Source: Truepera sp.
Lineage (GTDB): Bacteria > Deinococcota > Deinococci > Deinococcales > Trueperaceae
Assembly (NCBI GenBank): GCA_965218435.1
Contig: CBDCKW010000009.1
Location: 2,656,001-2,720,000, forward strand
DNA length: 64,000 nucleotides
Direction: 5' to 3'
In this document: positions 1 through 64,000 of the stretch, piece after piece
Position numbering within the stretch: position 1 is the stretch's first letter
Layout of the letters: the number at the start of each line of letters is the position of its first letter
Position numbers and translations under genes: made by a program
Notes under the pieces: model-generated
What the model was told of the DNA's origin: nothing
The model's database searches: none
Seen by the model: only the letters and a program-made list of their open reading frames with translations

Positions 1-107
1 TTGACGAACAGGTTTCGGGTCTGACCTTAGATGAGTTTTACCTGCACGAAGGGGACGTGGTGGTGCTGGCGACGCTGCAGAATTTTCGTACCAAGCCGAA
101 ACTTTAG
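1..107 (+). CDS. 3' end of a CDS running in from the left edge (unknown function)
   Basis: Open frame ...DEQVSGLTLDEFYLHEGDVVVLATLQNFRTKPKL* ending TAG at 105-107; translated by hand. Confidence 0.45.
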   Translation, partial: DEQVSGLTLDEFYLHEGDVVVLATLQNFRTKPKL

Positions 108-245
108 CGCCCGGTTAGGTCTTTAGCTGTGTGCTGGAAGCAAGTAGACGGTCGCGGGTAGCTTGTAGGCTCTAAATTATGCACTGAGCACGAACGGGAA
201 CTCGGCTCGAGCAACCGAATCAGCATTCAATTAAAGGAGACTCCC

Positions 246-1763
246 ATGCCCACCCCTGTCATGCTTATGATCCTAGACGGCTTCGGCCTCGCCCCGGACG
301 GCCCCGGCAACGCTACCAGCCTAGCCCAAACCCCGAATTTCGACCGTTTATGGCAGAACAGCCCACACACGCAGCTGCAAGCTTCAGGCCGCGCCGTCGG
401 CCTCCCGGACGGGCAGATGGGCAACTCCGAAGTCGGCCACCTCAATCTGGGCGCGGGCCGTATCGTCAAACAAAGCCTGAGCTTTATCCAAGACGCGATT
501 GACACCGAAACCTTTTTTAGCAACCCGGTCTTAAACGAAACGTATGACGCGGCCTCCGGTGGGGCGCTGCACCTCATGGGTTTGGTCAGTGACGGCGGCG
601 TCCACAGCGACATCCAGCACCTGTTCGCCCTCTTAGACCTCGCTAAGCGCAAAGGCACTGCGCCCGTCTACGTCCACGTCTTTACCGATGGACGCGATAC
701 GCCGCCGGACAGCAGCTTGGGTTTTGTCAAAGCGTTACAGGGAAAGATAGCCGAACTGGGCCGTGACAGCCGGATCGCTACCGTGTCCGGCCGCTACTTT
801 GCGATGGACCGCGACAACCGTTGGGACCGGGTGCAACGAGCCTATGACGCTGTCGTCTGCGCGAAATCCGACCAGCACGCCGACACCGCCGAGGCCGCCG
901 TCCAAGCCGCTTACGACCGGAACGAAACGGACGAGTTTATCGCGCCAACTGTGGTCGGAGACGGGGCGAAAATCCAAGACGGCGACGCCGTAGTATTTTT
1001 CAACTTCCGCGCCGACCGCGCTCGTCAGCTGACCTACGCGCTGTTAGGCGACGTATCGTGGGAGAAATTCAGTCGCTGCGCTGTGCCTAGAGTTCACTAC
1101 ACCTCGCTGATGCAGTACGACGCTAAGCTGAGCGCACCCTTCGCTTTTGCGTTGCCGGAAATCAAACATCCGCTCGCCGAAGTTTTGAGCAACGCCGGAA
1201 AAACGCAGTATCACACCGCCGAAACCGAAAAATATCCGCACGTGACCTACTTTTTCGACGCAAAAGTTGAGACCTCGTATCCGGGTGAATCGCTCAAACT
1301 CGTCGCGTCGCCAAAGGTCGCCACCTACGACCTGCAACCTGAGATGAGCGAACCTGAACTCACCGCAGCAACGCTTAAACGCCTGAAAGAACACGATGAC
1401 GACTTCGTGCTGATCAACTTCGCCAACCCTGATATGGTCGGGCACACGGGCGTGATAGACGCGGCCGTCAAAGCGTGTGAAGCGGCGGATCGGGGGCTGG
1501 GACAGCTCGAGAAGGCCGTCCTCGCCAAAGGGGGCGCGATGATTGTCGTCGCCGACCACGGCAACGCCGAGGTGATGATCGCCGAGGATGGCGGCCCCTA
1601 CACCGCGCATACGACCAACCCGGTGCCGTGTATCGTCGTCGGGGCGGGCGACATCAAGCTGCGTTCGGGCGGCATTTTAGGGGACGTGGCCCCTACCGTC
1701 TTAGAGCTACTCGGTGTCCAAGCCCCACCGGAAATGACCCAACACTCACTCATCGAACACTAA
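246..1763 (+). CDS. gpmI: 2,3-bisphosphoglycerate-independent phosphoglycerate mutase
   Basis: ILDGFG, GQMGNSEVGH, SDGGVHS, DGRD, AETEKYPHVT, NPDMVGHTG, ADHGNAE and HTTNPVP motifs; SD AAGGAG. Confidence 0.97.
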   Translation: MPTPVMLMILDGFGLAPDGPGNATSLAQTPNFDRLWQNSPHTQLQASGRAVGLPDGQMGNSEVGHLNLGAGRIVKQSLSFIQDAIDTETFFSNPVLNETYDAASGGALHLMGLVSDGGVHSDIQHLFALLDLAKRKGTAPVYVHVFTDGRDTPPDSSLGFVKALQGKIAELGRDSRIATVSGRYFAMDRDNRWDRVQRAYDAVVCAKSDQHADTAEAAVQAAYDRNETDEFIAPTVVGDGAKIQDGDAVVFFNFRADRARQLTYALLGDVSWEKFSRCAVPRVHYTSLMQYDAKLSAPFAFALPEIKHPLAEVLSNAGKTQYHTAETEKYPHVTYFFDAKVETSYPGESLKLVASPKVATYDLQPEMSEPELTAATLKRLKEHDDDFVLINFANPDMVGHTGVIDAAVKACEAADRGLGQLEKAVLAKGGAMIVVADHGNAEVMIAEDGGPYTAHTTNPVPCIVVGAGDIKLRSGGILGDVAPTVLELLGVQAPPEMTQHSLIEH

Positions 1764-1773
1764 AGGACTAAAG

Positions 1774-2739
1774 ATGAACTACCGCACTATAGGAAAGACC
1801 GGTGTCAAAGTTTCGTCACTCTGTTTCGGCACCATGTCATTCGGTGACACCGCTGACGAAGCAGAGTCAGAGCGGCTCTACAGAGCCTCGAGAGACGCTG
1901 GCATCAACTTCTTTGACTGCGCGAACGTCTACGCGCAGGGCCGCTCGGAAGAGATTTTAGGGCGGCTCATCCGGGATGAACGTGACGAACTCGTCATCAC
2001 CAGCAAAGGCTTCGGCAAGACCGGCCCCGGCATCAACGACGGCGGCTTGTCACGTCGTCACCTTACCCGCGCGGTTGAAGCGTCCTTAAAACGGTTGGGA
2101 ACGGACAGGCTCGAGTTCTACTTCGTCCACCAGTTCGACCCCGACACGCCCATCGGGGAGACTGTCCACACCCTGGACGATCTAGTCAAGCGCGGGCTGA
2201 TCCTCTACCCAGCGGTCAGCAACTGGGCCGCGTGGCAGATCATGAAGGCACTCGGTACCGCCGCCTACGAGCACCTTGCCCGCTTTGAGCTGATTCAACC
2301 GATGTATAACCTCACCAAACGCCAAGCCGAGGTTGAAATCTTGCCGCTGGCGCTTTCAGAAAAGCTCGGCGTGATTCCGTACAGCCCGCTCGGGGGCGGC
2401 TTGCTGACGGGCAAGTATGAAAAAGAGCGACCGGTACAAGGCCGTTTAGTTGACAACAAAATGTACACCGCCCGTTACGGCGAGCCGCAGCACCACGAGA
2501 CGGCGGCGCGGTTTGTACAGTACGCCCGTGAGCACGACGTTCATCCGGCGACGCTGGCCGTTGCGTGGGTGGGGTCGCATCCGGCGGTGACTGCGCCGAT
2601 TGTTGGGGCGAGGAATGTGGAGCAGCTTAAACCTTCACTCGCTGCGGCGACGTTTGAGATGACGCCGGAGATGCGGGGTGAGATTACGGCGTTGTCACCT
2701 GCGGTGGCGGTGGCGACGGATAGGAGTGAGGAAAGGTAG
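1774..2739 (+). CDS. Aldo/keto reductase
   Basis: GINFFDCANVY..GRSEEILG, SLKRLGTD and PYSPLGGGLLTGKY motifs. Confidence 0.93.
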   Translation: MNYRTIGKTGVKVSSLCFGTMSFGDTADEAESERLYRASRDAGINFFDCANVYAQGRSEEILGRLIRDERDELVITSKGFGKTGPGINDGGLSRRHLTRAVEASLKRLGTDRLEFYFVHQFDPDTPIGETVHTLDDLVKRGLILYPAVSNWAAWQIMKALGTAAYEHLARFELIQPMYNLTKRQAEVEILPLALSEKLGVIPYSPLGGGLLTGKYEKERPVQGRLVDNKMYTARYGEPQHHETAARFVQYAREHDVHPATLAVAWVGSHPAVTAPIVGARNVEQLKPSLAAATFEMTPEMRGEITALSPAVAVATDRSEER

Positions 2740-2773
2740 AACTCAGCTGAGTCAAGTGTGCCGTCGTATCCAA

Positions 2774-3796
2774 TTAGAGCAGCGCTGCGCCACGTCGAAC
2801 TACACGCGACCACCCTAATAACCTCTCCTGAAGCTGTTGCCTTTGTCCTGAGTCAGACGCGCGGCTTGCCGATTCCAGAACCCACTTGCTCCGCCGCATG
2901 AATTCACCCAAGAAACAAAGGTCGAGCTGTGTCTGCCATGCTCGTTCATCGATAGAGTAACCAAGCCGCTGCACCAAGTACCTTCGGTAAGTTTCGGCAA
3001 TGGTCGCTTCGTCATGGGTCGGCAGCACTAAGAAGCCCTGATCGATATACAAGACAAGCTCAACGCCTGGAGGTGCAAATGTAGCGTAATCCCAATCCAG
3101 CATCATCACCCGTTTAGGCTTATCACGCGTGATCCCGAGGTTGCCATACCATACGTCGTTATGAACCAAAGTCGAAGGGTAGCTTGAGAGGGCGTCATAG
3201 AGGGGCTTTGGGGTCTGGAGGAGCGACCGTACAACCTGAGCGACATCAGGCTCGAGAAAATCCTCAATAAAATTCCAGGCTTCATAGTCGGGTTCGATTA
3301 GAAAGTACCCCGATAGGACGTGCAGGTTGAGTTGCTTTAACTGGTCATCCTCCCAAAACGCGGCGTGTAGGGCGGCAAGCGTGTCGAGTAAGAAAGTATG
3401 TTCTTCAACTGTGAATCGTTTGTCGCCACTGAGGAGTATGTCGCTCACATCACGCATAAGGACGGCGTAACCTGCGCCGTCACGCGCGCAGGCTACTACC
3501 GGATGTGCGATGCGATTCGGGAGGCGATCGAGGACACCGTGCTGCCAGAGGGTGATGGTGCGGGTAAAATCGCCGTCAGGGCCAGAGGCGATCCCTTTAC
3601 CTCCCTCATAACGACGCTTGAGGAGATACTGGGGGCCGCTTCCTTCGTTTGTTGTCACCGCGTAAAAGCGACTGCCCGTATTTGACGAGGTCATAGCAAC
3701 CGGCTCACAACGGACGCTTCTAATTAGAACAGGTTCCAGTGTGTTTAAGGTAATGGGGTCAATAAGGTTTTCAACGGATGGTAAGAGCTGGCGCAT
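2774..3796 (-). CDS. Aminoglycoside phosphotransferase / choline kinase-like (APH-fold) protein
   Basis: LAALHAAFW, TLVHNDVWYGN (HxD catalytic loop) and MMLDWD (metal-binding) motifs. Confidence 0.75.
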   Translation of the reverse strand: MRQLLPSVENLIDPITLNTLEPVLIRSVRCEPVAMTSSNTGSRFYAVTTNEGSGPQYLLKRRYEGGKGIASGPDGDFTRTITLWQHGVLDRLPNRIAHPVVACARDGAGYAVLMRDVSDILLSGDKRFTVEEHTFLLDTLAALHAAFWEDDQLKQLNLHVLSGYFLIEPDYEAWNFIEDFLEPDVAQVVRSLLQTPKPLYDALSSYPSTLVHNDVWYGNLGITRDKPKRVMMLDWDYATFAPPGVELVLYIDQGFLVLPTHDEATIAETYRRYLVQRLGYSIDERAWQTQLDLCFLGEFMRRSKWVLESASRASDSGQRQQLQERLLGWSRVVRRGAALL

Positions 3797-4119
3797 TGTT
3801 TCCCTTTCGTCTTCTCGGCATGAACCGGTACTGATGTTTCTTAAGTGCCTCCTAGTTGGGCGCTCGAAGTAGCATAGCTATACACTGCAAAAAAAGCACG
3901 ACTTGGCTGCGGCCTGTCGCGCTTTGGGGTTGCGGTTGAAGTAAATTGACAAACCCTCACTGGAAAATCAGCCATAGCAGAAAGCATAAAAAGCTATAGG
4001 GAAAATATAGTTTTTCCACAGATAGAAAATTGTGAACGTGTAGAAAGTAGATTACTGAACCGAGCCAAAACTAACCTTCCTCATAAAGTGAGCGTGACCC
4101 CACCGCGTCTCTATCTCTA

Positions 4120-5574
4120 CTAACGCTGAGCATGTCGCCCACCTAAAACCAGCTCCGCCGCGTGTTTCCCCGATAACAGCGCCAGCGGAATCCCGCCCCC
4201 CGGATGCACCGTCCCCCCGGCCAGCACCAGATTTTTAACGCCGCGCACGGTTTGCTTGGGCCGAATCGTCTGCAACAGCGAATGCGGCGCAGCGCCGTAA
4301 ATTGCGCCCCGGTGAGCAAGGCGGCCCAAATACGCTGGAGTGAAGGTTTTTTGCACCCGAATACGGTTGCGCACGTCTAAACCACGCCGCGCTAAAACCT
4401 CGAGCAAACACTCAGCATAACGCGGCGCTTCCTGCTCCCAATCAACCGGATTTTGTGCGGAAAGTGCGGGCGCGTTGACCAGCACAAACCAGTTTTCGCA
4501 CCCCGGCGGCGCGTCACCGCGTTCGGTTTTACTACTGATGGAAACATAAAGCGTCGGGTCAGCGGCAAGGTTGCCGCGCCTTACCGCCTCAAACTCGGCG
4601 CGGTAGTCGGCTGGAAACAAGATATTGTGATGGGCTAGACCGGGTGTTTCGCCCTCGAGACCCAGCAGCAACACAAACCCGGACAAAGAGGGCTCGAGCC
4701 TCTCCCCTTTCGCCTTTTGTCCCAACAGCTGATGCGTACGGATGAGGTCCAGCCCTGAGACGACCACATCCGCCGTAAAAGTTCCCGCATCCGTTTCAAC
4801 CGCCGTAACGTTTGGCCCCGAGGTACAGAGCCGCGTCACCGTCACGCCCGTTCGGACGTTTACACCCAATTTTTCCGCCAAAGCCCGGAGCTGCCGCACC
4901 ACACCTTTGATGCCGCCGACCGGATAAAATACCCCTTTGCCGAGTTCGACCCAAGCGATGTTGTGCAACACTGCCGGGGCGCGGTACGGGTCAGCGCCGA
5001 AGTAGGTCGCAAACCGCAAGAAGAAGGTCTCGAGGTCACCCGAAGCGCCGAACTGCCGGAGCAGCGCCGGGAGCTGTTTACCCGGATGAGCTTTGAGCCC
5101 GCTCGAGAGTCCGTACTTGGCCAATTCTTTAAGCCCCGGCGACTGCCCGAATAAGAACGTCGGGGCCGCCGCTTCGTAAAGGGTACGCGCTTCGTCTCGC
5201 AGACGGTGGAAGGCTCGAGCCTCCGCATCTGAAAGCTGTGCCGCTGTTTTCTCCGCGTCCAGCGACACGTCCCACACCCGCCCGGACGGGTAAAAGTAGC
5301 GGCACAGAGGTGATAACAGCCGAAACTCCGGCGGCGTCTTCCCTGCCCGGGTAAACAAGTCGCTGACGAGTTCCGGGAGCGTCCACACGCTTGGGCCGAG
5401 GTCGAAACGAAAGCCGCCCTCAGTAAACTCGCCCGCTTTGCCGCCTACTTCGTCAAGTTGTTCTAATAACGTGACCTGAACGCCGCTGAGAGCGAGCTCG
5501 AGCGCCGCCGACAGCCCGGCAAAGCCGCCGCCTAAAACCAGGGCTGTCTGGGGCTTGACTCTTGGTTTAGTCAT
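4120..5574 (-). CDS. crtD: Phytoene-desaturase-family carotenoid desaturase, probably CrtD-type 3,4-desaturase
   Basis: GGGFAGL FAD motif, GFRFDLGPS, GGTVHPGGGIPLALLSG; last gene of the cruF-cruD-cruC operon; ATG at 5574 overlaps the upstream stop. Confidence 0.7.
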   Translation of the reverse strand: MTKPRVKPQTALVLGGGFAGLSAALELALSGVQVTLLEQLDEVGGKAGEFTEGGFRFDLGPSVWTLPELVSDLFTRAGKTPPEFRLLSPLCRYFYPSGRVWDVSLDAEKTAAQLSDAEARAFHRLRDEARTLYEAAAPTFLFGQSPGLKELAKYGLSSGLKAHPGKQLPALLRQFGASGDLETFFLRFATYFGADPYRAPAVLHNIAWVELGKGVFYPVGGIKGVVRQLRALAEKLGVNVRTGVTVTRLCTSGPNVTAVETDAGTFTADVVVSGLDLIRTHQLLGQKAKGERLEPSLSGFVLLLGLEGETPGLAHHNILFPADYRAEFEAVRRGNLAADPTLYVSISSKTERGDAPPGCENWFVLVNAPALSAQNPVDWEQEAPRYAECLLEVLARRGLDVRNRIRVQKTFTPAYLGRLAHRGAIYGAAPHSLLQTIRPKQTVRGVKNLVLAGGTVHPGGGIPLALLSGKHAAELVLGGRHAQR

Positions 5575-6706
5575 CGGCTCCCAACGTTTCGGTATCACCT
5601 GAAGGGTGATAAACGCGCCCTTTCCAGCGGTAGCCTTTGCCCCGAAGCGCCCGCAAACCGATCTGCCAGAGTGGGAAAAAGACGAACGGTTGCAAAAACG
5701 CCTCGAGCGGGCTCCGGTGCGTTTTATACGAGGTCAAGGCCCGCTGAAAGAGACCGAGCGCCGCCGGAACCAGCCAGAGTGGATTGGCGAAGATGAGTAC
5801 CCACGAGAGGGTGTAAATCAGGGTGTTGAGCAGCAGTGAGCCCACCAAGAGAACGCGGCTCCCCTGATGCGCGGCCAAGATGTTTTTTGAAAAGCCTTCT
5901 AACAGCTCGTCACGTGTCCGGTACATCCGCACGCTCAGCAGGTCGCCGCCTAAAGCCAAGACCGTTTTGAGGCCGCGCCCCTTGGCATATTGCCCCATCT
6001 TCACATCTTCTAAAACTTCACCCTTAAACGCTGCGTGGCCGCCGACTTGCAGATACGCGCTTCGCGTCCACATCATGCACTGACCATTTCCGGCTGAAAA
6101 CGCTGCATCAGTCGTGTTTTTAACGAGTGGATAGGGCAAGAGTCCGAGCAAGATGAGGTCAATCACCGGGACGCTGAGGCGTTCAAAGAGCGTTTCGGTG
6201 CGTTGCCGCGGCCAGACGCTCGCGTACACCGCGCCACTGCGCCGCGCAAAATCTAGGAGTGAGGCCAACGCGCCCGGTTCCCACGACACATCCGCGTCGG
6301 TAAAGACCAGAATGTCACCTTTGGCCTTTTGTGCGAGTTGCCAACACGCCCAATTTTTCCCGCTCCAACCGGGAGGCAGAGGCTGACCCTCGAGCCCCCT
6401 CACACCTGAAACCTCCCCGATCACCTGCGCCGTCTCATCTTCGGAGTTGTCGTCTAATACGAGCACTTCATCTGCCCCTTGCTGCACGAGCAGCGGCAGC
6501 GTCTGGGCGAGGTTGACCGCTTCGTTGCGGGCCGGAACGAGCAGCGAGACGCGGCGGCCTGACCCAACAGCTTCAGATTCGTCTTTTTCCGTGCGGCGCA
6601 GCGGCGTCAGCACCGGAAAGGTAAAGGTGTTGACCAGCAGCACCGTAAGCTGCGCGGCGACCGCCAGCGTTGCGAGCCACCACACCAGCCACCCTAGCAG
6701 GGTCAT
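5567..6706 (-). CDS. cruC: Carotenoid glycosyltransferase (GT2, CruC-like)
   Basis: VPARNEA, LDDNSED, GWSGKNWAC, FTDADV, EDV and WKGR motifs; carotenoid operon context. Confidence 0.8.
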   Translation of the reverse strand: MTLLGWLVWWLATLAVAAQLTVLLVNTFTFPVLTPLRRTEKDESEAVGSGRRVSLLVPARNEAVNLAQTLPLLVQQGADEVLVLDDNSEDETAQVIGEVSGVRGLEGQPLPPGWSGKNWACWQLAQKAKGDILVFTDADVSWEPGALASLLDFARRSGAVYASVWPRQRTETLFERLSVPVIDLILLGLLPYPLVKNTTDAAFSAGNGQCMMWTRSAYLQVGGHAAFKGEVLEDVKMGQYAKGRGLKTVLALGGDLLSVRMYRTRDELLEGFSKNILAAHQGSRVLLVGSLLLNTLIYTLSWVLIFANPLWLVPAALGLFQRALTSYKTHRSPLEAFLQPFVFFPLWQIGLRALRGKGYRWKGRVYHPSGDTETLGADD

Positions 6707-7404
6707 GTCGGCCTCCTGCCGAACAGTTTACCCACCCACGCGGCTCGTTCGTTCGTACTCGCTGCGCCGCCGCTCCAAAGCTCAAAGCCCGGTAACGGTT
6801 TTTCGGGGTTGGCGTAGGCGAGCTCACGCTCGAGCCCCGCTAAAAGCTCATTCAGCGCCCCCGCCACCTCATCCGGCAAAACGGCGTCACCTGAGACGAG
6901 AAAGACCTCCGGCCGCTGCGCCCCGCGCAGCACCGCACGAATAGCGACCGGATAGACCGGCACCCCCGCCCGCGACGCCAAAAAGCTCAAACCGGGTTGT
7001 AGGTCGCCCACAGTCCCCGCTGCCCGCAGTTCGCCTTCAGGAAACACGATGAGCAGCTCGCCGCACCGGAGCCGACGGAGCGCCTCGCGGAGTTCAGTCG
7101 TCGGGACGCCCCCAATGTTTCTAAAAAAAGGAAACTGTTGCAGCGTCTCCGGTAAGATCAGACCGCTCAGTGGCCGCCTCAGCTTCTGTCCGATAAGCCA
7201 AGCTAGGTATAAATCCCACCAAGTATGGTGGTTCGCGGCTAATAACGCGCCGCTCGGCGGCAGTTTATCCGAAAAACCTCGAGCGTAGACCCCGTGCAGA
7301 TCGCGCTTTAACGAGCAGCGGATTAAAAAAGGTAGTGACCAGCCGATCAGCGCCGTGATGAGCGCCCGCAGCTTGACGACGAGTGAAGCTACATAGGCGC
7401 TCAC
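6703..7404 (-). CDS. cruD: Carotenoid glycoside acyltransferase (PlsC-like, CruD)
   Basis: ANHHTWWD (HxxxxD) and VFPEG motifs; GTG at 7404 overlaps the upstream TGA. Confidence 0.78.
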   Translation of the reverse strand: MSAYVASLVVKLRALITALIGWSLPFLIRCSLKRDLHGVYARGFSDKLPPSGALLAANHHTWWDLYLAWLIGQKLRRPLSGLILPETLQQFPFFRNIGGVPTTELREALRRLRCGELLIVFPEGELRAAGTVGDLQPGLSFLASRAGVPVYPVAIRAVLRGAQRPEVFLVSGDAVLPDEVAGALNELLAGLERELAYANPEKPLPGFELWSGGAASTNERAAWVGKLFGRRPT

Positions 7405-8861
7405 AACACCCGGTTGACCTTGACCGGAGCGCGTTTGACGCTGAGCCAGCTCGCCACCGTCCCTACTGCACCCATCGCCACGAACGCCGCCAGCGCTGCC
7501 CATGGTAGGCCGAAAAACAGCAAACCTACGCTGATGAGAAACGCTTGTGCCCAAAAGACGACGCGCAGGTCGGGCGAACTGCTTTGTAAAAGGCGGGGCT
7601 CGAGCCACCCCAAGAGCGTCACCAGCACGGCCCCCGCCATGAACCAGCCGATGAAATTGCTCAGCGGGATGCCGTAGTACGCGCCGCCGTCAAACCGCCA
7701 AAACCCCTGCGAGACCATCAGCGGGTCGAGCCCGACGTCCCAGGCGACGAGTGCGAGCGGCGCGAGCCAGCGTTTGGTACCGGGAGGAGAGAGCTCGAGG
7801 CCGATGAGCGTAAAGGCAAACCAGCCGAGCGGCACCAAAAGCGGGACGCCCAACAGCTGCGGCCCCGGCGCGGTGTAGCCGTAAGCGCCGAACGGCACGC
7901 CCGTGCTGTGCCCGACCCACTCGACCAGCAGCCCAAACCCGAAAGAGACGGCGAACAAGAGCCAAGCTTTTTGACCGTAACGCTGCAGTGCGTAACCCAA
8001 CACGCCGAGTGCCAAAAGTCCTGTGCTGAGGTAGGCGAGCAGGGCGAAGTGTTCGGGGAAAAGCGGCGTCGGAATCATTGAAAGTGCCCACAACGCGAGC
8101 AGACCGCGCCACGGACTGAGATCGCGTAAAGCTCGAAGGCGTTTTAGAGCGAGGGGCTCGAGCGCTAGCGTCATCCCGAAAACGACGAGCAGATTCGTCA
8201 GCAGAAAAAAAAGCGCCTCTTCTACCGGCAAGCCAAACAGTGCCAAATTCGACGACAAGTCCGGCGAAATCCACCAGATACCCAGACCTAAAGCCAAACG
8301 GTCGGCCAGCCACAAGTAGAACGTCGGAAGCAAAAATCCAAGGGTTAAGACAAGGGGCCGCCGCAATAAGAGATCGCCGCCAAAGCCCCACTGCAGCGCC
8401 AAAATCGGCGCGGCCCACGCTGCAATCATCCCGAAATAGAGGCCGCGCTGTGTGCTCAGCGCGAGGACGCCCGCTGCGGCTAACCCCAGCCACGCCAGCG
8501 CCCCGACGAGGCGCACAGCGGGCGCAGCAGAGATGTCAGAATGCGCCGAAACTTTACGGCGCTGCAAAAGTAGCACCCACAACCCTGTCAGCAGCGTCTG
8601 CAAGACAAAAAACAGATACTCTTCAAACGGCACCCAGCCGAGCGTAAAGAGCACCCGGTTCTCGCCGTAACCCCACACGCCCCGCGCGACCAGCAGATTG
8701 TCCCACGGCGTCGTGTAGACGAGTGCCAAAAGGACATGAACCCCAAGGGCGATGAGACCGGCGCGGGGGACTCGGCCCTGCTGCACTGCTCGGTAGGCCA
8801 GGAACGCGAGCAAAAGCAGGGGCAGCAAGATAAAAACGAGGTGAAACTGCAGATAAGTCAT
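7401..8861 (-). CDS. Fusion of membrane lycopene cyclase (two CrtYc/Yd-type repeats) and CruF-type carotenoid 1,2-hydratase
   Basis: N-half has [15 protein letters not shown] and [10 protein letters not shown]-half has [25 protein letters not shown] and [10 protein letters not shown]. Confidence 0.8.
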
Positions 8862-8868
8862 GACCGGC

Positions 8869-9282
8869 TCATAAAACGCGTAGATACATCCCGGCAGCGT
8901 AGGGCGCTCTAGCCTTCGTAAAGCCGAACTTTGCGTAAAAGTCCGGTGTGCCGTGATCCGCCATCAGGCTTATGTAGGCGCTTTTAGGGGCGTGTTCACA
9001 GATATACGTCATCAGCGCGTCCATGATGAGCTTGCCGACACCCTTTTTTTGCTGTTCGGGCACCACGGCAATATCTACAATCTCAAAAAAGCAGCCCCCG
9101 TCGCCAACCACGCGGCCTATGCCGATAGGTTCGGTTTCGAGAAATACCGTCACCGCAAAAAGTGAGTTTTTCAGGCCAATCGTTGCAGCGAGTTCGGTTT
9201 TACGGCTGAGTCCAGCGGCTAAGCGGATACGGATATAGTCTCCTACACTCGGGATTTGTTGTTTGACAAGGTAGTCTGACAA
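8869..9282 (-). CDS. GNAT family N-acetyltransferase
   Basis: GIGRVVGDGG, DIAVVPEQQKKGVG and FYAKFGF motifs. Confidence 0.88.
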   Translation of the reverse strand: MSDYLVKQQIPSVGDYIRIRLAAGLSRKTELAATIGLKNSLFAVTVFLETEPIGIGRVVGDGGCFFEIVDIAVVPEQQKKGVGKLIMDALMTYICEHAPKSAYISLMADHGTPDFYAKFGFTKARAPYAAGMYLRVL

Positions 9283-9455
9283 GGCGTTACGCTCCGGTGG
9301 TTACGGCAGCAAAAGTCATAGCAGCAAAAGTCACGTTAATAAACTTTTTATCAAGAGCGTCGAGGCGTAACGTTGCCTCATGTACGATTTTAAGGTAGCG
9401 CAAATAAAACTCAAGATAGAAATCAGCAAGCGAAGGGATAATCCGTCCAGTCGCG

Positions 9456-11012
9456 TCATCTTAGTGGCCCTTTACGCAGCTTTCTTTTATCCATATCTTT
9501 TAAGACGACCCGCGCCGCATTCCGGCCCGACGCGCCCATGATGCCGCCCCCCGGATGCGTGCTTGCGCCGGTCAGGTAGAGCCCCTTGAGGTGCGTTTTG
9601 TATTCGGCCATGCCCAGAAAGGGGCGCAGGGCGAACATCTGGTCCAAGCTCATCTCTAAGTGCATCACGTTGCCCCGGTAAAGGCCGAGGTGACGCTCGA
9701 GCCACTCCGGGTGCTGAAACAGTTTGCCGACCACCTTGGCTTTCGTTCCGGGTGCGTACACCTCATAGGCGTCTAAAATCGTTTCGGCAACCTCGTCTTC
9801 GATATCGGCCCAGCGCACGCCCTTAGCGAGTTCATAAGGAAAATACTGCGCCCAAAGCCACAGCACTTCACCCCCCGGTGGAGCTAGCGTGTCGTCTACC
9901 GCGCTAAAACTCATCGCTACGATGGGTGGGTCCGACGCGGGCCGACCGGCCAAAAAGTCGCCGTAAGCCGCGCTCAGCTGCGCCCGGTCACGGCATAACA
10001 GCCCGAGTGCCCGCCGCGCCTCGTCGCCCGGATGGGCGGTGTAACTTACCGGCGCGTCTAAAGCCAAGCGCAAAATCGCCCCAAAGCCGTTGCCAACGCG
10101 CATGTTTTTGCTACTTTCAGGGCGGTGTTCTTCGGGTAAGAGCTTACCGAACGTCTCTAAGGCGTGCGCTCCGGCAACCACGGTACGCGCGGTATACACC
10201 TGCCCAGCCACTTCGATCCCCGTAGCCCGGTTGCCTTCGACCAAAATCTTGTCAACCGGCGCGTCCGTAAAAATCTGCCCGCCGTGCGCTTCGATATGCC
10301 GCGCCAACGCCTGCGTCAGCATCCCCGAACCGCCCTTGGGCCGCGCCATCCCGCCTTCGTGATATAAGGGTTGCCAGAGTACAAACGGTGACGAAAACGG
10401 TTCCGAGGGCGGTGGCCCCGACTGCGCCGCCATCCAGACCAGCGGCGTTTTGACCCGTTCTTCTTTGAAATAGCTGTCTACGACCTCGCCGTAGGGTTTG
10501 AGGATTTTGCCGAGCGCCTGCTTCCAGTCGCCCTTGATCGCCTTGCCAAAAACCATCTTTTTACCCAAATTCAGCGGGCTCGGCGTACTTAAAAACAGCT
10601 CTTTAACAGCTTGACCGAAGGGCCGCCAATCATCCATAAAACGCGCGTACGCTTCGCCTTCGCCAGGATAGGTACGCTCGAGCCCGTCAATCGTCTCTTG
10701 TTCACTGCGGTAGATAAAGACGCTTCCGCCGTCTTCGTAGGGGGCAAAAAACAACGGGTCAATGTCAAGGTACTCGAGGCCGAAACGTCCCAACCCCAGT
10801 TCTTCAACAATCGGCGTCAGGCGAATGAGGATATGTGCGCTGCCGCCCAAGTCAAACTGATACCCCGGTACGATTTCTTTGGTTGAGACGGCTCCGCCCA
10901 CCATGTCGCGCCGCTCAAAGACGCCAACTTTGTAGCCTGCTTGGGCGAGGTACGCGCTGGTAATCAGCGCGTTATGGCCCGCGCCTACGGTAATCACATC
11001 AAAGTCCGGCAC
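9456..11012 (-). CDS. crtO: Carotenoid ketolase, CrtO type
   Basis: [43 protein letters not shown] and [15 protein letters not shown] closely resemble Deinococcus CrtO as recalled; adjacent to the cruF/D/C genes. Confidence 0.85.
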
Positions 11013-11531
11013 CTTTTAAGTTTAGCCCGCTACCGGCACAAATTGCGGAATGCCTGCTAAGGTTTTGGCGGCTCCTCTTACTTAACCGGTTTAAGTCAGC
11101 AGCCGACGTAAAACAAAACCCGCCTGCCGAGACCGAGACCTTCTCGGTTGCCTAACCGGTCTCAGCTGTAACGTCAGCTGTTTTTGCTGTGACCGAGTAG
11201 AAACCCAGCCCATCACTACCACAGAGTTGGCGTAAACAGTGCCTCAGCCTCAGCCAGCTCGAGCCGAATGTTGCAGTTATGCAGCGTTGCAGCAAAATGT
11301 AAGTTTTTTACTTTACGGCGGCAAATTCGAAAAATCTAACATCTTGATTTATTAAGCTTAGATTAAGGTACATAGCGAAGAGGGGTTCCCCACCCCTTGC
11401 TAAGCAGTACCTTCTGTTCTCTTGGGCACTCGGAGCAGAACGCAACCGGCCGAGGGGAGTGATCCGCACTCGCCTTACACCACACAGCCCGGCCTGATCA
11501 AAGGTCCAACATCACTTGGGGTGGAGGAACG

Positions 11532-13115
11532 ATGATGTCCATTAGAGGTTACTTATTAAGCTCACTTGTCCTGCTCGCGGCTTGTAGCAGCGGTCTCGAG
11601 CAGGGTCCCGAACTAGAGACACAAGCAGCCGCGAAGACCATAGAGATTCCGCTCTCAAACAATGCCGATGACGCCGAACAAAACGGCTCGAGGCTTGTCA
11701 ACAACGGCAAGGCGCTCGACTTTTCGCAAAACCAGCAGACCGTCGCGCTACGTTTTAGCAACGTCAAGATTCCACAAGGGGCCAAGATCAAAGCGGCCAC
11801 GATCAGCTTTACCGCTATCGCCGCCGACTCAGCGCCGGTCAAGCTGCAAGTCAGAGCTGAGAATACCGACAACGCCGCGCCTTTTGGTAACAGCGTCAGT
11901 GACAGAGCACGAACCTCAGCGGTCGCAGCTTGGAATCCCAAACCCTGGCACAGAGGTCTTGCAATCCGTACTTGGAACCTGAGCAGCGTCGTTCAAGAGG
12001 TTGTTTCACGTGGCGGTTGGAACTCCGGCAACGCTCTAGCGTTTTATGTCACCGGTGACCGCAACGTCAAGCGTTCGGCGTACGCAAGGGATAAGAGCAG
12101 CAGCCGTACACCACGTCTTAAAATCACCTTTGAACCCAGCCTTAGACCCGACGCAGACCCGGAGCCTGAACCAGGGGCACCTGAGGGGCCAAACGTATCC
12201 TCGTCTTCGTGTTTAAGTAGCGGTGTCACTCGCAAGCTCAGCGGCAACTACCCCTCTAGAGTATTTATTAGAAACGGCAAGAACGCTGTGATTGACGCCC
12301 GCGAGGCCAAACTGCTGGCGAGGAGGTCGGCGTTTTTAGCGGAAGACAACAGCTCACTGTGTCTCTCCGGCGGCTTTCTCGACAACGGCTTAAGTGACGA
12401 CACCGATTGGGACACCTTCCATAGCTCGCCTGGTCTGCTCTTTTACGATACGCCCAAGGCGACGGTCGAAAACATGACGATTATTCATACCGGCGACGGC
12501 ATCACCTTTAAGAACAACAATCCCAACTGGCTGTTCCGCAACTCGTATATTCGCCACGCCGGGGATGACGGGGTGGAAAACGACCGCTTTAACGACGGCA
12601 CGGTTGACGATGTACTGATTGACTGGGCGTATACCGGCCTATCGTGCCGTAAAGAGCAGAAAGATGCCAGGAACGTCAACTACAGCTTTAAGGTGCAAAA
12701 CACGCTGCTCGCGCTGAAACCACAAAAAGGGACGTATGGTCGGTCTCGCGGGGGCAGCGGCCCAGCCAGCCACAACGAACTTTTCAAGGTCACCAAGGAA
12801 GTTACCAAAGGCTGCCGACTCGTACTGAGAGACAATGTGTTCTTAATCTCGGGCTACGCCGGGAAGGTCGATCCGTCGGAAGATCCTAGAGTCAAGTACG
12901 ACATCCTCGACCGGGGTGCGTGCCGCGGACACAAAAACACGATCGTCTATACCGGGGGTGAAAGCTGGTACTTAAAAGAGCTGCGCGAAGCTGCGCCGGA
13001 ATGCTTTGACGTGACGACCGACTTAGGTGTCTGGAAAACGGCTCGGGCCAGGTGGTTTGATAGGCATCCGCAGTTCGCTAAATACCGGAATAATGAGCCT
13101 AGAGGAGCACGCTAG
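11532..13115 (+). CDS. Lipoprotein with an N-terminal beta-rich module (DDAEQ motif) and a C-terminal pectin-lyase-like beta-helix
   Basis: Lipobox LLAAC, ELETQ linker, Pro/Glu-rich linker, GDG..NSYIRHAGDDGVEND beta-helix repeats; SD GGAGG. Confidence 0.65.
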   Translation: MMSIRGYLLSSLVLLAACSSGLEQGPELETQAAAKTIEIPLSNNADDAEQNGSRLVNNGKALDFSQNQQTVALRFSNVKIPQGAKIKAATISFTAIAADSAPVKLQVRAENTDNAAPFGNSVSDRARTSAVAAWNPKPWHRGLAIRTWNLSSVVQEVVSRGGWNSGNALAFYVTGDRNVKRSAYARDKSSSRTPRLKITFEPSLRPDADPEPEPGAPEGPNVSSSSCLSSGVTRKLSGNYPSRVFIRNGKNAVIDAREAKLLARRSAFLAEDNSSLCLSGGFLDNGLSDDTDWDTFHSSPGLLFYDTPKATVENMTIIHTGDGITFKNNNPNWLFRNSYIRHAGDDGVENDRFNDGTVDDVLIDWAYTGLSCRKEQKDARNVNYSFKVQNTLLALKPQKGTYGRSRGGSGPASHNELFKVTKEVTKGCRLVLRDNVFLISGYAGKVDPSEDPRVKYDILDRGACRGHKNTIVYTGGESWYLKELREAAPECFDVTTDLGVWKTARARWFDRHPQFAKYRNNEPRGAR

Positions 13116-13158
13116 CTAACTCACAGCTGCTAATAAAAAGCTACTGACAAAAACCTTA

Positions 13159-13195
13159 GACTAGAGAAGCGCCTTACACACGCGCTTCTCTAGTC
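13159..13195. terminator. Stem-loop downstream of the lipoprotein gene
   Basis: Perfect 14-bp stem GACTAGAGAAGCGC / GCGCTTCTCTAGTC. Confidence 0.65.
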
Positions 13196-13273
13196 GGGTA
13201 TAAGAATCGGGAAGTGGCTATGGCTACTGCCGTTGAGGTTTTCTCCGGCAGCGGCTGTGCTACGCTCGAGCCT

Positions 13274-15109
13274 ATGCTCAGAGTCGCCAAGGTTTTGCTA
13301 TTGGGTTATCTGACCTGTTCTGCATTAGGGCTTGCGCAATCTGCACAACCGGCGGCCTCTTCAGCGGTCTTCGAGCAGTGCCTCAACCTAAACGAAAAAG
13401 ACCTCCGCAGCGAACTGAGAACACTGACCCGACAATTCTTCAGCGCCGAGCTGAGCGCCGTAGACCTGCCCCGGATGGTTGAAAATAAGTGGCTCGAGCT
13501 GGGGCTGCCTGATTTGCTCGAGACCGAAGTCAACCGCGCGGTAGAGAGTGTTCGTCAAGATACGGGACTAACCCGCCGTCTTACCTCGAGCTTTTCTCCT
13601 GCCCAAGCCACCGAACTCGCGCAGCAGATCGCCAACCGAGCGTTTACGTCCGAGGCTTTACGCACCCGGTTAGAAACCCTAGCCGGTGAAGTCGCCGATG
13701 ATTTTACCCAAAGTTTTACGTCGGCCGCGGCGCGTAGCGCGTCCTCGGCAACCGAGTGCGTCCAGACCTATCTCGGCAACACCTACGGCAACGCTGTCGT
13801 TACAGCTTACGGACAAGAAATTCAGGCGCAGGTCGAAGCCACCGGGACTGAAGCCTTGACCAAGGACTTTCAACCTGACATTTTGGGTGTGAGAAGCGGC
13901 GTCGGGGTTGCCAGCATCGCGGGGGGCTACGTCGCCAGGGCAGTCGCGCGGCGTCTCAGCACGCAGATTTCCAGGCGCGTCGCCGGAAATATCGCAGCGC
14001 GCATTTTAGGACGCGCCGGTTCGTCGGTCATTCCGGTGATCGGTTGGGCTGTTGGAGGTGGCCTTATTGCTTGGGACATCTACAGCAGTTTTACCCGAGG
14101 GCCTTTCCTCGCTATTAGCCGCCAGCTTTCCGGTGAAGAAACGCAGCGGCAGATTCAGGAAGAAATTGCAAACTCGTTGCGTGAAGATATACCAACCGTC
14201 AGCACAGAACTTTCAGCGGGCATCGCCAACGAAGTTTTTACGCAGTGGCAGAGTTTTACCCAGAACTTCAGGGTTGTCCTTGATTTGGCAAGGCGTAACG
14301 CGGCGTTTCGCCAAGACCTCGGCAAAGTTCCCGACATTGACCTCTATAAACTCGCTGAAGTCGTGCGAAACGTTCCTGAACGAGCGGTGCTCGAGGCCAC
14401 CCGAAAAGGTGAACTCCGGCGGGTTGTAGAACTGCCGGAAAGTGCGCTCGAGATTCTCGAGACCTCTGCGTCTATCACCACCGTTTTAGCCTGGGCCGAC
14501 CTCGCCGGAACCCGGTTGGACGATGTGGTAAACACCGAAGTCTACCGCTACAAAGCGCCTACAGATTTTTCGCAAAGGACGCTGACTCGCCTACTAAATA
14601 CGGATAACGTGGTGACGATTGCCGAAGTAGCTGCCTTGCCCAAACAAGATATGGACACTTTGTTAGCGATGCCTACCACGAACCTCAACGCGCTGACAGG
14701 TGAGTTTAATCCGGCTCAGCTGCAAACGGTTGCCTGGTACGCAGGCGCTTTGAATCAGGAACCCTTTAACATGCTTGTAACCAGACTTGTTGAGCGACCC
14801 TCGAGGCTCGAGAAATTCGCGCCGGAAGCTGTGAGAAATGCTGTCGTAAACAGCCGCGAGCCGCTAACTGCCGTGACGTTTTTAGGCAGTGAGACGGGTT
14901 TTGGTTTCCTTGGCTCCGATTTCTTTGGAGGATTCGGGCGTGACCTAGCAACTGTTTTTGCAGGCACAGTTAAAAGCCGACTCTTAACCGTTAAGTATGA
15001 CCTCAGTAGTTTGCTACTACTCATATTCGGCTTTGTTGTTGTGTTCTCCGCTGCGAGAATCTTGTTATTCGTGCTAACACGATTTTTCCGAAAGCGCAAA
15101 CGTACTTAA
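13274..15109 (+). CDS. Hypothetical exported protein with C-terminal membrane anchor
   Basis: Signal peptide from ATG 13274, preceded by TG-c-TACGCT -10; internal Gly-rich hydrophobic segment; C-terminal TM followed by RKRKRT. Confidence 0.7.
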
Positions 15110-15420
15110 TGCTCTACACCCCTGAAACCCTGCCGCAAAACGTCGAGCTCGGCGAGCTGTTAACCGTTTGTACGGTCAGCGCGGCAAACGTCGTTAAAGA
15201 CCTCCGTGAAAATGTCCGTAATTTAGTCGGCGGTGAGATGAAGCACTACGAGGCGCTGATTGACAAGACGCTCGAGCGGGCGCTTGCGAGGCTCGAGCAA
15301 AAAGCTGCTGAACGGGGCTACGACGGCGTGCTGGGCGTCAGAATCGTCAGCCCCAAAGTTGTCGAAGGAGGAGTCGAAATTATTGTTTACGGGAACGGGT
15401 TTAGCGTTGTTAAACCTTAG
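15109..15420 (+). CDS. YbjQ/UPF0145 putative heavy-metal-binding protein
   Basis: [22 protein letters not shown] and [13 protein letters not shown] coupling to the upstream gene. Confidence 0.85.
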
Positions 15421-15429
15421 GCAGGCAGA

Positions 15430-16353
15430 TCAAGAACTGTAAACGCCGTAAACCGCTTTAGGGATCAGTACCAGCCGCTCGACCGGGCGCAAGTACGCCC
15501 GCCGCGTCAGGTTATCGAAACCATTTTGCCGTAATTTTTGCAAAATACCTTCGTAGTTGAGGGCCGCCACGCCGACGGCGGTCGCCGCCACGCCGTTGAG
15601 TTTCGGAATGCCCTGCCAACCCTGGCGGTAAAGGGCCGCAGCATACTCGGAAAGTTCTTCCAAAAGCGCGACGTAACCGGGCGTTACTACTCCGGCGGCA
15701 AGTTCTGAACGCGTGACGCCATGTTTTTCTAAAAGTTCACGTGGCAAGTAGCAGCGCCCCATCCGCAAATCTTCGCCGACGTCGCGGAGGATATTGGTCA
15801 GCTGCATCGCCTCACCGAGCGCGAGGGCGCACTCTAGCGTTTCGTTGCCGCCTCGGTAGCCTGCAACCGGCGCGACCAACAGCCCGACCACCCCGGCAAC
15901 CCGGCGGCAGTAGAGCATCAGCTCAGCCATTGTTTCAAAACACTGTTCGGACAGGTCGGACTCGAGCCCCAAGTACAGCTCATCAAACGCGCTTTTAGGG
16001 ACGTTAAAACGTTCTAATACCCAGTGCAGCCCGACCTCTAAAAATGCGCCCGTGTGCGGTGTCCCGGCGTAGGCACGTTCGATGTGCTCTTGCCATACCA
16101 GCAGCCGAGAATGCGCCGCTTCGGATGACGGAGCTTCGTCAACGGCGTCGTCCCCACTCCGGCACACGGCGTAGACAACCGAAACTGCTTGGCGTTCGGT
16201 GGGGGGAAAAAGCCGAGAACCAAGATAAAAGGTGCTCGAGTGTGCCCGGGTTAGCTGCGTACAGTACGCTACCGCGTCCTCCGCCGTCCATATCTGCGCC
16301 AGACTGTGTGGACGTACATCCCTGGGTTTTGTCACTCGGCCTCCAAACACCAC
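15430..16353 (-). CDS. crtB: Phytoene synthase
   Basis: HSSTFYLGS, YAVCRSGDDAVD, YCRRVAGVVG and AMQLTNILRDVGED motifs. Confidence 0.93.
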   Translation of the reverse strand: MVFGGRVTKPRDVRPHSLAQIWTAEDAVAYCTQLTRAHSSTFYLGSRLFPPTERQAVSVVYAVCRSGDDAVDEAPSSEAAHSRLLVWQEHIERAYAGTPHTGAFLEVGLHWVLERFNVPKSAFDELYLGLESDLSEQCFETMAELMLYCRRVAGVVGLLVAPVAGYRGGNETLECALALGEAMQLTNILRDVGEDLRMGRCYLPRELLEKHGVTRSELAAGVVTPGYVALLEELSEYAAALYRQGWQGIPKLNGVAATAVGVAALNYEGILQKLRQNGFDNLTRRAYLRPVERLVLIPKAVYGVYSS

Positions 16354-16558
16354 TTACTTTTATGCTCCCACATCTACCGGGCTGCAGACAACAGCGTATC
16401 TCACGGTCTTATGACAGTTCCGCTTACTACACCACTACGCATTTGTTACGCCGCCCAACGCCTGTGCAGCGCCAGCTACTTCCGCACGATACCGTGATTG
16501 TGTGCTAAGGCAACTGTTTAACTGGAGATAGTAGCCGACAACCTTTCGGGTGCAGCCT

Positions 16559-17812
16559 TTACGAATGACCTACGCGGCCCAGCTGAGGAGCGCCGTAACG
16601 CGTTTTCACGTACTCGTCTAACATCTGATTAAACTCTGGGACAATTTGCTTGCCCTGCAAGACGCCGACAAACTGTCCGTCACGGTAGACCGGTGCGCGC
16701 GGGTCCTCGCCGGTTCCCGGCAGCGAAATGCCGATGTCGGCGTGCTTCGACTCACCGGGGCCGTTGACTACGCAGCCCATCACCGCGACTTTGAGCCCTT
16801 CGACCCCCGGATACTGCTCTTTCCAGCTCGGCATCTGCGCTTTGAGATACGCCTGAATATCACGGGCCATCTCTTGAAACAGGGTGCTCGTCGTCCGACC
16901 GCAGCCAGGGCAAGCGGTCACCGTGGGGGCAAATTTGCGTAGGTCGAGCGCCGCTAAAATCTCCTGCGCCGCCTCGACCTCGCGGATACGCGGCGCACCC
17001 GGTTCAGGGGTAAGCGACACACGGATGGTATCGCCGATGCCTTCAGCGAGCAACACGCTGAGACCCGCCGTACTTGCAACCACCCCTTTAACCCCCATCC
17101 CCGCTTCGGTCAGACCCAAGTGCAGCGGATAATCACAGCGAGCTGCGAGCAGCCGGTAGACCTCCCAGAGGTCACGGGCGTTCGAGACTTTGGCAGACAG
17201 GATGATCTTGTCGTGCCCCAACCCGCGCGTCTCGGCGAGTTCAGCCGAAAGCAGCGCAGACTGGAGCATCGCTTCGATCATCACGTCGCGGGCGTCTTTG
17301 GGCGTGGCCGACGCTGCGTTGAGGTCCATCAGTTTGGTTAAGAGCTGCGCGTCTAAAGAGCCCCAGTTGACGCCGATCCGCACAGGTTTGTCATGGTCTT
17401 TGGCGACCTCTATCATCGTCACAAAGTTCTCGTCATGGCGTTTGCCGGTGCCGACGTTGCCGGGGTTGATCCGGTATTTGTCCAGCGCGGCAGCTGCTTG
17501 CGGAAACTCACGGAGCAACACGTGGCCGTTAAAGTGAAAGTCGCCGACGAGCGGCACGTCTAGGCCCTGCTCAGTCAACCTCGCTTTAATCTCCGGGACG
17601 GCCTGCGCCGCCGCTTTGTTATTGACGGTAATGCGGACGATCTCGCTCCCGGCGTGGTAGAGCTGCGCCACTTGCAGCGTGGTCGCTGCGGCGTCGGCGG
17701 TATCGGTATTGGTCATCGACTGCACCACGATAGGGTGCGCCGACCCGATGGGAACGCCCCCGACGTAGCAAGTCACAGTTTCGCGGCGGTAAGTCATACC
17801 CAGACTAGTCAT
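16559..17812 (-). CDS. ispG: (E)-4-hydroxy-3-methylbut-2-enyl-diphosphate synthase
   Basis: [40 protein letters not shown] and [11 protein letters not shown] motifs. Confidence 0.97.
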
Positions 17813-17872
17813 AAAGCCAGTGTACCGAGTGAGGGCCCCGAAACGCGTCAGTTAAAGGTAGATAGGATTAAA

Positions 17873-18199
17873 TTATTTGAACTGCTGAACCCGGGTTGTC
17901 CGCCGCAGCTTGGTCGGGGAGTGCCGACGCTCAGTCAGTTTTGAACTTACCAGCAAACCGCTAAACATCGCAAGACCAAAAATCAGCAGCGGCAACGCCG
18001 TATAGCGTTCACCCAGGTAGAGTCCCGATATAGCAAAAAAGACGCCGGTTATAATAGCTGTCGCCCGTTTGCGTCTTAGCCCCAGAGCTAAAACAGCGCC
18101 GCCGAACACGCACAGCGCCAAGATAAGCCCCGGCAAGACGTAACCCGACATGACAGCGTTGTGAAAAAGCGCCGCAACCTCTTCTGTAGTCACAACCAC
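17873..18199 (-). CDS. Small hypothetical membrane protein
   Basis: Three hydrophobic segments; TATTAT -10 five nt before GTG. Confidence 0.55.
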   Translation of the reverse strand: MVVTTEEVAALFHNAVMSGYVLPGLILALCVFGGAVLALGLRRKRATAIITGVFFAISGLYLGERYTALPLLIFGLAMFSGLLVSSKLTERRHSPTKLRRTTRVQQFK

Positions 18200-18242
18200 A
18201 CTCTATAATAAGTTGAGGTAATCAGAACGAAATTATTTCACA

Positions 18243-18272
18243 AAAAATCCTCACTCGAGTTTTGAGTGAGGG
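18243..18272 (-). terminator. Intrinsic terminator after osmC
   Basis: CCTCACTC/GAGTGAGG stem followed by a T-run on the minus strand. Confidence 0.7.
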
Positions 18273-18291
18273 TTAAAACCTTTAAGTTTTG

Positions 18292-18708
18292 TCAGACAAG
18301 TTTGGCCTCGAGCTTAATGTCAAGTGCCGCTAACGCCTTGGAGACCGGGCAGTTTTTCTTCGCGTCTTCGGCGTAGTTTTGAAACTCGTCTGCGCTCAGG
18401 CCCGGAACCTTGCCCTCAGTCTGGAGGGAGACTTCAGTGATCTCCAAACCGTCCATCTTCACGTTCGCCACCGTTTTTACGTGGTCGGCGGTATGACCCG
18501 CTTCGGCGAGCATGTTGGCGAGCGCCATCGAATAGCAGCCCGCGTGCGCCGCGCCGATAAGTTCTTCGGGGTTGGTACCGGTACCCTCTTCAAAGCGCGA
18601 CTTGTACGAATACTGCGCGTCGAAGGTGCCGCTCTGCACCGTCACGTCACCTTTGCCTGACTTGAGATCGCCGTTCCACTGGGCTGTACCTTTACGGGTA
18701 AGTGCCAT
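18292..18708 (-). CDS. osmC: OsmC family peroxiredoxin
   Basis: [19 protein letters not shown] and [11 protein letters not shown] motifs. Confidence 0.93.
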
Positions 18709-18796
18709 AATAATAGCTCCTTTTCTGTGAGAGTCTAACGCGGGGGCCGGGACCTAAACTGTATAGTTCGATACCAGCGGCGTTTAGACCATACAT

Positions 18797-19282
18797 CTAG
18801 ACAGCGTGGGTCATCTGCCGAATCGCGCCCAGGTGGTACGCCGCGTGCGGCGTAAAGGCCAGCATGACCGTCAGCATCTGCTCGCCTACAAGCTCCTGCT
18901 GATTCTGAAGCGCGTAGTGAAGCGCCTCGTACTCGCCTCTCAGGTCGGCGCGGAGTTTGTCCCAAGTAGCGGCGTCTACCGTATGCACCGTCCAGCTTTC
19001 CGCCCAGTTCAGCTGCGGCGTTTCGCCCCGCGTGTAGGCGTTGGCTACAGCCAGACTCCAGCGCAGATGTTCGGTGTGCGCGGCGACGGTTGAGCCACTC
19101 GGTTGCCGTCTCGAGGCAGCTTCGGCGCTCACGGAGTCAAGCGTTCCCAAAATACCGGAATCCGGTTCATTACCGATAAACCAAGTGTAGGCGTGGTTGG
19201 GGCCGGTGTAAGCTTCACTAAACAGCTCAGCGAGGATTTTAGTCAAGGTTTCGTTAGGAACGCTTTTCGTAGATGTCGTCAT
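18797..19282 (-). CDS. DinB/YfiT family protein
   Basis: TVAAHTEHL and C-terminal HAAYHLGAIRQ His motif. Confidence 0.8.
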   Translation of the reverse strand: MTTSTKSVPNETLTKILAELFSEAYTGPNHAYTWFIGNEPDSGILGTLDSVSAEAASRRQPSGSTVAAHTEHLRWSLAVANAYTRGETPQLNWAESWTVHTVDAATWDKLRADLRGEYEALHYALQNQQELVGEQMLTVMLAFTPHAAYHLGAIRQMTHAV

Positions 19283-19659
19283 GGTTTTGCCTCGAAATGC
19301 GGGTTATAGATAATGCCGAGCGCATTACCAAACGGGTCTTTGACCAGCGCCGTTTTAATTCCATCACCGACATCTTCAACTTGACTAATGACCGTTGCAC
19401 CAAGCTCGAGCAACCTCTTAAACGCAGCTTCGATATCATCTACTCGCCAGTACGGAACGCTGCCACCTAAACCGTCGCCCAAACCTTGCAAGGTCTCGCT
19501 GCGGCCGGGTTGCAGGCCGAGTTCGTAACCGCCGACGTCAAACCCGACATAAAAGGGTTCGTCAAAATAAGGCTGGACGCCTAACACTTGGCTGTACCAG
19601 GCTTTGGCTTTTTCAAGGTCGGGGGCGTCATAGATGGCAGTGACTAACTGTTTGAACAT
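19279..19659 (-). CDS. VOC/glyoxalase family protein
   Basis: DLEKAKAWY, YVGFDVGGYELGL and KDPFGNALG motifs. Confidence 0.88.
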   Translation of the reverse strand: MFKQLVTAIYDAPDLEKAKAWYSQVLGVQPYFDEPFYVGFDVGGYELGLQPGRSETLQGLGDGLGGSVPYWRVDDIEAAFKRLLELGATVISQVEDVGDGIKTALVKDPFGNALGIIYNPHFEAKP

Positions 19660-19708
19660 AGGGGCTCCTTAAAATGCGTTTTCCAGCTAAACCGAGTTCG
19701 TAAAACGT

Positions 19709-20113
19709 TTAGGCATCTCCTCCGAGACTGTACTCGAGCACATACCCATGCTCTCTCCCGCTCACTTCTATCGTCATCCGTCCCTCGAGCCCCACCAACT
19801 CACCCGTCCCCGAATCCGGCACGACGGTAACGCTCTGCTCGCCCTTGCCACGGGTCATGGTGCTCGAGTGTTGCAGTACAAACGTTCCCTTTTTCCCCTG
19901 CAACGTAGCGGTAATCTTTTCAATCGCAACGTAACCCGCCGAGCCTTGCGTGTCGGTTCTGGCACTCAGCATTTCGCCTTGGCTCGTTCCCGTTAAGTCG
20001 CCGGTAAACGTCTTGTTGATAGACAACCTACTTAGCAAAGGACTTGCTGCTTCGTCCGTTAGGGGTTGAGGTTTTAGGTCTACGCTGAAAGTTCCGGTGG
20101 CGCGGTTTGTCAT
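19709..20113 (-). CDS. DUF3224 family protein
   Basis: KTFTGDLTG, GSAGYVAIE, GTFVLQH and VVPDSGTGELVGL motifs. Confidence 0.85.
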   Translation of the reverse strand: MTNRATGTFSVDLKPQPLTDEAASPLLSRLSINKTFTGDLTGTSQGEMLSARTDTQGSAGYVAIEKITATLQGKKGTFVLQHSSTMTRGKGEQSVTVVPDSGTGELVGLEGRMTIEVSGREHGYVLEYSLGGDA

Positions 20114-20139
20114 GGGGTTCCTCTTTCTAAGTTTGCAGG

Positions 20140-20559
20140 CTAGAGTTTGAAGGTGTACATCACGACCGGTTCAGCCGCCACCTTAAAAGACTCGTAAAAT
20201 CCTTTTGCCTGCCGGTTTGTATCTTCAGCGCCGAGCCAAGCCTCTTCGCAGCCCAGTTTTTTGCCAAGCTCTAACACGGCGTTCAGCAGCTTGGTGGCAA
20301 TCCCCTGCCGCCGCAAGGCAGGTGTGACGCCTATCTCATCAATAAAAAGTTCAGTTGGTTTATCTGGATGCTTGTGAATAACAGCCGCGACTTGCCCTAC
20401 GACCTCGCCAGCTTTAACAGCGACAATCAGGTGATGCGTAGGTTCGGCGAGATAAGCGGTAAGACGCTCCGGGTAGACGGCTTCATCGAACACGTCCTCG
20501 GCAACGCGCTCGAGGACCGCCTCGTCACCCGGCATAAGCCGTTTTATGTGGATGTCCAT
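20140..20559 (-). CDS. GNAT family N-acetyltransferase
   Basis: LFIDEIGVTPALRRQGIA; SD GGAGG before ATG 20559. Confidence 0.85.
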   Translation of the reverse strand: MDIHIKRLMPGDEAVLERVAEDVFDEAVYPERLTAYLAEPTHHLIVAVKAGEVVGQVAAVIHKHPDKPTELFIDEIGVTPALRRQGIATKLLNAVLELGKKLGCEEAWLGAEDTNRQAKGFYESFKVAAEPVVMYTFKL

Positions 20560-20616
20560 GTTCACCTCCGCTCGAGTGCAGTTTGCCCATGTTACTTATC
20601 AATGTCGCCCGCTACT

Positions 20617-20814
20617 TTACAACTCCTTGAAAGCCAAGCCTTTCTCTTCAAGTGCTCCCCTTAGGATTTTTAAGGCTTTTGGTCCCATACCGTGTAACTC
20701 GCTCAGGTCTTCTTCGCTGACGCGGGTGAGGTGCTCGAGCCTAAAGCAGCCCGACCCATGTAGAGCTCTAAGCGCCGGTTGGCTGATTTTCGGAAAGTCG
20801 TTTTCTTGCTCCAC
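20617..20814 (-). CDS. Small helix-hairpin-helix (alpha-CTD-like) protein
   Basis: PALRAL..LSELHGMGPKAL HhH motif. Confidence 0.7.
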   Translation of the reverse strand: MEQENDFPKISQPALRALHGSGCFRLEHLTRVSEEDLSELHGMGPKALKILRGALEEKGLAFKEL

Positions 20815-20816
20815 CG

Positions 20817-21377
20817 TTACTTCTCCTTCACAACACGAAATCTTAACTGAGTTCTTCCCGAAGACTCGGCCACCTTTACTTTTTCCAGCTCAACCGGTTC
20901 CATGTCTAAACCTTCAAAAAGCCGAAGCCCACCGCCTAAAAGAACGGGCATAATGTCGAGCTCGAGTTCATCAACCACGCCCGCTTTGAGGCACTGCCGA
21001 AACGTACTCGCCCCACCGATGACCGTGACATCTTTGTCGCCTGCGGCTGCTTTAGCCTGTGCAACAGCACTTTCAATTCCGTCAGTGACAAAGGTAACCG
21101 TCAATCTTCCATTCTGTTTGGGTAGTTTTTCCGGAACGTTATGCGTCAGCACAAAAATTGGCACTTGATATTCGTAGGTGTCTAAATAAGCATCCGGGTC
21201 GCCCATTGCGTAAGCGCGTCTGCCCATCACGACGGCTCCGGTGTTTTTGATGGATGCTCGCATTGCCTCACTGTTTTGTAGCTCGGCGAAGTCGGAGTAA
21301 AGGCGGCTTACGCTGCCGTTTTTATCGTTGACGAAACCGTCAAGTGAGACGGTCATACCTAGAATGACTTTACTCAT
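20817..21377 (-). CDS. Dihydrofolate reductase / RibD C-terminal family protein
   Basis: SLDGF, VMGRR, IGGA, VDEL and PVLLGGG motifs. Confidence 0.88.
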   Translation of the reverse strand: MSKVILGMTVSLDGFVNDKNGSVSRLYSDFAELQNSEAMRASIKNTGAVVMGRRAYAMGDPDAYLDTYEYQVPIFVLTHNVPEKLPKQNGRLTVTFVTDGIESAVAQAKAAAGDKDVTVIGGASTFRQCLKAGVVDELELDIMPVLLGGGLRLFEGLDMEPVELEKVKVAESSGRTQLRFRVVKEK

Positions 21378-21446
21378 TACGATTTCTCCTTTTACCCCTC
21401 AGCTGTTGACTCAGGATTGATTGACTAGATAGTGATGAGGTAAACA

Positions 21447-21887
21447 TCATCCTCCCAGCAGTTGCGAAACGATTTTGGCAATCCGCCTTTCTCGAGTCTC
21501 CTGCATTTTTGCGTCTTCAACCTGTCGAACGAACTCCTTGCGCTTTGTAAACGCCAACGCCTCAAAGGTTTTTTTGATACCGACTTTGGTAAGCGCGTTT
21601 GATAAATCATCCGGAATCTCAACCGTGCGAGGTTCGGTGTCCAGCTCGAGCGTCACCTCTACGGCCTCCCCCGCTTTAAGCCCTGCGGCTTCACGGTGCG
21701 CTTTACTGAGTGGAATCATAAAGTTGCCACTCATCACCGCGACGGTACTTAGGTAGCTGTAACTGGAGACGTTCACCTTGACGGCAGGCTTTTTGCTTTC
21801 ACCGAGTTCAGTGATGTTTTCAGGCGGCACTTCGATACCCGTGTTACTGCCAATAGCTTTGATTTTAGTGGTAAAGGTTGTCTTCAT
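21447..21887 (-). CDS. DUF1905 + YdeI/OmpD-associated family protein
   Basis: PRTVEIPDDL and AKMQETRERRI motifs. Confidence 0.8.
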   Translation of the reverse strand: MKTTFTTKIKAIGSNTGIEVPPENITELGESKKPAVKVNVSSYSYLSTVAVMSGNFMIPLSKAHREAAGLKAGEAVEVTLELDTEPRTVEIPDDLSNALTKVGIKKTFEALAFTKRKEFVRQVEDAKMQETRERRIAKIVSQLLGG

Positions 21888-22270
21888 AGCTTGCCTCTTT
21901 TTGCTGCTCTTTCCAGATTTTCCTTCGTCCTAAACGACACAATTCGTCTTATCAAGTCATAAGGGATCGGCTTGTCTAGCGGAAACTGCACCGAACCCTT
22001 AGCATTTTTGTAAGGGGCCAGTTCATCCCTGAAGGCTTGGACGCCCTCAGGCGTGGGGTAAAGCCCAAGGTGCGTTTTGAAAGCGGCAAAGTAAACAAGC
22101 GGCTTGCCCCTGAGCTTAAAGGTCGGGATTTGGTAGCTGATGGTTTCTTCGGCGTCCGGCGCGGCTTTTCTAATCGTCTGCCTCACTTTTGCTAAAATCT
22201 CCTGCACGTCTTCCGGGAAGGCTGCGATGTAGTCGTCTATGGTTTTGGGAATGGCTGCAGTTGATTGCAT
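21884..22270 (-). CDS. DUF1801 (YdhG-like) protein
   Basis: TIDDYI, APDAEETISYQIPTF and KGSVQFPLDKPIP; start reassigned to ATG 22270. Confidence 0.85.
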   Translation of the reverse strand: MQSTAAIPKTIDDYIAAFPEDVQEILAKVRQTIRKAAPDAEETISYQIPTFKLRGKPLVYFAAFKTHLGLYPTPEGVQAFRDELAPYKNAKGSVQFPLDKPIPYDLIRRIVSFRTKENLERAAKRGKL

Positions 22271-22280
22271 AAATTTCCCT

Positions 22281-22826
22281 TTACAACGCGCTGATGTCTC
22301 GAGCCACTTCAGCCAGGTCATTCTCAAACTGGTGTTCACGATCCTCGAACTCGCAAAATGTTGCTTGCGGAAGTTTTTCCCGGTACAGCTCGAGGTGTGT
22401 AAATGGCACGATGTCGTCATCGCGGCTGTGATAGAAAAACAGCGGCAAATCTTTTGGGAGGCTAGGGGCAAAACTTTCGCGCAGTGCATATTCAGCTTGC
22501 CAATCCTCAGCACTCCAGTAAGGCGTTGCGATAAGAAACAATCCCGCGATAGGTTTTGCTACTTCTTCTTCAGACAAATACTTGAGCAGCACCGAAGCAC
22601 CGAATGAATGTCCGACGAGAATGGTTGTGTCACCTTTCATGGTTGAAAGTTCTTCGCCAATCTTCTTTTTCCACGCCTCGTAGCCAAAACTATCATCATT
22701 AGGCATTCTTGGATACGTCACTTCATACCGGGTTCCTAACGTATCACGCAGATTTACTACCAATTTCTCATCTTCTTCGTAGGCTTCTTGTCCGGCGCCT
22801 TGAATAAACAGCACTTGTTTTTTCAT
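22281..22826 (-). CDS. Alpha/beta hydrolase (YdeN/RBBP9-like)
   Basis: GHSFG nucleophile elbow, HSRDDDIVP and C-terminal His. Confidence 0.85.
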   Translation of the reverse strand: MKKQVLFIQGAGQEAYEEDEKLVVNLRDTLGTRYEVTYPRMPNDDSFGYEAWKKKIGEELSTMKGDTTILVGHSFGASVLLKYLSEEEVAKPIAGLFLIATPYWSAEDWQAEYALRESFAPSLPKDLPLFFYHSRDDDIVPFTHLELYREKLPQATFCEFEDREHQFENDLAEVARDISAL

Positions 22827-22904
22827 AAATCTCTATCCCTCTTTAACCCTGGTCATCTTTGACGCGTACCCGCCCCAACCGGATACACCCAAGCTCCGGC
22901 GTTG
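22807..22904 (-). repeat. Junction repeat, copy 2 (remnant 3' end of the DUF1579-like gene plus start of the hydrolase)
   Basis: ~98 bp, similar to 23712-23810 (roughly 85-90% by eye). Confidence 0.85.
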
Positions 22905-22934
22905 TTATAACATCCAGCCACTTCTCAACCTCCA

Positions 22935-23609
22935 TCAGGGCGTAAACCGTTTCCAATGGCCTTCGGAGACAACCTCAACATCACCATCGACCACTTTGAT
23001 GGCGGTCTCATCGTCAATCGCGTACGCTGGCACCGACACCCCGGCCGCCCATTTCTCCGCGTTGGCCACCGTGTTGTGTGGCAGCATCGGGTGTTCCAGG
23101 TGCGGGTAGATGGAGAAATCAACCAGGCCGAGCGTCTCGTCGCCGCCGGTGGGCGGGGTCCACTCGACGAAAAATTCCCCGATCCTGGGCGTCATCACCA
23201 TGCTCCCGGCGCTGAGCCCCACCCAGACCGTCTCGCGCAGCGACGGCAAAAGGTCTGCCAGTCCGGACTGCCGCATCCAGTAGCACAAATACAGAGCATC
23301 GCCGCCAGCCGCCAGCAGGACATCCGTCTCCTGAACCAGAGGAACCCAGCGTGCTTCGTCAATGCTGGGCAGTGCGGTGAGCTCCAGCACACCCAAGGAC
23401 TGCCAACCCAGTTCACACATGGGGGTTTCGGGTTCTCGTCCACTGATGAACTGCCATACCCCCGCTCCTGGACCGACTTGAGGATGCCCGTACATTGCCG
23501 TAGGAATGCAGAGGGCGCTAGCCTCGGCAATCGGTTTGCCCAGGAGTTCGACCAGCGCGTCGTGGATGCTGGTGTTTTTGATACCAGCCGAGGTGAGCAG
23601 AAATTTCAT
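22935..23609 (-). CDS. Peptidase E / S51 family (class I glutamine amidotransferase-like)
   Basis: LLTSAGI, GGDALYL, GLSAGSM and AYAIDD motifs. Confidence 0.85.
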   Translation of the reverse strand: MKFLLTSAGIKNTSIHDALVELLGKPIAEASALCIPTAMYGHPQVGPGAGVWQFISGREPETPMCELGWQSLGVLELTALPSIDEARWVPLVQETDVLLAAGGDALYLCYWMRQSGLADLLPSLRETVWVGLSAGSMVMTPRIGEFFVEWTPPTGGDETLGLVDFSIYPHLEHPMLPHNTVANAEKWAAGVSVPAYAIDDETAIKVVDGDVEVVSEGHWKRFTP

Positions 23610-23711
23610 GATACCTCTCCTTGCCAATTTCGTGGGAGCCGAAAAGTTTTTCTCATCCCTTGATTTGAGACTGAAGCAGCACTAGCCCAGAACGTAATGA
23701 CTGCGTTTCTT

Positions 23712-23810
23712 AACAGCACTTGTTTTTTCACAAATTTCTACCCCTCTTCAATCCTGGTCATCGTTGACGCGTACCCACCCCCACTCGGATATACCCAGGC
23801 TCCGGCGTTG
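23712..23810 (-). repeat. Junction repeat, copy 1 (3' end of the DUF1579-like gene plus a 7-codon stub of the hydrolase start)
   Basis: GTG AAA AAA CAA GTG CTG TTA stub matches MKKQVL of 22281..22826. Confidence 0.85.
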
Positions 23811-24193
23811 GTGTTGCCGTCGTCGCGCCACTTGCCCCGGTAACGAGCAGGCGAACCCTTTTCACCCGCCCAAATAGTAAGGGTATCGTCATTCACTTCG
23901 TACACGTACTCGAAGGTGTTGCCCGCGTTGTCGTAGATACGCGATTTGATGTCTTGGCTCGGCTCCGCCCCGAAGCCCTTTTCGTAACCGATCAGCTCGA
24001 GCCCCTTGACCTTATGCCCGCTATGGATGAAGTCAAAGTGTTGCACCAGAAAGAAGCCACCCTCGAGCCACTCGTACCTGACCTGTCCCGCGATATCCGG
24101 GCCGGAGACGTTCCAGGTTCCTATTAGTTTCTCGAGGCTTTTGAGACCGGGATAGCGTTCTGGTTGCTGTGCCGTTTTACCCGCATCTGACAT
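23738..24193 (-). CDS. DUF1579-like beta-barrel hypothetical protein
   Basis: LIGTW, YEWLEGGFFL and GAWVYPSGGGY; start ATG 24193. Confidence 0.65.
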   Translation of the reverse strand: MSDAGKTAQQPERYPGLKSLEKLIGTWNVSGPDIAGQVRYEWLEGGFFLVQHFDFIHSGHKVKGLELIGYEKGFGAEPSQDIKSRIYDNAGNTFEYVYEVNDDTLTIWAGEKGSPARYRGKWRDDGNTNAGAWVYPSGGGYASTMTRIEEG

Positions 24194-24206
24194 GAGGTTG
24201 CCTCCT

Positions 24207-25076
24207 CTAGCCTTGCTCATAGGCACGCCGCAGGGCGTCCCCATCGATCTTTTTCATCCCCATCAGCGCCTCGGTGACTTGGGCCGCCCTTTGACGGTCG
24301 GGGTCAGCCATCAGCTTGAGTGCTCCTATCGGCACGATCTGCCACGACACGCCGTATTTGTCCTTGAGCCAGCCGCACTGACTCTCTTTACCCTCTGCGG
24401 TAAATTCGTCCCACAGCGCGTCAACTTCGGCCTGCGTCTCACAATTGACAAACAGCGAGACGGCTTCGGTAAACCCGAACTCGTGCTTTTCGGCGCTGTC
24501 CATTGCGATAAAGGTCTGACCGGCGAGAGTGAACTGAGCGTAGTCAACATTCGCCGACTCAGGATTTTTCATCATCTGGTTGAGGCTCGAGTCTTCAAAG
24601 AGCGAGCTATAAAGCCCAATAGCTTCCTCTGCCTTGCCACACTGTTCCCCGACGAAAAGTAGAAACGGGGTGATGGTTTGAGCACTGCTCCCATCCACAC
24701 CGATTTGCCACGAAACCCCGTACTTGTCGTTCAGCCAGCCGTATTTTTCGCTCCAGTCGTACTTCTGAAAGGGCATCAGCACCGTGCCGCCTTCAACAAG
24801 TTTTTCCCACAAGGCGTTCACTTCAGCGACTGTCTCTAAGGTCACAAAAAACGAAATTGCCGGTGTAAAGCTGAACTCCGGGCCACCGTTTAAGGCGATG
24901 AAGTTTTGGTTCTCGAGCGTAAAATTTACCGTCATTACGCTGCCGCTGCGTTCTGGGTGTGTTTCGCCGTAACGCGCCGTACTCGTAACTTCGGAGTTTT
25001 TGAACAGCGAGGTGTAGAAAGTGACGGCTTCTTCAGCCTGAGTGTCAAACCATAAGAACGGGACGATTTTTTGCAC
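24207..25076 (-). CDS. Tandem PhnB / 3-demethylubiquinone-9 MTase-like VOC protein
   Basis: Two repeats: PFLWF..AEEA..FY, ALNGGP, GWLNDKYGVSWQ and GWLKDKYGVSWQ. Confidence 0.9.
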   Translation of the reverse strand: MQKIVPFLWFDTQAEEAVTFYTSLFKNSEVTSTARYGETHPERSGSVMTVNFTLENQNFIALNGGPEFSFTPAISFFVTLETVAEVNALWEKLVEGGTVLMPFQKYDWSEKYGWLNDKYGVSWQIGVDGSSAQTITPFLLFVGEQCGKAEEAIGLYSSLFEDSSLNQMMKNPESANVDYAQFTLAGQTFIAMDSAEKHEFGFTEAVSLFVNCETQAEVDALWDEFTAEGKESQCGWLKDKYGVSWQIVPIGALKLMADPDRQRAAQVTEALMGMKKIDGDALRRAYEQG

Positions 25077-25100
25077 GAAGGTCTCCTTTTTTGGCTATGG

Positions 25101-26351
25101 TTAATAACGGATACTCGGATGTTTCGAGTGCCACTGGGTTGCTTGTTGAAAGGTATGTGCCCTAGCTAAAACACCGTTCTCATTCCCCTTTGCGCCGACA
25201 ATTTGCAAGCCTAACGGCAAGCCGTTTTGACTGAGGCCACAGGGGATACTTATGGCGGGCAAGCCGTAGTAATTGGCGAAAAACGTATTATCTGGAGAAA
25301 CCGCCAGTGGCCCCGCCGCTTTAGCCTCTCCAATCGTTGGCGTCACAGCCGTCGTGGTAGACAAGACTAAAACGTCAATCTCCTCAAATAGGCTTTGCGA
25401 AATGGTTTCACGGTCTTGTTCTATGGTTTCGCTGTTAGAGGAGGCAGTGTCAAAAGGGGCATCAAGCTCTTTGGCTGTATATCCTAAAGACTGAAAGGTT
25501 TCGACAGCCTTTTGAAAAGCTTCTCTTACCTCATCCGTCGCCTTGAAATTCTTGACCACACCGATAGTGGGTTTGTTCACCTCGTCAAAAGCCGAACGAT
25601 AATCGGTTTTGAGGTCGCTTTGACTCACTTCGGGATGGGCAAGCGCGTTTAACAGGATGGCGGCATCTTCAACCACACGGCATTGAAAACCGGTATGAGA
25701 AAGACGAAGGATTGTTTCATCAGTTTCCTCTCCCTCGAGAACCCCTTTGGTGCTGAGTAAGCCGTAGGTCGCTTTGAACCCCGTGACACCGCAACAGGCT
25801 GCGGGTAAGCGACAAGAGCCGACGGCGTCCGTGTCAACCGTTGCAAAACACAACCCCGCAGCGACGGCTGCCGCCGATCCTCCTGAAGAGCCACCCGCCA
25901 CATATGCCTGGTTCCAAGGATTATGCACAGCTCCAAAATGACTGTCAACCGAGGTTGTGCCCATCCCCAGCTCGTGCATGTTCGTCTTGCCAAGCAGAAT
26001 GGCTCCCGCCATTTTTAACTTTGTGATAACCTCGGCGTCTTTACTTGGCACACGATTCTCAAAATGTTTAGAGGCTGCTGTTGTTTTAATACCTGCCGTA
26101 TCAAAGAAATCTTTGACGGCAACGGGAATACCGTGCAACGAACCTTTCCAGTTGCCGCCGTTGATGTCTCGCTCAGCGTCTTTGGCTTCTTGCAACGCCT
26201 GCTCAGCTGTGACCGTAATAAAGGCGTTGAGTGCTGGATTTAGGTATTCAATTCTTTCGAGGCAGTCTGTAACAAGCTCTACGGGTGATACTTTCTCTTG
26301 TCTTAGCAGTTCGCTTACTTCTGTGATACTTGAATACTGATGGTTAGTCAT
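25101..26351 (-). CDS. Amidase signature family protein
   Basis: LHGIPVAVKD, GKTNMHE, GGSSGGSAAAV and DAVGSCRLPA motifs. Confidence 0.9.
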   Translation of the reverse strand: MTNHQYSSITEVSELLRQEKVSPVELVTDCLERIEYLNPALNAFITVTAEQALQEAKDAERDINGGNWKGSLHGIPVAVKDFFDTAGIKTTAASKHFENRVPSKDAEVITKLKMAGAILLGKTNMHELGMGTTSVDSHFGAVHNPWNQAYVAGGSSGGSAAAVAAGLCFATVDTDAVGSCRLPAACCGVTGFKATYGLLSTKGVLEGEETDETILRLSHTGFQCRVVEDAAILLNALAHPEVSQSDLKTDYRSAFDEVNKPTIGVVKNFKATDEVREAFQKAVETFQSLGYTAKELDAPFDTASSNSETIEQDRETISQSLFEEIDVLVLSTTTAVTPTIGEAKAAGPLAVSPDNTFFANYYGLPAISIPCGLSQNGLPLGLQIVGAKGNENGVLARAHTFQQATQWHSKHPSIRY

Positions 26352-26363
26352 CGTGATGTCTCC

Positions 26364-26432
26364 TCATTTAATTACACGAAACTTGAGGTGGGTGACGCCT
26401 TCGGACTCGAGTATCTATGCACTTTCCAGTTC
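26364..26432 (-). pseudogene. Remnant 3' end of a DHFR/RibD-C gene
   Basis: Reads ELESA*ILESEGVTHLKFRVIK*, similar to the C-terminus VLESPSVTHLRFRVVKEK of 26917..27447. Confidence 0.7.
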
Positions 26433-26441
26433 AAAGCAATT

Positions 26442-26897
26442 TTAGAATTCATTATCTGAGTCAGCGTCTTTTGGTGTTGCAATCAGCTCACCCTGACCTT
26501 TCTCTATGTCTGCCACGAAACCGCCCCAGCCACCGCTTGCCTCTTCCCTTACAGGAGAGGTAATGACAAGCAGCTGCACAGGTTCTTGGTTTTGTATCGT
26601 GTAACCGTGCTCGATACCGCGCGGCAAAAAGATAAAGCCACCTTTCTTTAGGTCAAAGGTCTCGGTACCACATCGAAACGTAAGGACGCCCTCGAGCACG
26701 TAGAACATCTCGTCTTCGCTGTTATGCGTGTGGTCAGGTGGCTCCTCACCTTTTCTCGTAAGGTACTCCAAGACGGCGGAGCCGCTGCCCGCTTGCACCT
26801 CGCCTGCTTTTACAGTGAAGTCAATCCCGAACCTGTACGTCCAGCCCTCACCCGCCTTGAGTGCATAGGAATGAGTCCGACTGTCAAGTCGATTCAT
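26442..26897 (-). CDS. Cupin domain protein (quercetinase-like motif)
   Basis: PPDHTHNSEDEMFYVLEG and LPRGIEHGY motifs. Confidence 0.85.
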   Translation of the reverse strand: MNRLDSRTHSYALKAGEGWTYRFGIDFTVKAGEVQAGSGSAVLEYLTRKGEEPPDHTHNSEDEMFYVLEGVLTFRCGTETFDLKKGGFIFLPRGIEHGYTIQNQEPVQLLVITSPVREEASGGWGGFVADIEKGQGELIATPKDADSDNEF

Positions 26898-26916
26898 GCC
26901 TTTCTCCTTTCCCATA

Positions 26917-27447
26917 TCATTTCTCCTTCACAACGCGGAACCTGAGATGCGTTACGCTAGGGGACTCGAGTACCCTTACCTTCTCGAGTTGGGCCTCCAC
27001 TCCCGACTCGAACAAACGAAGCCCGCCGCCGAACAGCACCGGAACGAGGTGAAGCTGCACTTCGTCAACGAGACCGGCTTTGAGATATTGCTGCGCTATG
27101 TCCGCGCCACCTGCGATGCAAACGTCTCTGTCCCCGGCAGCGTCTTTCGCTCTCTCTAAAGCACTTTCGATGCCGTCGGTAACAAAGATGAACTGTGCAC
27201 CGCTATTCTCTATGCTTTCTCTGGCTTCATGGGAGAGCACAAAATGCGGCACCTTGTAAGGCGTATCGAAACCCTCTGCTTCTCGTGAGCCGCCAAAGGC
27301 ACGTTTACCCATGACCATCGCGCCAATGTTCTGTAACAGCTCGTCAAGAATTTGAGGCCCGTCACCCGAGGGCGAAAAGTACCAGTCGTGCAGCCCGCCG
27401 TCCTCACCGTTCGGCCCGTTGACAAAACCGTCGAGCGATACAGCCAT
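26917..27447 (-). CDS. DHFR/RibD C-terminal family protein, N-terminus possibly eroded
   Basis: SLDGF, VMGKR, AGGA, VDEVQLH and PVLFGGG motifs. Confidence 0.85.
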   Translation of the reverse strand: MAVSLDGFVNGPNGEDGGLHDWYFSPSGDGPQILDELLQNIGAMVMGKRAFGGSREAEGFDTPYKVPHFVLSHEARESIENSGAQFIFVTDGIESALERAKDAAGDRDVCIAGGADIAQQYLKAGLVDEVQLHLVPVLFGGGLRLFESGVEAQLEKVRVLESPSVTHLRFRVVKEK

Positions 27448-27457
27448 ATCTAAACCT

Positions 27458-27913
27458 TTACGCGTTGAACTGTTTGAAATGATGATCTACGTGAAGGTAC
27501 TGTAACCGCGCCCACTCGTTGGGGGTTAGGCGGCCAAAGAAGGGGTGAGGCTGCCGTGTGATGCCTGCTTCTCCTACTTCCACAAATTGCTCGAGTTCAC
27601 GCACCAATCTTTCTTTTTCCCTCTGAAACTCTCGCAGGTCAGAAATCTTGACACTAGGGGCAGTAGGTGTGTTTTTAGATAGACCCTTTGATAAGACTCT
27701 TCGCTTAGCAGTAGGGCCAAAAACACGCCCCATCAACATTTGGCCAACTTTCTTATTACTCAATGCCAGCTCGAGATTCGCCGTGACATGCGCCAGCATC
27801 TGGGCAACGTCCATTTTCCCCCAGAGGGCTTGGCTGTCTGGCGAAAGTTTTTCTAAACGCTCGAGTAAATCCTTATATGCCTGTGGTTGAAGTAAATGGA
27901 GTTCGTATATCAA
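27458..27913 (-). CDS. DUF1569 (DinB-like) protein
   Basis: WGKMDVAQMLAH, HPFFGRLT and HVDHHFKQF; probable TTG start at 27913 after GGAAGGTGG. Confidence 0.8.
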   Translation of the reverse strand: MIYELHLLQPQAYKDLLERLEKLSPDSQALWGKMDVAQMLAHVTANLELALSNKKVGQMLMGRVFGPTAKRRVLSKGLSKNTPTAPSVKISDLREFQREKERLVRELEQFVEVGEAGITRQPHPFFGRLTPNEWARLQYLHVDHHFKQFNA

Positions 27914-27999
27914 ACAACACCACCTTCCTATGCGGTATTGCAGAAATGACAAGGTGTCACGTTCAAATACTTGAGCACTCCGGTTTCTGACTCGCTTTT

Positions 28000-28425
28000 T
28001 CAGCGCTCGAGCATGACTTTCGACGTTTCAAAGTCGGCGGGTGCCGAGCTGTGTTCATAGACGATTTTCCATGTACCGTCTTTTTGCCTCAGCACGACTG
28101 TTACGCGGTTTCGCATTGCCCGTAACGCTTCACCCTTAGCGGATAAACCCCGGTAGGTTACAAATGCATGGGCGACCACGACATCTCGAGCTGACGTTGT
28201 TTGTACCTCAGCAAAGTCAACCGCAACCCGTTCAGTACCCAGCGAGTCGAACCAGTTTGTGACCATGCCGCGCCACGCTTCAGCACCGTCGTACGACCAG
28301 CGGCCCCACATGTCGAAAACGCGCACATCTTGGTCGTAAAGGGCAACGAACGCCTCAACGTCTTTGGCATATACGGCGGCTTTATAGGCGTCTAAAATCT
28401 GTGTGATGGGCTCGAGTTCACTCAT
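28000..28425 (-). CDS. SnoaL/NTF2-like (YybH) protein
   Basis: AKDVEAFVALYDQDVRVFD and WKIVYEHSSAP motifs. Confidence 0.82.
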   Translation of the reverse strand: MSELEPITQILDAYKAAVYAKDVEAFVALYDQDVRVFDMWGRWSYDGAEAWRGMVTNWFDSLGTERVAVDFAEVQTTSARDVVVAHAFVTYRGLSAKGEALRAMRNRVTVVLRQKDGTWKIVYEHSSAPADFETSKVMLER

Positions 28426-29015
28426 TCCAACCTATTTTCCCGAACCTGCTTGTAGATGGCTATCACCACGCCCGTGCCGGTCGTGACGCTCTCGACAAGA
28501 TGAAAAGACGCTTGCACGCCGCCCCCGAACAGCCGTCGTCCGCTGCCCAGCACCACAGGCGCAATCATCAGAAAGTACTCATCAATCACCTTAGCGGCCA
28601 TTAGGGAGCCGATCAGCACACCGCTCCCCATGATTACAAGGTTTCTGTTAGAACTTCGTTTGAAGTCCGCTACAGCAGCTGGAACGTCACCATGCAGTAG
28701 GGTCGAGTTCGGCCACTCGAGACTCATCGCGGCGTCCCTCGAGGCGACGAACTTTTGGGTGTTGTTGAGCGCATCCTTAAATGGGCCGCCTTGGGCGTTC
28801 CAGGCAGCAAGCAAATCCTCGTAGGTGCGCCGCCCGAAGAGCCACGCAAAATCCTCTCCCATCCGCTCGCCCATCTTGGCACCCGTCGTCTCGTCGCCAT
28901 ACGGGAGTGCCCAGCCGCCCTTTCCAAAGCCGTCCCGAGTGTCCTCATCCGGACGGCCCGGCCCTTGCATCACACCGTCAAGCGTTAGCCAGTTCACTAC
29001 GATGACGTTTCCCAT
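28422..29015 (-). CDS. DHFR/RibD C-terminal family protein
   Basis: TLDGVMQGPG, LFGRRTYE, MGSG, IDEY and PVVLGSGRRLF motifs. Confidence 0.88.
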   Translation of the reverse strand: MGNVIVVNWLTLDGVMQGPGRPDEDTRDGFGKGGWALPYGDETTGAKMGERMGEDFAWLFGRRTYEDLLAAWNAQGGPFKDALNNTQKFVASRDAAMSLEWPNSTLLHGDVPAAVADFKRSSNRNLVIMGSGVLIGSLMAAKVIDEYFLMIAPVVLGSGRRLFGGGVQASFHLVESVTTGTGVVIAIYKQVRENRLE

Positions 29016-29047
29016 AGAAAGCCTCCTTTGATTTGCTGAGTGACAAA

Positions 29048-29578
29048 TTACGTTATACGGAGTTGTTGGCGGGTATTGTCCAAAACCGGGGCTTCGTCCG
29101 CGCTCGAGCCGTAAATCCCGGGCACCGACGCCCCGACCAGCCGCAGGTAGACGGTCAGCTGCCCCCGGTGGTGATACCAGTGATTGAACAAAATCGAGCG
29201 CAGCAAGGCGCTCCTGGGCATCACCGCGACTTCGTGACCGTCACTCACCATCCTCCAGGGCGTCGCTAACGCTGCGTCGTCCATGTTGCTGAGGAGCGTT
29301 TTGGCTTTTGCGAGACTGTGCTCGAGAGCCTCCAGCACCTCGGCCAAACTCGTCGCACTCGGCCTCGGCACCTCAGTATTTACGTCGAAGGTCTCTTGCA
29401 CCGAAAGCTCGGCAATCGCGCCGGGTAGGGTGGCAAGGTGCATAGAAAGTTGACCCAGGCTCATCGACTTGTTGTGCGGTTTCCAGCTCAGTTTGTTCTC
29501 GGGCACACGCTCCAAGACCCGCCGCGTCGCCTGTGCTTTTCCGTCCAACTCCTGAAGAAACGCTTCAATCATCGTCAC
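29048..29578 (-). CDS. DinB family protein
   Basis: WKPHNKSMSLGQL and NHWYHHRGQLTVYLR motifs. Confidence 0.88.
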   Translation of the reverse strand: MTMIEAFLQELDGKAQATRRVLERVPENKLSWKPHNKSMSLGQLSMHLATLPGAIAELSVQETFDVNTEVPRPSATSLAEVLEALEHSLAKAKTLLSNMDDAALATPWRMVSDGHEVAVMPRSALLRSILFNHWYHHRGQLTVYLRLVGASVPGIYGSSADEAPVLDNTRQQLRIT

Positions 29579-29584
29579 CGCAAA

Positions 29585-30256
29585 CTACCCTTCCTGCCGA
29601 CCAAGCGGCGTCAGGTCGAGAAACTGCGGCCCCGAAACGAGCAACTCAACCCCCCTGGCAAAGGTCGCGTAGGTGTGGTAGATCTCCTCACCATCACGTA
29701 AAAACACGCTGTACCCCGGAATCTCACCTTTACCGCCCGACCCAAGTCCAGCCCGTTCCAGTTCCTCTTTGTTGCGGTAGTTGACCATCAGCGGCGCAAC
29801 GGCTTCGTCCACGGTGGCGTAAAAGTCGTAGTTGAAATCGTTCCCGTAAGACGACACCCACGGCAGCGTCCAGCCCTTACGCGCTTTCCACGCCTCGAGC
29901 TTTTCTAGCGGTGCGCGGGAGACCATCACAAACGAGGTGTCTTTATCGTGCAGGTGCGTGATGTCACCGAAGTCATCTGCAGCGTAGGAGCAACTCGAGC
30001 AGCCCTCGTCCCACTCGGGGTCGAACATAAAGTGCTGGATGACGAGCTGACGGCGACCGTCGAACAGCCCTAGCAGCGTCGCCTTGCCTTCAGGACTGTC
30101 GAAGGTGTATGTTTTTTCAACTTTGACCATCGGCAACGCTTGGCGTTCGGCACGGAGCGCATCGCGGGCCCAGGTCAGTTCTTTTTCTTTGACGAGGAGT
30201 TTTCTGCGAGCCTCGAGCCACGCGTCTCGAGACATAACCGTCGGGAGTTTGCTCAT
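29585..30256 (-). CDS. DUF899 thioredoxin-like protein
   Basis: LFDGRRQL..HFMF, GCSSCS, VSRAP and LDLTPLGRQE motifs. Confidence 0.88.
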   Translation of the reverse strand: MSKLPTVMSRDAWLEARRKLLVKEKELTWARDALRAERQALPMVKVEKTYTFDSPEGKATLLGLFDGRRQLVIQHFMFDPEWDEGCSSCSYAADDFGDITHLHDKDTSFVMVSRAPLEKLEAWKARKGWTLPWVSSYGNDFNYDFYATVDEAVAPLMVNYRNKEELERAGLGSGGKGEIPGYSVFLRDGEEIYHTYATFARGVELLVSGPQFLDLTPLGRQEG

Positions 30257-30296
30257 GATTCTTGCTCCTCAAAAACCTTGCTTATGCAGTTAAAGT

Positions 30297-30683
30297 TTAG
30301 GCGGGTCCAGCGACTCCAATCAAATTGCCCTCAAGGTCTATGAAATGACCGACAACTACACCTCCCTTTGGGTTTTTAGCCGGTCCCATTACCCGTGTCC
30401 CACCAAGGCTCTCAGCCTTTTGGAGCGCGGCCTCAACATCAGGAACACCAACGTAGAAAATGGCGTGGGCCTCGTAATCCTCACCTCCGCCAATGCCGCC
30501 GGGAATCCCAGTTCCATCGCTAGTTATGTAACGGTTGATAAAGCCATAATTGCCTGTTTGAGAGACCTCTTCTGCAACAGGCGCTTCCGTGTCGAACTCC
30601 CATTCAAAAAGCTCGCCGAAGAAAGCTCGAAGCTTTTTGGGATTTTTTCCAATGACCTCAAAGTGTACAACTGGATTTCCCAT
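30297..30683 (-). CDS. VOC/glyoxalase family protein
   Basis: MGNPVVHFEV, GGIGG, FYVGVPDVEAAL and DLEGNLIG motifs. Confidence 0.85.
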   Translation of the reverse strand: MGNPVVHFEVIGKNPKKLRAFFGELFEWEFDTEAPVAEEVSQTGNYGFINRYITSDGTGIPGGIGGGEDYEAHAIFYVGVPDVEAALQKAESLGGTRVMGPAKNPKGGVVVGHFIDLEGNLIGVAGPA

Positions 30684-30720
30684 AGTTGTCTCCTCCATTG
30701 CTCTTAGCTCGGTTAAAGCC

Positions 30721-31110
30721 TCAGGCATACCGCGCTGGTTTTCGCGCAGGTAGCGGTTTAACCCGCCAGCGCAGATACGCCACAAAGCTCGCCATGATAA
30801 ATAGAACAACTGTGGTCAGGGCACTCGAGATTTCGCCTCTGCTGAAGTGAAAGATAGATGCACTTAGGGTCACCACCATGATGCCTAAAGCGGCGAGCGG
30901 CGTCAGCCAGGGCAGGATGCGCGTCACCCCGGGCAAGATGAGGCCGACCCCGGCGAGCAGTTCGGCGACGCCTAAAAAGAGGCGGAAGAGAAGCCCGAAC
31001 TGTTCATCTAACAGCGCCACGAACTGCGGCGGTGGAAAGAGGAAAAACCAGCTGTGATAGAGAAACTGAGCGGCCAAGAGAGCTTGTAAAATCCAGAGAA
31101 CGATGTTCAT
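30721..31110 (-). CDS. DoxX-like membrane protein
   Basis: LWILQALLA and GVAELLAGVGLILP..LTPLAA; four TM segments. Confidence 0.8.
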   Translation of the reverse strand: MNIVLWILQALLAAQFLYHSWFFLFPPPQFVALLDEQFGLLFRLFLGVAELLAGVGLILPGVTRILPWLTPLAALGIMVVTLSASIFHFSRGEISSALTTVVLFIMASFVAYLRWRVKPLPARKPARYA

Positions 31111-31172
31111 ATTTCCTCCTGAATAACTCAATCTAGTGATGCTTCTAGCATTGGGTCTAGGGTACGTTCGGG

Positions 31173-31706
31173 TTAGGGTCTAGTCGCGGGTTCATAGGTA
31201 AGTAGCAGCACGCCCGCGCCGAGGTCTCTCGAGGCGGTAAGTTTTAGCGGCAATCTGTCCCCGCCCGAGAAGAGGCGCTTGCCGCTCCCGAGGACGAGCG
31301 GGTAGACCATCAGGCGAAGTTCGTCCACGAGACCGTGCCGCAGGAGCGTCTGGACGAAGGTGCCGCTGCCGTAAACGAGGAGGTTCCCGCCTTCTTGCCG
31401 CTTCAGCGCCGCCACCGCGGAGGCCACATCGCCTCTTAGCGCGGTGGCATTCCACTCGAGTGACCTTAGAGTAGTCGTAGCGACGAACTTCGGCAGGCTG
31501 TTCATCCGCTCGCCGAACTCCCCGGTCGCGTTCGGCCAGGACTTGGCGAAGCCCTCGTAGGTCACGCGGCCCAGCAAGAGGGCGTCGCTGGCGAAGAGTT
31601 CGTCGTACTTGAACGTGCCGCCGTCCGGGTTGTAGCCGCTCCGCCAGGGGGTGGCTTCTTCGTACACCCCGTCGAGGGTTAGGAACTCGGTCACGATCAG
31701 CTTCAT
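31173..31706 (-). CDS. DHFR/RibD C-terminal family protein (more GC-rich than its neighbours)
   Basis: TLDGV, LLGRVTYE, YGSG, VDELRL and PLVLGSGKRLF motifs. Confidence 0.88.
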   Translation of the reverse strand: MKLIVTEFLTLDGVYEEATPWRSGYNPDGGTFKYDELFASDALLLGRVTYEGFAKSWPNATGEFGERMNSLPKFVATTTLRSLEWNATALRGDVASAVAALKRQEGGNLLVYGSGTFVQTLLRHGLVDELRLMVYPLVLGSGKRLFSGGDRLPLKLTASRDLGAGVLLLTYEPATRP

Positions 31707-31763
31707 GCGTGCTCCTTTCGCGGCTCATCGCCGCCGGGTCATAAAACAAGTTGGTCTTCTACG

Positions 31764-32168
31764 TTAAGCGCGGTTCGAGATTTGCTGTACGGCCCAGCTG
31801 TTACCGTCAGGGTCACTAAAATAGATAAAGCCCACATTGTCGAGTGGATCGGCTTGAGGGCTGGGGTTCTTACCCAGCACTTTGACTTCACTGACATCTA
31901 CGCCGCGTTCTATAAGCTCCGCACGGGCTGCATGAATATCTTTCACCACTAGCTGTAAGCCTTTGAGTGAGCCTGCGGGCATTTTTGTCATGCCTGTACC
32001 GATAACAACCGAGCAGCCTGAACCACGTGGGGTAAGTTGGATGACCCTGGTGTTTTCGTTCACCTTGGTGTCGTGGTCTACGTTAAACCCGAGTTGGTCT
32101 GCGTAAAAGGCTTTAGCGCGGTCCGAATCAGAGACGGGCACGACGACGACCTCGAGCGTCCAGTTCAT
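31764..32168 (-). CDS. VOC/glyoxalase family protein
   Basis: VPVSDSDRAKAFY, QLTPRGSGCS and FSDPDGNSWAVQ motifs. Confidence 0.88.
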   Translation of the reverse strand: MNWTLEVVVVPVSDSDRAKAFYADQLGFNVDHDTKVNENTRVIQLTPRGSGCSVVIGTGMTKMPAGSLKGLQLVVKDIHAARAELIERGVDVSEVKVLGKNPSPQADPLDNVGFIYFSDPDGNSWAVQQISNRA

Positions 32169-32566
32169 CAGGCGTTTTCTTGTGTCTGGGCGGAGTCGTA
32201 AAGCACGAAGATATTGCCATCGGGGTCTCGAGCCTGTACGTCGGTACCGTAGGGTTGGGCATTGGGCTCGCTTAAGAATGTGACGCCCTTGGCCTTGAGG
32301 TCTTTGTAGGTGCTCGCTATATCCTCCACGTTAAACATCAAGCCGGTGTTGCCACCCACCTTTTCCGGGCTCCAGTTGCCGTAACCGTGCGTGAGGATAA
32401 GGGCGGTACTAGAGCCCTGCGGCACGACCTCGACCCAGCGGTGCCCCTGGTCGTCCATCGGTTCGTCGGTACGTTTTTCAAAGCCGAGTTTGCCCACGTA
32501 AAAGTCGATAGCTCGGTCTAAATCGCTGACGAAAATGTCTGCCGAATAAACTTTGGTGATGCCCAT
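32168..32566 (-). CDS. VOC/glyoxalase family protein
   Basis: VSDLDRAIDFY, RWVEV and RDPDGN motifs. Confidence 0.88.
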   Translation of the reverse strand: MGITKVYSADIFVSDLDRAIDFYVGKLGFEKRTDEPMDDQGHRWVEVVPQGSSTALILTHGYGNWSPEKVGGNTGLMFNVEDIASTYKDLKAKGVTFLSEPNAQPYGTDVQARDPDGNIFVLYDSAQTQENA

Positions 32567-32661
32567 GTTGAACCTCCGAGGTGAAGTTTACCGAGAGCCG
32601 AACCGGATTCGCTTCTCGAAAATTGCGCGTTTAGGCGACCTGCAAAGAAGTGACGCGGTAG
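32520..32661 (-). repeat. Junction repeat B: AraC 3' remnant, promoter and VOC start
   Basis: Similar to 33411-33552; remnant YRVTSLQVA* versus AraC YRATSLRAA*. Confidence 0.88.
32585..32633 (-). promoter_or_regulatory. Putative AraC-dependent promoter (copy B)
   Basis: 26-bp block identical to 33499-33524, 17-bp spacer, TAAACT -10, then GGAGG and ATG. Confidence 0.55.
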
Positions 32662-32696
32662 CGCAATAGTTCCGCTACGAGCGCCGAGCCTACTGG

Positions 32697-33389
32697 CTAT
32701 TTCTGCAACTCGTACTCGTCGTGCCGCCGAATTTTCGAAAAGGCGTCAGCTTGGGGCCAGCCCGCCGGAACCTCTTGCCAAAACTCTTGGCGTCCATAGG
32801 GGGCAATATCGAGATGCCCCGCGATGCTTGACAGCAACTCGACACCACGATTCCTCGTCAGGTATGTCAAGTAAGGTTTTTCGTTTAGTTGCAGATAGAC
32901 GCTGAACCCCGAACCCTCGCCGCCGTCAGGCCCGGTCCACCCCCAGTCCTGGTTAAACGTGCAGTCATAAGAGGAAACCCACGGCACATTCCAGCCCATA
33001 CGTTCTGAATACGCGAGCAATTTTTCGATAGGGGCGCGCGAAACCCTGGTAAAGCTGATGTCGTAAGGGCCGAAATGTGCAAGGTGCGGCACGCAGTTAT
33101 CAGCGTCGTCTGAGCAGAATGGGCACCCCTGTTCCCATGCAGGATCGAACATGAAGTGGTGCAAGATGAGTTGCGATCGGCCCGCGAAAAGCTCGAGCAG
33201 GGTGGTCGGCCCGTCTTCGCCGGTGAAGGTGTAGTTTTCAACCTCCGTCATTGGTAGACGCCTGCGCTGAACCGCAACCGCGTCTCGCAACCGCGTTTCT
33301 GCCTTCTCCAACGGGAGGAGGGCGTTACGAGCGTCGTTCCAGGTCTCGCGCGTGACGATGGGTGGGTGTGCCTTTGACGTATCAATCAT
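32697..33389 (-). CDS. DUF899 thioredoxin-like protein
   Basis: LFAGRSQL..HFMF, GCPFCS, VSRAP and LDIAPYGRQE motifs. Confidence 0.88.
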   Translation of the reverse strand: MIDTSKAHPPIVTRETWNDARNALLPLEKAETRLRDAVAVQRRRLPMTEVENYTFTGEDGPTTLLELFAGRSQLILHHFMFDPAWEQGCPFCSDDADNCVPHLAHFGPYDISFTRVSRAPIEKLLAYSERMGWNVPWVSSYDCTFNQDWGWTGPDGGEGSGFSVYLQLNEKPYLTYLTRNRGVELLSSIAGHLDIAPYGRQEFWQEVPAGWPQADAFSKIRRHDEYELQK

Positions 33390-33410
33390 GCGTCTCTCCT
33401 CCGGTCGCAA

Positions 33411-33552
33411 AGATTGCTTACAAAAACGTCCGCTGAATACAGCTTGGTGATGCTCATGTTGAACCTCCGAAATGAAGTCTAACGAAGGGCGCGGCAGCTT
33501 CGCTTCTCGAAAATTGCGCGTTTAAGCAGCCCGCAATGAGGTCGCGCGGTAG
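33411..33552 (-). repeat. Junction repeat A: AraC 3' end, promoter and ~16-codon VOC stub
   Basis: Stub MSITKLYSADVFVSN from ATG 33457 versus MGITKVYSADIFVSD. Confidence 0.88.
33476..33524 (-). promoter_or_regulatory. Putative AraC-dependent promoter (copy A)
   Basis: Same 26-bp block, 17-bp spacer, TAGACT -10. Confidence 0.55.
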
Positions 33553-34451
33553 TAAGCTGGGGACACGCCCAGCTGCGTCTTAAAAAGCGTGCTGAACGAG
33601 CCCAGGCTCTCAAAACCAATATCGAAACAGATGTCGGTGACGCTCCGGTCGGTGTGCTCGAGGAGAAACCGGGCGTGCTCAAGCCGCTTTTTCGTCACCA
33701 GCTGATGGGGCGTTTCGCCGTAAACCCGTTTGAACAGCCGCAAGAGGTGATGCGGCGACAGTTCGGCGGCCTCGGCAATCCGGGACAGGCCGATGGGTTC
33801 CAAAAAACTCGCCTCGATAAAGTCGCGGGCACACCAGAGCCGACGGTAGGCTTCGACTTTAGTTGCGTAACGCACTGCCGGAAGCTTTTCGATTTCTCTA
33901 TAAATATCGTAGTGCAGGTGCAGCAGGCGCTCGAGAATCGGGTGGAAGAGGGTCTCGAGGGCGCTCTGGCTCTCGCGTAGGTCTCGAGAGTCGACCTCAT
34001 AAAGATGCCCTTGCAAATGACCCAGGAGCGAAGTCAGAACCGGGTCGTTCGGATAGGTTCGTTCAAAAAATTCTAGCGGCTTACCGGATGTTCCAGGATC
34101 GTCCAAAAGGCGTTCGGTCGGCGTCGTCAGGCTCGCTGCAACCTCTGCGGCAAGACCGCTGCGAAACATCAGCAGAAACACTTCGGCGTCATCTTCAACC
34201 GCGTGAGCGTGACGCTGTTTATCGTTTAAGAGGAGGTAGCGGCCCGGTGTCACCGCAAACCGTGCCCGGCCTACCTCGTTGATCTCGCACCCGCTGCGGA
34301 CGGTTTTCAGCGACAGCGGCCCCGAATGTTCAAGGTAGGTCACGCCGGACGCCCGCCCGCACATGATCATATTGGGCCAGCCGAGTGTCGGACAAGGCGC
34401 GTTCATATCGAGACCCTGCTGCTGCGGTTCGCTGTAATCACGGACGATCAT
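33522..34451 (-). CDS. AraC family transcriptional regulator
   Basis: C-terminal double HTH LSPHHLLRLFKRVYGETP..SVTDICFDIGFESLGSFSTLFK; N-terminal sensor with GPLSLK. Confidence 0.92.
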   Translation of the reverse strand: MIVRDYSEPQQQGLDMNAPCPTLGWPNMIMCGRASGVTYLEHSGPLSLKTVRSGCEINEVGRARFAVTPGRYLLLNDKQRHAHAVEDDAEVFLLMFRSGLAAEVAASLTTPTERLLDDPGTSGKPLEFFERTYPNDPVLTSLLGHLQGHLYEVDSRDLRESQSALETLFHPILERLLHLHYDIYREIEKLPAVRYATKVEAYRRLWCARDFIEASFLEPIGLSRIAEAAELSPHHLLRLFKRVYGETPHQLVTKKRLEHARFLLEHTDRSVTDICFDIGFESLGSFSTLFKTQLGVSPAYYRATSLRAA

Positions 34452-34520
34452 CGTTCTCCTTAGCTATCGCTAAAAACGGTTTCTGACGTCGAGGCTCTAT
34501 GCGTCCAAAGCCTTTTGAAA

Positions 34521-34880
34521 CTAAGCTTCCGGCTCCGCCCATACCGCAAACTCATTCCCACTCGGCTCGGTAAAGTGAAACCGTTTGCCACCGGGAAACG
34601 TATAGATCGGCCTAACGACCCGACCACCCGCAGCGGTAACTTTGGCAAGCGTTTCTTCAAGGTGCTCGCTGTAAAAGATAAGGAGCGCACTTCCGGCATC
34701 CGTACGTGCGACAAGCTCGGAGGTGAAAAAGCCACCGTCGAGACCTGCATCCGAAAAAGCAGCATAGTCAGGGCCGTAATCTACAAACGACCAACCGAAC
34801 GCAGCCTGAAAAAACGCTTTGGTTGCCCCTAAATCTTTAGCTGGATATTCGGCGTAATCGAGTTTTTCGTGCGTCGCCAT
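34521..34880 (-). CDS. VOC family protein
   Basis: DYAEYPAKDL, WSFVDYGPDY and FPGGKRFHFTEPSGNE motifs. Confidence 0.88.
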   Translation of the reverse strand: MATHEKLDYAEYPAKDLGATKAFFQAAFGWSFVDYGPDYAAFSDAGLDGGFFTSELVARTDAGSALLIFYSEHLEETLAKVTAAGGRVVRPIYTFPGGKRFHFTEPSGNEFAVWAEPEA

Positions 34881-35023
34881 ATCGAACTCCCTCTCAAGTA
34901 CCTTAAATATTAAGGTACTTGGAGTGTAACTGAACTCACCTAGAAACGCAAGTCCTTCGGGACAAAAACGAAACTGCAAACCGGACTACACACTTACCTT
35001 ATTTATTTAGGTATTATTCCTGT

Positions 35024-35266
35024 ATGAGCGATAACCCTAAACTTCAAAACGACCCGCAAGATAACGCCGTCAAAGACCCGAGCGAGTGGGTCACCGGGGA
35101 CGAACCCGCAACCGGGGCGCAGCTCTCGTACTTACACACGCTCGCAGAAAACGCTGGTGAAGAAGTGCCGGAGGGTCTTAATAAAGCGCAAGCCTCCGAG
35201 CTGATCGAGACGTTACAAGCCAAAACCGGGCGCGGTCAAGAACAGAAGAGCTCAGACGAAGGCTAA
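35024..35266 (+). CDS. DUF3072 family protein
   Basis: KDPSEWVTGDEPATGAQLSYL..KAQASELI. Confidence 0.85.
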   Translation: MSDNPKLQNDPQDNAVKDPSEWVTGDEPATGAQLSYLHTLAENAGEEVPEGLNKAQASELIETLQAKTGRGQEQKSSDEG

Positions 35267-35315
35267 ATTTAGCAGACTCGAGAGTCGGGTAGCAACAGCC
35301 GCCCGACATCTTTTA

Positions 35316-35335
35316 CTGCGTTTAGAACGTAGAAT
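35316..35335 (+). promoter_or_regulatory. 17-bp RDRM-like palindrome overlapping the TAGAAT -10 of uvrB
   Basis: CTGCGTT-TAG-AACGTAG at 35316-35332; TAGAAT at 35330-35335. Confidence 0.5.
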
Positions 35336-35343
35336 GGAGGTCT

Positions 35344-37383
35344 ATGGCGCTCTCTGTCGAATCCCCATTTACGCCTAAAGGTGACCAGCCGCAAGCTATC
35401 GAAGGTCTTGTCGAAGGTTTAGGTGATGGTCTGCGCTACCAGACGTTACTCGGCGCGACCGGCACCGGTAAAACTTTCACGATGGCGAAAATCATCGAAG
35501 AGACGCAGCGCCCCGCCCTTATCTTAGCGCCGAACAAAATCTTAACGGCGCAGCTCGCCGCCGAGTTCCGCGACTTTTTTCCGGGAGCCGCCGTCGAGTT
35601 TTTTATCTCGTACTACGACTATTATCAACCTGAAGCGTATGTTCCGGCTAGAGACCTCTTTATCGAAAAAGACGCGAACATCAACCAGGAGTTGGAGCGC
35701 CTTCGCCACTCAACAACCCGCAACCTCCTGACGCGGCCCGATACGATTGTCGTCGCGTCGGTCTCGGCGATTTACGGTTTGGGTTCGCCCGATACCTATC
35801 AGCAGCTCAACATGATCTTGCACCTCGGGATGAAACGCTCGCGTGAAGAGATTTTAGACCGACTGGTCGTGCAGCAGTACGAACGCAACGACGTTGAACT
35901 CGCCGCCGGACGCTTCCGGGTCAAAGGGGACGTGATCGAAGTCTGGGCCGCCTATGACGAAGCGCCCCTCAGGGTTGAACTTTTTGGTGACGAGATTGAC
36001 CGGCTGGCGATGATTGACCCTGTCACGGGCAATGTCCTCGCCGAGTTAGAAACGACCACGGTTTTTCCTGCTAAACATTACGTGACGCCGTTTGAACAGC
36101 TCGAGCCCGCCATCGCGCAGATTGAACACGATTTAGAAGAGCGGCTTGACTTCTTTGAACGTTCAGGCAAACTGTTAGAGAAACAGCGGCTCAAAGAGCG
36201 CACGCTGTACGACCTCGAGATGATGAAAACGCTCGGCTACTGTAACGGCATCGAAAACTACTCGCGTTACCTAGACGGGCGGCCTCCCGGCACTGCGCCG
36301 AACACGCTTTTAGATTATTTTCCTGACGACTTTATCACCTTTTTAGACGAGTCGCACGTCATGTTGCCGCAGGTCCGCGGGATGTTTAACGGCGACCGCG
36401 CCCGCAAACAGACGCTCGTGGATTACGGCTTCCGGCTCCCTGCTGCGCTCGACAACCGCCCGCTTAAAGAAGACGAGTTTTTGCAGCGTATCGGGCAGAC
36501 GGTGTTCGTCTCCGCGACGCCTGCCGCGTGGGAATACGAGCATTCGGACAAGATCGCCGAACAGATCATCCGCCCGACTGGACTCGTTGACCCCGCAATC
36601 ACTGTAAAACCCTCACGCGGCCAGATTGACGATTTAGTTTTTGCCATCAAAGAGCGGGCTAAACGAGGCGAGCGCGTGCTGGTTACAACCCTGACGAAAC
36701 GGATGTCCGAAGATTTGGCCGAATACTTCGCGCAGCAGGGCTTGCGGGCGCGGTATATGCACTCGGACATTGACACGATTGAACGTCAGGTGATTATCCG
36801 TGATTTGCGCCTCGGCCACTTTGACGCGCTCATCGGCATTAACCTTTTGCGTGAAGGTCTCGACTTGCCCGAAGTCTCTTTGGTCGCTATCTTAGACGCC
36901 GACAAAACCGGCTTTTTACGGAGCGGACGTTCGCTCATCCAGACGATTGGCCGCGCCGCGCGTAATGTGAGCGGGGAGGTGTTCCTCTACGCCGACGTGT
37001 ATTCTGACGCGATGAACGACGCTATCGGGGAAACCGAGCGCCGCCGGGAAAAACAGTTGGCGTACAACGAGGCGAACCACATCACGCCGGAAACCATCCG
37101 TAAACGCATCCGTGACGTCATCCGCGGTGAAGAAGAGGGTGCCGAAGCGATTGAAAAACTCTCACCGTGGGAGCGTGAGCTGGCGCAAGACGATATGAAG
37201 CAGGAGTTGGCGCTACTCGAGACTGAGATGTGGAAAGCCTCGGAAGACCTCGACTTCGAGCGGGCGGCGGCGGTGCGTGACCGGATTCGTGAGGTTGAAG
37301 CGAAGCTTCAGGGGAAAGAGGTGCAGCTGGTGAGTGTGCCCGGGAAAGAACCGAAGCGGGTGAAGGCGCGGGCGCGGCGCTAG
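35344..37383 (+). CDS. uvrB: Excinuclease ABC subunit B
   Basis: [54 protein letters not shown] and a C-terminal UVR domain. Confidence 0.98.
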
Positions 37384-37823
37384 GCTTCTCGGACCGTACG
37401 TTTAGTGTGTTTTTCTACGTCTTGTTCGTACGCTTCAGTGAGTAGCGGCACTACTGTTTGAAACGTCGCCTCACTCGGATTTAGGATACAGACCCACGAC
37501 ATCGGCGCGTAGATTGGATGCGGCATGAGCGTGCCCAACGTGGTGTAGTCATAGCCTGTATCAATGATCCCGCCGTCTTTGGCAAAAATGGGCTGAAGGC
37601 CAAACAGTTCTTGATACGTTGCTCGCTTGACTCCGATGTTAAGCCGGAAGACGCCAGGGCGTTCTAAATCCGAAGCTGTGTCGTAAGCATCGTTAACAAC
37701 GAGCGTTGCGAAAGGGAAACGGCGCTCAGAGGCGTAAAAAAAGAAAGTATTGTCGGAATTATCGGTAGTTTCGACACCTTTGAACGTTTCGACTATCGTG
37801 CGGCTGACCTCAGCCTCGTCCAT
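37380..37823 (-). CDS. DUF6194-like hypothetical protein
   Basis: [16 protein letters not shown] and [17 protein letters not shown]. Confidence 0.7.
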
Positions 37824-37949
37824 AAAACCTCCGAACTTGTAAGTATAGGGCGCGAGGACGAAGCAGGTCAAGCTAGAGTTCTACGGTACCCGCCAACCGC
37901 TTCAAATCCCCCGCTAGCATCTGAAACCCACACCCGTCACACTTTCCTT

Positions 37950-38558
37950 ATGACTAAAACAGAGACAGACGCCTACCCGCTAAACGCCGAGCAGTTGGGA
38001 CTTCTCTTCAATCTCCCCTACTACGGCGCACTCTACTTGTTCAAAGAACCGCTGACCCCGAGCGAAGTCGCGCGGCGAATGCAGGTTCCGGCCAACGCGA
38101 TGCACTACCGCGTCAAGCGGCTCTTAGACGCAGGACTTTTAGAAATTGTTGACGATAGCAGCCGTTCGCGTACCTATAAAAGCGTCGCTGAGCGGTTTTT
38201 GCTTTCTCCCGAAGTATTACCTGCCGTAACAGACGCCTTACCTGCTATGTTCGACACGATGCTCAGCAAACTGCATCGCAATTTTTTAGAGCGAATGGAA
38301 ACAGATTTAAGGGGTTTGGAAGCGTTACTCGAGGACGGTCCCATTACGTTTGAGCTGAGCGATTCGTTGACTTTGGGTTCCATCAAGCCTCACGACTATC
38401 CAGTTTTGGCGTCCATCTCTACGAGAAGCTTGAGCGCCGAACAGTTTCAAAAGGTCACGCAAGCTGTCAACGCTATTTTGGAAGAAGCGCCGGTGGAAGA
38501 GGGCAAAAAGCGGTGTACGCTGGCATTTCTTGCCTACCAAGGTGAGGGCGCAATGTAA
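37950..38558 (+). CDS. Winged-helix (ArsR-like) transcriptional regulator
   Basis: TPSEVARRM..MHYRVKRLLDAGLLE. Confidence 0.75.
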   Translation: MTKTETDAYPLNAEQLGLLFNLPYYGALYLFKEPLTPSEVARRMQVPANAMHYRVKRLLDAGLLEIVDDSSRSRTYKSVAERFLLSPEVLPAVTDALPAMFDTMLSKLHRNFLERMETDLRGLEALLEDGPITFELSDSLTLGSIKPHDYPVLASISTRSLSAEQFQKVTQAVNAILEEAPVEEGKKRCTLAFLAYQGEGAM

Positions 38559-38613
38559 GCTCCCAGCTATTCTTGAGGGCTGTGGTAGTCTCCTGTTATA
38601 GGAGGACGACTGC

Positions 38614-39114
38614 GTGACGTTTAAGGTAGGCGACAGTGTGGTGTATCCCTCACAAGGGGCAGGCCGAGTTGACGAGATTGCGACACGGGTCATCCTCGGC
38701 GAAACCCACGAATATCTCAAAATAAGTTTTGTTCGCGGCGATATGGACGTGTTGGTACCACTTAAAAAAGGCCAAGAGGTCGGTTTACGGCATACGATTA
38801 CAGCCGGAGATTTGGAAACTGTCTGGGACGTAATGACTAAAGGTGAGCTCGAGCTGCCCGCCCAGTGGCCCCCGCGTTACCGCGCCGAACAAGAGATTTT
38901 GGCCGCTGGCGACGCCTTTGCGCTCGCCCGGCTGATCGGTACCTTGGCCGAACGTGACCTCGAGAAAGGTTTGGCCGCAACCGAACGCGAGATTTTAGAG
39001 GGCGCTAAAGTGTCCCTGGCGAGTGAGCTCGCCGTGGTACAAAACATAAGTTTTAGCGACGCCCAAACGCAGCTTAACGACAAGCTCGAGACGCACTTGG
39101 GGGCGAACGCCTGA
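38614..39114 (+). CDS. carD: CarD/CdnL family RNA polymerase-binding regulator
   Basis: FKVGDSVVYPSQGAG, VGLRH and LASELAVV motifs; SD GGAGG. Confidence 0.85.
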   Translation: MTFKVGDSVVYPSQGAGRVDEIATRVILGETHEYLKISFVRGDMDVLVPLKKGQEVGLRHTITAGDLETVWDVMTKGELELPAQWPPRYRAEQEILAAGDAFALARLIGTLAERDLEKGLAATEREILEGAKVSLASELAVVQNISFSDAQTQLNDKLETHLGANA

Positions 39115-39161
39115 GCGGGAACGAACCGAAAAAATTAGCGACGGACTTAACGGCGCTGCCC

Positions 39162-39977
39162 TTGACCAACTCGCGCCGCGTCCGTGATCTGCTGACACGC
39201 TACGGGCTACGCGCTGACAAAAGCTTCGGGCAAAACTTTCTCGTTGATACCGCCGCACTTTCGGCGATCGTCGGCGCAGCTGAGCTGACCAAAGACGACA
39301 CGGTACTCGAGGTCGGCCCTGGTTTGGGGGTGTTGACGCGGGAACTCGCAGCGCAAGCGGGCCGAGTGGTCAGTGTCGAACTTGATGAACGGCTCTTGCC
39401 GGTCCTTGCCGAAACCCTCACAAACTTGGATAACGTTGAGCTGATCTGTGGCGACGGGCTTACGTTCGACCTCTCGCAACTCCCCGAAAACAGCATGTTC
39501 GTCGCCAACTTGCCGTACAACGTGGGGACGCCCATTTTGGTCCGGGCACTCGAGTCCGGCCGGTTTAAGCGGCTTGTCTTTCTGGTGCAAAAAGAGGTCG
39601 CCGAGCGCCTCAGTGCCGCACCGAGTACGCCCGCTTACGGTGCGCTCAGCTTAATCGTCGGACACTTCGGTACGGTTAGAAGCGTTCGTGACGTGAAGCC
39701 GAGTTCGTTCGCGCCGCCCCCAACGGTGACGAGCAGCGTCGTCCGGTTGGACGTTCGTCCGGGCGCACAACCCGACCGGCAGCTTGTCCGGCTCATTCAT
39801 CAGGCGTTCGCGCACCGCCGCAAAACACTCAAAAAAAATCTTTTAATGGCGGGGTATCCGGCGGCGCAAGTCACTCAGGCACTGGGACATTCGGCCCTTG
39901 ACGTGCGCGTCCGCGCTGAAGCACTCGAGCTCAAAACATTTTACAAATTGCAAGAAACTCTAGCAGAATCGGCCTGA
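39162..39977 (+). CDS. rsmA: 16S rRNA (A1518/A1519) dimethyltransferase KsgA
   Basis: KSFGQNFL, LEVGPGLGVLT, VANLPYN, QKEVAERL and RRKTL motifs. Confidence 0.96.
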   Translation: MTNSRRVRDLLTRYGLRADKSFGQNFLVDTAALSAIVGAAELTKDDTVLEVGPGLGVLTRELAAQAGRVVSVELDERLLPVLAETLTNLDNVELICGDGLTFDLSQLPENSMFVANLPYNVGTPILVRALESGRFKRLVFLVQKEVAERLSAAPSTPAYGALSLIVGHFGTVRSVRDVKPSSFAPPPTVTSSVVRLDVRPGAQPDRQLVRLIHQAFAHRRKTLKKNLLMAGYPAAQVTQALGHSALDVRVRAEALELKTFYKLQETLAESA

Positions 39978-40050
39978 CGAGTGATTATTTTCGCTCGTTA
40001 CCTAGACCATGCGTCACAGAAGCAAAAAAGCATGTTATAACTGATTTGTA

Positions 40051-40173
40051 GCCTAAGGATGCGGTAGGCAGAAGGTAAAAAATGAGCTATACTGCCCGGT
40101 AGCAAAGAAGACCAAAACGCTGGGTAGTTGGTCACACGCTGCCCCTTCCCTGCTGGCCGCATATAACGTAGGC
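40051..40173 (+). ncRNA. Candidate structured RNA: long hairpin with central bubble (6S-like architecture)
   Basis: Nested pairings found by eye; see findings. Confidence 0.3.
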
Positions 40174-40208
40174 CACCTTATGTAGGTTACCTTTTGGTAT
40201 GGAGTTAC

Positions 40209-41156
40209 ATGACTAAGTTTTTTGTGGTGGGTGACGTTACCGTTGATCAGATGTATTTTGTCAACGACCTGCCCGACAACGGGGGAGAAGTTGCGGCAAG
40301 TCGCGCGGTGCTCGAGCCGGGGGGCGCGGGCGGTACGTTAGCTACGGCGCTCGCGCGGCTCGGCAACGAGGTCGTCTTAGCCGCGAGAGTCGGTAAGGGG
40401 CCGTTCGCCGAACTCGCCCTTAAACACGTGACAGAGGCGGGGGTTGATACCCACCTAGTCCAGACCGATCCCCATTTGCAGACGAGCAGCGTCACCCTGC
40501 TGATCACCCCCGATACGCAGCGCACGATGATCTCCGGCGGCGGCGCGAGCCGTAACCTAGACGCGACGGATTTTCGCAGTGAGCAGATCGCTGCATGTGA
40601 CGCGCTCGTGGTGAGCGCGTACAGCCTCGTCGGGGGGCCGCAGCGTGAGTACGCGGTGCGGGCGCTCGAGACCGCCCGCCGCGCCCGTCTGACGACCTTT
40701 ATCGATATGGGCTCGGGAGCCGCCGACGCCCTCCGCGAACGGCTTCTGGCGTTAGTGAGTAACGTAGACTATCTGCTGATGAACCGCCGCGAACTCTACG
40801 CCCTGACCGGTGAGGGTTCGATTTCAGTCGCGGTCGCCGGACTCGCCGCCCGGGGCATCAAACGCGTTTTGGTTAAACTCGGCGAGATGGGCTCGATGGT
40901 CATCACCCCCGAAGTGACCGAACTGATCGAAGCGTTTGAAATTGACGGGGTGTTAGAGTCTACCGGAGCTGGCGACTACTACACCGCCGCTTTCGCGCAC
41001 GGCGTGATGCAAGGCTACGACCTGCACTACGCCGCCCGTTTGGGCAATATCGCCGGAGCCCTCAACGTCACGGCGATTGGCGCGCAGAGCTGCGTGATTG
41101 ACGCGCCCACGCTCTACCGCTACGCCGACAAAGCGCGTAGCACCAGCCGCGCGTAG
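40209..41156 (+). CDS. PfkB family carbohydrate kinase
   Basis: PGGAG, LARLG, VKLGEMG and STGAGD motifs. Confidence 0.9.
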   Translation: MTKFFVVGDVTVDQMYFVNDLPDNGGEVAASRAVLEPGGAGGTLATALARLGNEVVLAARVGKGPFAELALKHVTEAGVDTHLVQTDPHLQTSSVTLLITPDTQRTMISGGGASRNLDATDFRSEQIAACDALVVSAYSLVGGPQREYAVRALETARRARLTTFIDMGSGAADALRERLLALVSNVDYLLMNRRELYALTGEGSISVAVAGLAARGIKRVLVKLGEMGSMVITPEVTELIEAFEIDGVLESTGAGDYYTAAFAHGVMQGYDLHYAARLGNIAGALNVTAIGAQSCVIDAPTLYRYADKARSTSRA

Positions 41157-41487
41157 CTTGAAAGCGTCAAATAAGTGTGGGGAACTTACCCAAAGCTGCT
41201 GAGCGTTGTCGGGCTTAGCCAAAGCAAAAGCGTACCGGTTAATAGTTCGGTTGCAGCGTAAGTGAGCTAGCTGGGCCGTGTTGCTATTTGTTTTAATCAC
41301 GATGTTTTAAGTGCGTGAGAGACCCTTGTTCTATTAGGGCCAGCCACTTCTCAATTCTTTATTCTTGCCTCTTAAGGCACACGGCACGGTTTTGAAAGCT
41401 CAACAGAACCTAAAGCTGACAGTTGCCGTAAAGCACCTACCTAACGTCTATACCTTTTACGAGAAGGTCTAGCGCGTACACTGTCTT

Positions 41488-42417
41488 ATGCGCTCTATTT
41501 TTGCTGTATTTGCCGTTTTTGCGTTTATCTCACCTAACTTCCAAATCGCCGCAGCAGAGCAGAGCGGCCCGAATTATGGCGAGCGGTTCGATACGGCCTG
41601 GAACCTGGTTGCCGAGCGGTACTGGGACACGAGCTACGGTGGCAACGACTGGGAGGCGCTCGGGCGAGAATACCGGCCCGAGGCCGTGGCCGCAAAAAAC
41701 GACCGGGCCTTTTACCGGGTTTTAGAGCGTCTTTACGGCAAGCTCGGCGATCACCACTCAGTCTTTGTTCCCCCGGCTAAGGTAACGCAGGTGCGGCGGC
41801 AGTACGGCGATCTGCCGTGTTTGGGGGTGTTCGGGCTGGCAGAGCATGAACAGAAGCTGGGGCATGTGAGCTACCGGCTCGAGGATAGTGTCGGTATCTT
41901 GACCCTACCTGACCTGGCCACGACCGGCGTATCGGGCGACCTCCGCGAGGCGGTACGGCAGCTGAACCGACGGGGAGCCCACGCGTTCATCCTCGATTTG
42001 CGGGGCAACCCCGGCGGCCGACTCGTCGAGATGATGGGCGCGGCAGGCGTGTTTACCAGGGGCTTTTTGTGGCGTACCTTGACGCGCTGGGCGCTCCCTC
42101 TTCCCTATCCGGCGCTCGGCCCGGTCGAAACCGACGCGCCGCTCGCCGTTTTAATTGACAAAGACGTTAACAGCGCCGCTGAAGGGTTGGCGGGCGTGTT
42201 GCAAAACACCGGGCGTGCCCGCATCTTTGGTCAAACGAGTGCGGGCAACGTCGAGGCGGTGTTGCCTTTTTGTCTCCGCGACGGCTCGCAGGCGTGGATT
42301 GCCACCGGGGTGTTGGCTCCGCTGCGCGGCCCCACTTGGGAGGGGCGCGGCGTCATCCCTGACGCGCCCTCGAGTCACGCCCTGCAAGACGCGCTCAGCT
42401 ATTTGCGCGGCCTCTGA
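41488..42417 (+). CDS. S41 family peptidase (exported, no PDZ domain)
   Basis: Signal peptide, LDLRGNPGG, NSAAE and EGRGVIPD motifs. Confidence 0.85.
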   Translation: MRSIFAVFAVFAFISPNFQIAAAEQSGPNYGERFDTAWNLVAERYWDTSYGGNDWEALGREYRPEAVAAKNDRAFYRVLERLYGKLGDHHSVFVPPAKVTQVRRQYGDLPCLGVFGLAEHEQKLGHVSYRLEDSVGILTLPDLATTGVSGDLREAVRQLNRRGAHAFILDLRGNPGGRLVEMMGAAGVFTRGFLWRTLTRWALPLPYPALGPVETDAPLAVLIDKDVNSAAEGLAGVLQNTGRARIFGQTSAGNVEAVLPFCLRDGSQAWIATGVLAPLRGPTWEGRGVIPDAPSSHALQDALSYLRGL

Positions 42418-42425
42418 CGGCTAAC

Positions 42426-43295
42426 ATGTCACTTACCCCTGAACCTGTAGGGGCGGGCGTCTGGCGTTTTGCCTTGCCGAGCGAGACGCTGCCTCCTTTT
42501 GAACACACCAACAGCTACCTCGTCCACGCCGGGGACGAGGCCGTTTTCATTGACGCAGGTTCGGGCGACGAGGCCGTTTTAGACGCCTTGGCAGAGAGCT
42601 TAAACGGACTGGGCGTCACCCGACTCGAGGCGCTTTTATTGACGCACACGCACCCCGACCATGTAGCGGGTGCGGCGGCGCTGAGCGAACGCTACAGCGT
42701 ACCGGTTTATGTTCACGAGCTCGAGCAGTCTCGTTTGGCTTTTCCTACCGAGCGGCTCCGGGGCGGCGACACCTTGACCGTAGGACACAAACAGTTAGAG
42801 GTTTACCACACGCCCGGTCACAGCCCCGGCCACCTGAGCTTTGCTTTAACTGCCGACGATATGGCTACCGGCAACGCCCGAGTTGTCTTCGTCGGCGACT
42901 TGTTGACGGCGGCAGGCTCGACCTGGGTCGGGCTACCCGAAGGCAACGTCTCTGACTACCTCAGCTCGTTAGACGTGCTCAGCGCACTTGTCACCGGCCC
43001 AGGTAACACCATCTTTGCCCCCGGTCACGGCCCGCTCGTGCGCCGGCCTGAAGCGCGTCTGGCAGAGGTACGCGCCCACCGGTTGCAACGCGAGGTCGAG
43101 GTGTTAGCGGCGCTGACCGAACCTATGACGTTAGCGGCGCTGACAAAGAGCATCTATCCTGAGGTACCGGACGCGCTGACCTGGACGGCTGAAGGGTCGC
43201 TTTTGGCCCAGCTCGAGAAGTTCAAGCAAGAAGGGCGGGTTGTGCAAAACCGTGGTGCTGACGGTGAGCTGACCTGGACGCGTACCGCCTCTTGA
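42426..43295 (+). CDS. MBL-fold metallohydrolase (LACTB2-like)
   Basis: THTHPDH, TPGHSPGH, GD and PGHG motifs. Confidence 0.9.
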   Translation: MSLTPEPVGAGVWRFALPSETLPPFEHTNSYLVHAGDEAVFIDAGSGDEAVLDALAESLNGLGVTRLEALLLTHTHPDHVAGAAALSERYSVPVYVHELEQSRLAFPTERLRGGDTLTVGHKQLEVYHTPGHSPGHLSFALTADDMATGNARVVFVGDLLTAAGSTWVGLPEGNVSDYLSSLDVLSALVTGPGNTIFAPGHGPLVRRPEARLAEVRAHRLQREVEVLAALTEPMTLAALTKSIYPEVPDALTWTAEGSLLAQLEKFKQEGRVVQNRGADGELTWTRTAS

Positions 43296-43354
43296 GAGGC
43301 TGCGAACGGCCTGAGCTCGGGCTTTTTACGTCAGGGCGAGCTGACGGTTGAAAC

Positions 43355-44449
43355 TCAGGACTCGGCTGGGCTGTCAGCTGGACTGAAGGCGTCCCCCTCG
43401 ACCCGGTTGCGACCGGCTCCTTTCGCCCGGTAGAGCGTCCGGTCGGCCCGCTCGAGCAGCCCCGCGACCGCTTCACCCGGACCAGCCTGAACCACGCCGA
43501 AGCTGGCTGTAAGGGTTCCGGTTTCCTCGTCGGGACTTTGCCCCAATCCTGCCCGCAACCGCTCGGCAACCTCGAGCGCCTCCGGCAACGCCGTATCTGG
43601 CAGCACGAGCAAAAACTCTTCGCCTCCCCAGCGCCCGACCACGTCCATCTTGCGGGCATGGTCTAACAGGTAGCGGCCCACTCCTTGCAACACCCGGTCA
43701 CCGACGCCGTGGCCGTAACCATCGTTGATCTTTTTGAAATGGTCTAAGTCAACGAGCACCAGCGAAAGTGGCTGAGCGTGACCCAACGAAGAGACCACTT
43801 GAGCCAAGCATTGGGCCAAAAAGCGCCGGTTATAAAGCTGCGTCAGGGGGTCGGTATGGGCAGCTTGCTCGAGCTGCGCAGCTTGCTGAGCCTGCACGAC
43901 AAACGCCCGCCCCGTCCCGTAGAGCATCACGAGCAGCAGACCGTCAGAAGCGAAGAGCTGGTAAAAGACGGCCCCGCCCATAGGGGTTTCGCCCACTGAA
44001 AAGAGCGTGACGAAGTGAACGAGCCATACCAGCAGTGAGACCCCGTAAACCAACAGCGACATTCTGAGCCCGACTTTGACGCCGAAGATCAGAAACGCCA
44101 GGGCGTAGACGATAGGCGACCAGTAGCCCAGGCCGGTCAAGTTCCATAAGGCAGTCTGCGTCTGCGACAGGCCGAAAAGCGAATAGCCCAGACTCGCCAG
44201 ATACATCAGCACCACCCCGCTAAAGGTGGCCACCTCGAGTCGCGCGGTAGAGACAGCTTTGCGCCACAAACCAAGCGTCAGCGTGCCGAGTAAGAGGACT
44301 AGTAGCGGTAACCCCAGCGCGTCAACCACGTGGAGCGTCCCCTGTTGCCACTCGGCGAACACGAGCAGCAAAACGGCGGCCATCGCCAGCGGCAAACCAA
44401 AGAGGTAGAAAGAGCGTTTCAGTGCGTCGGTCGTTGGCGTCATCTGCAT
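43355..44449 (-). CDS. Membrane diguanylate cyclase (GGDEF)
   Basis: About six TM segments; DPLTQLYNRR, DLDHFKKINDGYGH, RKMD I-site and RWGGEEF. Confidence 0.92.
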   Translation of the reverse strand: MQMTPTTDALKRSFYLFGLPLAMAAVLLLVFAEWQQGTLHVVDALGLPLLVLLLGTLTLGLWRKAVSTARLEVATFSGVVLMYLASLGYSLFGLSQTQTALWNLTGLGYWSPIVYALAFLIFGVKVGLRMSLLVYGVSLLVWLVHFVTLFSVGETPMGGAVFYQLFASDGLLLVMLYGTGRAFVVQAQQAAQLEQAAHTDPLTQLYNRRFLAQCLAQVVSSLGHAQPLSLVLVDLDHFKKINDGYGHGVGDRVLQGVGRYLLDHARKMDVVGRWGGEEFLLVLPDTALPEALEVAERLRAGLGQSPDEETGTLTASFGVVQAGPGEAVAGLLERADRTLYRAKGAGRNRVEGDAFSPADSPAES

Positions 44450-44935
44450 AGCGGCGTCCCGTCCTAATCATGGACTCCAGGCTCTTACAAGAAATGCATT
44501 TCCCACTATCCGCCCCCCGGATTTTGCCACAACGTGTACCCACAGAACTATAAACCGCTGCCGTAACGTCTAAACCGTCCCCAGAACTGCTTGTCTTAAC
44601 AACAAGTATACCTCGAGGTGTAGTTCCGAGGGCACAGGTACGCTTGGTCGGTTACGGCTGTCTAAGTTTTGCCGAGCAGCACGCACTTTACAAGATTACG
44701 GGGTGAAACTACTGGTGAGCCGCTATCCCGAGGGGGTGAGAGCTGACGCAAGCTCTCGAGAAAAGAGCAAACCACTCTCTCCCGGTCGCGGCACCAACCA
44801 AACTGTAAGCGTGTCTGCCTTGTTAGGGCGCGGGGTGTGCTCTTAGTAGTAGGGGGCAGCAGGAGCCTTACCCAAACGCAGAGAACGCTTTTGCGTAACG
44901 AGCGTTCAGCACCAAATCGCTGAAAGGAGCTTTGG

Positions 44936-45367
44936 ATGAGTAAAGAAGACAATCTAGCCGCGACTGAAACCTTCGGCAAAGCCGCCAATACCGGCCAGTT
45001 CGAACTCTTTAACGAAGTTGTTGCTCCAAATTCGGTTGATCATGACCCCGCTCCGGGGCAACAGGCCGGGCCGGAAGGGTTCAGACAGTTTTTTACCGAA
45101 CTGCGGCGCGCCTTTCCCGACCTGGCTATCGAGGTCGAACATCTTGTTGCCGATGACGAGAACGTCGCCTTCGCCTACACGATGAGCGGAACTCAGCAGG
45201 GCGACTTTATGGGCGTTCCGGCGACCGGTAAAAAGGTCAGTGCTCGGGGGCTACAGATCGGCCGTTTTGAAAATGGTCAGTTGGTCGAACGTTGGGGCAG
45301 TTCGGACGAACTCGGCATCCTCAAACAGTTAGGCGTAGACCTCGCCGTACCGGGTGAAGTCACCTAA
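44936..45367 (+). CDS. SnoaL-like ester cyclase
   Basis: AFPDL, GTQQGDFMGVPATGK and ERW motifs. Confidence 0.88.
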   Translation: MSKEDNLAATETFGKAANTGQFELFNEVVAPNSVDHDPAPGQQAGPEGFRQFFTELRRAFPDLAIEVEHLVADDENVAFAYTMSGTQQGDFMGVPATGKKVSARGLQIGRFENGQLVERWGSSDELGILKQLGVDLAVPGEVT

Positions 45368-45395
45368 AACTTCTGTTAACAGAGAAAGGATTACT

Positions 45396-45971
45396 ATGGC
45401 AAACGAACTTGAAGGCCGTAAAGTCGCGCTGCTGATCGCACCTGAAGGCACCGAAGAAGCCGAGTTTAGCGAACCCAAAAAGGCGCTCGAGGCCGCCGGA
45501 GCTACCGTCCACGTGATCAGCGCCCAAACCGGTGAAGTCAAAACGGTCAATCACGATTTAGAACCCGGCAGCAGCTACACCGCCGATCAGAGCTTTGGTG
45601 ACGTGTCGGCGTCCGACTACGACGCGCTCGTGATTCCCGGTGGCACGGTCGGCGCGGATAAACTGCGCGGTACCCCTGAAGCCGTCACCTTTATTCACGG
45701 CTTTTTTGAGCAGGGCAAACCCGTCGGCGCAATCTGCCACGCGCCCTGGACGCTGATCGAAGCAGGCGTGGTGGAAGGCCGCACGCTGACCTCGTACCCG
45801 ACGCTGCAAACCGACCTACGCAACGCCGGAGCGACCTGGAAAGACGAAGAGGTCGTCACCGACCAAGGGTTAGTTACAAGCCGCAATCCGAACGACCTGC
45901 CCGCGTTTTGCGCTAAACTCGTCGAAGAAATCGGTGAGGGCAAGCATAAGGGGCAGATGCGCAGCGCCTAG
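45396..45971 (+). CDS. PfpI/DJ-1 family deglycase/protease
   Basis: EEAEF, YDALVIPGG, AICHAPW and TSRNPNDL motifs. Confidence 0.92.
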   Translation: MANELEGRKVALLIAPEGTEEAEFSEPKKALEAAGATVHVISAQTGEVKTVNHDLEPGSSYTADQSFGDVSASDYDALVIPGGTVGADKLRGTPEAVTFIHGFFEQGKPVGAICHAPWTLIEAGVVEGRTLTSYPTLQTDLRNAGATWKDEEVVTDQGLVTSRNPNDLPAFCAKLVEEIGEGKHKGQMRSA

Positions 45972-45990
45972 TTTTGCCACAAACTCATAG

Positions 45991-46016
45991 AGGCCACCGC
46001 TCAGGTGGCCTTTTTT
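45991..46016 (+). terminator. Intrinsic terminator
   Basis: AGGCCACC-gctca-GGTGGCCT followed by a T-run. Confidence 0.85.
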
Positions 46017-46139
46017 GGGTCGTGCCCGGACTGACTTCTTTTAGCCTGCAAAAATAGCGAGCGCCCACGCACCGAACCCTTTTCACAAGTTGGCCCCTTA
46101 AGCGGCTTAAAAAGGTGTAAATCAGACTTTTTTAACCAT

Positions 46140-46720
46140 TAAACGACCACCGCCAGAGGCGGTGGATTTGAAAATGACTCTAGAAGAGAAAGTCCTGCTG
46201 ATTGCGTTCTTCCTCTTTTTCGCGCTTCTCTTGGTACTTCACATAACGACGGATCAGGTCTTCGTTTATACCTACAGTGTTGACAAAGTAACCGCGTGTC
46301 CAAAAGTGATTCCCCCAGTATGGTTTCTTCCGTAAGCCTGGCTAGCTTTTGAACAACTTGATGGCAAGCTTCCCTTTGAGAAATCCCATGAAATCCGATA
46401 CTGACAACTTGGGAGGAATTGAACAAACCAAGTGGATGTGATCGGCTTGAACACTCAGCTCTATTACTTCTACAGAGCGCCACTCACAAAGCGTATGGAC
46501 GTCCTTCTCAACCAACTCTTTGACCATACCCGTCAGCACTCGGTAACGGTATTTAGGCACCCACACAATGTGGTAATTACACTGATAGACAACGTGCGCA
46601 AGCTTTCTATACTTCCCCACGCCTTAGGGTACGACCTATGTGTCCCAGGCGAAACAGTAAGGCATAGCCGACGTTACATCACCACCGCCAAAGACGGTGG
46701 GTTTTCACGCTAAACTAAAC
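46140..46720 (-). mobile_element. IS200-type element (tnpA only, no tnpB), inactivated
   Basis: Subterminal hairpins CCACCGCC-aga-GGCGGTGG (46147-46165) and CCACCGCC-aaa-GACGGTGG (46682-46700); ends approximate. Confidence 0.85.
46180..46620 (-). pseudogene. tnpA: IS200/IS605 Y1 transposase with in-frame TAG at 46342-46344
   Basis: YHIVWVPKYR and DHIH (HUH); after the stop the same frame continues PYWGNHFWTRGY..IRRYVKYQ to TAG at 46180. Confidence 0.9.
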
Positions 46721-46793
46721 GAACGCTAAAGGCTCGAGTCTAGCAGTGCTGAGCCACTTTGCCGGGGGTAGCGAACGGTAATCCGCCGCTGAA

Positions 46794-46822
46794 TTGACAG
46801 CTGTATGGCAGCGTGCTACCCT
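46794..46822 (+). promoter_or_regulatory. Sigma-A promoter of the galactoside operon
   Basis: TTGACA, 17-bp spacer, TACCCT with an extended TG. Confidence 0.75.
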
Positions 46823-46834
46823 AAAGCCATCTAA

Positions 46835-46852
46835 AAAGTGACCGGTCACTTT
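46835..46852. promoter_or_regulatory. LacI-type operator
   Basis: Perfect 18-bp palindrome AAAGTGACC/GGTCACTTT with central CG, just downstream of the promoter. Confidence 0.75.
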
Positions 46853-46896
46853 AGGTTTTTAGTGCCTATAAGCAAGCGACACCAAACCGAGGTTTT

Positions 46897-48942
46897 TTGA
46901 TGGACGACATCTACTATGGCGGCGACTATAACCCCGAACAGTGGCCCGAAGACGTGTGGCAAGAAGACGTCAAGCTCATGCAAGCAGCGGGCGTCAACTT
47001 AGTCAGCGTCGCCATTTTTGCCTGGTCGAAGCTCGAGCCCTCCGAAGGTCACTACGACTTCGCTTGGTTAGATCGCCTGTTAGACCTGCTTCATGAAAAC
47101 GGTATCGGCGTGTGTTTGGCCACCGCGACCGCTGCGTCCCCGCCGTGGTTAGCACATAAGTATCCGCAGAGCTTGCCGGTGACAAGAGACGGTGTACGAC
47201 TCGGCGTCGGTTCACGGCAGCAGTACAGCCCCTCGAGTCCCGACTACAAACGTCTCGCCGCAAAACTCGTACGCGAAATAGCTGAACGTTATAAAGATCA
47301 CCCGGCCCTCAAGCTCTGGCATATCAACAACGAGTACGGTTGTCACGTTTTTGAATCGTTCGACGAGGACTCCGCCAAAGCGTTCCGAGTGTGGTTAAAA
47401 GAGCGTTACGGCACCGTAAAAGCACTTAACGAGGCGTGGGGCACGTCTTTCTGGAGCCAGACGTACTACGCCTGGGACGAGGTGTCGCCGCCCGCCGCCG
47501 CGCCGACCTTTATCAACCCGACGCAGCAGCTCGACTGGCGCAGGTTTTGCAGCGACGCGCTCTTGTCCCTATACAAGATGGAGCGCGATATCTTGCGTGA
47601 GGTTACGCCCGATGTTCCAGCCACGACCAACTTTATGGGGGCGTTTAAGCCGGTAGATTATTGGCGCTGGGCCACCGAAGTTGATGTGGTCGCCAACGAT
47701 TCGTATCCCGACCCCGGCGACGCTGAAGCCGGAATCTACGCCGCCTTGCAGAGCGATATGATGCGCTCACTCAAAAACGGCGCGTCGTGGATTTTGATGG
47801 AGCAAGCCCCCAATCAGGTGCAGTGGCGCGGACGTAACAGTCTCAAAGCGCCGGGGGTGATGCGGCTCTGGAGCCTGCAGGCGGTGGCCCGTGGCGCACG
47901 CGGCGTGATGTTTTTCCAGTGGCGGCAATCGAAAGCCGGGGCGGAAAAGTTTCACAGCGGGATGGTGCCGCATGGGGGCACCGAAACAAGGACGTGGCAT
48001 GAAGTTAAAGACTTAGGGCAAGAGCTTAAAGCGTTAGGGGAAGTTTTGGCATCCCAGGTTCAAGCTGAAGTCGCCATTGTGTTCGATTGGGACACCTGGT
48101 GGGCCTTAGAGCTCGACGCGCGTCCGAGCGAAGCTGTGCACTACTTGGAACAGGTCTACAGCTTTTACAGGGCGCTCTGGGAGCAGAACATTACCGTTGA
48201 TTTTGCCAAACCGGACGCTGACTTGTCCGGTTACAAACTGGTCGTCGTACCCAACTTGTACCTCGTCTGCGACGAAGCGGCGGCGAATTTGGAACGCTAC
48301 ACCGAGGGCGGCGGCACGCTGCTCATGGCGTTTTTTAGCGGCATCGTAGACGAAAATGATCAGGTTCGGCTGGGCGGGTATCCGGCCCCTTTTCGTAAGC
48401 TGCTCGGCCTCCGGGTTAAAGAGTTTGACGCGTTGCCTGTGGGCGTCACTCATACTATTAAGGGTGAAAGGGACTTTTCTGCCGACCTCTGGTCGGACGT
48501 GATCACTTTAGAGGGCGCTGAGGTGCTCGCCACCTTTGCCGAAGGGTTTTACGCGGGGCGGCCTGCGGTGACCGAGCACCGGTTTGGCGCGGGGCGGAGT
48601 TTTTACGTGGGGACCAGGCTCGAGCCCGAAGGTACGGCGTGGCTGGTAGAAAAAGCGTGCCAAGCCGCCGGTATCCAGTCGGAGCATTTTCCTCAAGGCG
48701 TCGAGGCGGTGCGCCGCACTTCTGCTGACGCCAGCTACCTCGTGCTGCTCAACCACACCGCAGATGAGGTGGAGATGGGGCTTCCCGAAGCCGCCACCGA
48801 CTTGGTTCAAAATGACGAAGTTGGGGACGAAGAAGTCGAACAGCTCACCCTGCCCCCCTACGGCGTCATCTTTTTGCGTACCGTAGAAGAGTCTGAAGCA
48901 GCGTCTAAAGCCGTTCCGGTAGAGGGGGCTGCGATGGATTAA
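46897..48942 (+). CDS. Beta-galactosidase, GH42
   Basis: YGGDYNPEQW, WHINNEY, LNEAWGT, LMEQ and FFQWRQSKAGAEKFH motifs. Confidence 0.95.
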   Translation: MMDDIYYGGDYNPEQWPEDVWQEDVKLMQAAGVNLVSVAIFAWSKLEPSEGHYDFAWLDRLLDLLHENGIGVCLATATAASPPWLAHKYPQSLPVTRDGVRLGVGSRQQYSPSSPDYKRLAAKLVREIAERYKDHPALKLWHINNEYGCHVFESFDEDSAKAFRVWLKERYGTVKALNEAWGTSFWSQTYYAWDEVSPPAAAPTFINPTQQLDWRRFCSDALLSLYKMERDILREVTPDVPATTNFMGAFKPVDYWRWATEVDVVANDSYPDPGDAEAGIYAALQSDMMRSLKNGASWILMEQAPNQVQWRGRNSLKAPGVMRLWSLQAVARGARGVMFFQWRQSKAGAEKFHSGMVPHGGTETRTWHEVKDLGQELKALGEVLASQVQAEVAIVFDWDTWWALELDARPSEAVHYLEQVYSFYRALWEQNITVDFAKPDADLSGYKLVVVPNLYLVCDEAAANLERYTEGGGTLLMAFFSGIVDENDQVRLGGYPAPFRKLLGLRVKEFDALPVGVTHTIKGERDFSADLWSDVITLEGAEVLATFAEGFYAGRPAVTEHRFGAGRSFYVGTRLEPEGTAWLVEKACQAAGIQSEHFPQGVEAVRRTSADASYLVLLNHTADEVEMGLPEAATDLVQNDEVGDEEVEQLTLPPYGVIFLRTVEESEAASKAVPVEGAAMD

Positions 48943-49007
48943 CCCAGCCTCGAGCCCCTTCCAGCCTTAAATTAAAGCCTAGCAACAGAATCAAGGAGCA
49001 TTATCAC

Positions 49008-50288
49008 GTGAACAAACTGACCGCAAGCTTACTTCTCGCCGGCGCTGCCGCACTGCCCATTGCCGCCGCGCAAAACACTGACCTTTCCGGGGACATCACC
49101 GTCACCGCTTGGGACATTGCCGCCGAAGCCTTACAAGGCGTGGTCAAAGGCTTTAACCAAGAGTACCCGAACGTCAAGGTGACGGTTGAAAACTTAGGCA
49201 ACCAGCAAGTTTACGACCGCGGGTTAGCGGGGTGCGCCGCCGGAGGCGCGGATTTGCCTGACGTCTACGCCGTGGAGAACAACGAAGCCGAGGTCTTTTG
49301 GAACCGCTTCCCCGGTTGCTTTACCGACCTCAATACAATGGGGGCGCAGGACGTCCACGACCAGTTCCCCGATTTCAAATGGACGGAGCTGAGCGTCGGC
49401 GATCAGGTTTACGCGGTCCCCTGGGATTCCGGCCCGGTCGTCACCTTTTACCGCCGCGACCTCTACAAAAAGGCCGGCATTAGTCCGGACGACATCGAAA
49501 CGTGGGATGACTTTATCGCTGCCGGCAAAAAGCTCGACCAGACGGCCGGTGCAAAAATGATCGCTTTCGACTTTTCCGACGACGGTATCTGGCGCGAGTT
49601 GGCCAATCAAAACAGCTGTTTTTACTTTGACCCTGCGGGTGAAAACATCACCGTCAATCAGCCCGGCTGCGTCTCGGCGATGGAGACGATGAAAAAACTT
49701 TATGACTCGGGCGTCGCTCAGATCGTTGACTGGAACGGCGCGATCCAGTCAATTAAAAACGGCACGCTGGCGAGCCACGTTTTGGGTGGTTGGTACGTTG
49801 GAACAATTCAGACGAACGCACCCGACCAAAAGGGGAACTGGGGCGTCTACCCAATGCCTGCCTCTAAAGCAGGCGGTGTGCGGGCCGCGAACTTAGGCGG
49901 GTCGGCGCTGGCGATCCCCGCCTCGAGCAAAAACCCCGAAGCAGCGATGGCGTTTATCACCTACGCGCTGGCTACGACGCAGGGTCAGGTAGGGATGCTC
50001 GAGAACTACGGTTTAGTCCCTTCATACCTCCCGGCCCTCCAAGACCCCTACGTTAAAGAAGGCGTCCCTTACTGGGGCAACCAACCGATTTGGCAAGACA
50101 TATTGGCGACGCTGGGCGAAATTCCGCAGGCGCGCGGGACGCAGTACTTCCAAGAAGCGCGGCAGATTGTCACCAACACCTTGTCGCAGTACCTCACCAA
50201 AACCACCTATGACAGTGCTCAAGCTGCGATGGACGACGCGGCGCAGCAGATTGCCGGTGCGACCGGTTTACCCGTCGCCGGTCAGTAA
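49008..50288 (+). CDS. Sugar ABC transporter substrate-binding protein
   Basis: Signal peptide, YAVPWDSGP..FYRRDL and NLGGSALAI motifs. Confidence 0.92.
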   Translation: MNKLTASLLLAGAAALPIAAAQNTDLSGDITVTAWDIAAEALQGVVKGFNQEYPNVKVTVENLGNQQVYDRGLAGCAAGGADLPDVYAVENNEAEVFWNRFPGCFTDLNTMGAQDVHDQFPDFKWTELSVGDQVYAVPWDSGPVVTFYRRDLYKKAGISPDDIETWDDFIAAGKKLDQTAGAKMIAFDFSDDGIWRELANQNSCFYFDPAGENITVNQPGCVSAMETMKKLYDSGVAQIVDWNGAIQSIKNGTLASHVLGGWYVGTIQTNAPDQKGNWGVYPMPASKAGGVRAANLGGSALAIPASSKNPEAAMAFITYALATTQGQVGMLENYGLVPSYLPALQDPYVKEGVPYWGNQPIWQDILATLGEIPQARGTQYFQEARQIVTNTLSQYLTKTTYDSAQAAMDDAAQQIAGATGLPVAGQ

Positions 50289-50303
50289 TTTAGCTTAACC
50301 GAG

Positions 50304-50337
50304 CATCGGCACCTGTAACCTCGGGTGCCGATGTTTT
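50304..50337 (+). terminator. Stem-loop after the SBP gene (attenuator or mRNA stabiliser)
   Basis: CATCGGCACC/GGTGCCGATG stem followed by TTTT. Confidence 0.6.
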
Positions 50338-50382
50338 AGCTCGAGTAGACGCAAACCTATTAAAACTGTTCGCGGAGGTTTT

Positions 50383-51243
50383 ATGCAGCGCAACCGCCTC
50401 ATCCCCTACACGTTTTTACTCCCCTATCTGGCTATTTTCCTACTCTTTTGGGCGTGGCCGATTATCTATTCGGTCTATCTATCGTTTTTAGATACGCGCG
50501 GCTTTCCTTGGTCTTGGGCACCCGACGCCAACTGGGGCCGCATCTTAAACGACCCGTTTTTTCGGCAAGCGTTCAAAAATACCGCCCTGATCTTGCTTAT
50601 CCAAGTTCCGACGATGCTGCTCCTCGCCACCGGGCTCGCCGTCGGGCTCAACTCACCACTCTTAAAACTCAAAGGCTTTTACCGTTTCGCCTTTTTTGCG
50701 CCGGTCGTCGTTGGGTCGGTGGCATATTCAGCGGTATTTCGGCTCTTGTTTAACACCCAAAACGGCGCGGTCAACGCGGCGCTGGTCGGGCTCGGCCTCC
50801 CACGGATTGATTGGCTCAATTCGCCCATCCCGGCATTTATCTTGATCATCCTGACGGTGACCTGGCGTTACGCAGGGTACAACGCGATTATCATCTTGGC
50901 CGGGTTGCAAAACATTCCGTTAGAGCTTTACGAAGCCGCCAAAATTGACGGCGCGAACCCCTGGCAACAGTTCTGGGGGATTACGCTGCCGCTCCTGCGG
51001 CCTATCCTCTTATTTGCCCTCGTGCTGTCCGTTATCGGCACGTTGCAGCTTTTTACCGAACCGTTCCTAATTACCGGCGGCGGTCCCGGAAACGCCACCT
51101 TAACGCTCGGCGTATATTTGTATCAGCAGGGCTTTCGGTCGTTTAACTTCGGCTACGCCTCCGCTATCGGGTACGCGATTGCGCTGTTTGCGGTGCTTTT
51201 TTCGGCGTTGCAACTGCGAGTTTTTGGGGGTGACCCGTCGTGA
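50383..51243 (+). CDS. Sugar ABC transporter permease
   Basis: EAA loop LYEAAKIDGA..ITLPLL; FGYASA. Confidence 0.93.
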   Translation: MQRNRLIPYTFLLPYLAIFLLFWAWPIIYSVYLSFLDTRGFPWSWAPDANWGRILNDPFFRQAFKNTALILLIQVPTMLLLATGLAVGLNSPLLKLKGFYRFAFFAPVVVGSVAYSAVFRLLFNTQNGAVNAALVGLGLPRIDWLNSPIPAFILIILTVTWRYAGYNAIIILAGLQNIPLELYEAAKIDGANPWQQFWGITLPLLRPILLFALVLSVIGTLQLFTEPFLITGGGPGNATLTLGVYLYQQGFRSFNFGYASAIGYAIALFAVLFSALQLRVFGGDPS

Positions 51244-52070
51244 AACGCGCGAACTTGGTCGGCAGCTTTTGGCTGCATCTCTTGCTGACGCCGCTGGCTT
51301 TGTTATGGCTCGCTCCCCTATGGCTGATGGTCGTCTTTTCAACGGTGCTCGAGCCCCAAATCTTTAGCACGCCCGTACCGCTTCTACCCGGCGGCGAGTT
51401 TTTAGCCAACTTGCGCGACCTTCAGGCCGATACGAACTTTCTCCGCACGCTTCTGAACAGCGTCATGATTTCAGGGATTTATACGCTCTTATCCCTGTTA
51501 CTTACGAGCATGGCCGGATACGCTTTCGCCCGCTTTCAGTTCATGGGCCGCACCGCCATCTTCACGCTCGTCATTGCCACACTCACCATCCCGTATTTCG
51601 TCGTGGTGATTCCGCAGTACATCTTGGTCGCCCGCGACTTCTCGTTGACGAACTCATATATGGGCGTGGTGCTGCCGCTCCTCGCAAACTCACTCGGGAT
51701 ATTTTTTATGCGGCAGAACTTTTTGTCGTTGCCCCAAAGTTTGCTCGACGCCGCACGGGTTGACGGCGCGAACGAATACCGCATCTTTTTTCAGATTGCC
51801 TTGCCGCTGGTCAGCTCCGCGATGGCCGCTCTGGGCATCATCCTCTTTTTAGCGGCGTGGAACGACTACCTCTGGCCGCTCTTAATTCTGACCGAAAAAA
51901 CGATGTACACCGCGCCCGTTGCCCTAGGGACGCTGATCGGACTGACCCGGGTGTCGTGGGGCGGGATTATGGTCGGGGCCGTTTTGATGACCGGGCCGTT
52001 TTTGATTTTGTTTTTATTTTTGCAGCGGTTTTTTGTTGCGGGGATTACGGCGGGGGCGGTCAAAGACTGA
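51240..52070 (+). CDS. Sugar ABC transporter permease
   Basis: LLDAARVDGA, WNDYLWP and GITAGAVK motifs. Confidence 0.93.
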   Translation: MKRANLVGSFWLHLLLTPLALLWLAPLWLMVVFSTVLEPQIFSTPVPLLPGGEFLANLRDLQADTNFLRTLLNSVMISGIYTLLSLLLTSMAGYAFARFQFMGRTAIFTLVIATLTIPYFVVVIPQYILVARDFSLTNSYMGVVLPLLANSLGIFFMRQNFLSLPQSLLDAARVDGANEYRIFFQIALPLVSSAMAALGIILFLAAWNDYLWPLLILTEKTMYTAPVALGTLIGLTRVSWGGIMVGAVLMTGPFLILFLFLQRFFVAGITAGAVKD

Positions 52071-52088
52071 GCTTGGTTGTGTTTAGTT

Positions 52089-52568
52089 CTAAGCTCCTAC
52101 AAGTCGTCGCAACAGGGCAATTTGCCCAAAGTGATAGGCGTTATGTTTAGCGACGCTTGCCGCCAGTTTATAGCCGACAGTCCAGGCCGGTTCTTCGCCC
52201 ACACTCGGGTAAAGAATGCGGCCCAATTCTTCTCTAGCCACGCGCCCCAGTTCGGTGGTACCCGCTAAAAACTCGGCGACTAACTCAGGCCACATTTTGC
52301 TGGTGACAGTAGGCCAATTCTTATAGGGGTTTTTGAACGTTACGGGGTCAGGGCTGCGTATAAGGTCAAGGTTAAACTGAACATTGGCGTTCATATGTGC
52401 CAGGATTGCGGCGATGGAGTAAGGAAGTCCAGGCGGTACGGTGACGGCTTGCTCACCTGAAAGACCCCTTAGCAGCCGTTCGGCAGAGGCGAAGTCATGC
52501 TCGGCAGGGTCGTCGAGAAGTAACTCGAGGGTAGCAAGAGGTGGGCCGAACAAAATAGAGTCTGCCAT
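52089..52568 (-). CDS. DinB family protein
   Basis: PYSIAAILAHM and HNAYHFGQIALLRR motifs. Confidence 0.8.
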   Translation of the reverse strand: MADSILFGPPLATLELLLDDPAEHDFASAERLLRGLSGEQAVTVPPGLPYSIAAILAHMNANVQFNLDLIRSPDPVTFKNPYKNWPTVTSKMWPELVAEFLAGTTELGRVAREELGRILYPSVGEEPAWTVGYKLAASVAKHNAYHFGQIALLRRLVGA

Positions 52569-52577
52569 ATTTTATTT

Positions 52578-52608
52578 GGTAACTATATACTTGTATGACC
52601 CAGCTTTT
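52578..52608 (+). repeat. Left terminal inverted repeat
   Basis: GGTAACTATATACTTGTATGACCCAGCTTTT. Confidence 0.93.
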
Positions 52609-52625
52609 TATGCTAAAGTATAAGT

Positions 52626-53555
52626 ATGACAGCGACCGGGTTCAAGCAATTTACCAGCCTCATTCAGATGATGGAAGCGTTTCCTACCGAACAGGCGTGT
52701 ATTGACCACCTACGCGCTATCCGCTGGAAAGACGGCGCGTACTGTCCGCACTGCGGCTGTCAAAAGGTCTATGAGTTTGCCGACGGCAAAACCTTTAAGT
52801 GTGGCGATTGTCGTAAGCGGTTTTCTATCCGGGTCGGCTCTATTTTTGAGGACTCTAAAATAAGCTTGCGTAAGTGGTTTGTGGCGCTCTACCTCATTAC
52901 GGCACACTCCAAAGGTATCTCGAGCGTTCAGCTCGCTAAAGACATCGGCGTGACGCAAAAGACCGCCTGGTTTATGTTGCACCGCCTCCGCTACGCTTTC
53001 CAGACCCCGGCGTTTCAAGAACCGCTTAAAAACACGGTAGAGGTTGACGAAACCTATATCGGCGGCAAAGAAAAGAACAAACACGCCGATAAACGCACCC
53101 CCGGCACGCAGGGCCGCAACACGAAAACCAAAACGCCTGTTTTGGGGATGGTTGAGCGTAGCGGTATCGTCAAGCTCTTAAAAATGAACGGCGTCACGAA
53201 AGAGGACATTCAAAAAGCAGTGCTTGATAACGTCGCCATCGGTTCTAAGGTGATGACAGACGAATACGCCGCTTATAACGCGCTTAACTCGTTTTATTCG
53301 CATGACAGTATCAGCCACAGCATGGGTCAGTATGTGTCAGGCGACGTACACACGAACACCTTAGAGGGCTTTTTCTCACTTCTCAAACGAGGCATCATCG
53401 GCATCTATCACTTTGTCAGCGCCAAACACCTCGAGCGTTACCTACACGAGTTCGCGTTTCGTTATAACCTGAGAGCACAAAAGAACGGAGTTGGTTTTAA
53501 CGTGATGTTAGGCAACTGTAAAGGCCGTTTGACCTACAAGGGGCTTATCTCATGA
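52626..53555 (+). CDS. IS1595 family transposase
   Basis: Zn ribbon CPHC..CGDC, HTH, VEVDETYIGG, MTDE, HTNTLEGFFSLLKR and YLHEFAFRYN; TG-c-TAAAGT -10 six nt before ATG. Confidence 0.95.
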   Translation: MTATGFKQFTSLIQMMEAFPTEQACIDHLRAIRWKDGAYCPHCGCQKVYEFADGKTFKCGDCRKRFSIRVGSIFEDSKISLRKWFVALYLITAHSKGISSVQLAKDIGVTQKTAWFMLHRLRYAFQTPAFQEPLKNTVEVDETYIGGKEKNKHADKRTPGTQGRNTKTKTPVLGMVERSGIVKLLKMNGVTKEDIQKAVLDNVAIGSKVMTDEYAAYNALNSFYSHDSISHSMGQYVSGDVHTNTLEGFFSLLKRGIIGIYHFVSAKHLERYLHEFAFRYNLRAQKNGVGFNVMLGNCKGRLTYKGLIS

Positions 53556-54493
53556 CCAAGACTAAAGACGAGCAACTAACACTAGATATGGATTTTAGCG
53601 AGGCACTCGAGCGTCTTGCTAAAGTCAATACCAAAGACATAGACGCGGCGATAGCAGCCGACGAACCCGACACGCCGCCCGGTGTCGCTACCCCATTCGT
53701 TAAATGGGTCGGCGGCAAACGTAGCCTGATGGACACCTTGCTCTTAAAAATGCCTGAGACGTTCGGAGACTTTTACGAACCGTTTGTCGGCGGCGGGGCG
53801 CTGTTCTTTGAACTGGCAAGACGTAAACGTCTCACTAAAGCTCACCTGAGCGATACCAATATTGACCTTGTGTTTGCCTACACCGTCATCAAAAAAGACC
53901 CGACGGCGCTTATAGAGGCGCTTAAAGCGCACGCGGTTAAGCATAGTGATGACTACTACTATAAGGTGCGGGCTAAAAAAGACCTGCAAACCCCGGTAGA
54001 CATCGCCGCTCGCTTTATCTACCTCAATAAAACGGGTTACAACGGCCTGTACCGCGTCAATAGCAAAGGTGAGTTTAACGTCCCGGTGGGACGCTACAAA
54101 AACCCCGGCATCGTACAAGAGACTAATATATGGGCGTGCCATGAGGCGCTTAAAGTGGCTGATATTCAGTATCACGAGTTTGATACCATCACTCCGCACA
54201 CTGGCGACTTTGTATATTTTGACCCGCCGTACCATCCCAAAGACGAAACCTCGTTTACCAAGTATTCTAAGCTGGACTTTACCGAACAAGACCAAGTGCG
54301 GCTTAGGGATTTTGTCGTCAAGCTTCACAAAAAAGGCGTCAAGGTCATGCTGTCTAACTCTGACGCGCTCTTTATCAAAGACCTGTACAAAAGCAACATG
54401 TTCAAAATTGCCACCGTACAAGCGCCGCGTTTTGTAAACTGCAAACCTAATAAACGAAACGCCGTTGACGAGGTTTTAATCACTAACTACTGA
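53552..54493 (+). CDS. dam: Dam-family (D12 class) DNA adenine N6-methyltransferase with ~45-aa N-terminal extension
   Basis: KWVGGK, EPFVGGG, YLNKTGYNGLYRVNSKGEFNVPVG (Dam recognition hairpin), YFDPPY and MLSNS motifs. Confidence 0.92.
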   Translation: MTKTKDEQLTLDMDFSEALERLAKVNTKDIDAAIAADEPDTPPGVATPFVKWVGGKRSLMDTLLLKMPETFGDFYEPFVGGGALFFELARRKRLTKAHLSDTNIDLVFAYTVIKKDPTALIEALKAHAVKHSDDYYYKVRAKKDLQTPVDIAARFIYLNKTGYNGLYRVNSKGEFNVPVGRYKNPGIVQETNIWACHEALKVADIQYHEFDTITPHTGDFVYFDPPYHPKDETSFTKYSKLDFTEQDQVRLRDFVVKLHKKGVKVMLSNSDALFIKDLYKSNMFKIATVQAPRFVNCKPNKRNAVDEVLITNY

Positions 54494-54963
54494 TGACGAA
54501 AAGGGCCGCAGACCAACAGGGTGCAAACTATACCGGGAAAGTACTCGAGACGTTTGTGTGGAATCGTCTTGTCGAGCGTAACTACCAGTTTGTAGATAAG
54601 ACAAAGTTCAAAGCGGCGATGTACCTCGAGCAACCTATCTTTTCGGCTCAGGTTGACATCGGCACAAGCATTTACGGTACGAAACGCAAGTGCGACTTTG
54701 CTATCTACCATCCTGAGAAATGGCCCGAAGGGTTGGTTATCGAGTGTAAATGGCAGGAACGAAGCGGTTCAACTGACGAAAAGTACCCTTTTGCAGTGTT
54801 AAATATCAAAATGCAGTCGCCTTACAAAACTATCTTGCTCTTAGATGGCGGTGGCTACAAAAAAAGCGCCGAACAGTGGGTACGCAATCAAGTTGACGGC
54901 AAACTTTTGCACGTCTTTAATATGAGCCAATTCCAGACTTGGGTCAACAAAGGGAACTTGTGA
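54493..54963 (+). CDS. PD-(D/E)xK endonuclease, putative restriction or nicking partner
   Basis: E..(KC)DF..VIECKWQ..GSTDEK catalytic pattern; TGATG coupling to the MTase. Confidence 0.8.
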   Translation: MTKRAADQQGANYTGKVLETFVWNRLVERNYQFVDKTKFKAAMYLEQPIFSAQVDIGTSIYGTKRKCDFAIYHPEKWPEGLVIECKWQERSGSTDEKYPFAVLNIKMQSPYKTILLLDGGGYKKSAEQWVRNQVDGKLLHVFNMSQFQTWVNKGNL

Positions 54964-55022
54964 GCCGTCAGAAACAATCTACCCCTCGTGATTACCTACC
55001 AGCCGCCGAAGGAACTATGACG

Positions 55023-55292
55023 ATGGCACAAAGGCATAAAGGAATAGAGGTATACCAGACTGCTATCCCTAAAGTGCCGATAGAACAAATTAAACGCCCT
55101 GAAAGCTATCCGAATGAGCTAGACGAGCGTGAAGCTTTCCGCATTCTCAGGTATTTTGACCGTGACCGCTGGGAGCCCGTTTATATTGACGCGAATTACA
55201 ACCTGTTAGACGGTCAGCATAAACTCTGGGTAGCTCACCAAAAAGGCTACCGCTTCATAGACGCTATCATGATACGCGACCCGTTGAATTGA
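55023..55292 (+). CDS. Small ParB/Srx-like (DGQHR-like) domain protein
   Basis: VPIEQI..EPVYID..LLDGQHK; AAGGA SD 9 nt before ATG 55023 (alternative coupled GTG at 54960). Confidence 0.6.
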   Translation: MAQRHKGIEVYQTAIPKVPIEQIKRPESYPNELDEREAFRILRYFDRDRWEPVYIDANYNLLDGQHKLWVAHQKGYRFIDAIMIRDPLN

Positions 55293-55321
55293 AAGAAAAA
55301 CAGCAGGTCTATTTTCTTTAC

Positions 55322-55352
55322 AAAAGCTGGGTCACATATGTATATAGTTACC
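55322..55352 (-). repeat. Right terminal inverted repeat
   Basis: Reverse complement reads GGTAACTATATACATATGTGACCCAGCTTTT. Confidence 0.93.
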
Positions 55353-55474
55353 TTTTATTTTACGTTTTCAAGTAGAGACTTTTAAGCAGACATTTTGGCT
55401 CTGTGCAAAAGACTGTGCGGTACAAGCTAGGGTAAACTCGAGCGTTTGTAAAGGCCATTCAGAAGAGGTGAAAG

Positions 55475-56248
55475 GTGAAACATATCCGCTACCGCAACGA
55501 AAACGGCGTAAGCTGGGGAGAGCTCGAGGGGGGCACTGTCTACCCTTTGACAAACTTGCTGGGTAGACGTAGCGGCCCCACCGTCATGCTCTCCGACGTA
55601 ACGCTCCTCGCGCCGTGCGAACCCAAGAACATCGTTTGTGTCGGCAAAAACTACGCCAAACATGTGGTTGAAATGGGCGGCAGCGCCGAAGACCTACCGA
55701 AAGAACCGGGCTTATTTATCAAATCGCTGGGTACGCTCGCCAATCCTGGTGACCCGATTCCGTATCCGAGTTGGACGCAAAACCTGCACTTTGAAGGCGA
55801 GTTGGCCGTGGTCATCAGCCGAGAGATGCGAGACGTATCAGAGGAGGACGCCCTTCAGTACGTGCTCGGTTACACCTGCGCGGTAGACGTAACCGCCCGT
55901 GACAAACAGCGGAGCGATCTGCAGTGGGCGCGGGGCAAATCCGCCGACGGCTTCTGTCCGGTGGGGCCGTGGCTCGAGACCGACCTCGACACAGGTTCTC
56001 TAAGTGTTCAGACCCGGCTGGGCGGTGAGTTAAAGCAAGACGGCAACACGGCAGACCTGATCTTCTCCGTACCTAAAATCTTGTCTTATATTTCGTCTTT
56101 TTTAACGCTGGAACCGGGTGATTTAGTCTTAACCGGAACGCCGGACGGCGTAGGGCCGATGGCTGTAGGCGATAAACTCGAGGTCACCGTCGAGGGTATC
56201 GGGACGTTGGAGTGTTTTGTCGAGGCGTCCGAACGACTCGTTCCGTGA
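55475..56248 (+). CDS. Fumarylacetoacetate hydrolase family protein
   Basis: VCVGKNY, HFEGELAV, DVTARD, GKSADGFCPVGP and LTGTP motifs. Confidence 0.93.
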   Translation: MKHIRYRNENGVSWGELEGGTVYPLTNLLGRRSGPTVMLSDVTLLAPCEPKNIVCVGKNYAKHVVEMGGSAEDLPKEPGLFIKSLGTLANPGDPIPYPSWTQNLHFEGELAVVISREMRDVSEEDALQYVLGYTCAVDVTARDKQRSDLQWARGKSADGFCPVGPWLETDLDTGSLSVQTRLGGELKQDGNTADLIFSVPKILSYISSFLTLEPGDLVLTGTPDGVGPMAVGDKLEVTVEGIGTLECFVEASERLVP

Positions 56249-57204
56249 GTGAACCGGCGATTCCACCCGTACAGGATTTGGGTGGGCTATTCCTGATAGA
56301 CACGCAGCATATGGGGTACGCCGGAACCGTCGGCGTGTATCTCTTGCCGGGGGCTGCCGGAACCTTCGCGCTGCTCGAGTCCGGGCCGGGGTCAACGCTC
56401 GAGACGGTATTGGCGGGTGTTCAGGAAGCCGGGTTTGACCCTGAAAAACTGACCAGTGTGTTGGTCACCCATATTCACTTAGACCACGCCGGGGCTGCCG
56501 GGACATTGGCACGGCGTTACGGTGCCGAGGTTTACGTCCACGAAAACGGGGCGGGTCACCTTATCGAACCGGCCCGGTTGCTCAGCAGCGCAGCGCGGAT
56601 TTATGGCGAGCAGATGAGTGAGCTTTGGGGCGAGATGGAACCGCTCCCACAAGCGTTGGTGCGGCCCGTCAGAGACGGCGATACCGTAGAGATTTTAGGC
56701 CACCGTATCGGTGTGCTCTACACCCCCGGTCACGCCTCGCATCACGTTTCTTACCTACTCAACAAAACACGGATGTTTACGGGAGACGCCGCCGGGATTC
56801 GGCTACTGGGGGCAACAACCGTGCGGCCCGCGCTGCCACCGCCTGAAGTTGATTTGGAGACCTGGCACCGCTCGGTTCAGGCAATGCTGCAGGTTGAACC
56901 TGAAGAGCTTTTACTTACGCACTTCGGCCCGGTAGGGGACGTAGCGGGGCATTTTCGGGAGTTGGAGCGTCAGCACCGCGTCTGGAGTGAAAGTGTTTTA
57001 GATGGGATGAACGCCGGTGAAGACAACGAAGCGTTAGCGGCGCGGATTGCCGAACTTAGTCAGGACGCGTTGGGGGCCGAGGGTGCGTCAGCCGGAACGA
57101 TAGAACGGCACAGCGTCACGAGTAGCGACGCGATGACAGTGATGGGCTTAAAACGCTATTGGCAGAAGGTTCACCCAGAACGGCTCGAGTCGTCATCAGA
57201 TTAG
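56245..57204 (+). CDS. MBL-fold metallohydrolase
   Basis: THIHLDHAG, TPGHASHH, TGDAAG and LTHFG; GTGA coupling. Confidence 0.9.
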   Translation: MSEPAIPPVQDLGGLFLIDTQHMGYAGTVGVYLLPGAAGTFALLESGPGSTLETVLAGVQEAGFDPEKLTSVLVTHIHLDHAGAAGTLARRYGAEVYVHENGAGHLIEPARLLSSAARIYGEQMSELWGEMEPLPQALVRPVRDGDTVEILGHRIGVLYTPGHASHHVSYLLNKTRMFTGDAAGIRLLGATTVRPALPPPEVDLETWHRSVQAMLQVEPEELLLTHFGPVGDVAGHFRELERQHRVWSESVLDGMNAGEDNEALAARIAELSQDALGAEGASAGTIERHSVTSSDAMTVMGLKRYWQKVHPERLESSSD

Positions 57205-57367
57205 GAGCGAAACTCAGATTATCGCTGAGCATCAACAAAAGATCACAGATGAGCTAACTAAACCTTATCCGAGCCGTCAAGACATCGCCAAATGGCAAGG
57301 CGACATCGCCCGTCACGAACGTATTAAAGCCAACCTGGAGGCAAAACTGCCGGGAAGGAAAAAATGA
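57197..57367 (+). pseudogene. 5'-truncated small helical protein, coupled to the next gene
   Basis: Frame QIRSETQIIAEHQQKITDELTKPYPSRQDIAKWQGDIARHERIKANLEAKLPGRKK* has no in-frame ATG/GTG/TTG; ATGA overlap with 57364. Confidence 0.55.
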
Positions 57368-57606
57368 GTCAAGTTGTTGAATCCGAACAGTTAGAGATGC
57401 TGCTCAGACGTCTCTCCGGCAGTAGTCAGGATTATCTTAAGTTGGCCCGAAAGCTCGAGGCACTTCCCCCGGAGAGTGACGAGGTGGACGAACTGCTCGG
57501 GAGAATGTATGCCTACGTCCAGCAGGTTCACATGGACACCGAAGATGTCATTGAGGCGATGGACACTTACGCCGACACCCTTCCCGATGACAATGACGAG
57601 ACTTAA
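57364..57606 (+). CDS. Small acidic hypothetical protein
   Basis: 80 aa, D/E-rich, helical; SD GGAAGGA. Confidence 0.65.
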   Translation: MSQVVESEQLEMLLRRLSGSSQDYLKLARKLEALPPESDEVDELLGRMYAYVQQVHMDTEDVIEAMDTYADTLPDDNDET

Positions 57607-57762
57607 CCGGGTTTACCTGGAGCGGCTCGAGCCGTAACGCTTACATTTCAGCGGTGGCCGCCACGAGTATCACCATACATCTCTTCTCCGTCCCTAGCGG
57701 TTGAGCAAATTGTTTTCCTGCGATGGAGCAGCGGATAAAAACAGTTCACCGAGAGGGCACGT

Positions 57763-58371
57763 TTAGAGACTACTTTCAGGCACCCTGACATCTCGAGTCC
57801 TTTCAAACACCAAGTTGAATATAGAGAAAACGACGGGAAACCCGATAAAAAACACGAGCGAAACACGCGGGAAAAAGAACGAAAGGACGATGATGCCGCA
57901 GACGACGACGAACAGGAGCAACCACCGTCGTAATAAGGAACTACCACCAAACGCTCTAAATTCTTCTCGTCGTTTTTTATAAACAGGGGTACTGCTTCCT
58001 ATCCAGAACATGCTTGCTGTTGCAAGGAGAAAAACGATGTCGTAACCGATAGCAGGAACGACCTCACTAGAGTGAAGCATGACCCATTTTGTAAAAATAG
58101 GGATAAGGGCGAGGAAAAACAAAAAGAGCAGATTTCTCCAGATTAGCGTACTTGAAACTTCTGAAATTTGTTCCATCATGAAGTGGTGGCTGCTCCAGAA
58201 GTAGCCGACGATACAAAAACTTACAAAAAATATCAAGATAGACTTTAGCAAGCCTATAATCTCAGGTAAGCTGAAGGTGTCGGGTAAAGGAATGTTCAAA
58301 ACCATAATGGTGATGACGATGGCAATCACGCCGTCGCTAAATGTTTCCAACCTGCTTTTTGAAAAAATCAT
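57763..58371 (-). CDS. TMEM175 (DUF1211) family membrane protein
   Basis: RLETFSDGVIAIVITIMVL, W..HH and NLLFLFF..IP motifs; AT-rich. Confidence 0.88.
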   Translation of the reverse strand: MIFSKSRLETFSDGVIAIVITIMVLNIPLPDTFSLPEIIGLLKSILIFFVSFCIVGYFWSSHHFMMEQISEVSSTLIWRNLLFLFFLALIPIFTKWVMLHSSEVVPAIGYDIVFLLATASMFWIGSSTPVYKKRREEFRAFGGSSLLRRWLLLFVVVCGIIVLSFFFPRVSLVFFIGFPVVFSIFNLVFERTRDVRVPESSL

Positions 58372-58445
58372 TTAGTAGCTCTCCTCGAATCAAAACTCTC
58401 GAGGTTTTTATATTCAAGAATATAGCCGTCAACCGTGAAGAAAGC

Positions 58446-60902
58446 TTAGCGCAGCTCGAGCACGTGCTCCTCCCCGTCGTCTTGATAGCTCACCCGAACA
58501 GCATTATTCTCAACGTTTACGGCGACGGTTTGACCGTCTAAAGTTGCTTTTTCAGGTTTTTGCGGCAGGTAAACCTCGAGCACGACCTCACGCGCTGCCG
58601 GAGTAAAAGAACCGTCTCGAGCCGATACTGTAACCCGTACCCCGCTGCCGGTTGGCGTCACGCTGACCGTTGTTCTAGCGACGTCACCTTGCTCGAAGCC
58701 GAAACCGTCGCCCGCATCTTCAATAAGCGTAAAACTGCTCTCCCCTGCCGGGTAGACGCGGATGGTGAGTTCGGTAAGGGGTTCGGCTGTAGATTGGCGG
58801 ACGTTGCTAAGCGGTAAAACTGCACCACCATGGACGAAAACCGGAATTTTCTCGAGCGGTGCTTCTGCGATGGTGTAACCCGCCGCAACCGGCTCCCCCG
58901 TCCAAAAGTTGAACCAGGTCTCCCCTTGCGGCAGATAAACCGCCCGCTGCCGCATCCCTGGACGCGTCACTGGAGCAATGAGCAGGTTGGAGCCGATCAG
59001 AGCTTGGTCACCGATATGACGAGCAGTTTCGTCGTCGGGAAAGTCGAAGACTAATGGGCGAAAAAGCGGTGTGCCTTGTTCGTGCGCCTCAAACGCCAGC
59101 GTGTACAGGTACGGCAGTAACCGATACCGCCAATTGATGGCTTCACGTGCAATCCCCTCGACCTCTTCGCCGAATGACCACGGCTCTTGGGCTCGAGTTC
59201 CGGCGCAGGTGTGCGTCCGCATAAACGGGTAAAAGGTGCCGAGCTGTATCCAGCGGGCGTAGAGTTCAGGGCTCGAGTTTTCAAAAAAGCCGCCGATGTC
59301 CACCCCGCTCCACGCCACACCGACCATACTCATCGAGGCGAGCTGCGCGACGCTCATCTCGAGGTGCTCCCACCACGACGAGTTGTCGCCCATCCACGAG
59401 GCCGCGTACCGCTGCGTGCCGACAAACGCGCTCCGCGTCAGCACCCAGGGGCGAGCGTCGGGGCGGTTTTGTTGCAGTCCCTCATAAGTTGCGCGCGACA
59501 TCAGGTGCCCGTACAGGTTATGCACCTCCGCGTGAACGGTCGGCTCGTCACCACCCTGCGGGTTCCCGAGCGGCATCGGGGCTTGCAGCGAGATACCCTC
59601 GCTAAAGGGCCGGTCGAAGATCGAGGGCTCGTTCATGTCCACCCAGACCCCGGCGACGCCGTTCTCCGTGTGGCTCTTTTGCAACTGCCCACCCCACCAC
59701 GCCCGCACCGCTTTACGGGTGTAGTCGGGAAAAAGCGCCTCGTCGGGCCAGCAGTAGCCCGTAAACCGTGAGCCGTCCGGGTTTTTGATAAAGACGTCCT
59801 CAGCTACGCCGTCGTCGGCAGCCGCGTAACCATTGTCTAGATCGTTTTTGACGCCGGGGTCGAGGATGGTTACGGCGCGGACGCCGTCTTCTTTGAGGTC
59901 AGCTAGTAACCCTTTAGGATTCGGAAACCGCTCTTCGTCCCAGGTAAAGTCGCGGTAGCCGCGCATGTAATCAATGTCGAAGTGCAGTACGTCGAGCGGG
60001 ATGCTGCGGGCGCGAAACTCCCTAACCAGCCCGCACATCTGCGCTTCGGTTTTGTACCCCCAGCGCGACTGGTGGTAGCCGAGTGCCCATAAGGGCGGCA
60101 GCAGCGGGCGTCCGGTCAGGCGGGTGAGCCCTTCGGTCACAGCTGCCGGGGTCGGGCCGGTCAACACGTAGTAGTCCGCTTCGCCGCCGTGCGCCGTGAC
60201 GCGCAGCGTATCCGGGTCGGAGTAACCCACATCGAACTGGCTGTAGTAGCTGACATCTAAAAACATCCCCCAGGTCAGGCCGGTGCGCACGGCCATAAAC
60301 GCCGGATGCGCCTGGTAGAGGTTGCTCTGATGCCGCCCGTGACCCCAATCGGGGTCGAAGGCCCAGTTGGTATAGAGGCGGCCACGCCGCTCGAGCATCC
60401 CCGTCCGCTCCCCAAAGCCGTAATAGGCTTCGTCCTCACGCAGACGCTTAAAGAGCTGCACCTCTTCACTCGCCGGACCTTGGGGCAGCGTGTCTCCCTC
60501 CCGTACGCGCATCGTCGAGGCGTCGATACGCGCCGCCGCCCACCCTACCGGGGCCATGTCCTCGGCGAAGGTGTGACCGTTCCTTTCAAAGTAGAGTGTT
60601 CCGTCTCGGTTGAGGTGGACGGTGACAAACGGCAACGTTAGGATGAACGTGTCGCCTTCTTCAACCTCAAAGTCGGGCGCGTCAAAGGCGTCGTCCGGTT
60701 GGGTGACGGCCCACGAGCGGCGCGGGGCGAAGGCTTCGTGCTGCGTAAAACGCACACGCACCACGCCGTCAAAGGCGCTAAAAAGTTCTAGCGTGCCCCT
60801 TTCAAAGGTGGCGCGAAACGTCCGGCCGTCGGCGTGCCAACTTTGCAACGTTCCGGCGCGGGTCAAGGTATCGGTGTGAATGTCGTATAGGGGCGTGTCC
60901 AT
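58446..60902 (-). CDS. GH31 alpha-glucosidase family
   Basis: PPLWALGYHQSRWGY, DIDYM, WVDMNEP, WMGDN, DIGGF and PFMRTH motifs. Confidence 0.95.
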   Translation of the reverse strand: MDTPLYDIHTDTLTRAGTLQSWHADGRTFRATFERGTLELFSAFDGVVRVRFTQHEAFAPRRSWAVTQPDDAFDAPDFEVEEGDTFILTLPFVTVHLNRDGTLYFERNGHTFAEDMAPVGWAAARIDASTMRVREGDTLPQGPASEEVQLFKRLREDEAYYGFGERTGMLERRGRLYTNWAFDPDWGHGRHQSNLYQAHPAFMAVRTGLTWGMFLDVSYYSQFDVGYSDPDTLRVTAHGGEADYYVLTGPTPAAVTEGLTRLTGRPLLPPLWALGYHQSRWGYKTEAQMCGLVREFRARSIPLDVLHFDIDYMRGYRDFTWDEERFPNPKGLLADLKEDGVRAVTILDPGVKNDLDNGYAAADDGVAEDVFIKNPDGSRFTGYCWPDEALFPDYTRKAVRAWWGGQLQKSHTENGVAGVWVDMNEPSIFDRPFSEGISLQAPMPLGNPQGGDEPTVHAEVHNLYGHLMSRATYEGLQQNRPDARPWVLTRSAFVGTQRYAASWMGDNSSWWEHLEMSVAQLASMSMVGVAWSGVDIGGFFENSSPELYARWIQLGTFYPFMRTHTCAGTRAQEPWSFGEEVEGIAREAINWRYRLLPYLYTLAFEAHEQGTPLFRPLVFDFPDDETARHIGDQALIGSNLLIAPVTRPGMRQRAVYLPQGETWFNFWTGEPVAAGYTIAEAPLEKIPVFVHGGAVLPLSNVRQSTAEPLTELTIRVYPAGESSFTLIEDAGDGFGFEQGDVARTTVSVTPTGSGVRVTVSARDGSFTPAAREVVLEVYLPQKPEKATLDGQTVAVNVENNAVRVSYQDDGEEHVLELR

Positions 60903-60963
60903 CAGCTCACGCTAGCACAGCTTATCGGGCTTCAAAAGGTGCGTCATGCTAATGTTTAGAGTT

Positions 60964-61917
60964 ATGAGAGATAGGTTTTTAGCGTACGCGCAAAACGAGG
61001 TTCACCCGCTGGTACGGGAGTGGCTGAGCGCCGAAACCATCCGGGCCAACCTTTTAGAAGAGCTTGACGCAGACTTGGAGCGTTTGAAAAGTGACGCACT
61101 CGCCGCTGAGTTTCAGCACCACTGCCCGGTTGCCGGGGCCAGCGCAGATGAGTATAAAAACCGGGTAGTTGAGGTGGACGGGCTTACGCTTCTAACCGGC
61201 ATTCGTTTTCTCGGACTCGATCTGCAGAAGCCATTTGTAGACATCATATATAGCAGTATGTACAGCAGTGAAGCCGCGCTGTCACCCGAACAACTCAGCG
61301 CCGTCAAAGACGCAATTCGCAAAGCTTTTAGCGTATTTGGACCTCGGCGATTCCGATTTTACAGCCCTTCTAACCAGCCACGCTTTGCAAAGGGCGGCGA
61401 TAAACGCCTGTTAGCCGCACCTCTAGGGGTGATGCTGGCGCAACCTGAAGCTGAAACGCTCCGCCGCGTCACCTTGAAGCGGGCAACGTCGCTGGCATTT
61501 TACGGCGACTACGCGGCTATGTACGAAGAGCTGCTCGCCGAACACCCCGAGCTTCAAGAGGTCGTGCGCCTCGAGCCCGAAGCGGATATGCAGACGTATC
61601 TCGGTGAGGGCTACGTGTTCGAGATTTTTGTAGATGGCCACCCGGCAGGTCTGACAGCCGTGCTTGAAGACGTACAGACCGGACTCAGCGGATTGTGCGT
61701 GACGGAGATCGTTCTCGCTAAAGCGTTTCGCGCCCAGGGGTTCGGGAGCACCGTGCAGCGCCGTCTCGCGGCAGCCTTAGTAGCTGCTGCAGGAGTAGCT
61801 CAGGACGTGCTGCTGTTCGGCACTATCGGGGAGAATAATCTACCGGCGCGGCGAGCTGCAGCGCGAGCTGGGCGCGTTGACCTCGGCGGGCGAGTTTGGG
61901 TAACGCTCGAGGACTGA
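60964..61917 (+). CDS. Hypothetical protein with C-terminal GNAT-like domain
   Basis: EIVLAKAFRAQGFG..FGTIGENNLPARRAA. Confidence 0.6.
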   Translation: MRDRFLAYAQNEVHPLVREWLSAETIRANLLEELDADLERLKSDALAAEFQHHCPVAGASADEYKNRVVEVDGLTLLTGIRFLGLDLQKPFVDIIYSSMYSSEAALSPEQLSAVKDAIRKAFSVFGPRRFRFYSPSNQPRFAKGGDKRLLAAPLGVMLAQPEAETLRRVTLKRATSLAFYGDYAAMYEELLAEHPELQEVVRLEPEADMQTYLGEGYVFEIFVDGHPAGLTAVLEDVQTGLSGLCVTEIVLAKAFRAQGFGSTVQRRLAAALVAAAGVAQDVLLFGTIGENNLPARRAAARAGRVDLGGRVWVTLED

Positions 61918-61921
61918 ACGT

Positions 61922-62827
61922 TCAGGATGTCGGCAAGTCAGCTTTCGCCGCTACCGGATTGCCCTCTAAAGTCACGTGATACCCGTGCGGAATCTCGATC
62001 CCCTCGCCTTCAAAACGTTGTTTGGCGGCCGCGAGCACATCCGACTGAAGCGTGTCAGCCGCGTCTGAATCGGCGCACCAAACGCGCAAACAGAGCTCAA
62101 CGCCCGAGCTGCTCAAGTCAGCCACGCGGCAATCTACAACTTCTTGGGTTGATTTTTGGTCTACTGACGGGCTGATTAGCTGCTTTGCCAGCTCTAACAA
62201 GATGTTTTTCGCTTTATCTATGTCGGCTTGGTACGAGATGCTGACCGGAATCTCCGCCAGCACCCTCGGGGCAGTCCTCTCGGTCAGGTTGATGGTCGTT
62301 TGGTTGGCGATGGTGCTGTTCGATAAAACCACGCGGCGCTTGTCCGAAGTCTGCAAAATCGTATACCCGAGTGAGATACTTTCAACGGTGCCGGTCTCAA
62401 GTCCCGTCGGCGCAGTGACTTGCAAGGTGTCGCCTACTCCGAAAGGGCGGTAGATGGGGAGCGCCAGCCCCGCCACCAAATTGCCCAGGGTATTTTGAGC
62501 CGCCAAACCGATCACGACCGAGACGATACTCGCCCCGGTGAGGAGCGCCGTCCCGAGCGCCCGGAGAGGCGGAATCAGATGCGCGTAGAGCACCAGCGCA
62601 AAAATCCAGATAAATATCCCGCCGAGCTGTTGCAAAAAGCCCAGTGCGGTCCGGTCAATCTTGTGATGAACGTCGCCCTCTAACGACACCCGGACAAAGA
62701 CGCGGAGCGCCCGGTTAAGTAACACAGCCAAGAGCACAAAAATAACGAGATAGATAAGTGCGCCGCTCAGGGTGTTTGGGCTGACCAGGCTGGTTAAAGA
62801 GACGCCCCAAGCGTCTAGCGTAGATAT
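61922..62827 (-). CDS. MscS family mechanosensitive channel (start uncertain: ATA 62827 or GTG 62737)
   Basis: [21 protein letters not shown] and EGIEIP; frame stays open 30 codons upstream of the called start. Confidence 0.85.
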   Translation of the reverse strand: MSTLDAWGVSLTSLVSPNTLSGALIYLVIFVLLAVLLNRALRVFVRVSLEGDVHHKIDRTALGFLQQLGGIFIWIFALVLYAHLIPPLRALGTALLTGASIVSVVIGLAAQNTLGNLVAGLALPIYRPFGVGDTLQVTAPTGLETGTVESISLGYTILQTSDKRRVVLSNSTIANQTTINLTERTAPRVLAEIPVSISYQADIDKAKNILLELAKQLISPSVDQKSTQEVVDCRVADLSSSGVELCLRVWCADSDAADTLQSDVLAAAKQRFEGEGIEIPHGYHVTLEGNPVAAKADLPTS

Positions 62828-62868
62828 GACGCCGAGTTTAGCTTATCGCCGGTTACAAAGATCGCCAT

Positions 62869-63417
62869 TTAGACCCGCTCGAGCTTACGCCACGGTTCTT
62901 GAGGTAGTTGGAGCCTGATCGCATCGCCCGGACGCACGTTACCGCCTCTGAGGACGATGCTCATAAGGCCAGCTTTGCGAAACAGCTCACCGTCAGCATC
63001 TTTATCCAATACAGCCGCTAACAACCCTTTTTGAAATCCGTCCAGCTGCGCACACGGGTTGCGCAGCCCTGTTACTTCTAAAACGACCGTAGCGCCAATC
63101 AAGAGCCGTGTGCCCGTCGGCAGCGCGAGCAGATAAAGCCCACAGGTCGTAATATTTTCGCCGAGTTGACCGGGCGAGACGGTAAAACTCTCGCTCCCCA
63201 ACAGCTCGAAGAGCTCTTCGTGAATCAGGCGGACTTGCCGCAGATTGGGCTGCGTGGGGTCGGCTAGCGCACGTGAGCGGTGCTGTACCGTTTTACCGGC
63301 GTGAGCATCCCCGACAACACCTAAACCAGCTTTTAGCTTGACGAAAGGAGCAAGTTCTTTGCTAAAGGTATGAGCTGCACCGAGGCTTACCGTGGAGACT
63401 CGAGCCCCATTTGTCAC
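62869..63417 (-). CDS. MOSC domain protein
   Basis: GDAHAG, PNLRQV, GENITT, TGLRNPC and GNVRPGD motifs. Confidence 0.9.
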   Translation of the reverse strand: MTNGARVSTVSLGAAHTFSKELAPFVKLKAGLGVVGDAHAGKTVQHRSRALADPTQPNLRQVRLIHEELFELLGSESFTVSPGQLGENITTCGLYLLALPTGTRLLIGATVVLEVTGLRNPCAQLDGFQKGLLAAVLDKDADGELFRKAGLMSIVLRGGNVRPGDAIRLQLPQEPWRKLERV

Positions 63418-63426
63418 CAGCGCAAC

Positions 63427-64000
63427 CTAAAACGTTTTGACTTCGGCGTGCAGGTCATCACCTTTTAGGTGCAGCTCGAGGTACTGCCGCCGCGAAAGCG
63501 CGTCGATCATCGCAAACGAGTTGACCTTATCGAGCAAAATCCCTTCCGGCATGACCGTATGGCCGTAAACGCCGAAGCGGTAGCCCGACTGCCGCGCCAA
63601 CTCGGGTTTATGACGCCACCACCCTTTCGTATCGGGGTCGTGATAAAAAAAGTCGTCGTAGTGCTGCATCCCCGGCAGCGGTCCGGCGTGCGCGAAGTGA
63701 ACGTCGCCGATAACCCGCTCACGCGGAAAGCTCGCCATCCAGTTGCAAAGGTCTTCAGGGAGGGATAAGCCGCCTTTGGCAGGGTCGAACTCGTTATGCT
63801 CCAAGCCACTGCGCGTTGCTAGGGTATACGCGTGCGTCAGCGCGGCTTCGTCGTGGTTGCCTAAAATCACACTGACGTGGCCCCCGGCGCGTTCCATATA
63901 GTTTTTGAAGCGGTAGAGTTCGCGGATTTGCGCTTTGGCCGCACGCCGCAATTGCTGCGGATTGGCCGCGTCAAACGCTTCTTCACCGGCGGCGTAGGCG
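63427..64000 (-). CDS. Calcineurin-like metallophosphoesterase (5' end beyond the window)
   Basis: LGNHD, FAHAG and YGHT motifs. Confidence 0.8.
   Translation of the reverse strand, partial: AYAAGEEAFDAANPQQLRRAAKAQIRELYRFKNYMERAGGHVSVILGNHDEAALTHAYTLATRSGLEHNEFDPAKGGLSLPEDLCNWMASFPRERVIGDVHFAHAGPLPGMQHYDDFFYHDPDTKGWWRHKPELARQSGYRFGVYGHTVMPEGILLDKVNSFAMIDALSRRQYLELHLKGDDLHAEVKTF

Follow-up and report, generated by a model that had tools for sequence, protein, structure and literature searches.

How did a complete DUF899 gene come to lie between two diverged copies of the same AraC-promoter-VOC junction, inside a gene array that has no recombinase? The window, that is, the whole 64,000-nt stretch of DNA analyzed here, corresponds to C9:2656001-2720000 of a 4.8-Mb, 9-contig genome (G000), and the array in question is:

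18292..34883, minus strand: same-strand array of about 29 small genes (VOC, four RibD_C, two DUF899, DinB, SnoaL, amidase, peptidase S51 and others), from ORFs and a Pfam scan

Our preferred reading, held tentatively at a probability of roughly 0.4, is that this locus bears a scar left when a gene was gained from a related lineage without a recombinase, via one-sided, homology-anchored integration (HFIR-type displacement).

Self-comparison by BLAST gave an ungapped direct repeat of 140 nt (32522-32661 and 33413-33552; 79% identical, E 6e-28), with a spacing of 891 nt and 751 nt in between that enclose DUF899; the coordinates in the original prediction are off by at most 2 nt, and its peptides agree. 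In each copy the final 10 codons of AraC lead, via a tract of 27 identical nt and a spacer, to a -10-like hexamer, which is followed by an SD-ATG tract of 16 identical nt and by the first 15-16 codons of VOC. Read along the minus strand, the order is intact AraC, motif, -10-like hexamer, SD, 16 VOC codons within a 23-aa stub ORF, DUF899, 35 nt, 10 AraC codons, motif, -10-like hexamer, SD and intact VOC. A third full junction copy is absent from the genome, where only the operator-like core recurs (three sites, contig C5). The individual features are:

33522..34451, minus strand: intact AraC-family regulator, 309 aa (HTH_18, E 1.9e-24; orthologs in six related loci with 61-83% nucleotide identity)
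33413..33552, minus strand: upstream junction copy (AraC end, putative operator/promoter, VOC start), from the repeat comparison
33502..33523, minus strand: operator-like motif AAACGCGCAA(T/G)(T/A)TTCGAGAAGC, overlapping the AraC stop, from a motif search
33476..33481, minus strand: -10-like hexamer TAGACT of the upstream copy, read from the sequence and missed by a sigma-70 consensus scan
33386..33457, minus strand: VOC stub, 16 VOC codons reading into the DUF899 leader to give a 23-aa ORF, read from the sequence
32697..33389, minus strand: captured DUF899 gene, 230 aa, intact, with its own GGAGG (PF05988, E 6.7e-64)
32662..32696, minus strand: 35-nt spacer up to the downstream illegitimate joint, not resembling the AraC body
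32522..32661, minus strand: downstream junction copy with a 10-codon AraC remnant (stop 32631-32633), motif (32611-32632), -10-like hexamer TAAACT (32585-32590) and intact VOC start, from the repeat comparison
32168..32566, minus strand: intact VOC/glyoxalase gene, 132 aa (PF00903, E 9.4e-18; first 120 alignment columns 90-92% identical to related locus L050)

The joint between stub and DUF899 lies at about 33411, and the similarity of the leader to a DUF899 homolog extends to 33412. As the TGA of the stub ORF overlaps the DUF899 ATG (ATGA), translational coupling of the VOC stub to DUF899 is possible.

Read-derived contigs from public runs cross both inner joints. The whole upstream copy and both its flanks lie inside one 621-nt contig (run X2, 33192-33812) with 0 differences, the downstream inner joint is crossed by a 151-nt contig of another study (run X3, 32555-32705, depth 2), and depth across the locus is continuous in X1 and X2, which represent one sample, possibly the source; all four runs consist of contigs, not long reads. 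None of the 15 joints listed, out of 60 in public runs, bypasses DUF899. Based on these contigs and the continuous depth a chimeric assembly, which the original prediction had named as a possible refutation, is unlikely. The sample does contain relatives in which the same genes are ordered differently, as a chimera of two co-occurring relatives would require; still, with both inner joints bridged (one with 0 differences at full depth), even depth, and neither a recombinase nor a tRNA-like RNA family nor an inverted repeat at the site, such a chimera or an eroded integrase or transposon insertion is very improbable. In X1 and X2, over window positions 18000-35500, co-occurring relatives carry the same genes reordered, for example with a direct VOC-peptidase S51 joint, and many single-base differences separate the dominant strain from the window.

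The original prediction had also described the route as integrase-free, and this holds for the array as a whole. A Pfam scan of the 29 array ORFs, which is the search that covered serine recombinases and transposases, found no recombinase; the window has no PF00589 match, the nearest lying 39 kb from the array, and the interval between the junction copies holds DUF899 only and no integrase. At the capture site there is no tRNA-like RNA family, no Rfam match and no inverted repeat. Gene order within the array varies among relatives and co-occurring organisms, gaps at eight gene pairs range from -4 to 13 nt, and many genes overlap or are coupled. Integron cassette arrays are likewise long same-strand runs of small genes with variable order and a first slot beside a promoter. 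The array studied here resembles them in these respects and differs in having no integron integrase, no attC-like repeat and many overlapping or coupled genes. An integron or other site-specific element was considered as a candidate and rejected, as no integrase, attC-like intergenic repeat or RNA family was found.

Differences between the two junction copies fall on codon positions 1:2:3 as 5:0:7 over 48 VOC nucleotides and as 0:3:5 over 30 AraC nucleotides, with pS of 0.64 versus pN of 0.12 in the VOC part and pS of 0.64 versus pN of 0.16 in the AraC tail. The synonymous and nonsynonymous count proposed in the original prediction thus gives substitutions that are not random over codon positions. 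As a refutation test, however, the codon-position comparison is too lenient: when a duplication starts out identical, every position is present once in a functional and once in a decaying copy, so that a certain third-position excess would arise in any case. Our null was therefore simulated as exactly that process, for VOC codons 2-15 and with 15,640 conditioned draws. The 10 differences in these codons include 0 at position 2 (P 0.023, or 0.013 with at most four amino-acid changes), and at 8 of 10 sites the stub-specific base is seen in the intact VOC gene of at least one of seven relatives, a level that 0 of 20,000 random draws reached. These results support the view, put forward in the original prediction, that the copies evolved as functional sequence in different genomes and were then joined: DNA of two lineages meets at this locus, and selection acted on both halves as they diverged. 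A 140-nt target duplication, identical at first, whose unused halves then decayed, possibly with later recombinational replacement of the intact VOC start, is largely refuted by the same numbers and by a stub without second-position change, stop or indel. We consider it improbable, although the 27- and 16-nt tracts shared by the copies differ in G005, G002 and G001, and although a second repeat pair in the window and ten other scars in the genome, described below, do fit such a process.

Comparison with relatives bears on which copy was there first. A search of 60 other genomes yielded AraC orthologs in 7, and a motif search added nine metagenome loci, four with AraC (or its tail), promoter and VOC, one with promoter and VOC without AraC, and four with the motif before other genes. 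A single AraC-promoter-VOC junction occurs in G005, G002, L043, L050 and L051, which are other species and not strains. The search for the same junction duplication in related arrays, suggested along with the original prediction, came back empty for all 14 related loci, and in none of the nine metagenome loci from the motif search does DUF899 occupy the first slot. The downstream copy looks resident, because L050, one of the two closest loci, matches its VOC start at 10 of the 11 differing sites (the upstream copy at 1) and shares the RibD-DoxX-DUF899 block further downstream, 81-85% identical and likewise ordered; the VOC stub probably came in together with DUF899. The opposite assignment of the stub as resident, drawn from G005 alone, was dropped once L050 was considered. 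Trees leave G000, G005 and L050 unseparated for AraC and most VOC branches unresolved, and a scan of genome contigs with VOC returned only distant relatives (33-47%).

The captured DUF899 has matches at E<=1e-90 in none of 127 other genomes of its family and in 17 of 125 genomes of family f2, and the named DUF899 homologs are from Deinococcus. Of 18 DUF899 loci retrieved from other genomes, 14 were examined, and none of these is a donor in which a VOC stub is joined to DUF899. In G001 (L011:15981-16382) the AraC promoter is followed directly by a YCII-domain gene to which an 8-codon VOC stub is joined in frame. The first slot has thus been replaced at least twice within the genus, with DUF899 here and with YCII there. 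Locus L048 carries a promoter-VOC-peptidase S51 block without AraC behind an unrelated gene, and hence the junction can move alone. In L044, about 2.0-2.2 kb downstream of the motif, an orphan DUF899 tail is followed by a DinB head, and neither gene is intact on the contig.

Any mechanism needs two non-homologous joints. Under the displacement that we prefer, it would be simplest if the stub-DUF899 joint were the older one, formed in the donor by analogy with the stub-YCII joint of G001, and the second were made on entry. The donor array would already have read AraC, operator/promoter, truncated VOC start and DUF899. Pairing and crossover of a linear donor piece would have taken place in the AraC gene of the recipient, where identity among the closest relatives is about 80%. 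The other end of the piece, 35 nt past the DUF899 stop, would have been attached to the recipient chromosome by an illegitimate joint some 10 codons upstream of the AraC stop. The recipient's own AraC tail, promoter and VOC would thereby have been displaced downstream and retained, so that one AraC-responsive promoter would now have DUF899 as its first gene and the old array would keep the second. Within this scheme we infer the resident copy, the crossover site, uptake by natural transformation and the function of both promoters.

One-sided integration anchored in AraC is favored as a single geometry covers both the focal locus and the one-ended scars found elsewhere: on C9, 3′ remnants lie downstream of the intact gene and 5′ remnants upstream, as displacement predicts. 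AraC orthologs at 80-83% identity could have served as a homologous anchor, though no crossover point was found, and near both joints, where HFIR would leave 3-10 bp of microhomology, short matches occur against proxy relatives, taken in place of the true donor and recipient. No deletion is seen, but what was replaced would have been homologous AraC and hence would not show as a loss. Each of the 6 genus genomes has ComEC and DprA; both also score in control genomes such as E. coli, and their presence therefore does not demonstrate natural competence. Several observations count against displacement. L050 leans to the upstream copy in its 5′ half (11:6) and to the downstream copy in its VOC half (1:10; Fisher P 0.006, with the breakpoint chosen after seeing the data), a split not predicted for a single-donor upstream copy unless the donor was a mosaic or conversion followed. 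Further, no donor with the exact stub-DUF899 joint was found among the loci above, ten other scars show neutral decay, and contig C5 lacks an orientation bias. Finally, in the passages of PMC3240628 that deal with it, HFIR is rare and normally deletes about as much as it inserts.

The split in L050 is what a close rival would explain best. In this account an 891-bp donor circle (AraC tail, promoter, VOC stub, DUF899) recircularized and entered by a single crossover at the resident junction, the exchange probably falling in the identical 16-nt SD-ATG tract, and left two reciprocal hybrids. Over 136 nt, L050 is indeed best matched by a hybrid of upstream 5′ and downstream 3′ halves (119 identities, versus 110 and 114 for the real copies and 105 for the reverse hybrid), and in E. 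coli 56 of 60 clones had duplications of 109-950 bp produced by recircularization and a single crossover (PMC3240628, as far as its account of these clones goes). The 5′-half lean of 11:6 is, however, not significant alone and the breakpoint is post hoc; G005 is mixed, with the reverse hybrid barely better than the upstream copy (106 versus 105); the crossover would have to fall within only 140 nt at 79% identity; and most other scars have one gene end only. We regard the circle as possible, if rather doubtful. Alternatively, a foreign second AraC-VOC array may have landed in tandem and been trimmed by two later deletions while selection kept both promoters. Two-lineage divergence would be explained here too, and arrays of relatives are heavily shuffled and carry remnants, such as the DUF899-tail/DinB-head fragment of L044. 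Such a course takes more steps, and the 5′ remnants downstream and 3′ remnants upstream that it leads one to expect are nearly absent on C9; we find it unlikely.

The array contains further scars, found by self-comparison, the first of which surrounds a peptidase gene:

23712..23810, minus strand: upstream copy of the second scar, the end of a 151-aa gene plus a 7-codon alpha/beta hydrolase stub
22935..23609, minus strand: peptidase S51 gene inside the second pair, found directly after VOC in G002, L050 and L048
22807..22904, minus strand: downstream copy of the second scar, a frameshifted remnant of the 151-aa gene end plus the intact hydrolase start
26367..26431, minus strand: third array scar, a decayed RibD_C 3′ end with an internal stop, beyond a cupin gene

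In the second pair (99 nt, 89% identical) the end of one gene is followed after 6 nt by the start of another, and the promoter motif is missing. By hand count its upstream-gene part has 4 synonymous changes, 3 non-synonymous changes and 1 frameshift, a pattern that fits plain decay. The alpha/beta hydrolase is absent from 200 other genomes at E<=1e-45, so this pair could not be polarized. At window positions 20620-20814 (minus strand), an uncalled 65-codon ORF without a Pfam match resembles the N-terminal extension of P0003.

Similar scars were sought across the genome by probing gene ends against their own 12-kb surroundings and scoring repeats outside called genes, with two mirror entries (opposite-strand neighbors) set aside. 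On C9, 3′ ends were repeated downstream in 17 entries versus 0 upstream, and 5′ ends upstream in 5 versus 0 downstream. Five of the 3′ entries were dropped (an intergenic 22-mer, a 20-nt IS end, an IS transposase copy, a 132-nt local repeat and one beside an integrase); with one locus added this left 16 loci, two of them in the window and thus about 14 elsewhere on C9. A second probe of 3′ ends on C9 gave 11 downstream versus 1 upstream at >=36 bits and 13 versus 4 at >=28 bits. C5, which shows no orientation bias, and C8 were left out of the scar set. C8 (21 kb, in G000) is an apparently perfect 10.5-kb tandem repeat and is probably an uncollapsed circular plasmid. Examples from C9 are:

G000:C9 2473160/2474364: mutL scar
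G000:C9 2731732/2732509: aspS scar
G000:C9 3587654/3588654: purA scar
G000:C9 675753/677113: rimO scar
G000:C9 2338757/2339429: cax scar
G000:C9 1164057/1164969: further gene-end remnant

The inserts at these roughly 14 further remnants measure 0.7-11 kb and contain no integrase, their cargo including a CopG antitoxin, an HD-domain gene and a phosphotransferase. Layouts in relatives include both the empty site and the donor-like state: purA (in G005 and G002) and a response regulator (in G005) run straight into the sequence that follows the remnant here, and in G002 aspS and a Rieske gene are followed immediately by the inserted sequence, without a gene-end remnant. For ten scars with outgroups, changes at codon positions 1:2:3 are 14:19:21 on the remnant branch and 1:2:13 on the functional branch, with 34 ambiguous, and 6 of the 10 remnants carry a stop or frameshift. 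A pooled codon-position count of 129:57:54, which takes in an IS copy and a miscalled start, was set aside. By the branch counts, the copies at the ten tested scars were nearly identical at the start and then mostly decayed neutrally. Since remnant-branch changes are so nearly even there, two-lineage divergence is a feature of the focal locus and not the rule for such scars. The original prediction, which took the 22.8/23.7-kb pair as a second case, had proposed a recurrent accretion route that places genes under the same promoter. Similar integrase-free scars do recur on C9, but in the form given the proposal is not supported: that pair is the one above that lacks the motif and fits plain decay, and since many of the scars lie behind housekeeping genes (purA, mutL, rimO, aspS) the route is not specific to the promoter or the array. 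The approximately 16 scars, together with the donor-like layouts in relatives, make a usable data set for testing one-sided recombination in natural genomes and any role of the word CTCGAG, to which we return below.

The operator-like motif has five matches in the genome and is present in 4 of 5 genus relatives. At 5 of 5 own sites a TAnnnT hexamer follows 19-20 nt after the motif, which would be an AraC site at the -35 position. Three matches lie outside the array:

G000:C5:460128, 512483 and 539005: further motif copies, each with a -10-like hexamer, upstream of two RibD_C genes and one amidase gene, kinds also found in the array

These copies on C5 are probably a dispersed AraC regulon. Together with the motif and the fixed hexamer distance, they suggest that both junction copies would act as AraC-activated promoters. 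A sigma-70 consensus scan gave no site at either copy, which an activator-dependent promoter would escape, and terminator-like sites were at chance level only. A search of the openly available literature found nothing on this AraC-VOC array or on DUF899 with glyoxalase and AraC.

Insertion with long target duplication reportedly goes back to Nobusato et al. 2000, as cited by Furuta et al. 2010. In the parts of Furuta, Abe and Kobayashi 2010 (PMC2853133) that characterize such insertions, they lack mobile genes, their repeats often span start or stop sites, and they occur mostly in competent species. Measured against that description, the focal locus is alike in its small insert (<20 kb), a direct repeat of >30 bp over stop and start that keeps the target genes intact, the absence of a mobile-element gene in or beside the insert, and a single-copy empty site in relatives. 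It is unlike it in that the cargo is DUF899 only and not restriction-modification (criterion i of Furuta et al.), in that the copies are 79% identical under a purifying-selection pattern and hence no copied target, and in that the repeat includes a promoter. HFIR, known in S. pneumoniae, A. baylyi and P. stutzeri according to the summary in PMC3240628, shares with this locus a gain of about 1 kb and the lack of a dedicated recombinase and, under the displacement reading, would also share one homologous anchor plus one illegitimate joint; in contrast to HFIR as summarized there, no net deletion is visible here and the anchor would be homeologous (about 80%). HFIR has also been proposed for the V. 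cholerae T6SS, rhs and cdi displacement arrays (Kirchberger et al. 2017, PMC5361080). As portrayed in the relevant sections of that paper, entry occurs at the array front behind a conserved anchor, with old sequence and gene-end remnants shifted downstream, much as here, whereas the cargo here is small metabolic and stress genes of an AraC regulon instead of toxin-immunity pairs, and the promoter is duplicated. The form of the scar is thus already published as insertion with long target duplication. Taken by itself, the locus therefore changes little; new are the first-slot capture behind an AraC promoter and a post-hoc hint of some joints starting at CTCGAG. It does offer an unusually readable snapshot of operon gene gain without an integrase, in which the newcomer falls under the resident regulator and the old genes keep a promoter.

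The word CTCGAG occurs at 2.06 per kb genome-wide, 6.7-fold over base composition (2.36 per kb in the window), and makes up 5393 of 9964 Leu-Glu dicodons (54%). It is similarly enriched in genus relatives, 24-fold in family f5 and not in f2 loci. Numerous other palindromes are strongly avoided, among them GGCGCC, GGGCCC and TTTAAA (0.014, 0.044 and 0.045 of expectation). Remnants start within a few bases of CTCGAG at 3 of 14 loci (3 of 13 with the second probe), or at 4 of 14 counting the functional copy (P 3e-4, with 2.4% expected per locus; post hoc); at the focal locus the word is at neither joint. A wider proposal would make the AraC-tail/operator/VOC-start junction an interspecies anchor, an integrase-free first slot in which genes of relatives repeatedly end up right behind the AraC promoter and coupled to a VOC stub, with CTCGAG supplying or marking illegitimate joints genome-wide. 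We hold this combination to be quite unlikely, the CTCGAG link being weakened because it is post hoc, involves three or four loci, and could reflect motif conservation biasing alignment starts. If true, it would assign a testable part in gene gain to a HIP-type word. HIP1 is cited in connection with illegitimate recombination by Elhai 2015 (PMC4390886), whose passages on this point do not mention CTCGAG itself; we found no literature on CTCGAG in this bacterial group.

Elsewhere in the genome, locus L133 (G000:C5:160800-166700) contains a vanHAX cluster in which VanH, the D-Ala-D-Lac ligase and VanX pass the generic NCBIfam cut-offs. To our knowledge, such a cluster is unexpected in this phylum. 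Its VanR/VanS-like regulators are closest to the VanO type, below cut-off, and a tyrosine-recombinase match lies just upstream of the cluster.

Follow-up and report, generated by a model that had tools for sequence, protein, structure and literature searches.

The window, a 64,000-nt stretch of DNA from Truepera sp. (Trueperaceae; assembly GCA_965218435.1, contig CBDCKW010000009.1, positions 2,656,001-2,720,000 of the forward strand), contains at 52578-55352 an IS1595-family element of 2775 bp. Its features, in window coordinates, are as follows:

52570..52577: left copy of the target-site duplication (TSD), 8 bp, TTTTATTT
52578..52608, + strand: left terminal inverted repeat (IR), 31 nt, with an end motif also present in related elements
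52626..53555, + strand: IS1595-family DDE transposase (tnp) with zinc ribbon, 309 aa (PF12762, PF12760, NF033547)
53552..54493, + strand: Dam/DpnM-type (D12 class) adenine methyltransferase (MTase), 313 aa, predicted to be GATC-specific (PF02086, TIGR00571)
53552..53686, + strand: N-terminal leader of the MTase, about 45 aa, common to MTases of transposase-linked relatives
54493..54963, + strand: PF20472 PD-(D/E)xK nuclease, 156 aa (PF20472, E 3e-34)
54960..55292, + strand: accessory ParB/Srx-like ORF4, 89-110 aa, outside the conserved core
55322..55352, - strand: right terminal IR, 31 nt
55353..55360: right copy of the TSD, 8 bp, identical TTTTATTT

The two IR arms are 90% complementary and form the longest inverted pair within 52000-56000. 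A preliminary description of this DNA had reported a 2775-bp element with 31-bp IRs and an exact 8-bp TSD, and both the repeats and the same 8-mer on either side were confirmed. The translational coupling it noted is also as described: tnp and MTase genes overlap at ATGA, MTase and nuclease genes at TGATG, and all three are intact. The assembly contains one copy of the element, with a GC content of 44-51% against about 57% for the genome; scans for promoters and terminators within it gave matches at chance level. In one sample, contigs join the element ends to another pair of flanks with an 8-bp duplication of its own, indicating a second insertion. The flanks of this second site were not found in G000, nor was the right one in 111 genomes of the family. 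No IR-IR joint of the kind that a circular intermediate would give was seen in contigs of three runs, in which rare forms are dropped.

The transposase matches PF12762 (153 bits, E 6e-45), PF12760 (49 bits) and NF033547 (214 bits), all above cut-off, and the element is an IS1595-family transporter insertion sequence (tIS). Its IR presumably resembles those of the ISNwi1 subgroup. MTase passengers have reportedly been recorded for IS1595 elements before, by Siguier 2009 and in ISfinder. According to a published account (PMC5704250), tIS such as MTnSag1/tISSag10 and tISCpe8 encode a single IS1595 DDE transposase, carry passengers within their ends and are bounded by terminal IRs of about 25-31 bp and 8-bp direct repeats. 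One IS1595 transposase, terminal IRs, 8-bp repeats and internal passengers are thus shared with MTnSag1/tISSag10 and tISCpe8; however, the passengers here are a methylase-nuclease pair and not a resistance gene, and their divergence has followed that of the transposase over deep time.

The MTase scores 281 bits with TIGR00571 (cut-off 115) and matches PF02086. Its nearest solved structure is M1.DpnII (2dpm, E 2.4e-63), and the GATC-recognition residues K51, Y163, N164, L166, R168 and P178 are retained together with DPPY. The leader matched no family, and a search with it returned nothing besides itself; the idea that it is a known family fused to other cargo was rejected because its sole match was itself. 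Since this MTase is the sole D12-class enzyme in the assembly, the element would plausibly add GATC methylation to its host. A second, DpnA-type MTase, which the DpnII-type system on pSRQ700 has, is missing from the element, and the rest of the genome gave only a 49-aa partial match.

By its match to PF20472 (PDDEXK_11), at 118 bits against a cut-off of 23.7, the nuclease belongs squarely to that family. Its catalytic residues are predicted to be E19, D68, E84 and K86. Among 65 nucleases D68, K86, Q88, G92, E96 and K97 are invariant, E84 is conserved in 64 and E19 in 58; purifying selection is strong, with dN/dS of, e.g., 0.009/0.52 and 0.024/0.62. The enzyme had been called small for a DpnII-like nuclease, and so it is, at 156 aa against about 280-300; however, about 150 aa is the native size of the family, which has 1,282 representatives at 50% identity. 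The nuclease is homologous to the C-terminal half of DpnII-family enzymes, the part that holds their catalytic core. The DpnII family PF04556 is matched by 27 of 65 relatives at E<=0.05, and four relatives exceed its cut-off, aligning to profile positions 138-255 of 278. The window nuclease itself gave no PF04556 match in the Pfam search, and a pairwise comparison of profiles with a DpnII-family protein yielded a weak match (hhalign probability 2%, E 0.022). Similar to DpnII/MboI-type systems, the MTase is closest to M1.DpnII and the nuclease is colinear with the C-terminal half of PF04556, but the N-terminal half is missing, and in place of the E-T-N of DpnII-family proteins the nuclease shows a canonical E-x-K.

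The best fold match, and the sole Foldseek match at E<=1e-3, is BstEII (PDB 9ibq, residues 125-285; Z 10.4, rmsd 3.5, 135 aligned residues). Other type IIP enzymes, namely BsoBI, PspGI and NgoMIV, follow at Z 6.9-7.7; the catalytic-core fold is shared with all four. With BstEII, however, identity is 13%, the N-terminal subdomain is absent from the nuclease and the predicted site differs. Non-restriction nucleases are also near in the fold list (Bax1, Z 8.7; Can2, Z 8.4), and nucleases of the MutH/Sau3AI type are not among the matches listed. Searching solved structures by sequence, with the nuclease or its profile, returned nothing meaningful. None of the PADLOC models matches the window nuclease; the REase_II model is matched weakly by 10 of 137 relatives and PD-Lambda-5_A by one of them (E 6.5e-4).

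The conservation of the pair was followed in 107 related loci, 80 from genomes and 27 viral. A Dam gene lies within 5 kb of the nuclease gene in 74/80 genome loci, almost always directly upstream, although convergent and reversed orders occur. Among the six genome loci without Dam, one lies at the edge of its contig, three encode nucleases truncated at the N-terminus, and one encodes a D95Y nuclease and belongs to a host whose own Dam is of the E. coli type. L073 has an intact orphan nuclease, with no clear Dam in its MAG. Of the viral loci, 14 have a D12 Dam, eight a PF05869 phage Dam and three an MT-A70 MTase, while two start at a contig edge; the nuclease thus keeps an adenine-MTase partner across three unrelated MTase families. 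The association of distant phage nucleases with two unrelated adenine-methylase families suggests protection and not a fixed complex.

Intact tnp-dam-nuclease units occur in 33 related loci; IR pairs bound 22 of these, and exact 8-bp TSDs flank 14. These elements span 2.3-3.3 kb and the unit recurs in many bacterial phyla; across these phyla, as in viral contigs, insertions lie at 8-bp targets that are AT-rich. Over 34 elements, tree-distance correlations are 0.73 for tnp and MTase, 0.74 for tnp and nuclease and 0.87 for MTase and nuclease. The three genes have been shown to be co-inherited over a long time. The earlier claims of a self-mobile MTase and nuclease unit, and of a nuclease co-conserved with its MTase, are borne out by the nearby Dam genes, the agreement of the gene trees and the co-inheritance with the transposase. 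No transposase match was found in 44/80 genome loci that still have the dam-nuclease pair. Left and right IR remnants together flank none of 52 copies without an intact transposase, and the right IR alone was found in five. In six Anaerolineae copies without transposase a poly-G tract is present, and in five of them Dam is out of frame beside an intact nuclease; these MAGs, which are incomplete, showed neither another D12 MTase of the GATC type nor a clear DpnA-like one.

The preliminary description presented the cargo as three genes including a mini-ParB, and this did not hold. ORF4 has three candidate starts, 55017, 55023 and a GTG at 54960 that overlaps the stop of the nuclease gene, and ends at 55292. 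It is a real ORF, and its ParB label is modestly supported: a four-sequence profile matches the ParB-domain structure 5k5d (E 5e-4), and in the Atlas it scores 0.95 to clusters in which 29-45% of the members carry ParB_N, but Pfam gives no match. A close homologue weakly matches the N-terminal part of an MTase PHROG (E 0.006). A probable likeness to ParB N-domains relates ORF4 to ParB/Srx domains and phage ParB-MTase fusions; unlike those fusions it stands alone, its motif reads DGQHK, with K in place of the usual R of DGxHR, and it is rare in the element family. Since homologues are found in 1/107 related loci and it has only two close homologues besides itself, ORF4 was rejected as a core third gene, and 17/22 complete related elements end 23-32 bp past the nuclease. 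It is proposed to be one of several interchangeable passengers. The commoner extra gene encodes a small phrog_3941 protein, found beside the pair in 12/107 loci and fused to the nuclease once.

It is rather probable that the element is a self-mobile GATC type II restriction-modification (R-M) unit with a minimal endonuclease. As in type IIP systems generally, an adjacent MTase with intact motifs accompanies a separate PD-(D/E)xK nuclease with an intact active site and a restriction-enzyme fold. It is proposed that GATC would be methylated by the Dam-type enzyme, while sites escaping methylation would be cut by the 156-aa nuclease. The nuclease, probably a homodimer, would read DNA itself via the helix A11-N12-x-T14-G15-x-x-L18-E19 and the segment W87-Q88-x3-G92-S93-x-D95-E96-K97, which align with N-x-T/S-G-x-x-M-E and G-G-G-S of DpnII-family enzymes. 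When the element arrives, the gene order and the coupled stops and starts would allow methylation to run ahead of nuclease accumulation. An established unit would restrict incoming DNA that lacks methylation and make loss of the element costly, and copies without transposase would be stranded or domesticated versions. As for the idea that this is an undescribed system, an unusual variant of type II R-M is a better reading than a new class of system. Counted against the GATC R-M reading are the weak hhalign match and the closeness of the Bax1 and Can2 folds, the orphan L073, the five MAGs in which the nuclease is intact and the neighbouring Dam frameshifted, and the weak GATC avoidance in relatives.

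Synonymous shuffles of the window element contain 5.9 GATC sites and the element itself none (P 0.0025); related elements retain 1-16 sites. By pooled observed/expected ratio, GATC ranks lowest of 16 palindromes in tnp (0.46), but fifth in the MTase (0.65) and eighth in the nuclease (0.80), with TCGA and GTAC ahead of it; several phage loci show no avoidance. In the host genome GATC is the lowest 4-mer (rho 0.61). Host relatives without dam have a rho of 0.36-0.89; since GATC is depleted there too, the zero count of the window element is weakened as evidence, and as the insertion is also recent, host depletion was rejected as a footprint of this system.

The weak avoidance in relatives and its absence in several phage loci would also fit a nuclease that is an attenuated or single-strand cutter, either working slowly or nicking GATC that is un- or hemimethylated. 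Such an enzyme would harm fast-replicating incoming DNA and spare a host with Dam off, so that the pair would serve competition between mobile elements and not classical restriction with addiction. The five MAGs with a poly-G frameshifted Dam beside an intact nuclease, and the lack of the 125-137 N-terminal residues of BstEII and DpnII, speak for this possibility. It is nevertheless rather unlikely: the poly-G state may stem from faulty assembly, or may have a polar effect on the nuclease gene; most orphan nucleases are truncated or carry mutations; and hardly any variation occurs at the catalytic residues or at those predicted for recognition. The missing DpnII N-terminal half, the tight gene coupling and one natural Dam-nuclease fusion (P0119, 432 aa) could alternatively mean that the nuclease borrows specificity by binding Dam, in a two-subunit R-M complex like split type IIG/IIB enzymes. 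This is highly improbable, as the family pairs with three unrelated MTase families, gene orders may be convergent or reversed, the fusion is the only one among the best 150 representatives and the nuclease retains segments aligning with DpnII-family motifs.

Another proposal is that Dam chiefly benefits the element, timing or damping transposition via methylation of its ends or shielding it from host GATC restriction, with the nuclease as a sequence-tolerant toxin or helper. Dam controls IS10 and IS50 ends, which counts for this proposal, and in 6/22 related IR pairs a GATC lies within both IRs, overlapping a TTGAC-like hexamer. It is very unlikely all the same, because the IRs of the window element and of 16/22 relatives have no GATC and the dam-nuclease pair persists in the 44 genome loci without a transposase match. 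A broader joint reading, tentative and rather unlikely, sees an old cross-phylum IS family of epigenetic switches built from the smallest DpnII-like endonuclease and Dam. The element would set transposition timing, enforce its retention and methylate GATC in dam-less hosts; in one clade Dam would mark GATC sites in the element's own ends, stranded copies would be poly-G phase-variable Dam switches, and the phrog_3941 Cys/His protein may be a regulator that makes the Dam-off state survivable.

The link of PF20472 to adenine MTases and to IS1595 comes from the present analysis. Members of this family are mostly labelled hypothetical in their source annotations, and no publication naming PF20472 or describing this element family was found in a search of openly accessible papers. 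The analysis gives a testable function to a nuclease family that is large and uncharacterised. As no PADLOC model matches the window nuclease, defence annotation would likely call such loci orphan Dam genes. If the 156-aa nuclease cuts GATC alone, it would count as a minimal type II enzyme, would show that DpnII-like enzymes can do without their N-terminal half, and might serve as a handy small reagent. The element family also offers a concrete vehicle for the spread of Dam methylation and R-M systems between phyla, an autonomous IS of 2.3-3.3 kb and not plasmids, phages or composite transposons. INPHARED phages gave no match. A scan for the exact IR pattern found one end in metagenome stretch L205, with no match to the four element proteins, and, in viral DNA, one locus already in the related set. 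Annotated plasmids gave one match (no transposase annotated within 3 kb), a Dam and PD-(D/E)XK pair in Alicyclobacillus.

The insertion carries four open reading frames (ORFs) on the same strand, coding for an IS1595 transposase, a D12-class Dam methyltransferase (MTase), a PD-(D/E)xK nuclease of PF20472, and a small product (ORF4) without a Pfam match. The length of 2775 bp, 31-bp terminal inverted repeats (IRs), and 8-bp target-site duplication (TSD) of the preliminary description were borne out, the IR pair being 90% complementary and the 8-mer TTTTATTT flanking the element on either side:

52578-55352, IS1595-family element, 2775 bp, 31-nt IRs, 90% complementary

The element lies just ahead of a minus-strand DinB-family gene (window 52089-52577), 1 base upstream of its start codon, and has thereby cut this gene off from its original upstream region. 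The flanking genes are matched in three same-genus genomes (G001, G004, and G005) with no match to the element between them, and Dam lies above the cut-off in just 2 of 31 related genomes, the Truepera assembly (G000) being one; both findings mark the insertion as recent and of foreign origin. The same intergenic region has taken up other genes or IS elements in G004 (locus L133) and G005 (L134), which suggests an insertion hotspot. The assembly holds one copy of the element and, elsewhere, two further IS1595 transposase remnants, one 76-85% identical and split by another IS (L136, G000:C5:658290-659620), the other 36% identical and adjoining an N6/N4 MTase gene (L137, G000:C9:983683-984450). 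Upstream of the transposase ATG lies a TANNNT hexamer that ends 6 nt short of it (window 52614-52626), with no clear ribosome-binding site. Such a combination is a pattern of leaderless transcripts, and the hexamer arrangement is also present in 10 of 33 relatives (counted without a control).

Signs of mobility come from the contigs of two runs, X1 and X2, which come from one sample, possibly the source sample, and are not independent. The left end of the element is joined in contigs of both runs to another flank, ending in CATATAAA, and the right end (among the matches listed, in X1 only) to a flank starting with CATATAAA; the two junctions were paired by inference from this common 8-mer. No differing letters occur among the matches listed between the sample contigs and the element (53051-55352), and the finding reads as an identical copy inserted at a second site with its own 8-bp duplication. 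The second-site flanks were not found in G000, and the second carrier is therefore another strain or replicon. The same sample also contains a second IS1595 variant (X1/X2, on window 52581-53066), about 94% identical, whose left end starts with GGC and adjoins another flank.

The element belongs to a family and is not a one-off. A GTDB genome scan with the nuclease confirmed at least 498 of 526 candidate stretches as relatives, and the best 80 were fetched together with 27 viral loci. The proposed pairing of MTase and nuclease recurs in these relatives: a Dam match lies within the fetched flank in 74 of the best 80 genome loci, and Dam with an IS1595 transposase match in 30. The tnp, dam, and nuclease frames are all intact in 33 loci (27 genome, 6 viral), spanning 14 NCBI phylum labels (CPR groups account for five), with 7 loci unlabelled. 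Paired IRs were located in 22 of these loci, at lengths of 2302-3344 bp, and 14 have an exact 8-bp TSD (A+T of these TSDs, 87.5%); a first scan added locus L021 (24/24 IR, 8-bp TSD) to the 22 IR pairs. The transposase, MTase, and nuclease trees have their main clades in common (distance correlations 0.73, 0.74, and 0.87; 34 elements), an agreement that shows co-inheritance of the three genes and not function. The nearest relative of the window element lies in a cyanobacterial MAG (L001; support 99). PF20472 occurs in 22 of 301 Deinococcota genomes, a tally that takes in the unpublished genome G255 (used for no further claim), and in none of five same-genus genomes; distant members in this phylum also adjoin Dam genes, in differing gene orders.

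MTase passengers of IS1595 elements are reportedly noted in Siguier 2009 and also in ISfinder and REBASE. The library literature that was searched yielded no description of PF20472 or of an IS1595-dam-nuclease element family. IS1595 transporter IS (tIS) that combine IRs and 8-bp repeats with passenger genes have been described (PMC5704250), and the element is a member of this group; the accessible part of PMC6563490 yielded nothing on IS1595.

The closest solved structure to the MTase is M1.DpnII (E 2.4e-63), followed by EcoDam (E 1.5e-34). The GATC contacts of EcoDam, given in PMC4417163 (K9, Y119, N120, L122, R124, and P134), align to K51, Y163, N164, L166, R168, and P178; K51, N164, L166, R168, and P178 do not vary in any of the 67 aligned sequences, and position 163 is Y or F. 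Because these contact residues and the DPPY motif are kept, GATC specificity is strongly predicted. The assembly has no PF02086 gene besides that of the MTase. The enzyme's N-terminal leader of about 45 aa (window 53552-53686; L-x-M-x-F-x-E-A-L-x-R) is kept in transposase-linked relatives and some relatives without transposase (L001, L006, and L022).

The nuclease has 95 close homologues and 1,282 representatives at E<=1e-3. The preliminary description called it unusually small; at 156 aa it is small compared with DpnII, yet this size is native to the family, since most of the best 150 representatives have 130-190 aa. The gene is under strong purifying selection and the predicted catalytic residues are nearly invariant among relatives. 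The AlphaFold model (pLDDT 90) best matches BstEII residues 125-285 (Z 10.4, rmsd 3.5, 135 aligned; Foldseek E 9.8e-4), followed by Bax1 (Z 8.7), Can2 (8.4), BsoBI (7.7), and PspGI (7.1). The DpnII Pfam is not matched by the window nuclease; it is matched by 27 of 65 relatives at E<=0.05, and four relatives exceed its cut-off over positions 138-255 of 278. Alignment to DpnII-family proteins (two tried) is weak (E 2e-4 in a 4-sequence search; hhalign probability 2%) and colinear over the N-x-T-G-x-x-(L/M)-E, D-F/D-A, E-x-(K/N)..G-S, D-G-x-G-(Y/W), and V-F-N motifs. The nuclease is read here as the stand-alone catalytic half of a DpnII-like enzyme. In related type IIP enzymes, bases are recognised through the corresponding segments.

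It is proposed, with somewhat better than even confidence, that the element is a self-mobile type II restriction-modification (R-M) unit, in which Dam would mark GATC and the minimal nuclease would cut any GATC left unmarked, so that foreign DNA would be restricted and loss of the element penalised. This predicted working is the same as in DpnII-type GATC systems, which are known (PMC12707154); however, the element falls outside them on nuclease length and on the absence of a second MTase. A nuclease guided by the MTase is the least probable of the readings considered. Among the viral loci that lack a D12 Dam, 8 have a PF05869 phage Dam next to the nuclease, 3 have an MT-A70 MTase there, and 2 begin at a contig edge, and since the nuclease thus pairs with three unrelated MTase families, protection by methylation fits better than a specific protein complex. 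One natural Dam-nuclease fusion exists (representative P0119). The orphan nucleases are mostly damaged, with three truncated copies, one D95Y variant whose host has a Dam of its own, and one copy interrupted by a contig edge; that of L073 is intact. Another improbable reading makes Dam a regulator or shield of the element and the nuclease generic; 6 of 22 relatives have GATC within each IR of the pair, whereas it is missing from the IRs of the window element. In one clade (L036, L039, L043, L045, L054, and L085), the GATC inside both IRs overlaps a TTGAC-like hexamer, and the element's own Dam could possibly self-regulate transposition there. GATC avoidance in the family is modest, which counts against the proposed R-M unit: the window element has no site where 5.9 are expected (P 0.0025), but related elements keep 1-16, and the pooled ratios are 0.46 (tnp), 0.65 (MTase), and 0.80 (nuclease), GATC not being the lowest palindrome in two of the three genes. 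The host lineage avoids GATC even without dam. Viral locus L097, which has a Dam-nuclease pair, is free of GATC over 10.3 kb, where 36 sites would be expected.

That the nuclease is an attenuated nickase is unlikely. A result against the proposed R-M unit is that dam has a G10-G15 tract just after motif I in six transposase-less Anaerolineae copies:

L025:4307, L026:4105, L027:3271, L028:440, L032:580, L037:4329, poly-G tracts (10-15 nt)

The tract throws dam out of frame in five of these copies and leaves it in frame in one, with the nuclease intact in 6 of 6, making them candidates for phase variation of Dam next to a working nuclease frame. An out-of-frame dam should not be compatible with a lethal cutter, unless assembly errors account for the tract lengths, the frameshift has a polar effect, or there is an inhibitor. 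The other D12 genes read from three of these MAGs (G302, G305, and G306) belong to other types, and the poly-G MAGs, which are incomplete, show no obvious full-length DpnA-like gene. Loci L019 and L024 begin at G/C-rich runs close to the poly-G site.

ORF4 is probably a ParB/Srx-type domain. The earlier view of this mini-ParB as part of the module found no support: ORF4 has two close homologues, and a homologue occurs in 1 of 107 related loci, where it follows tnp and precedes dam. Of 22 complete elements, 17 terminate 23-32 bp past the nuclease. Its slot is taken in other elements by other small genes. The commonest small extra gene codes for a Cys/His protein with a match to phrog_3941; it adjoins the dam-nuclease pair in 12 of the 107 loci, at three different positions (L002, L026, L027, L029, L032, L035, L054, L066, L074, L077, L081, and L090) and absent from the window element. 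It has one or two repeats, is fused to the nuclease in P0211, and is a better candidate third component than ORF4. Phage PF20472 members are paired with PF05869 or MT-A70 MTases in L089, L091-L095, L099, L100, L102, L103, and L106, and some of these members or partners have ParB-like (by eye only) or HTH N-termini; in P0169, an apparent ParB-like N-terminus is joined to the nuclease.
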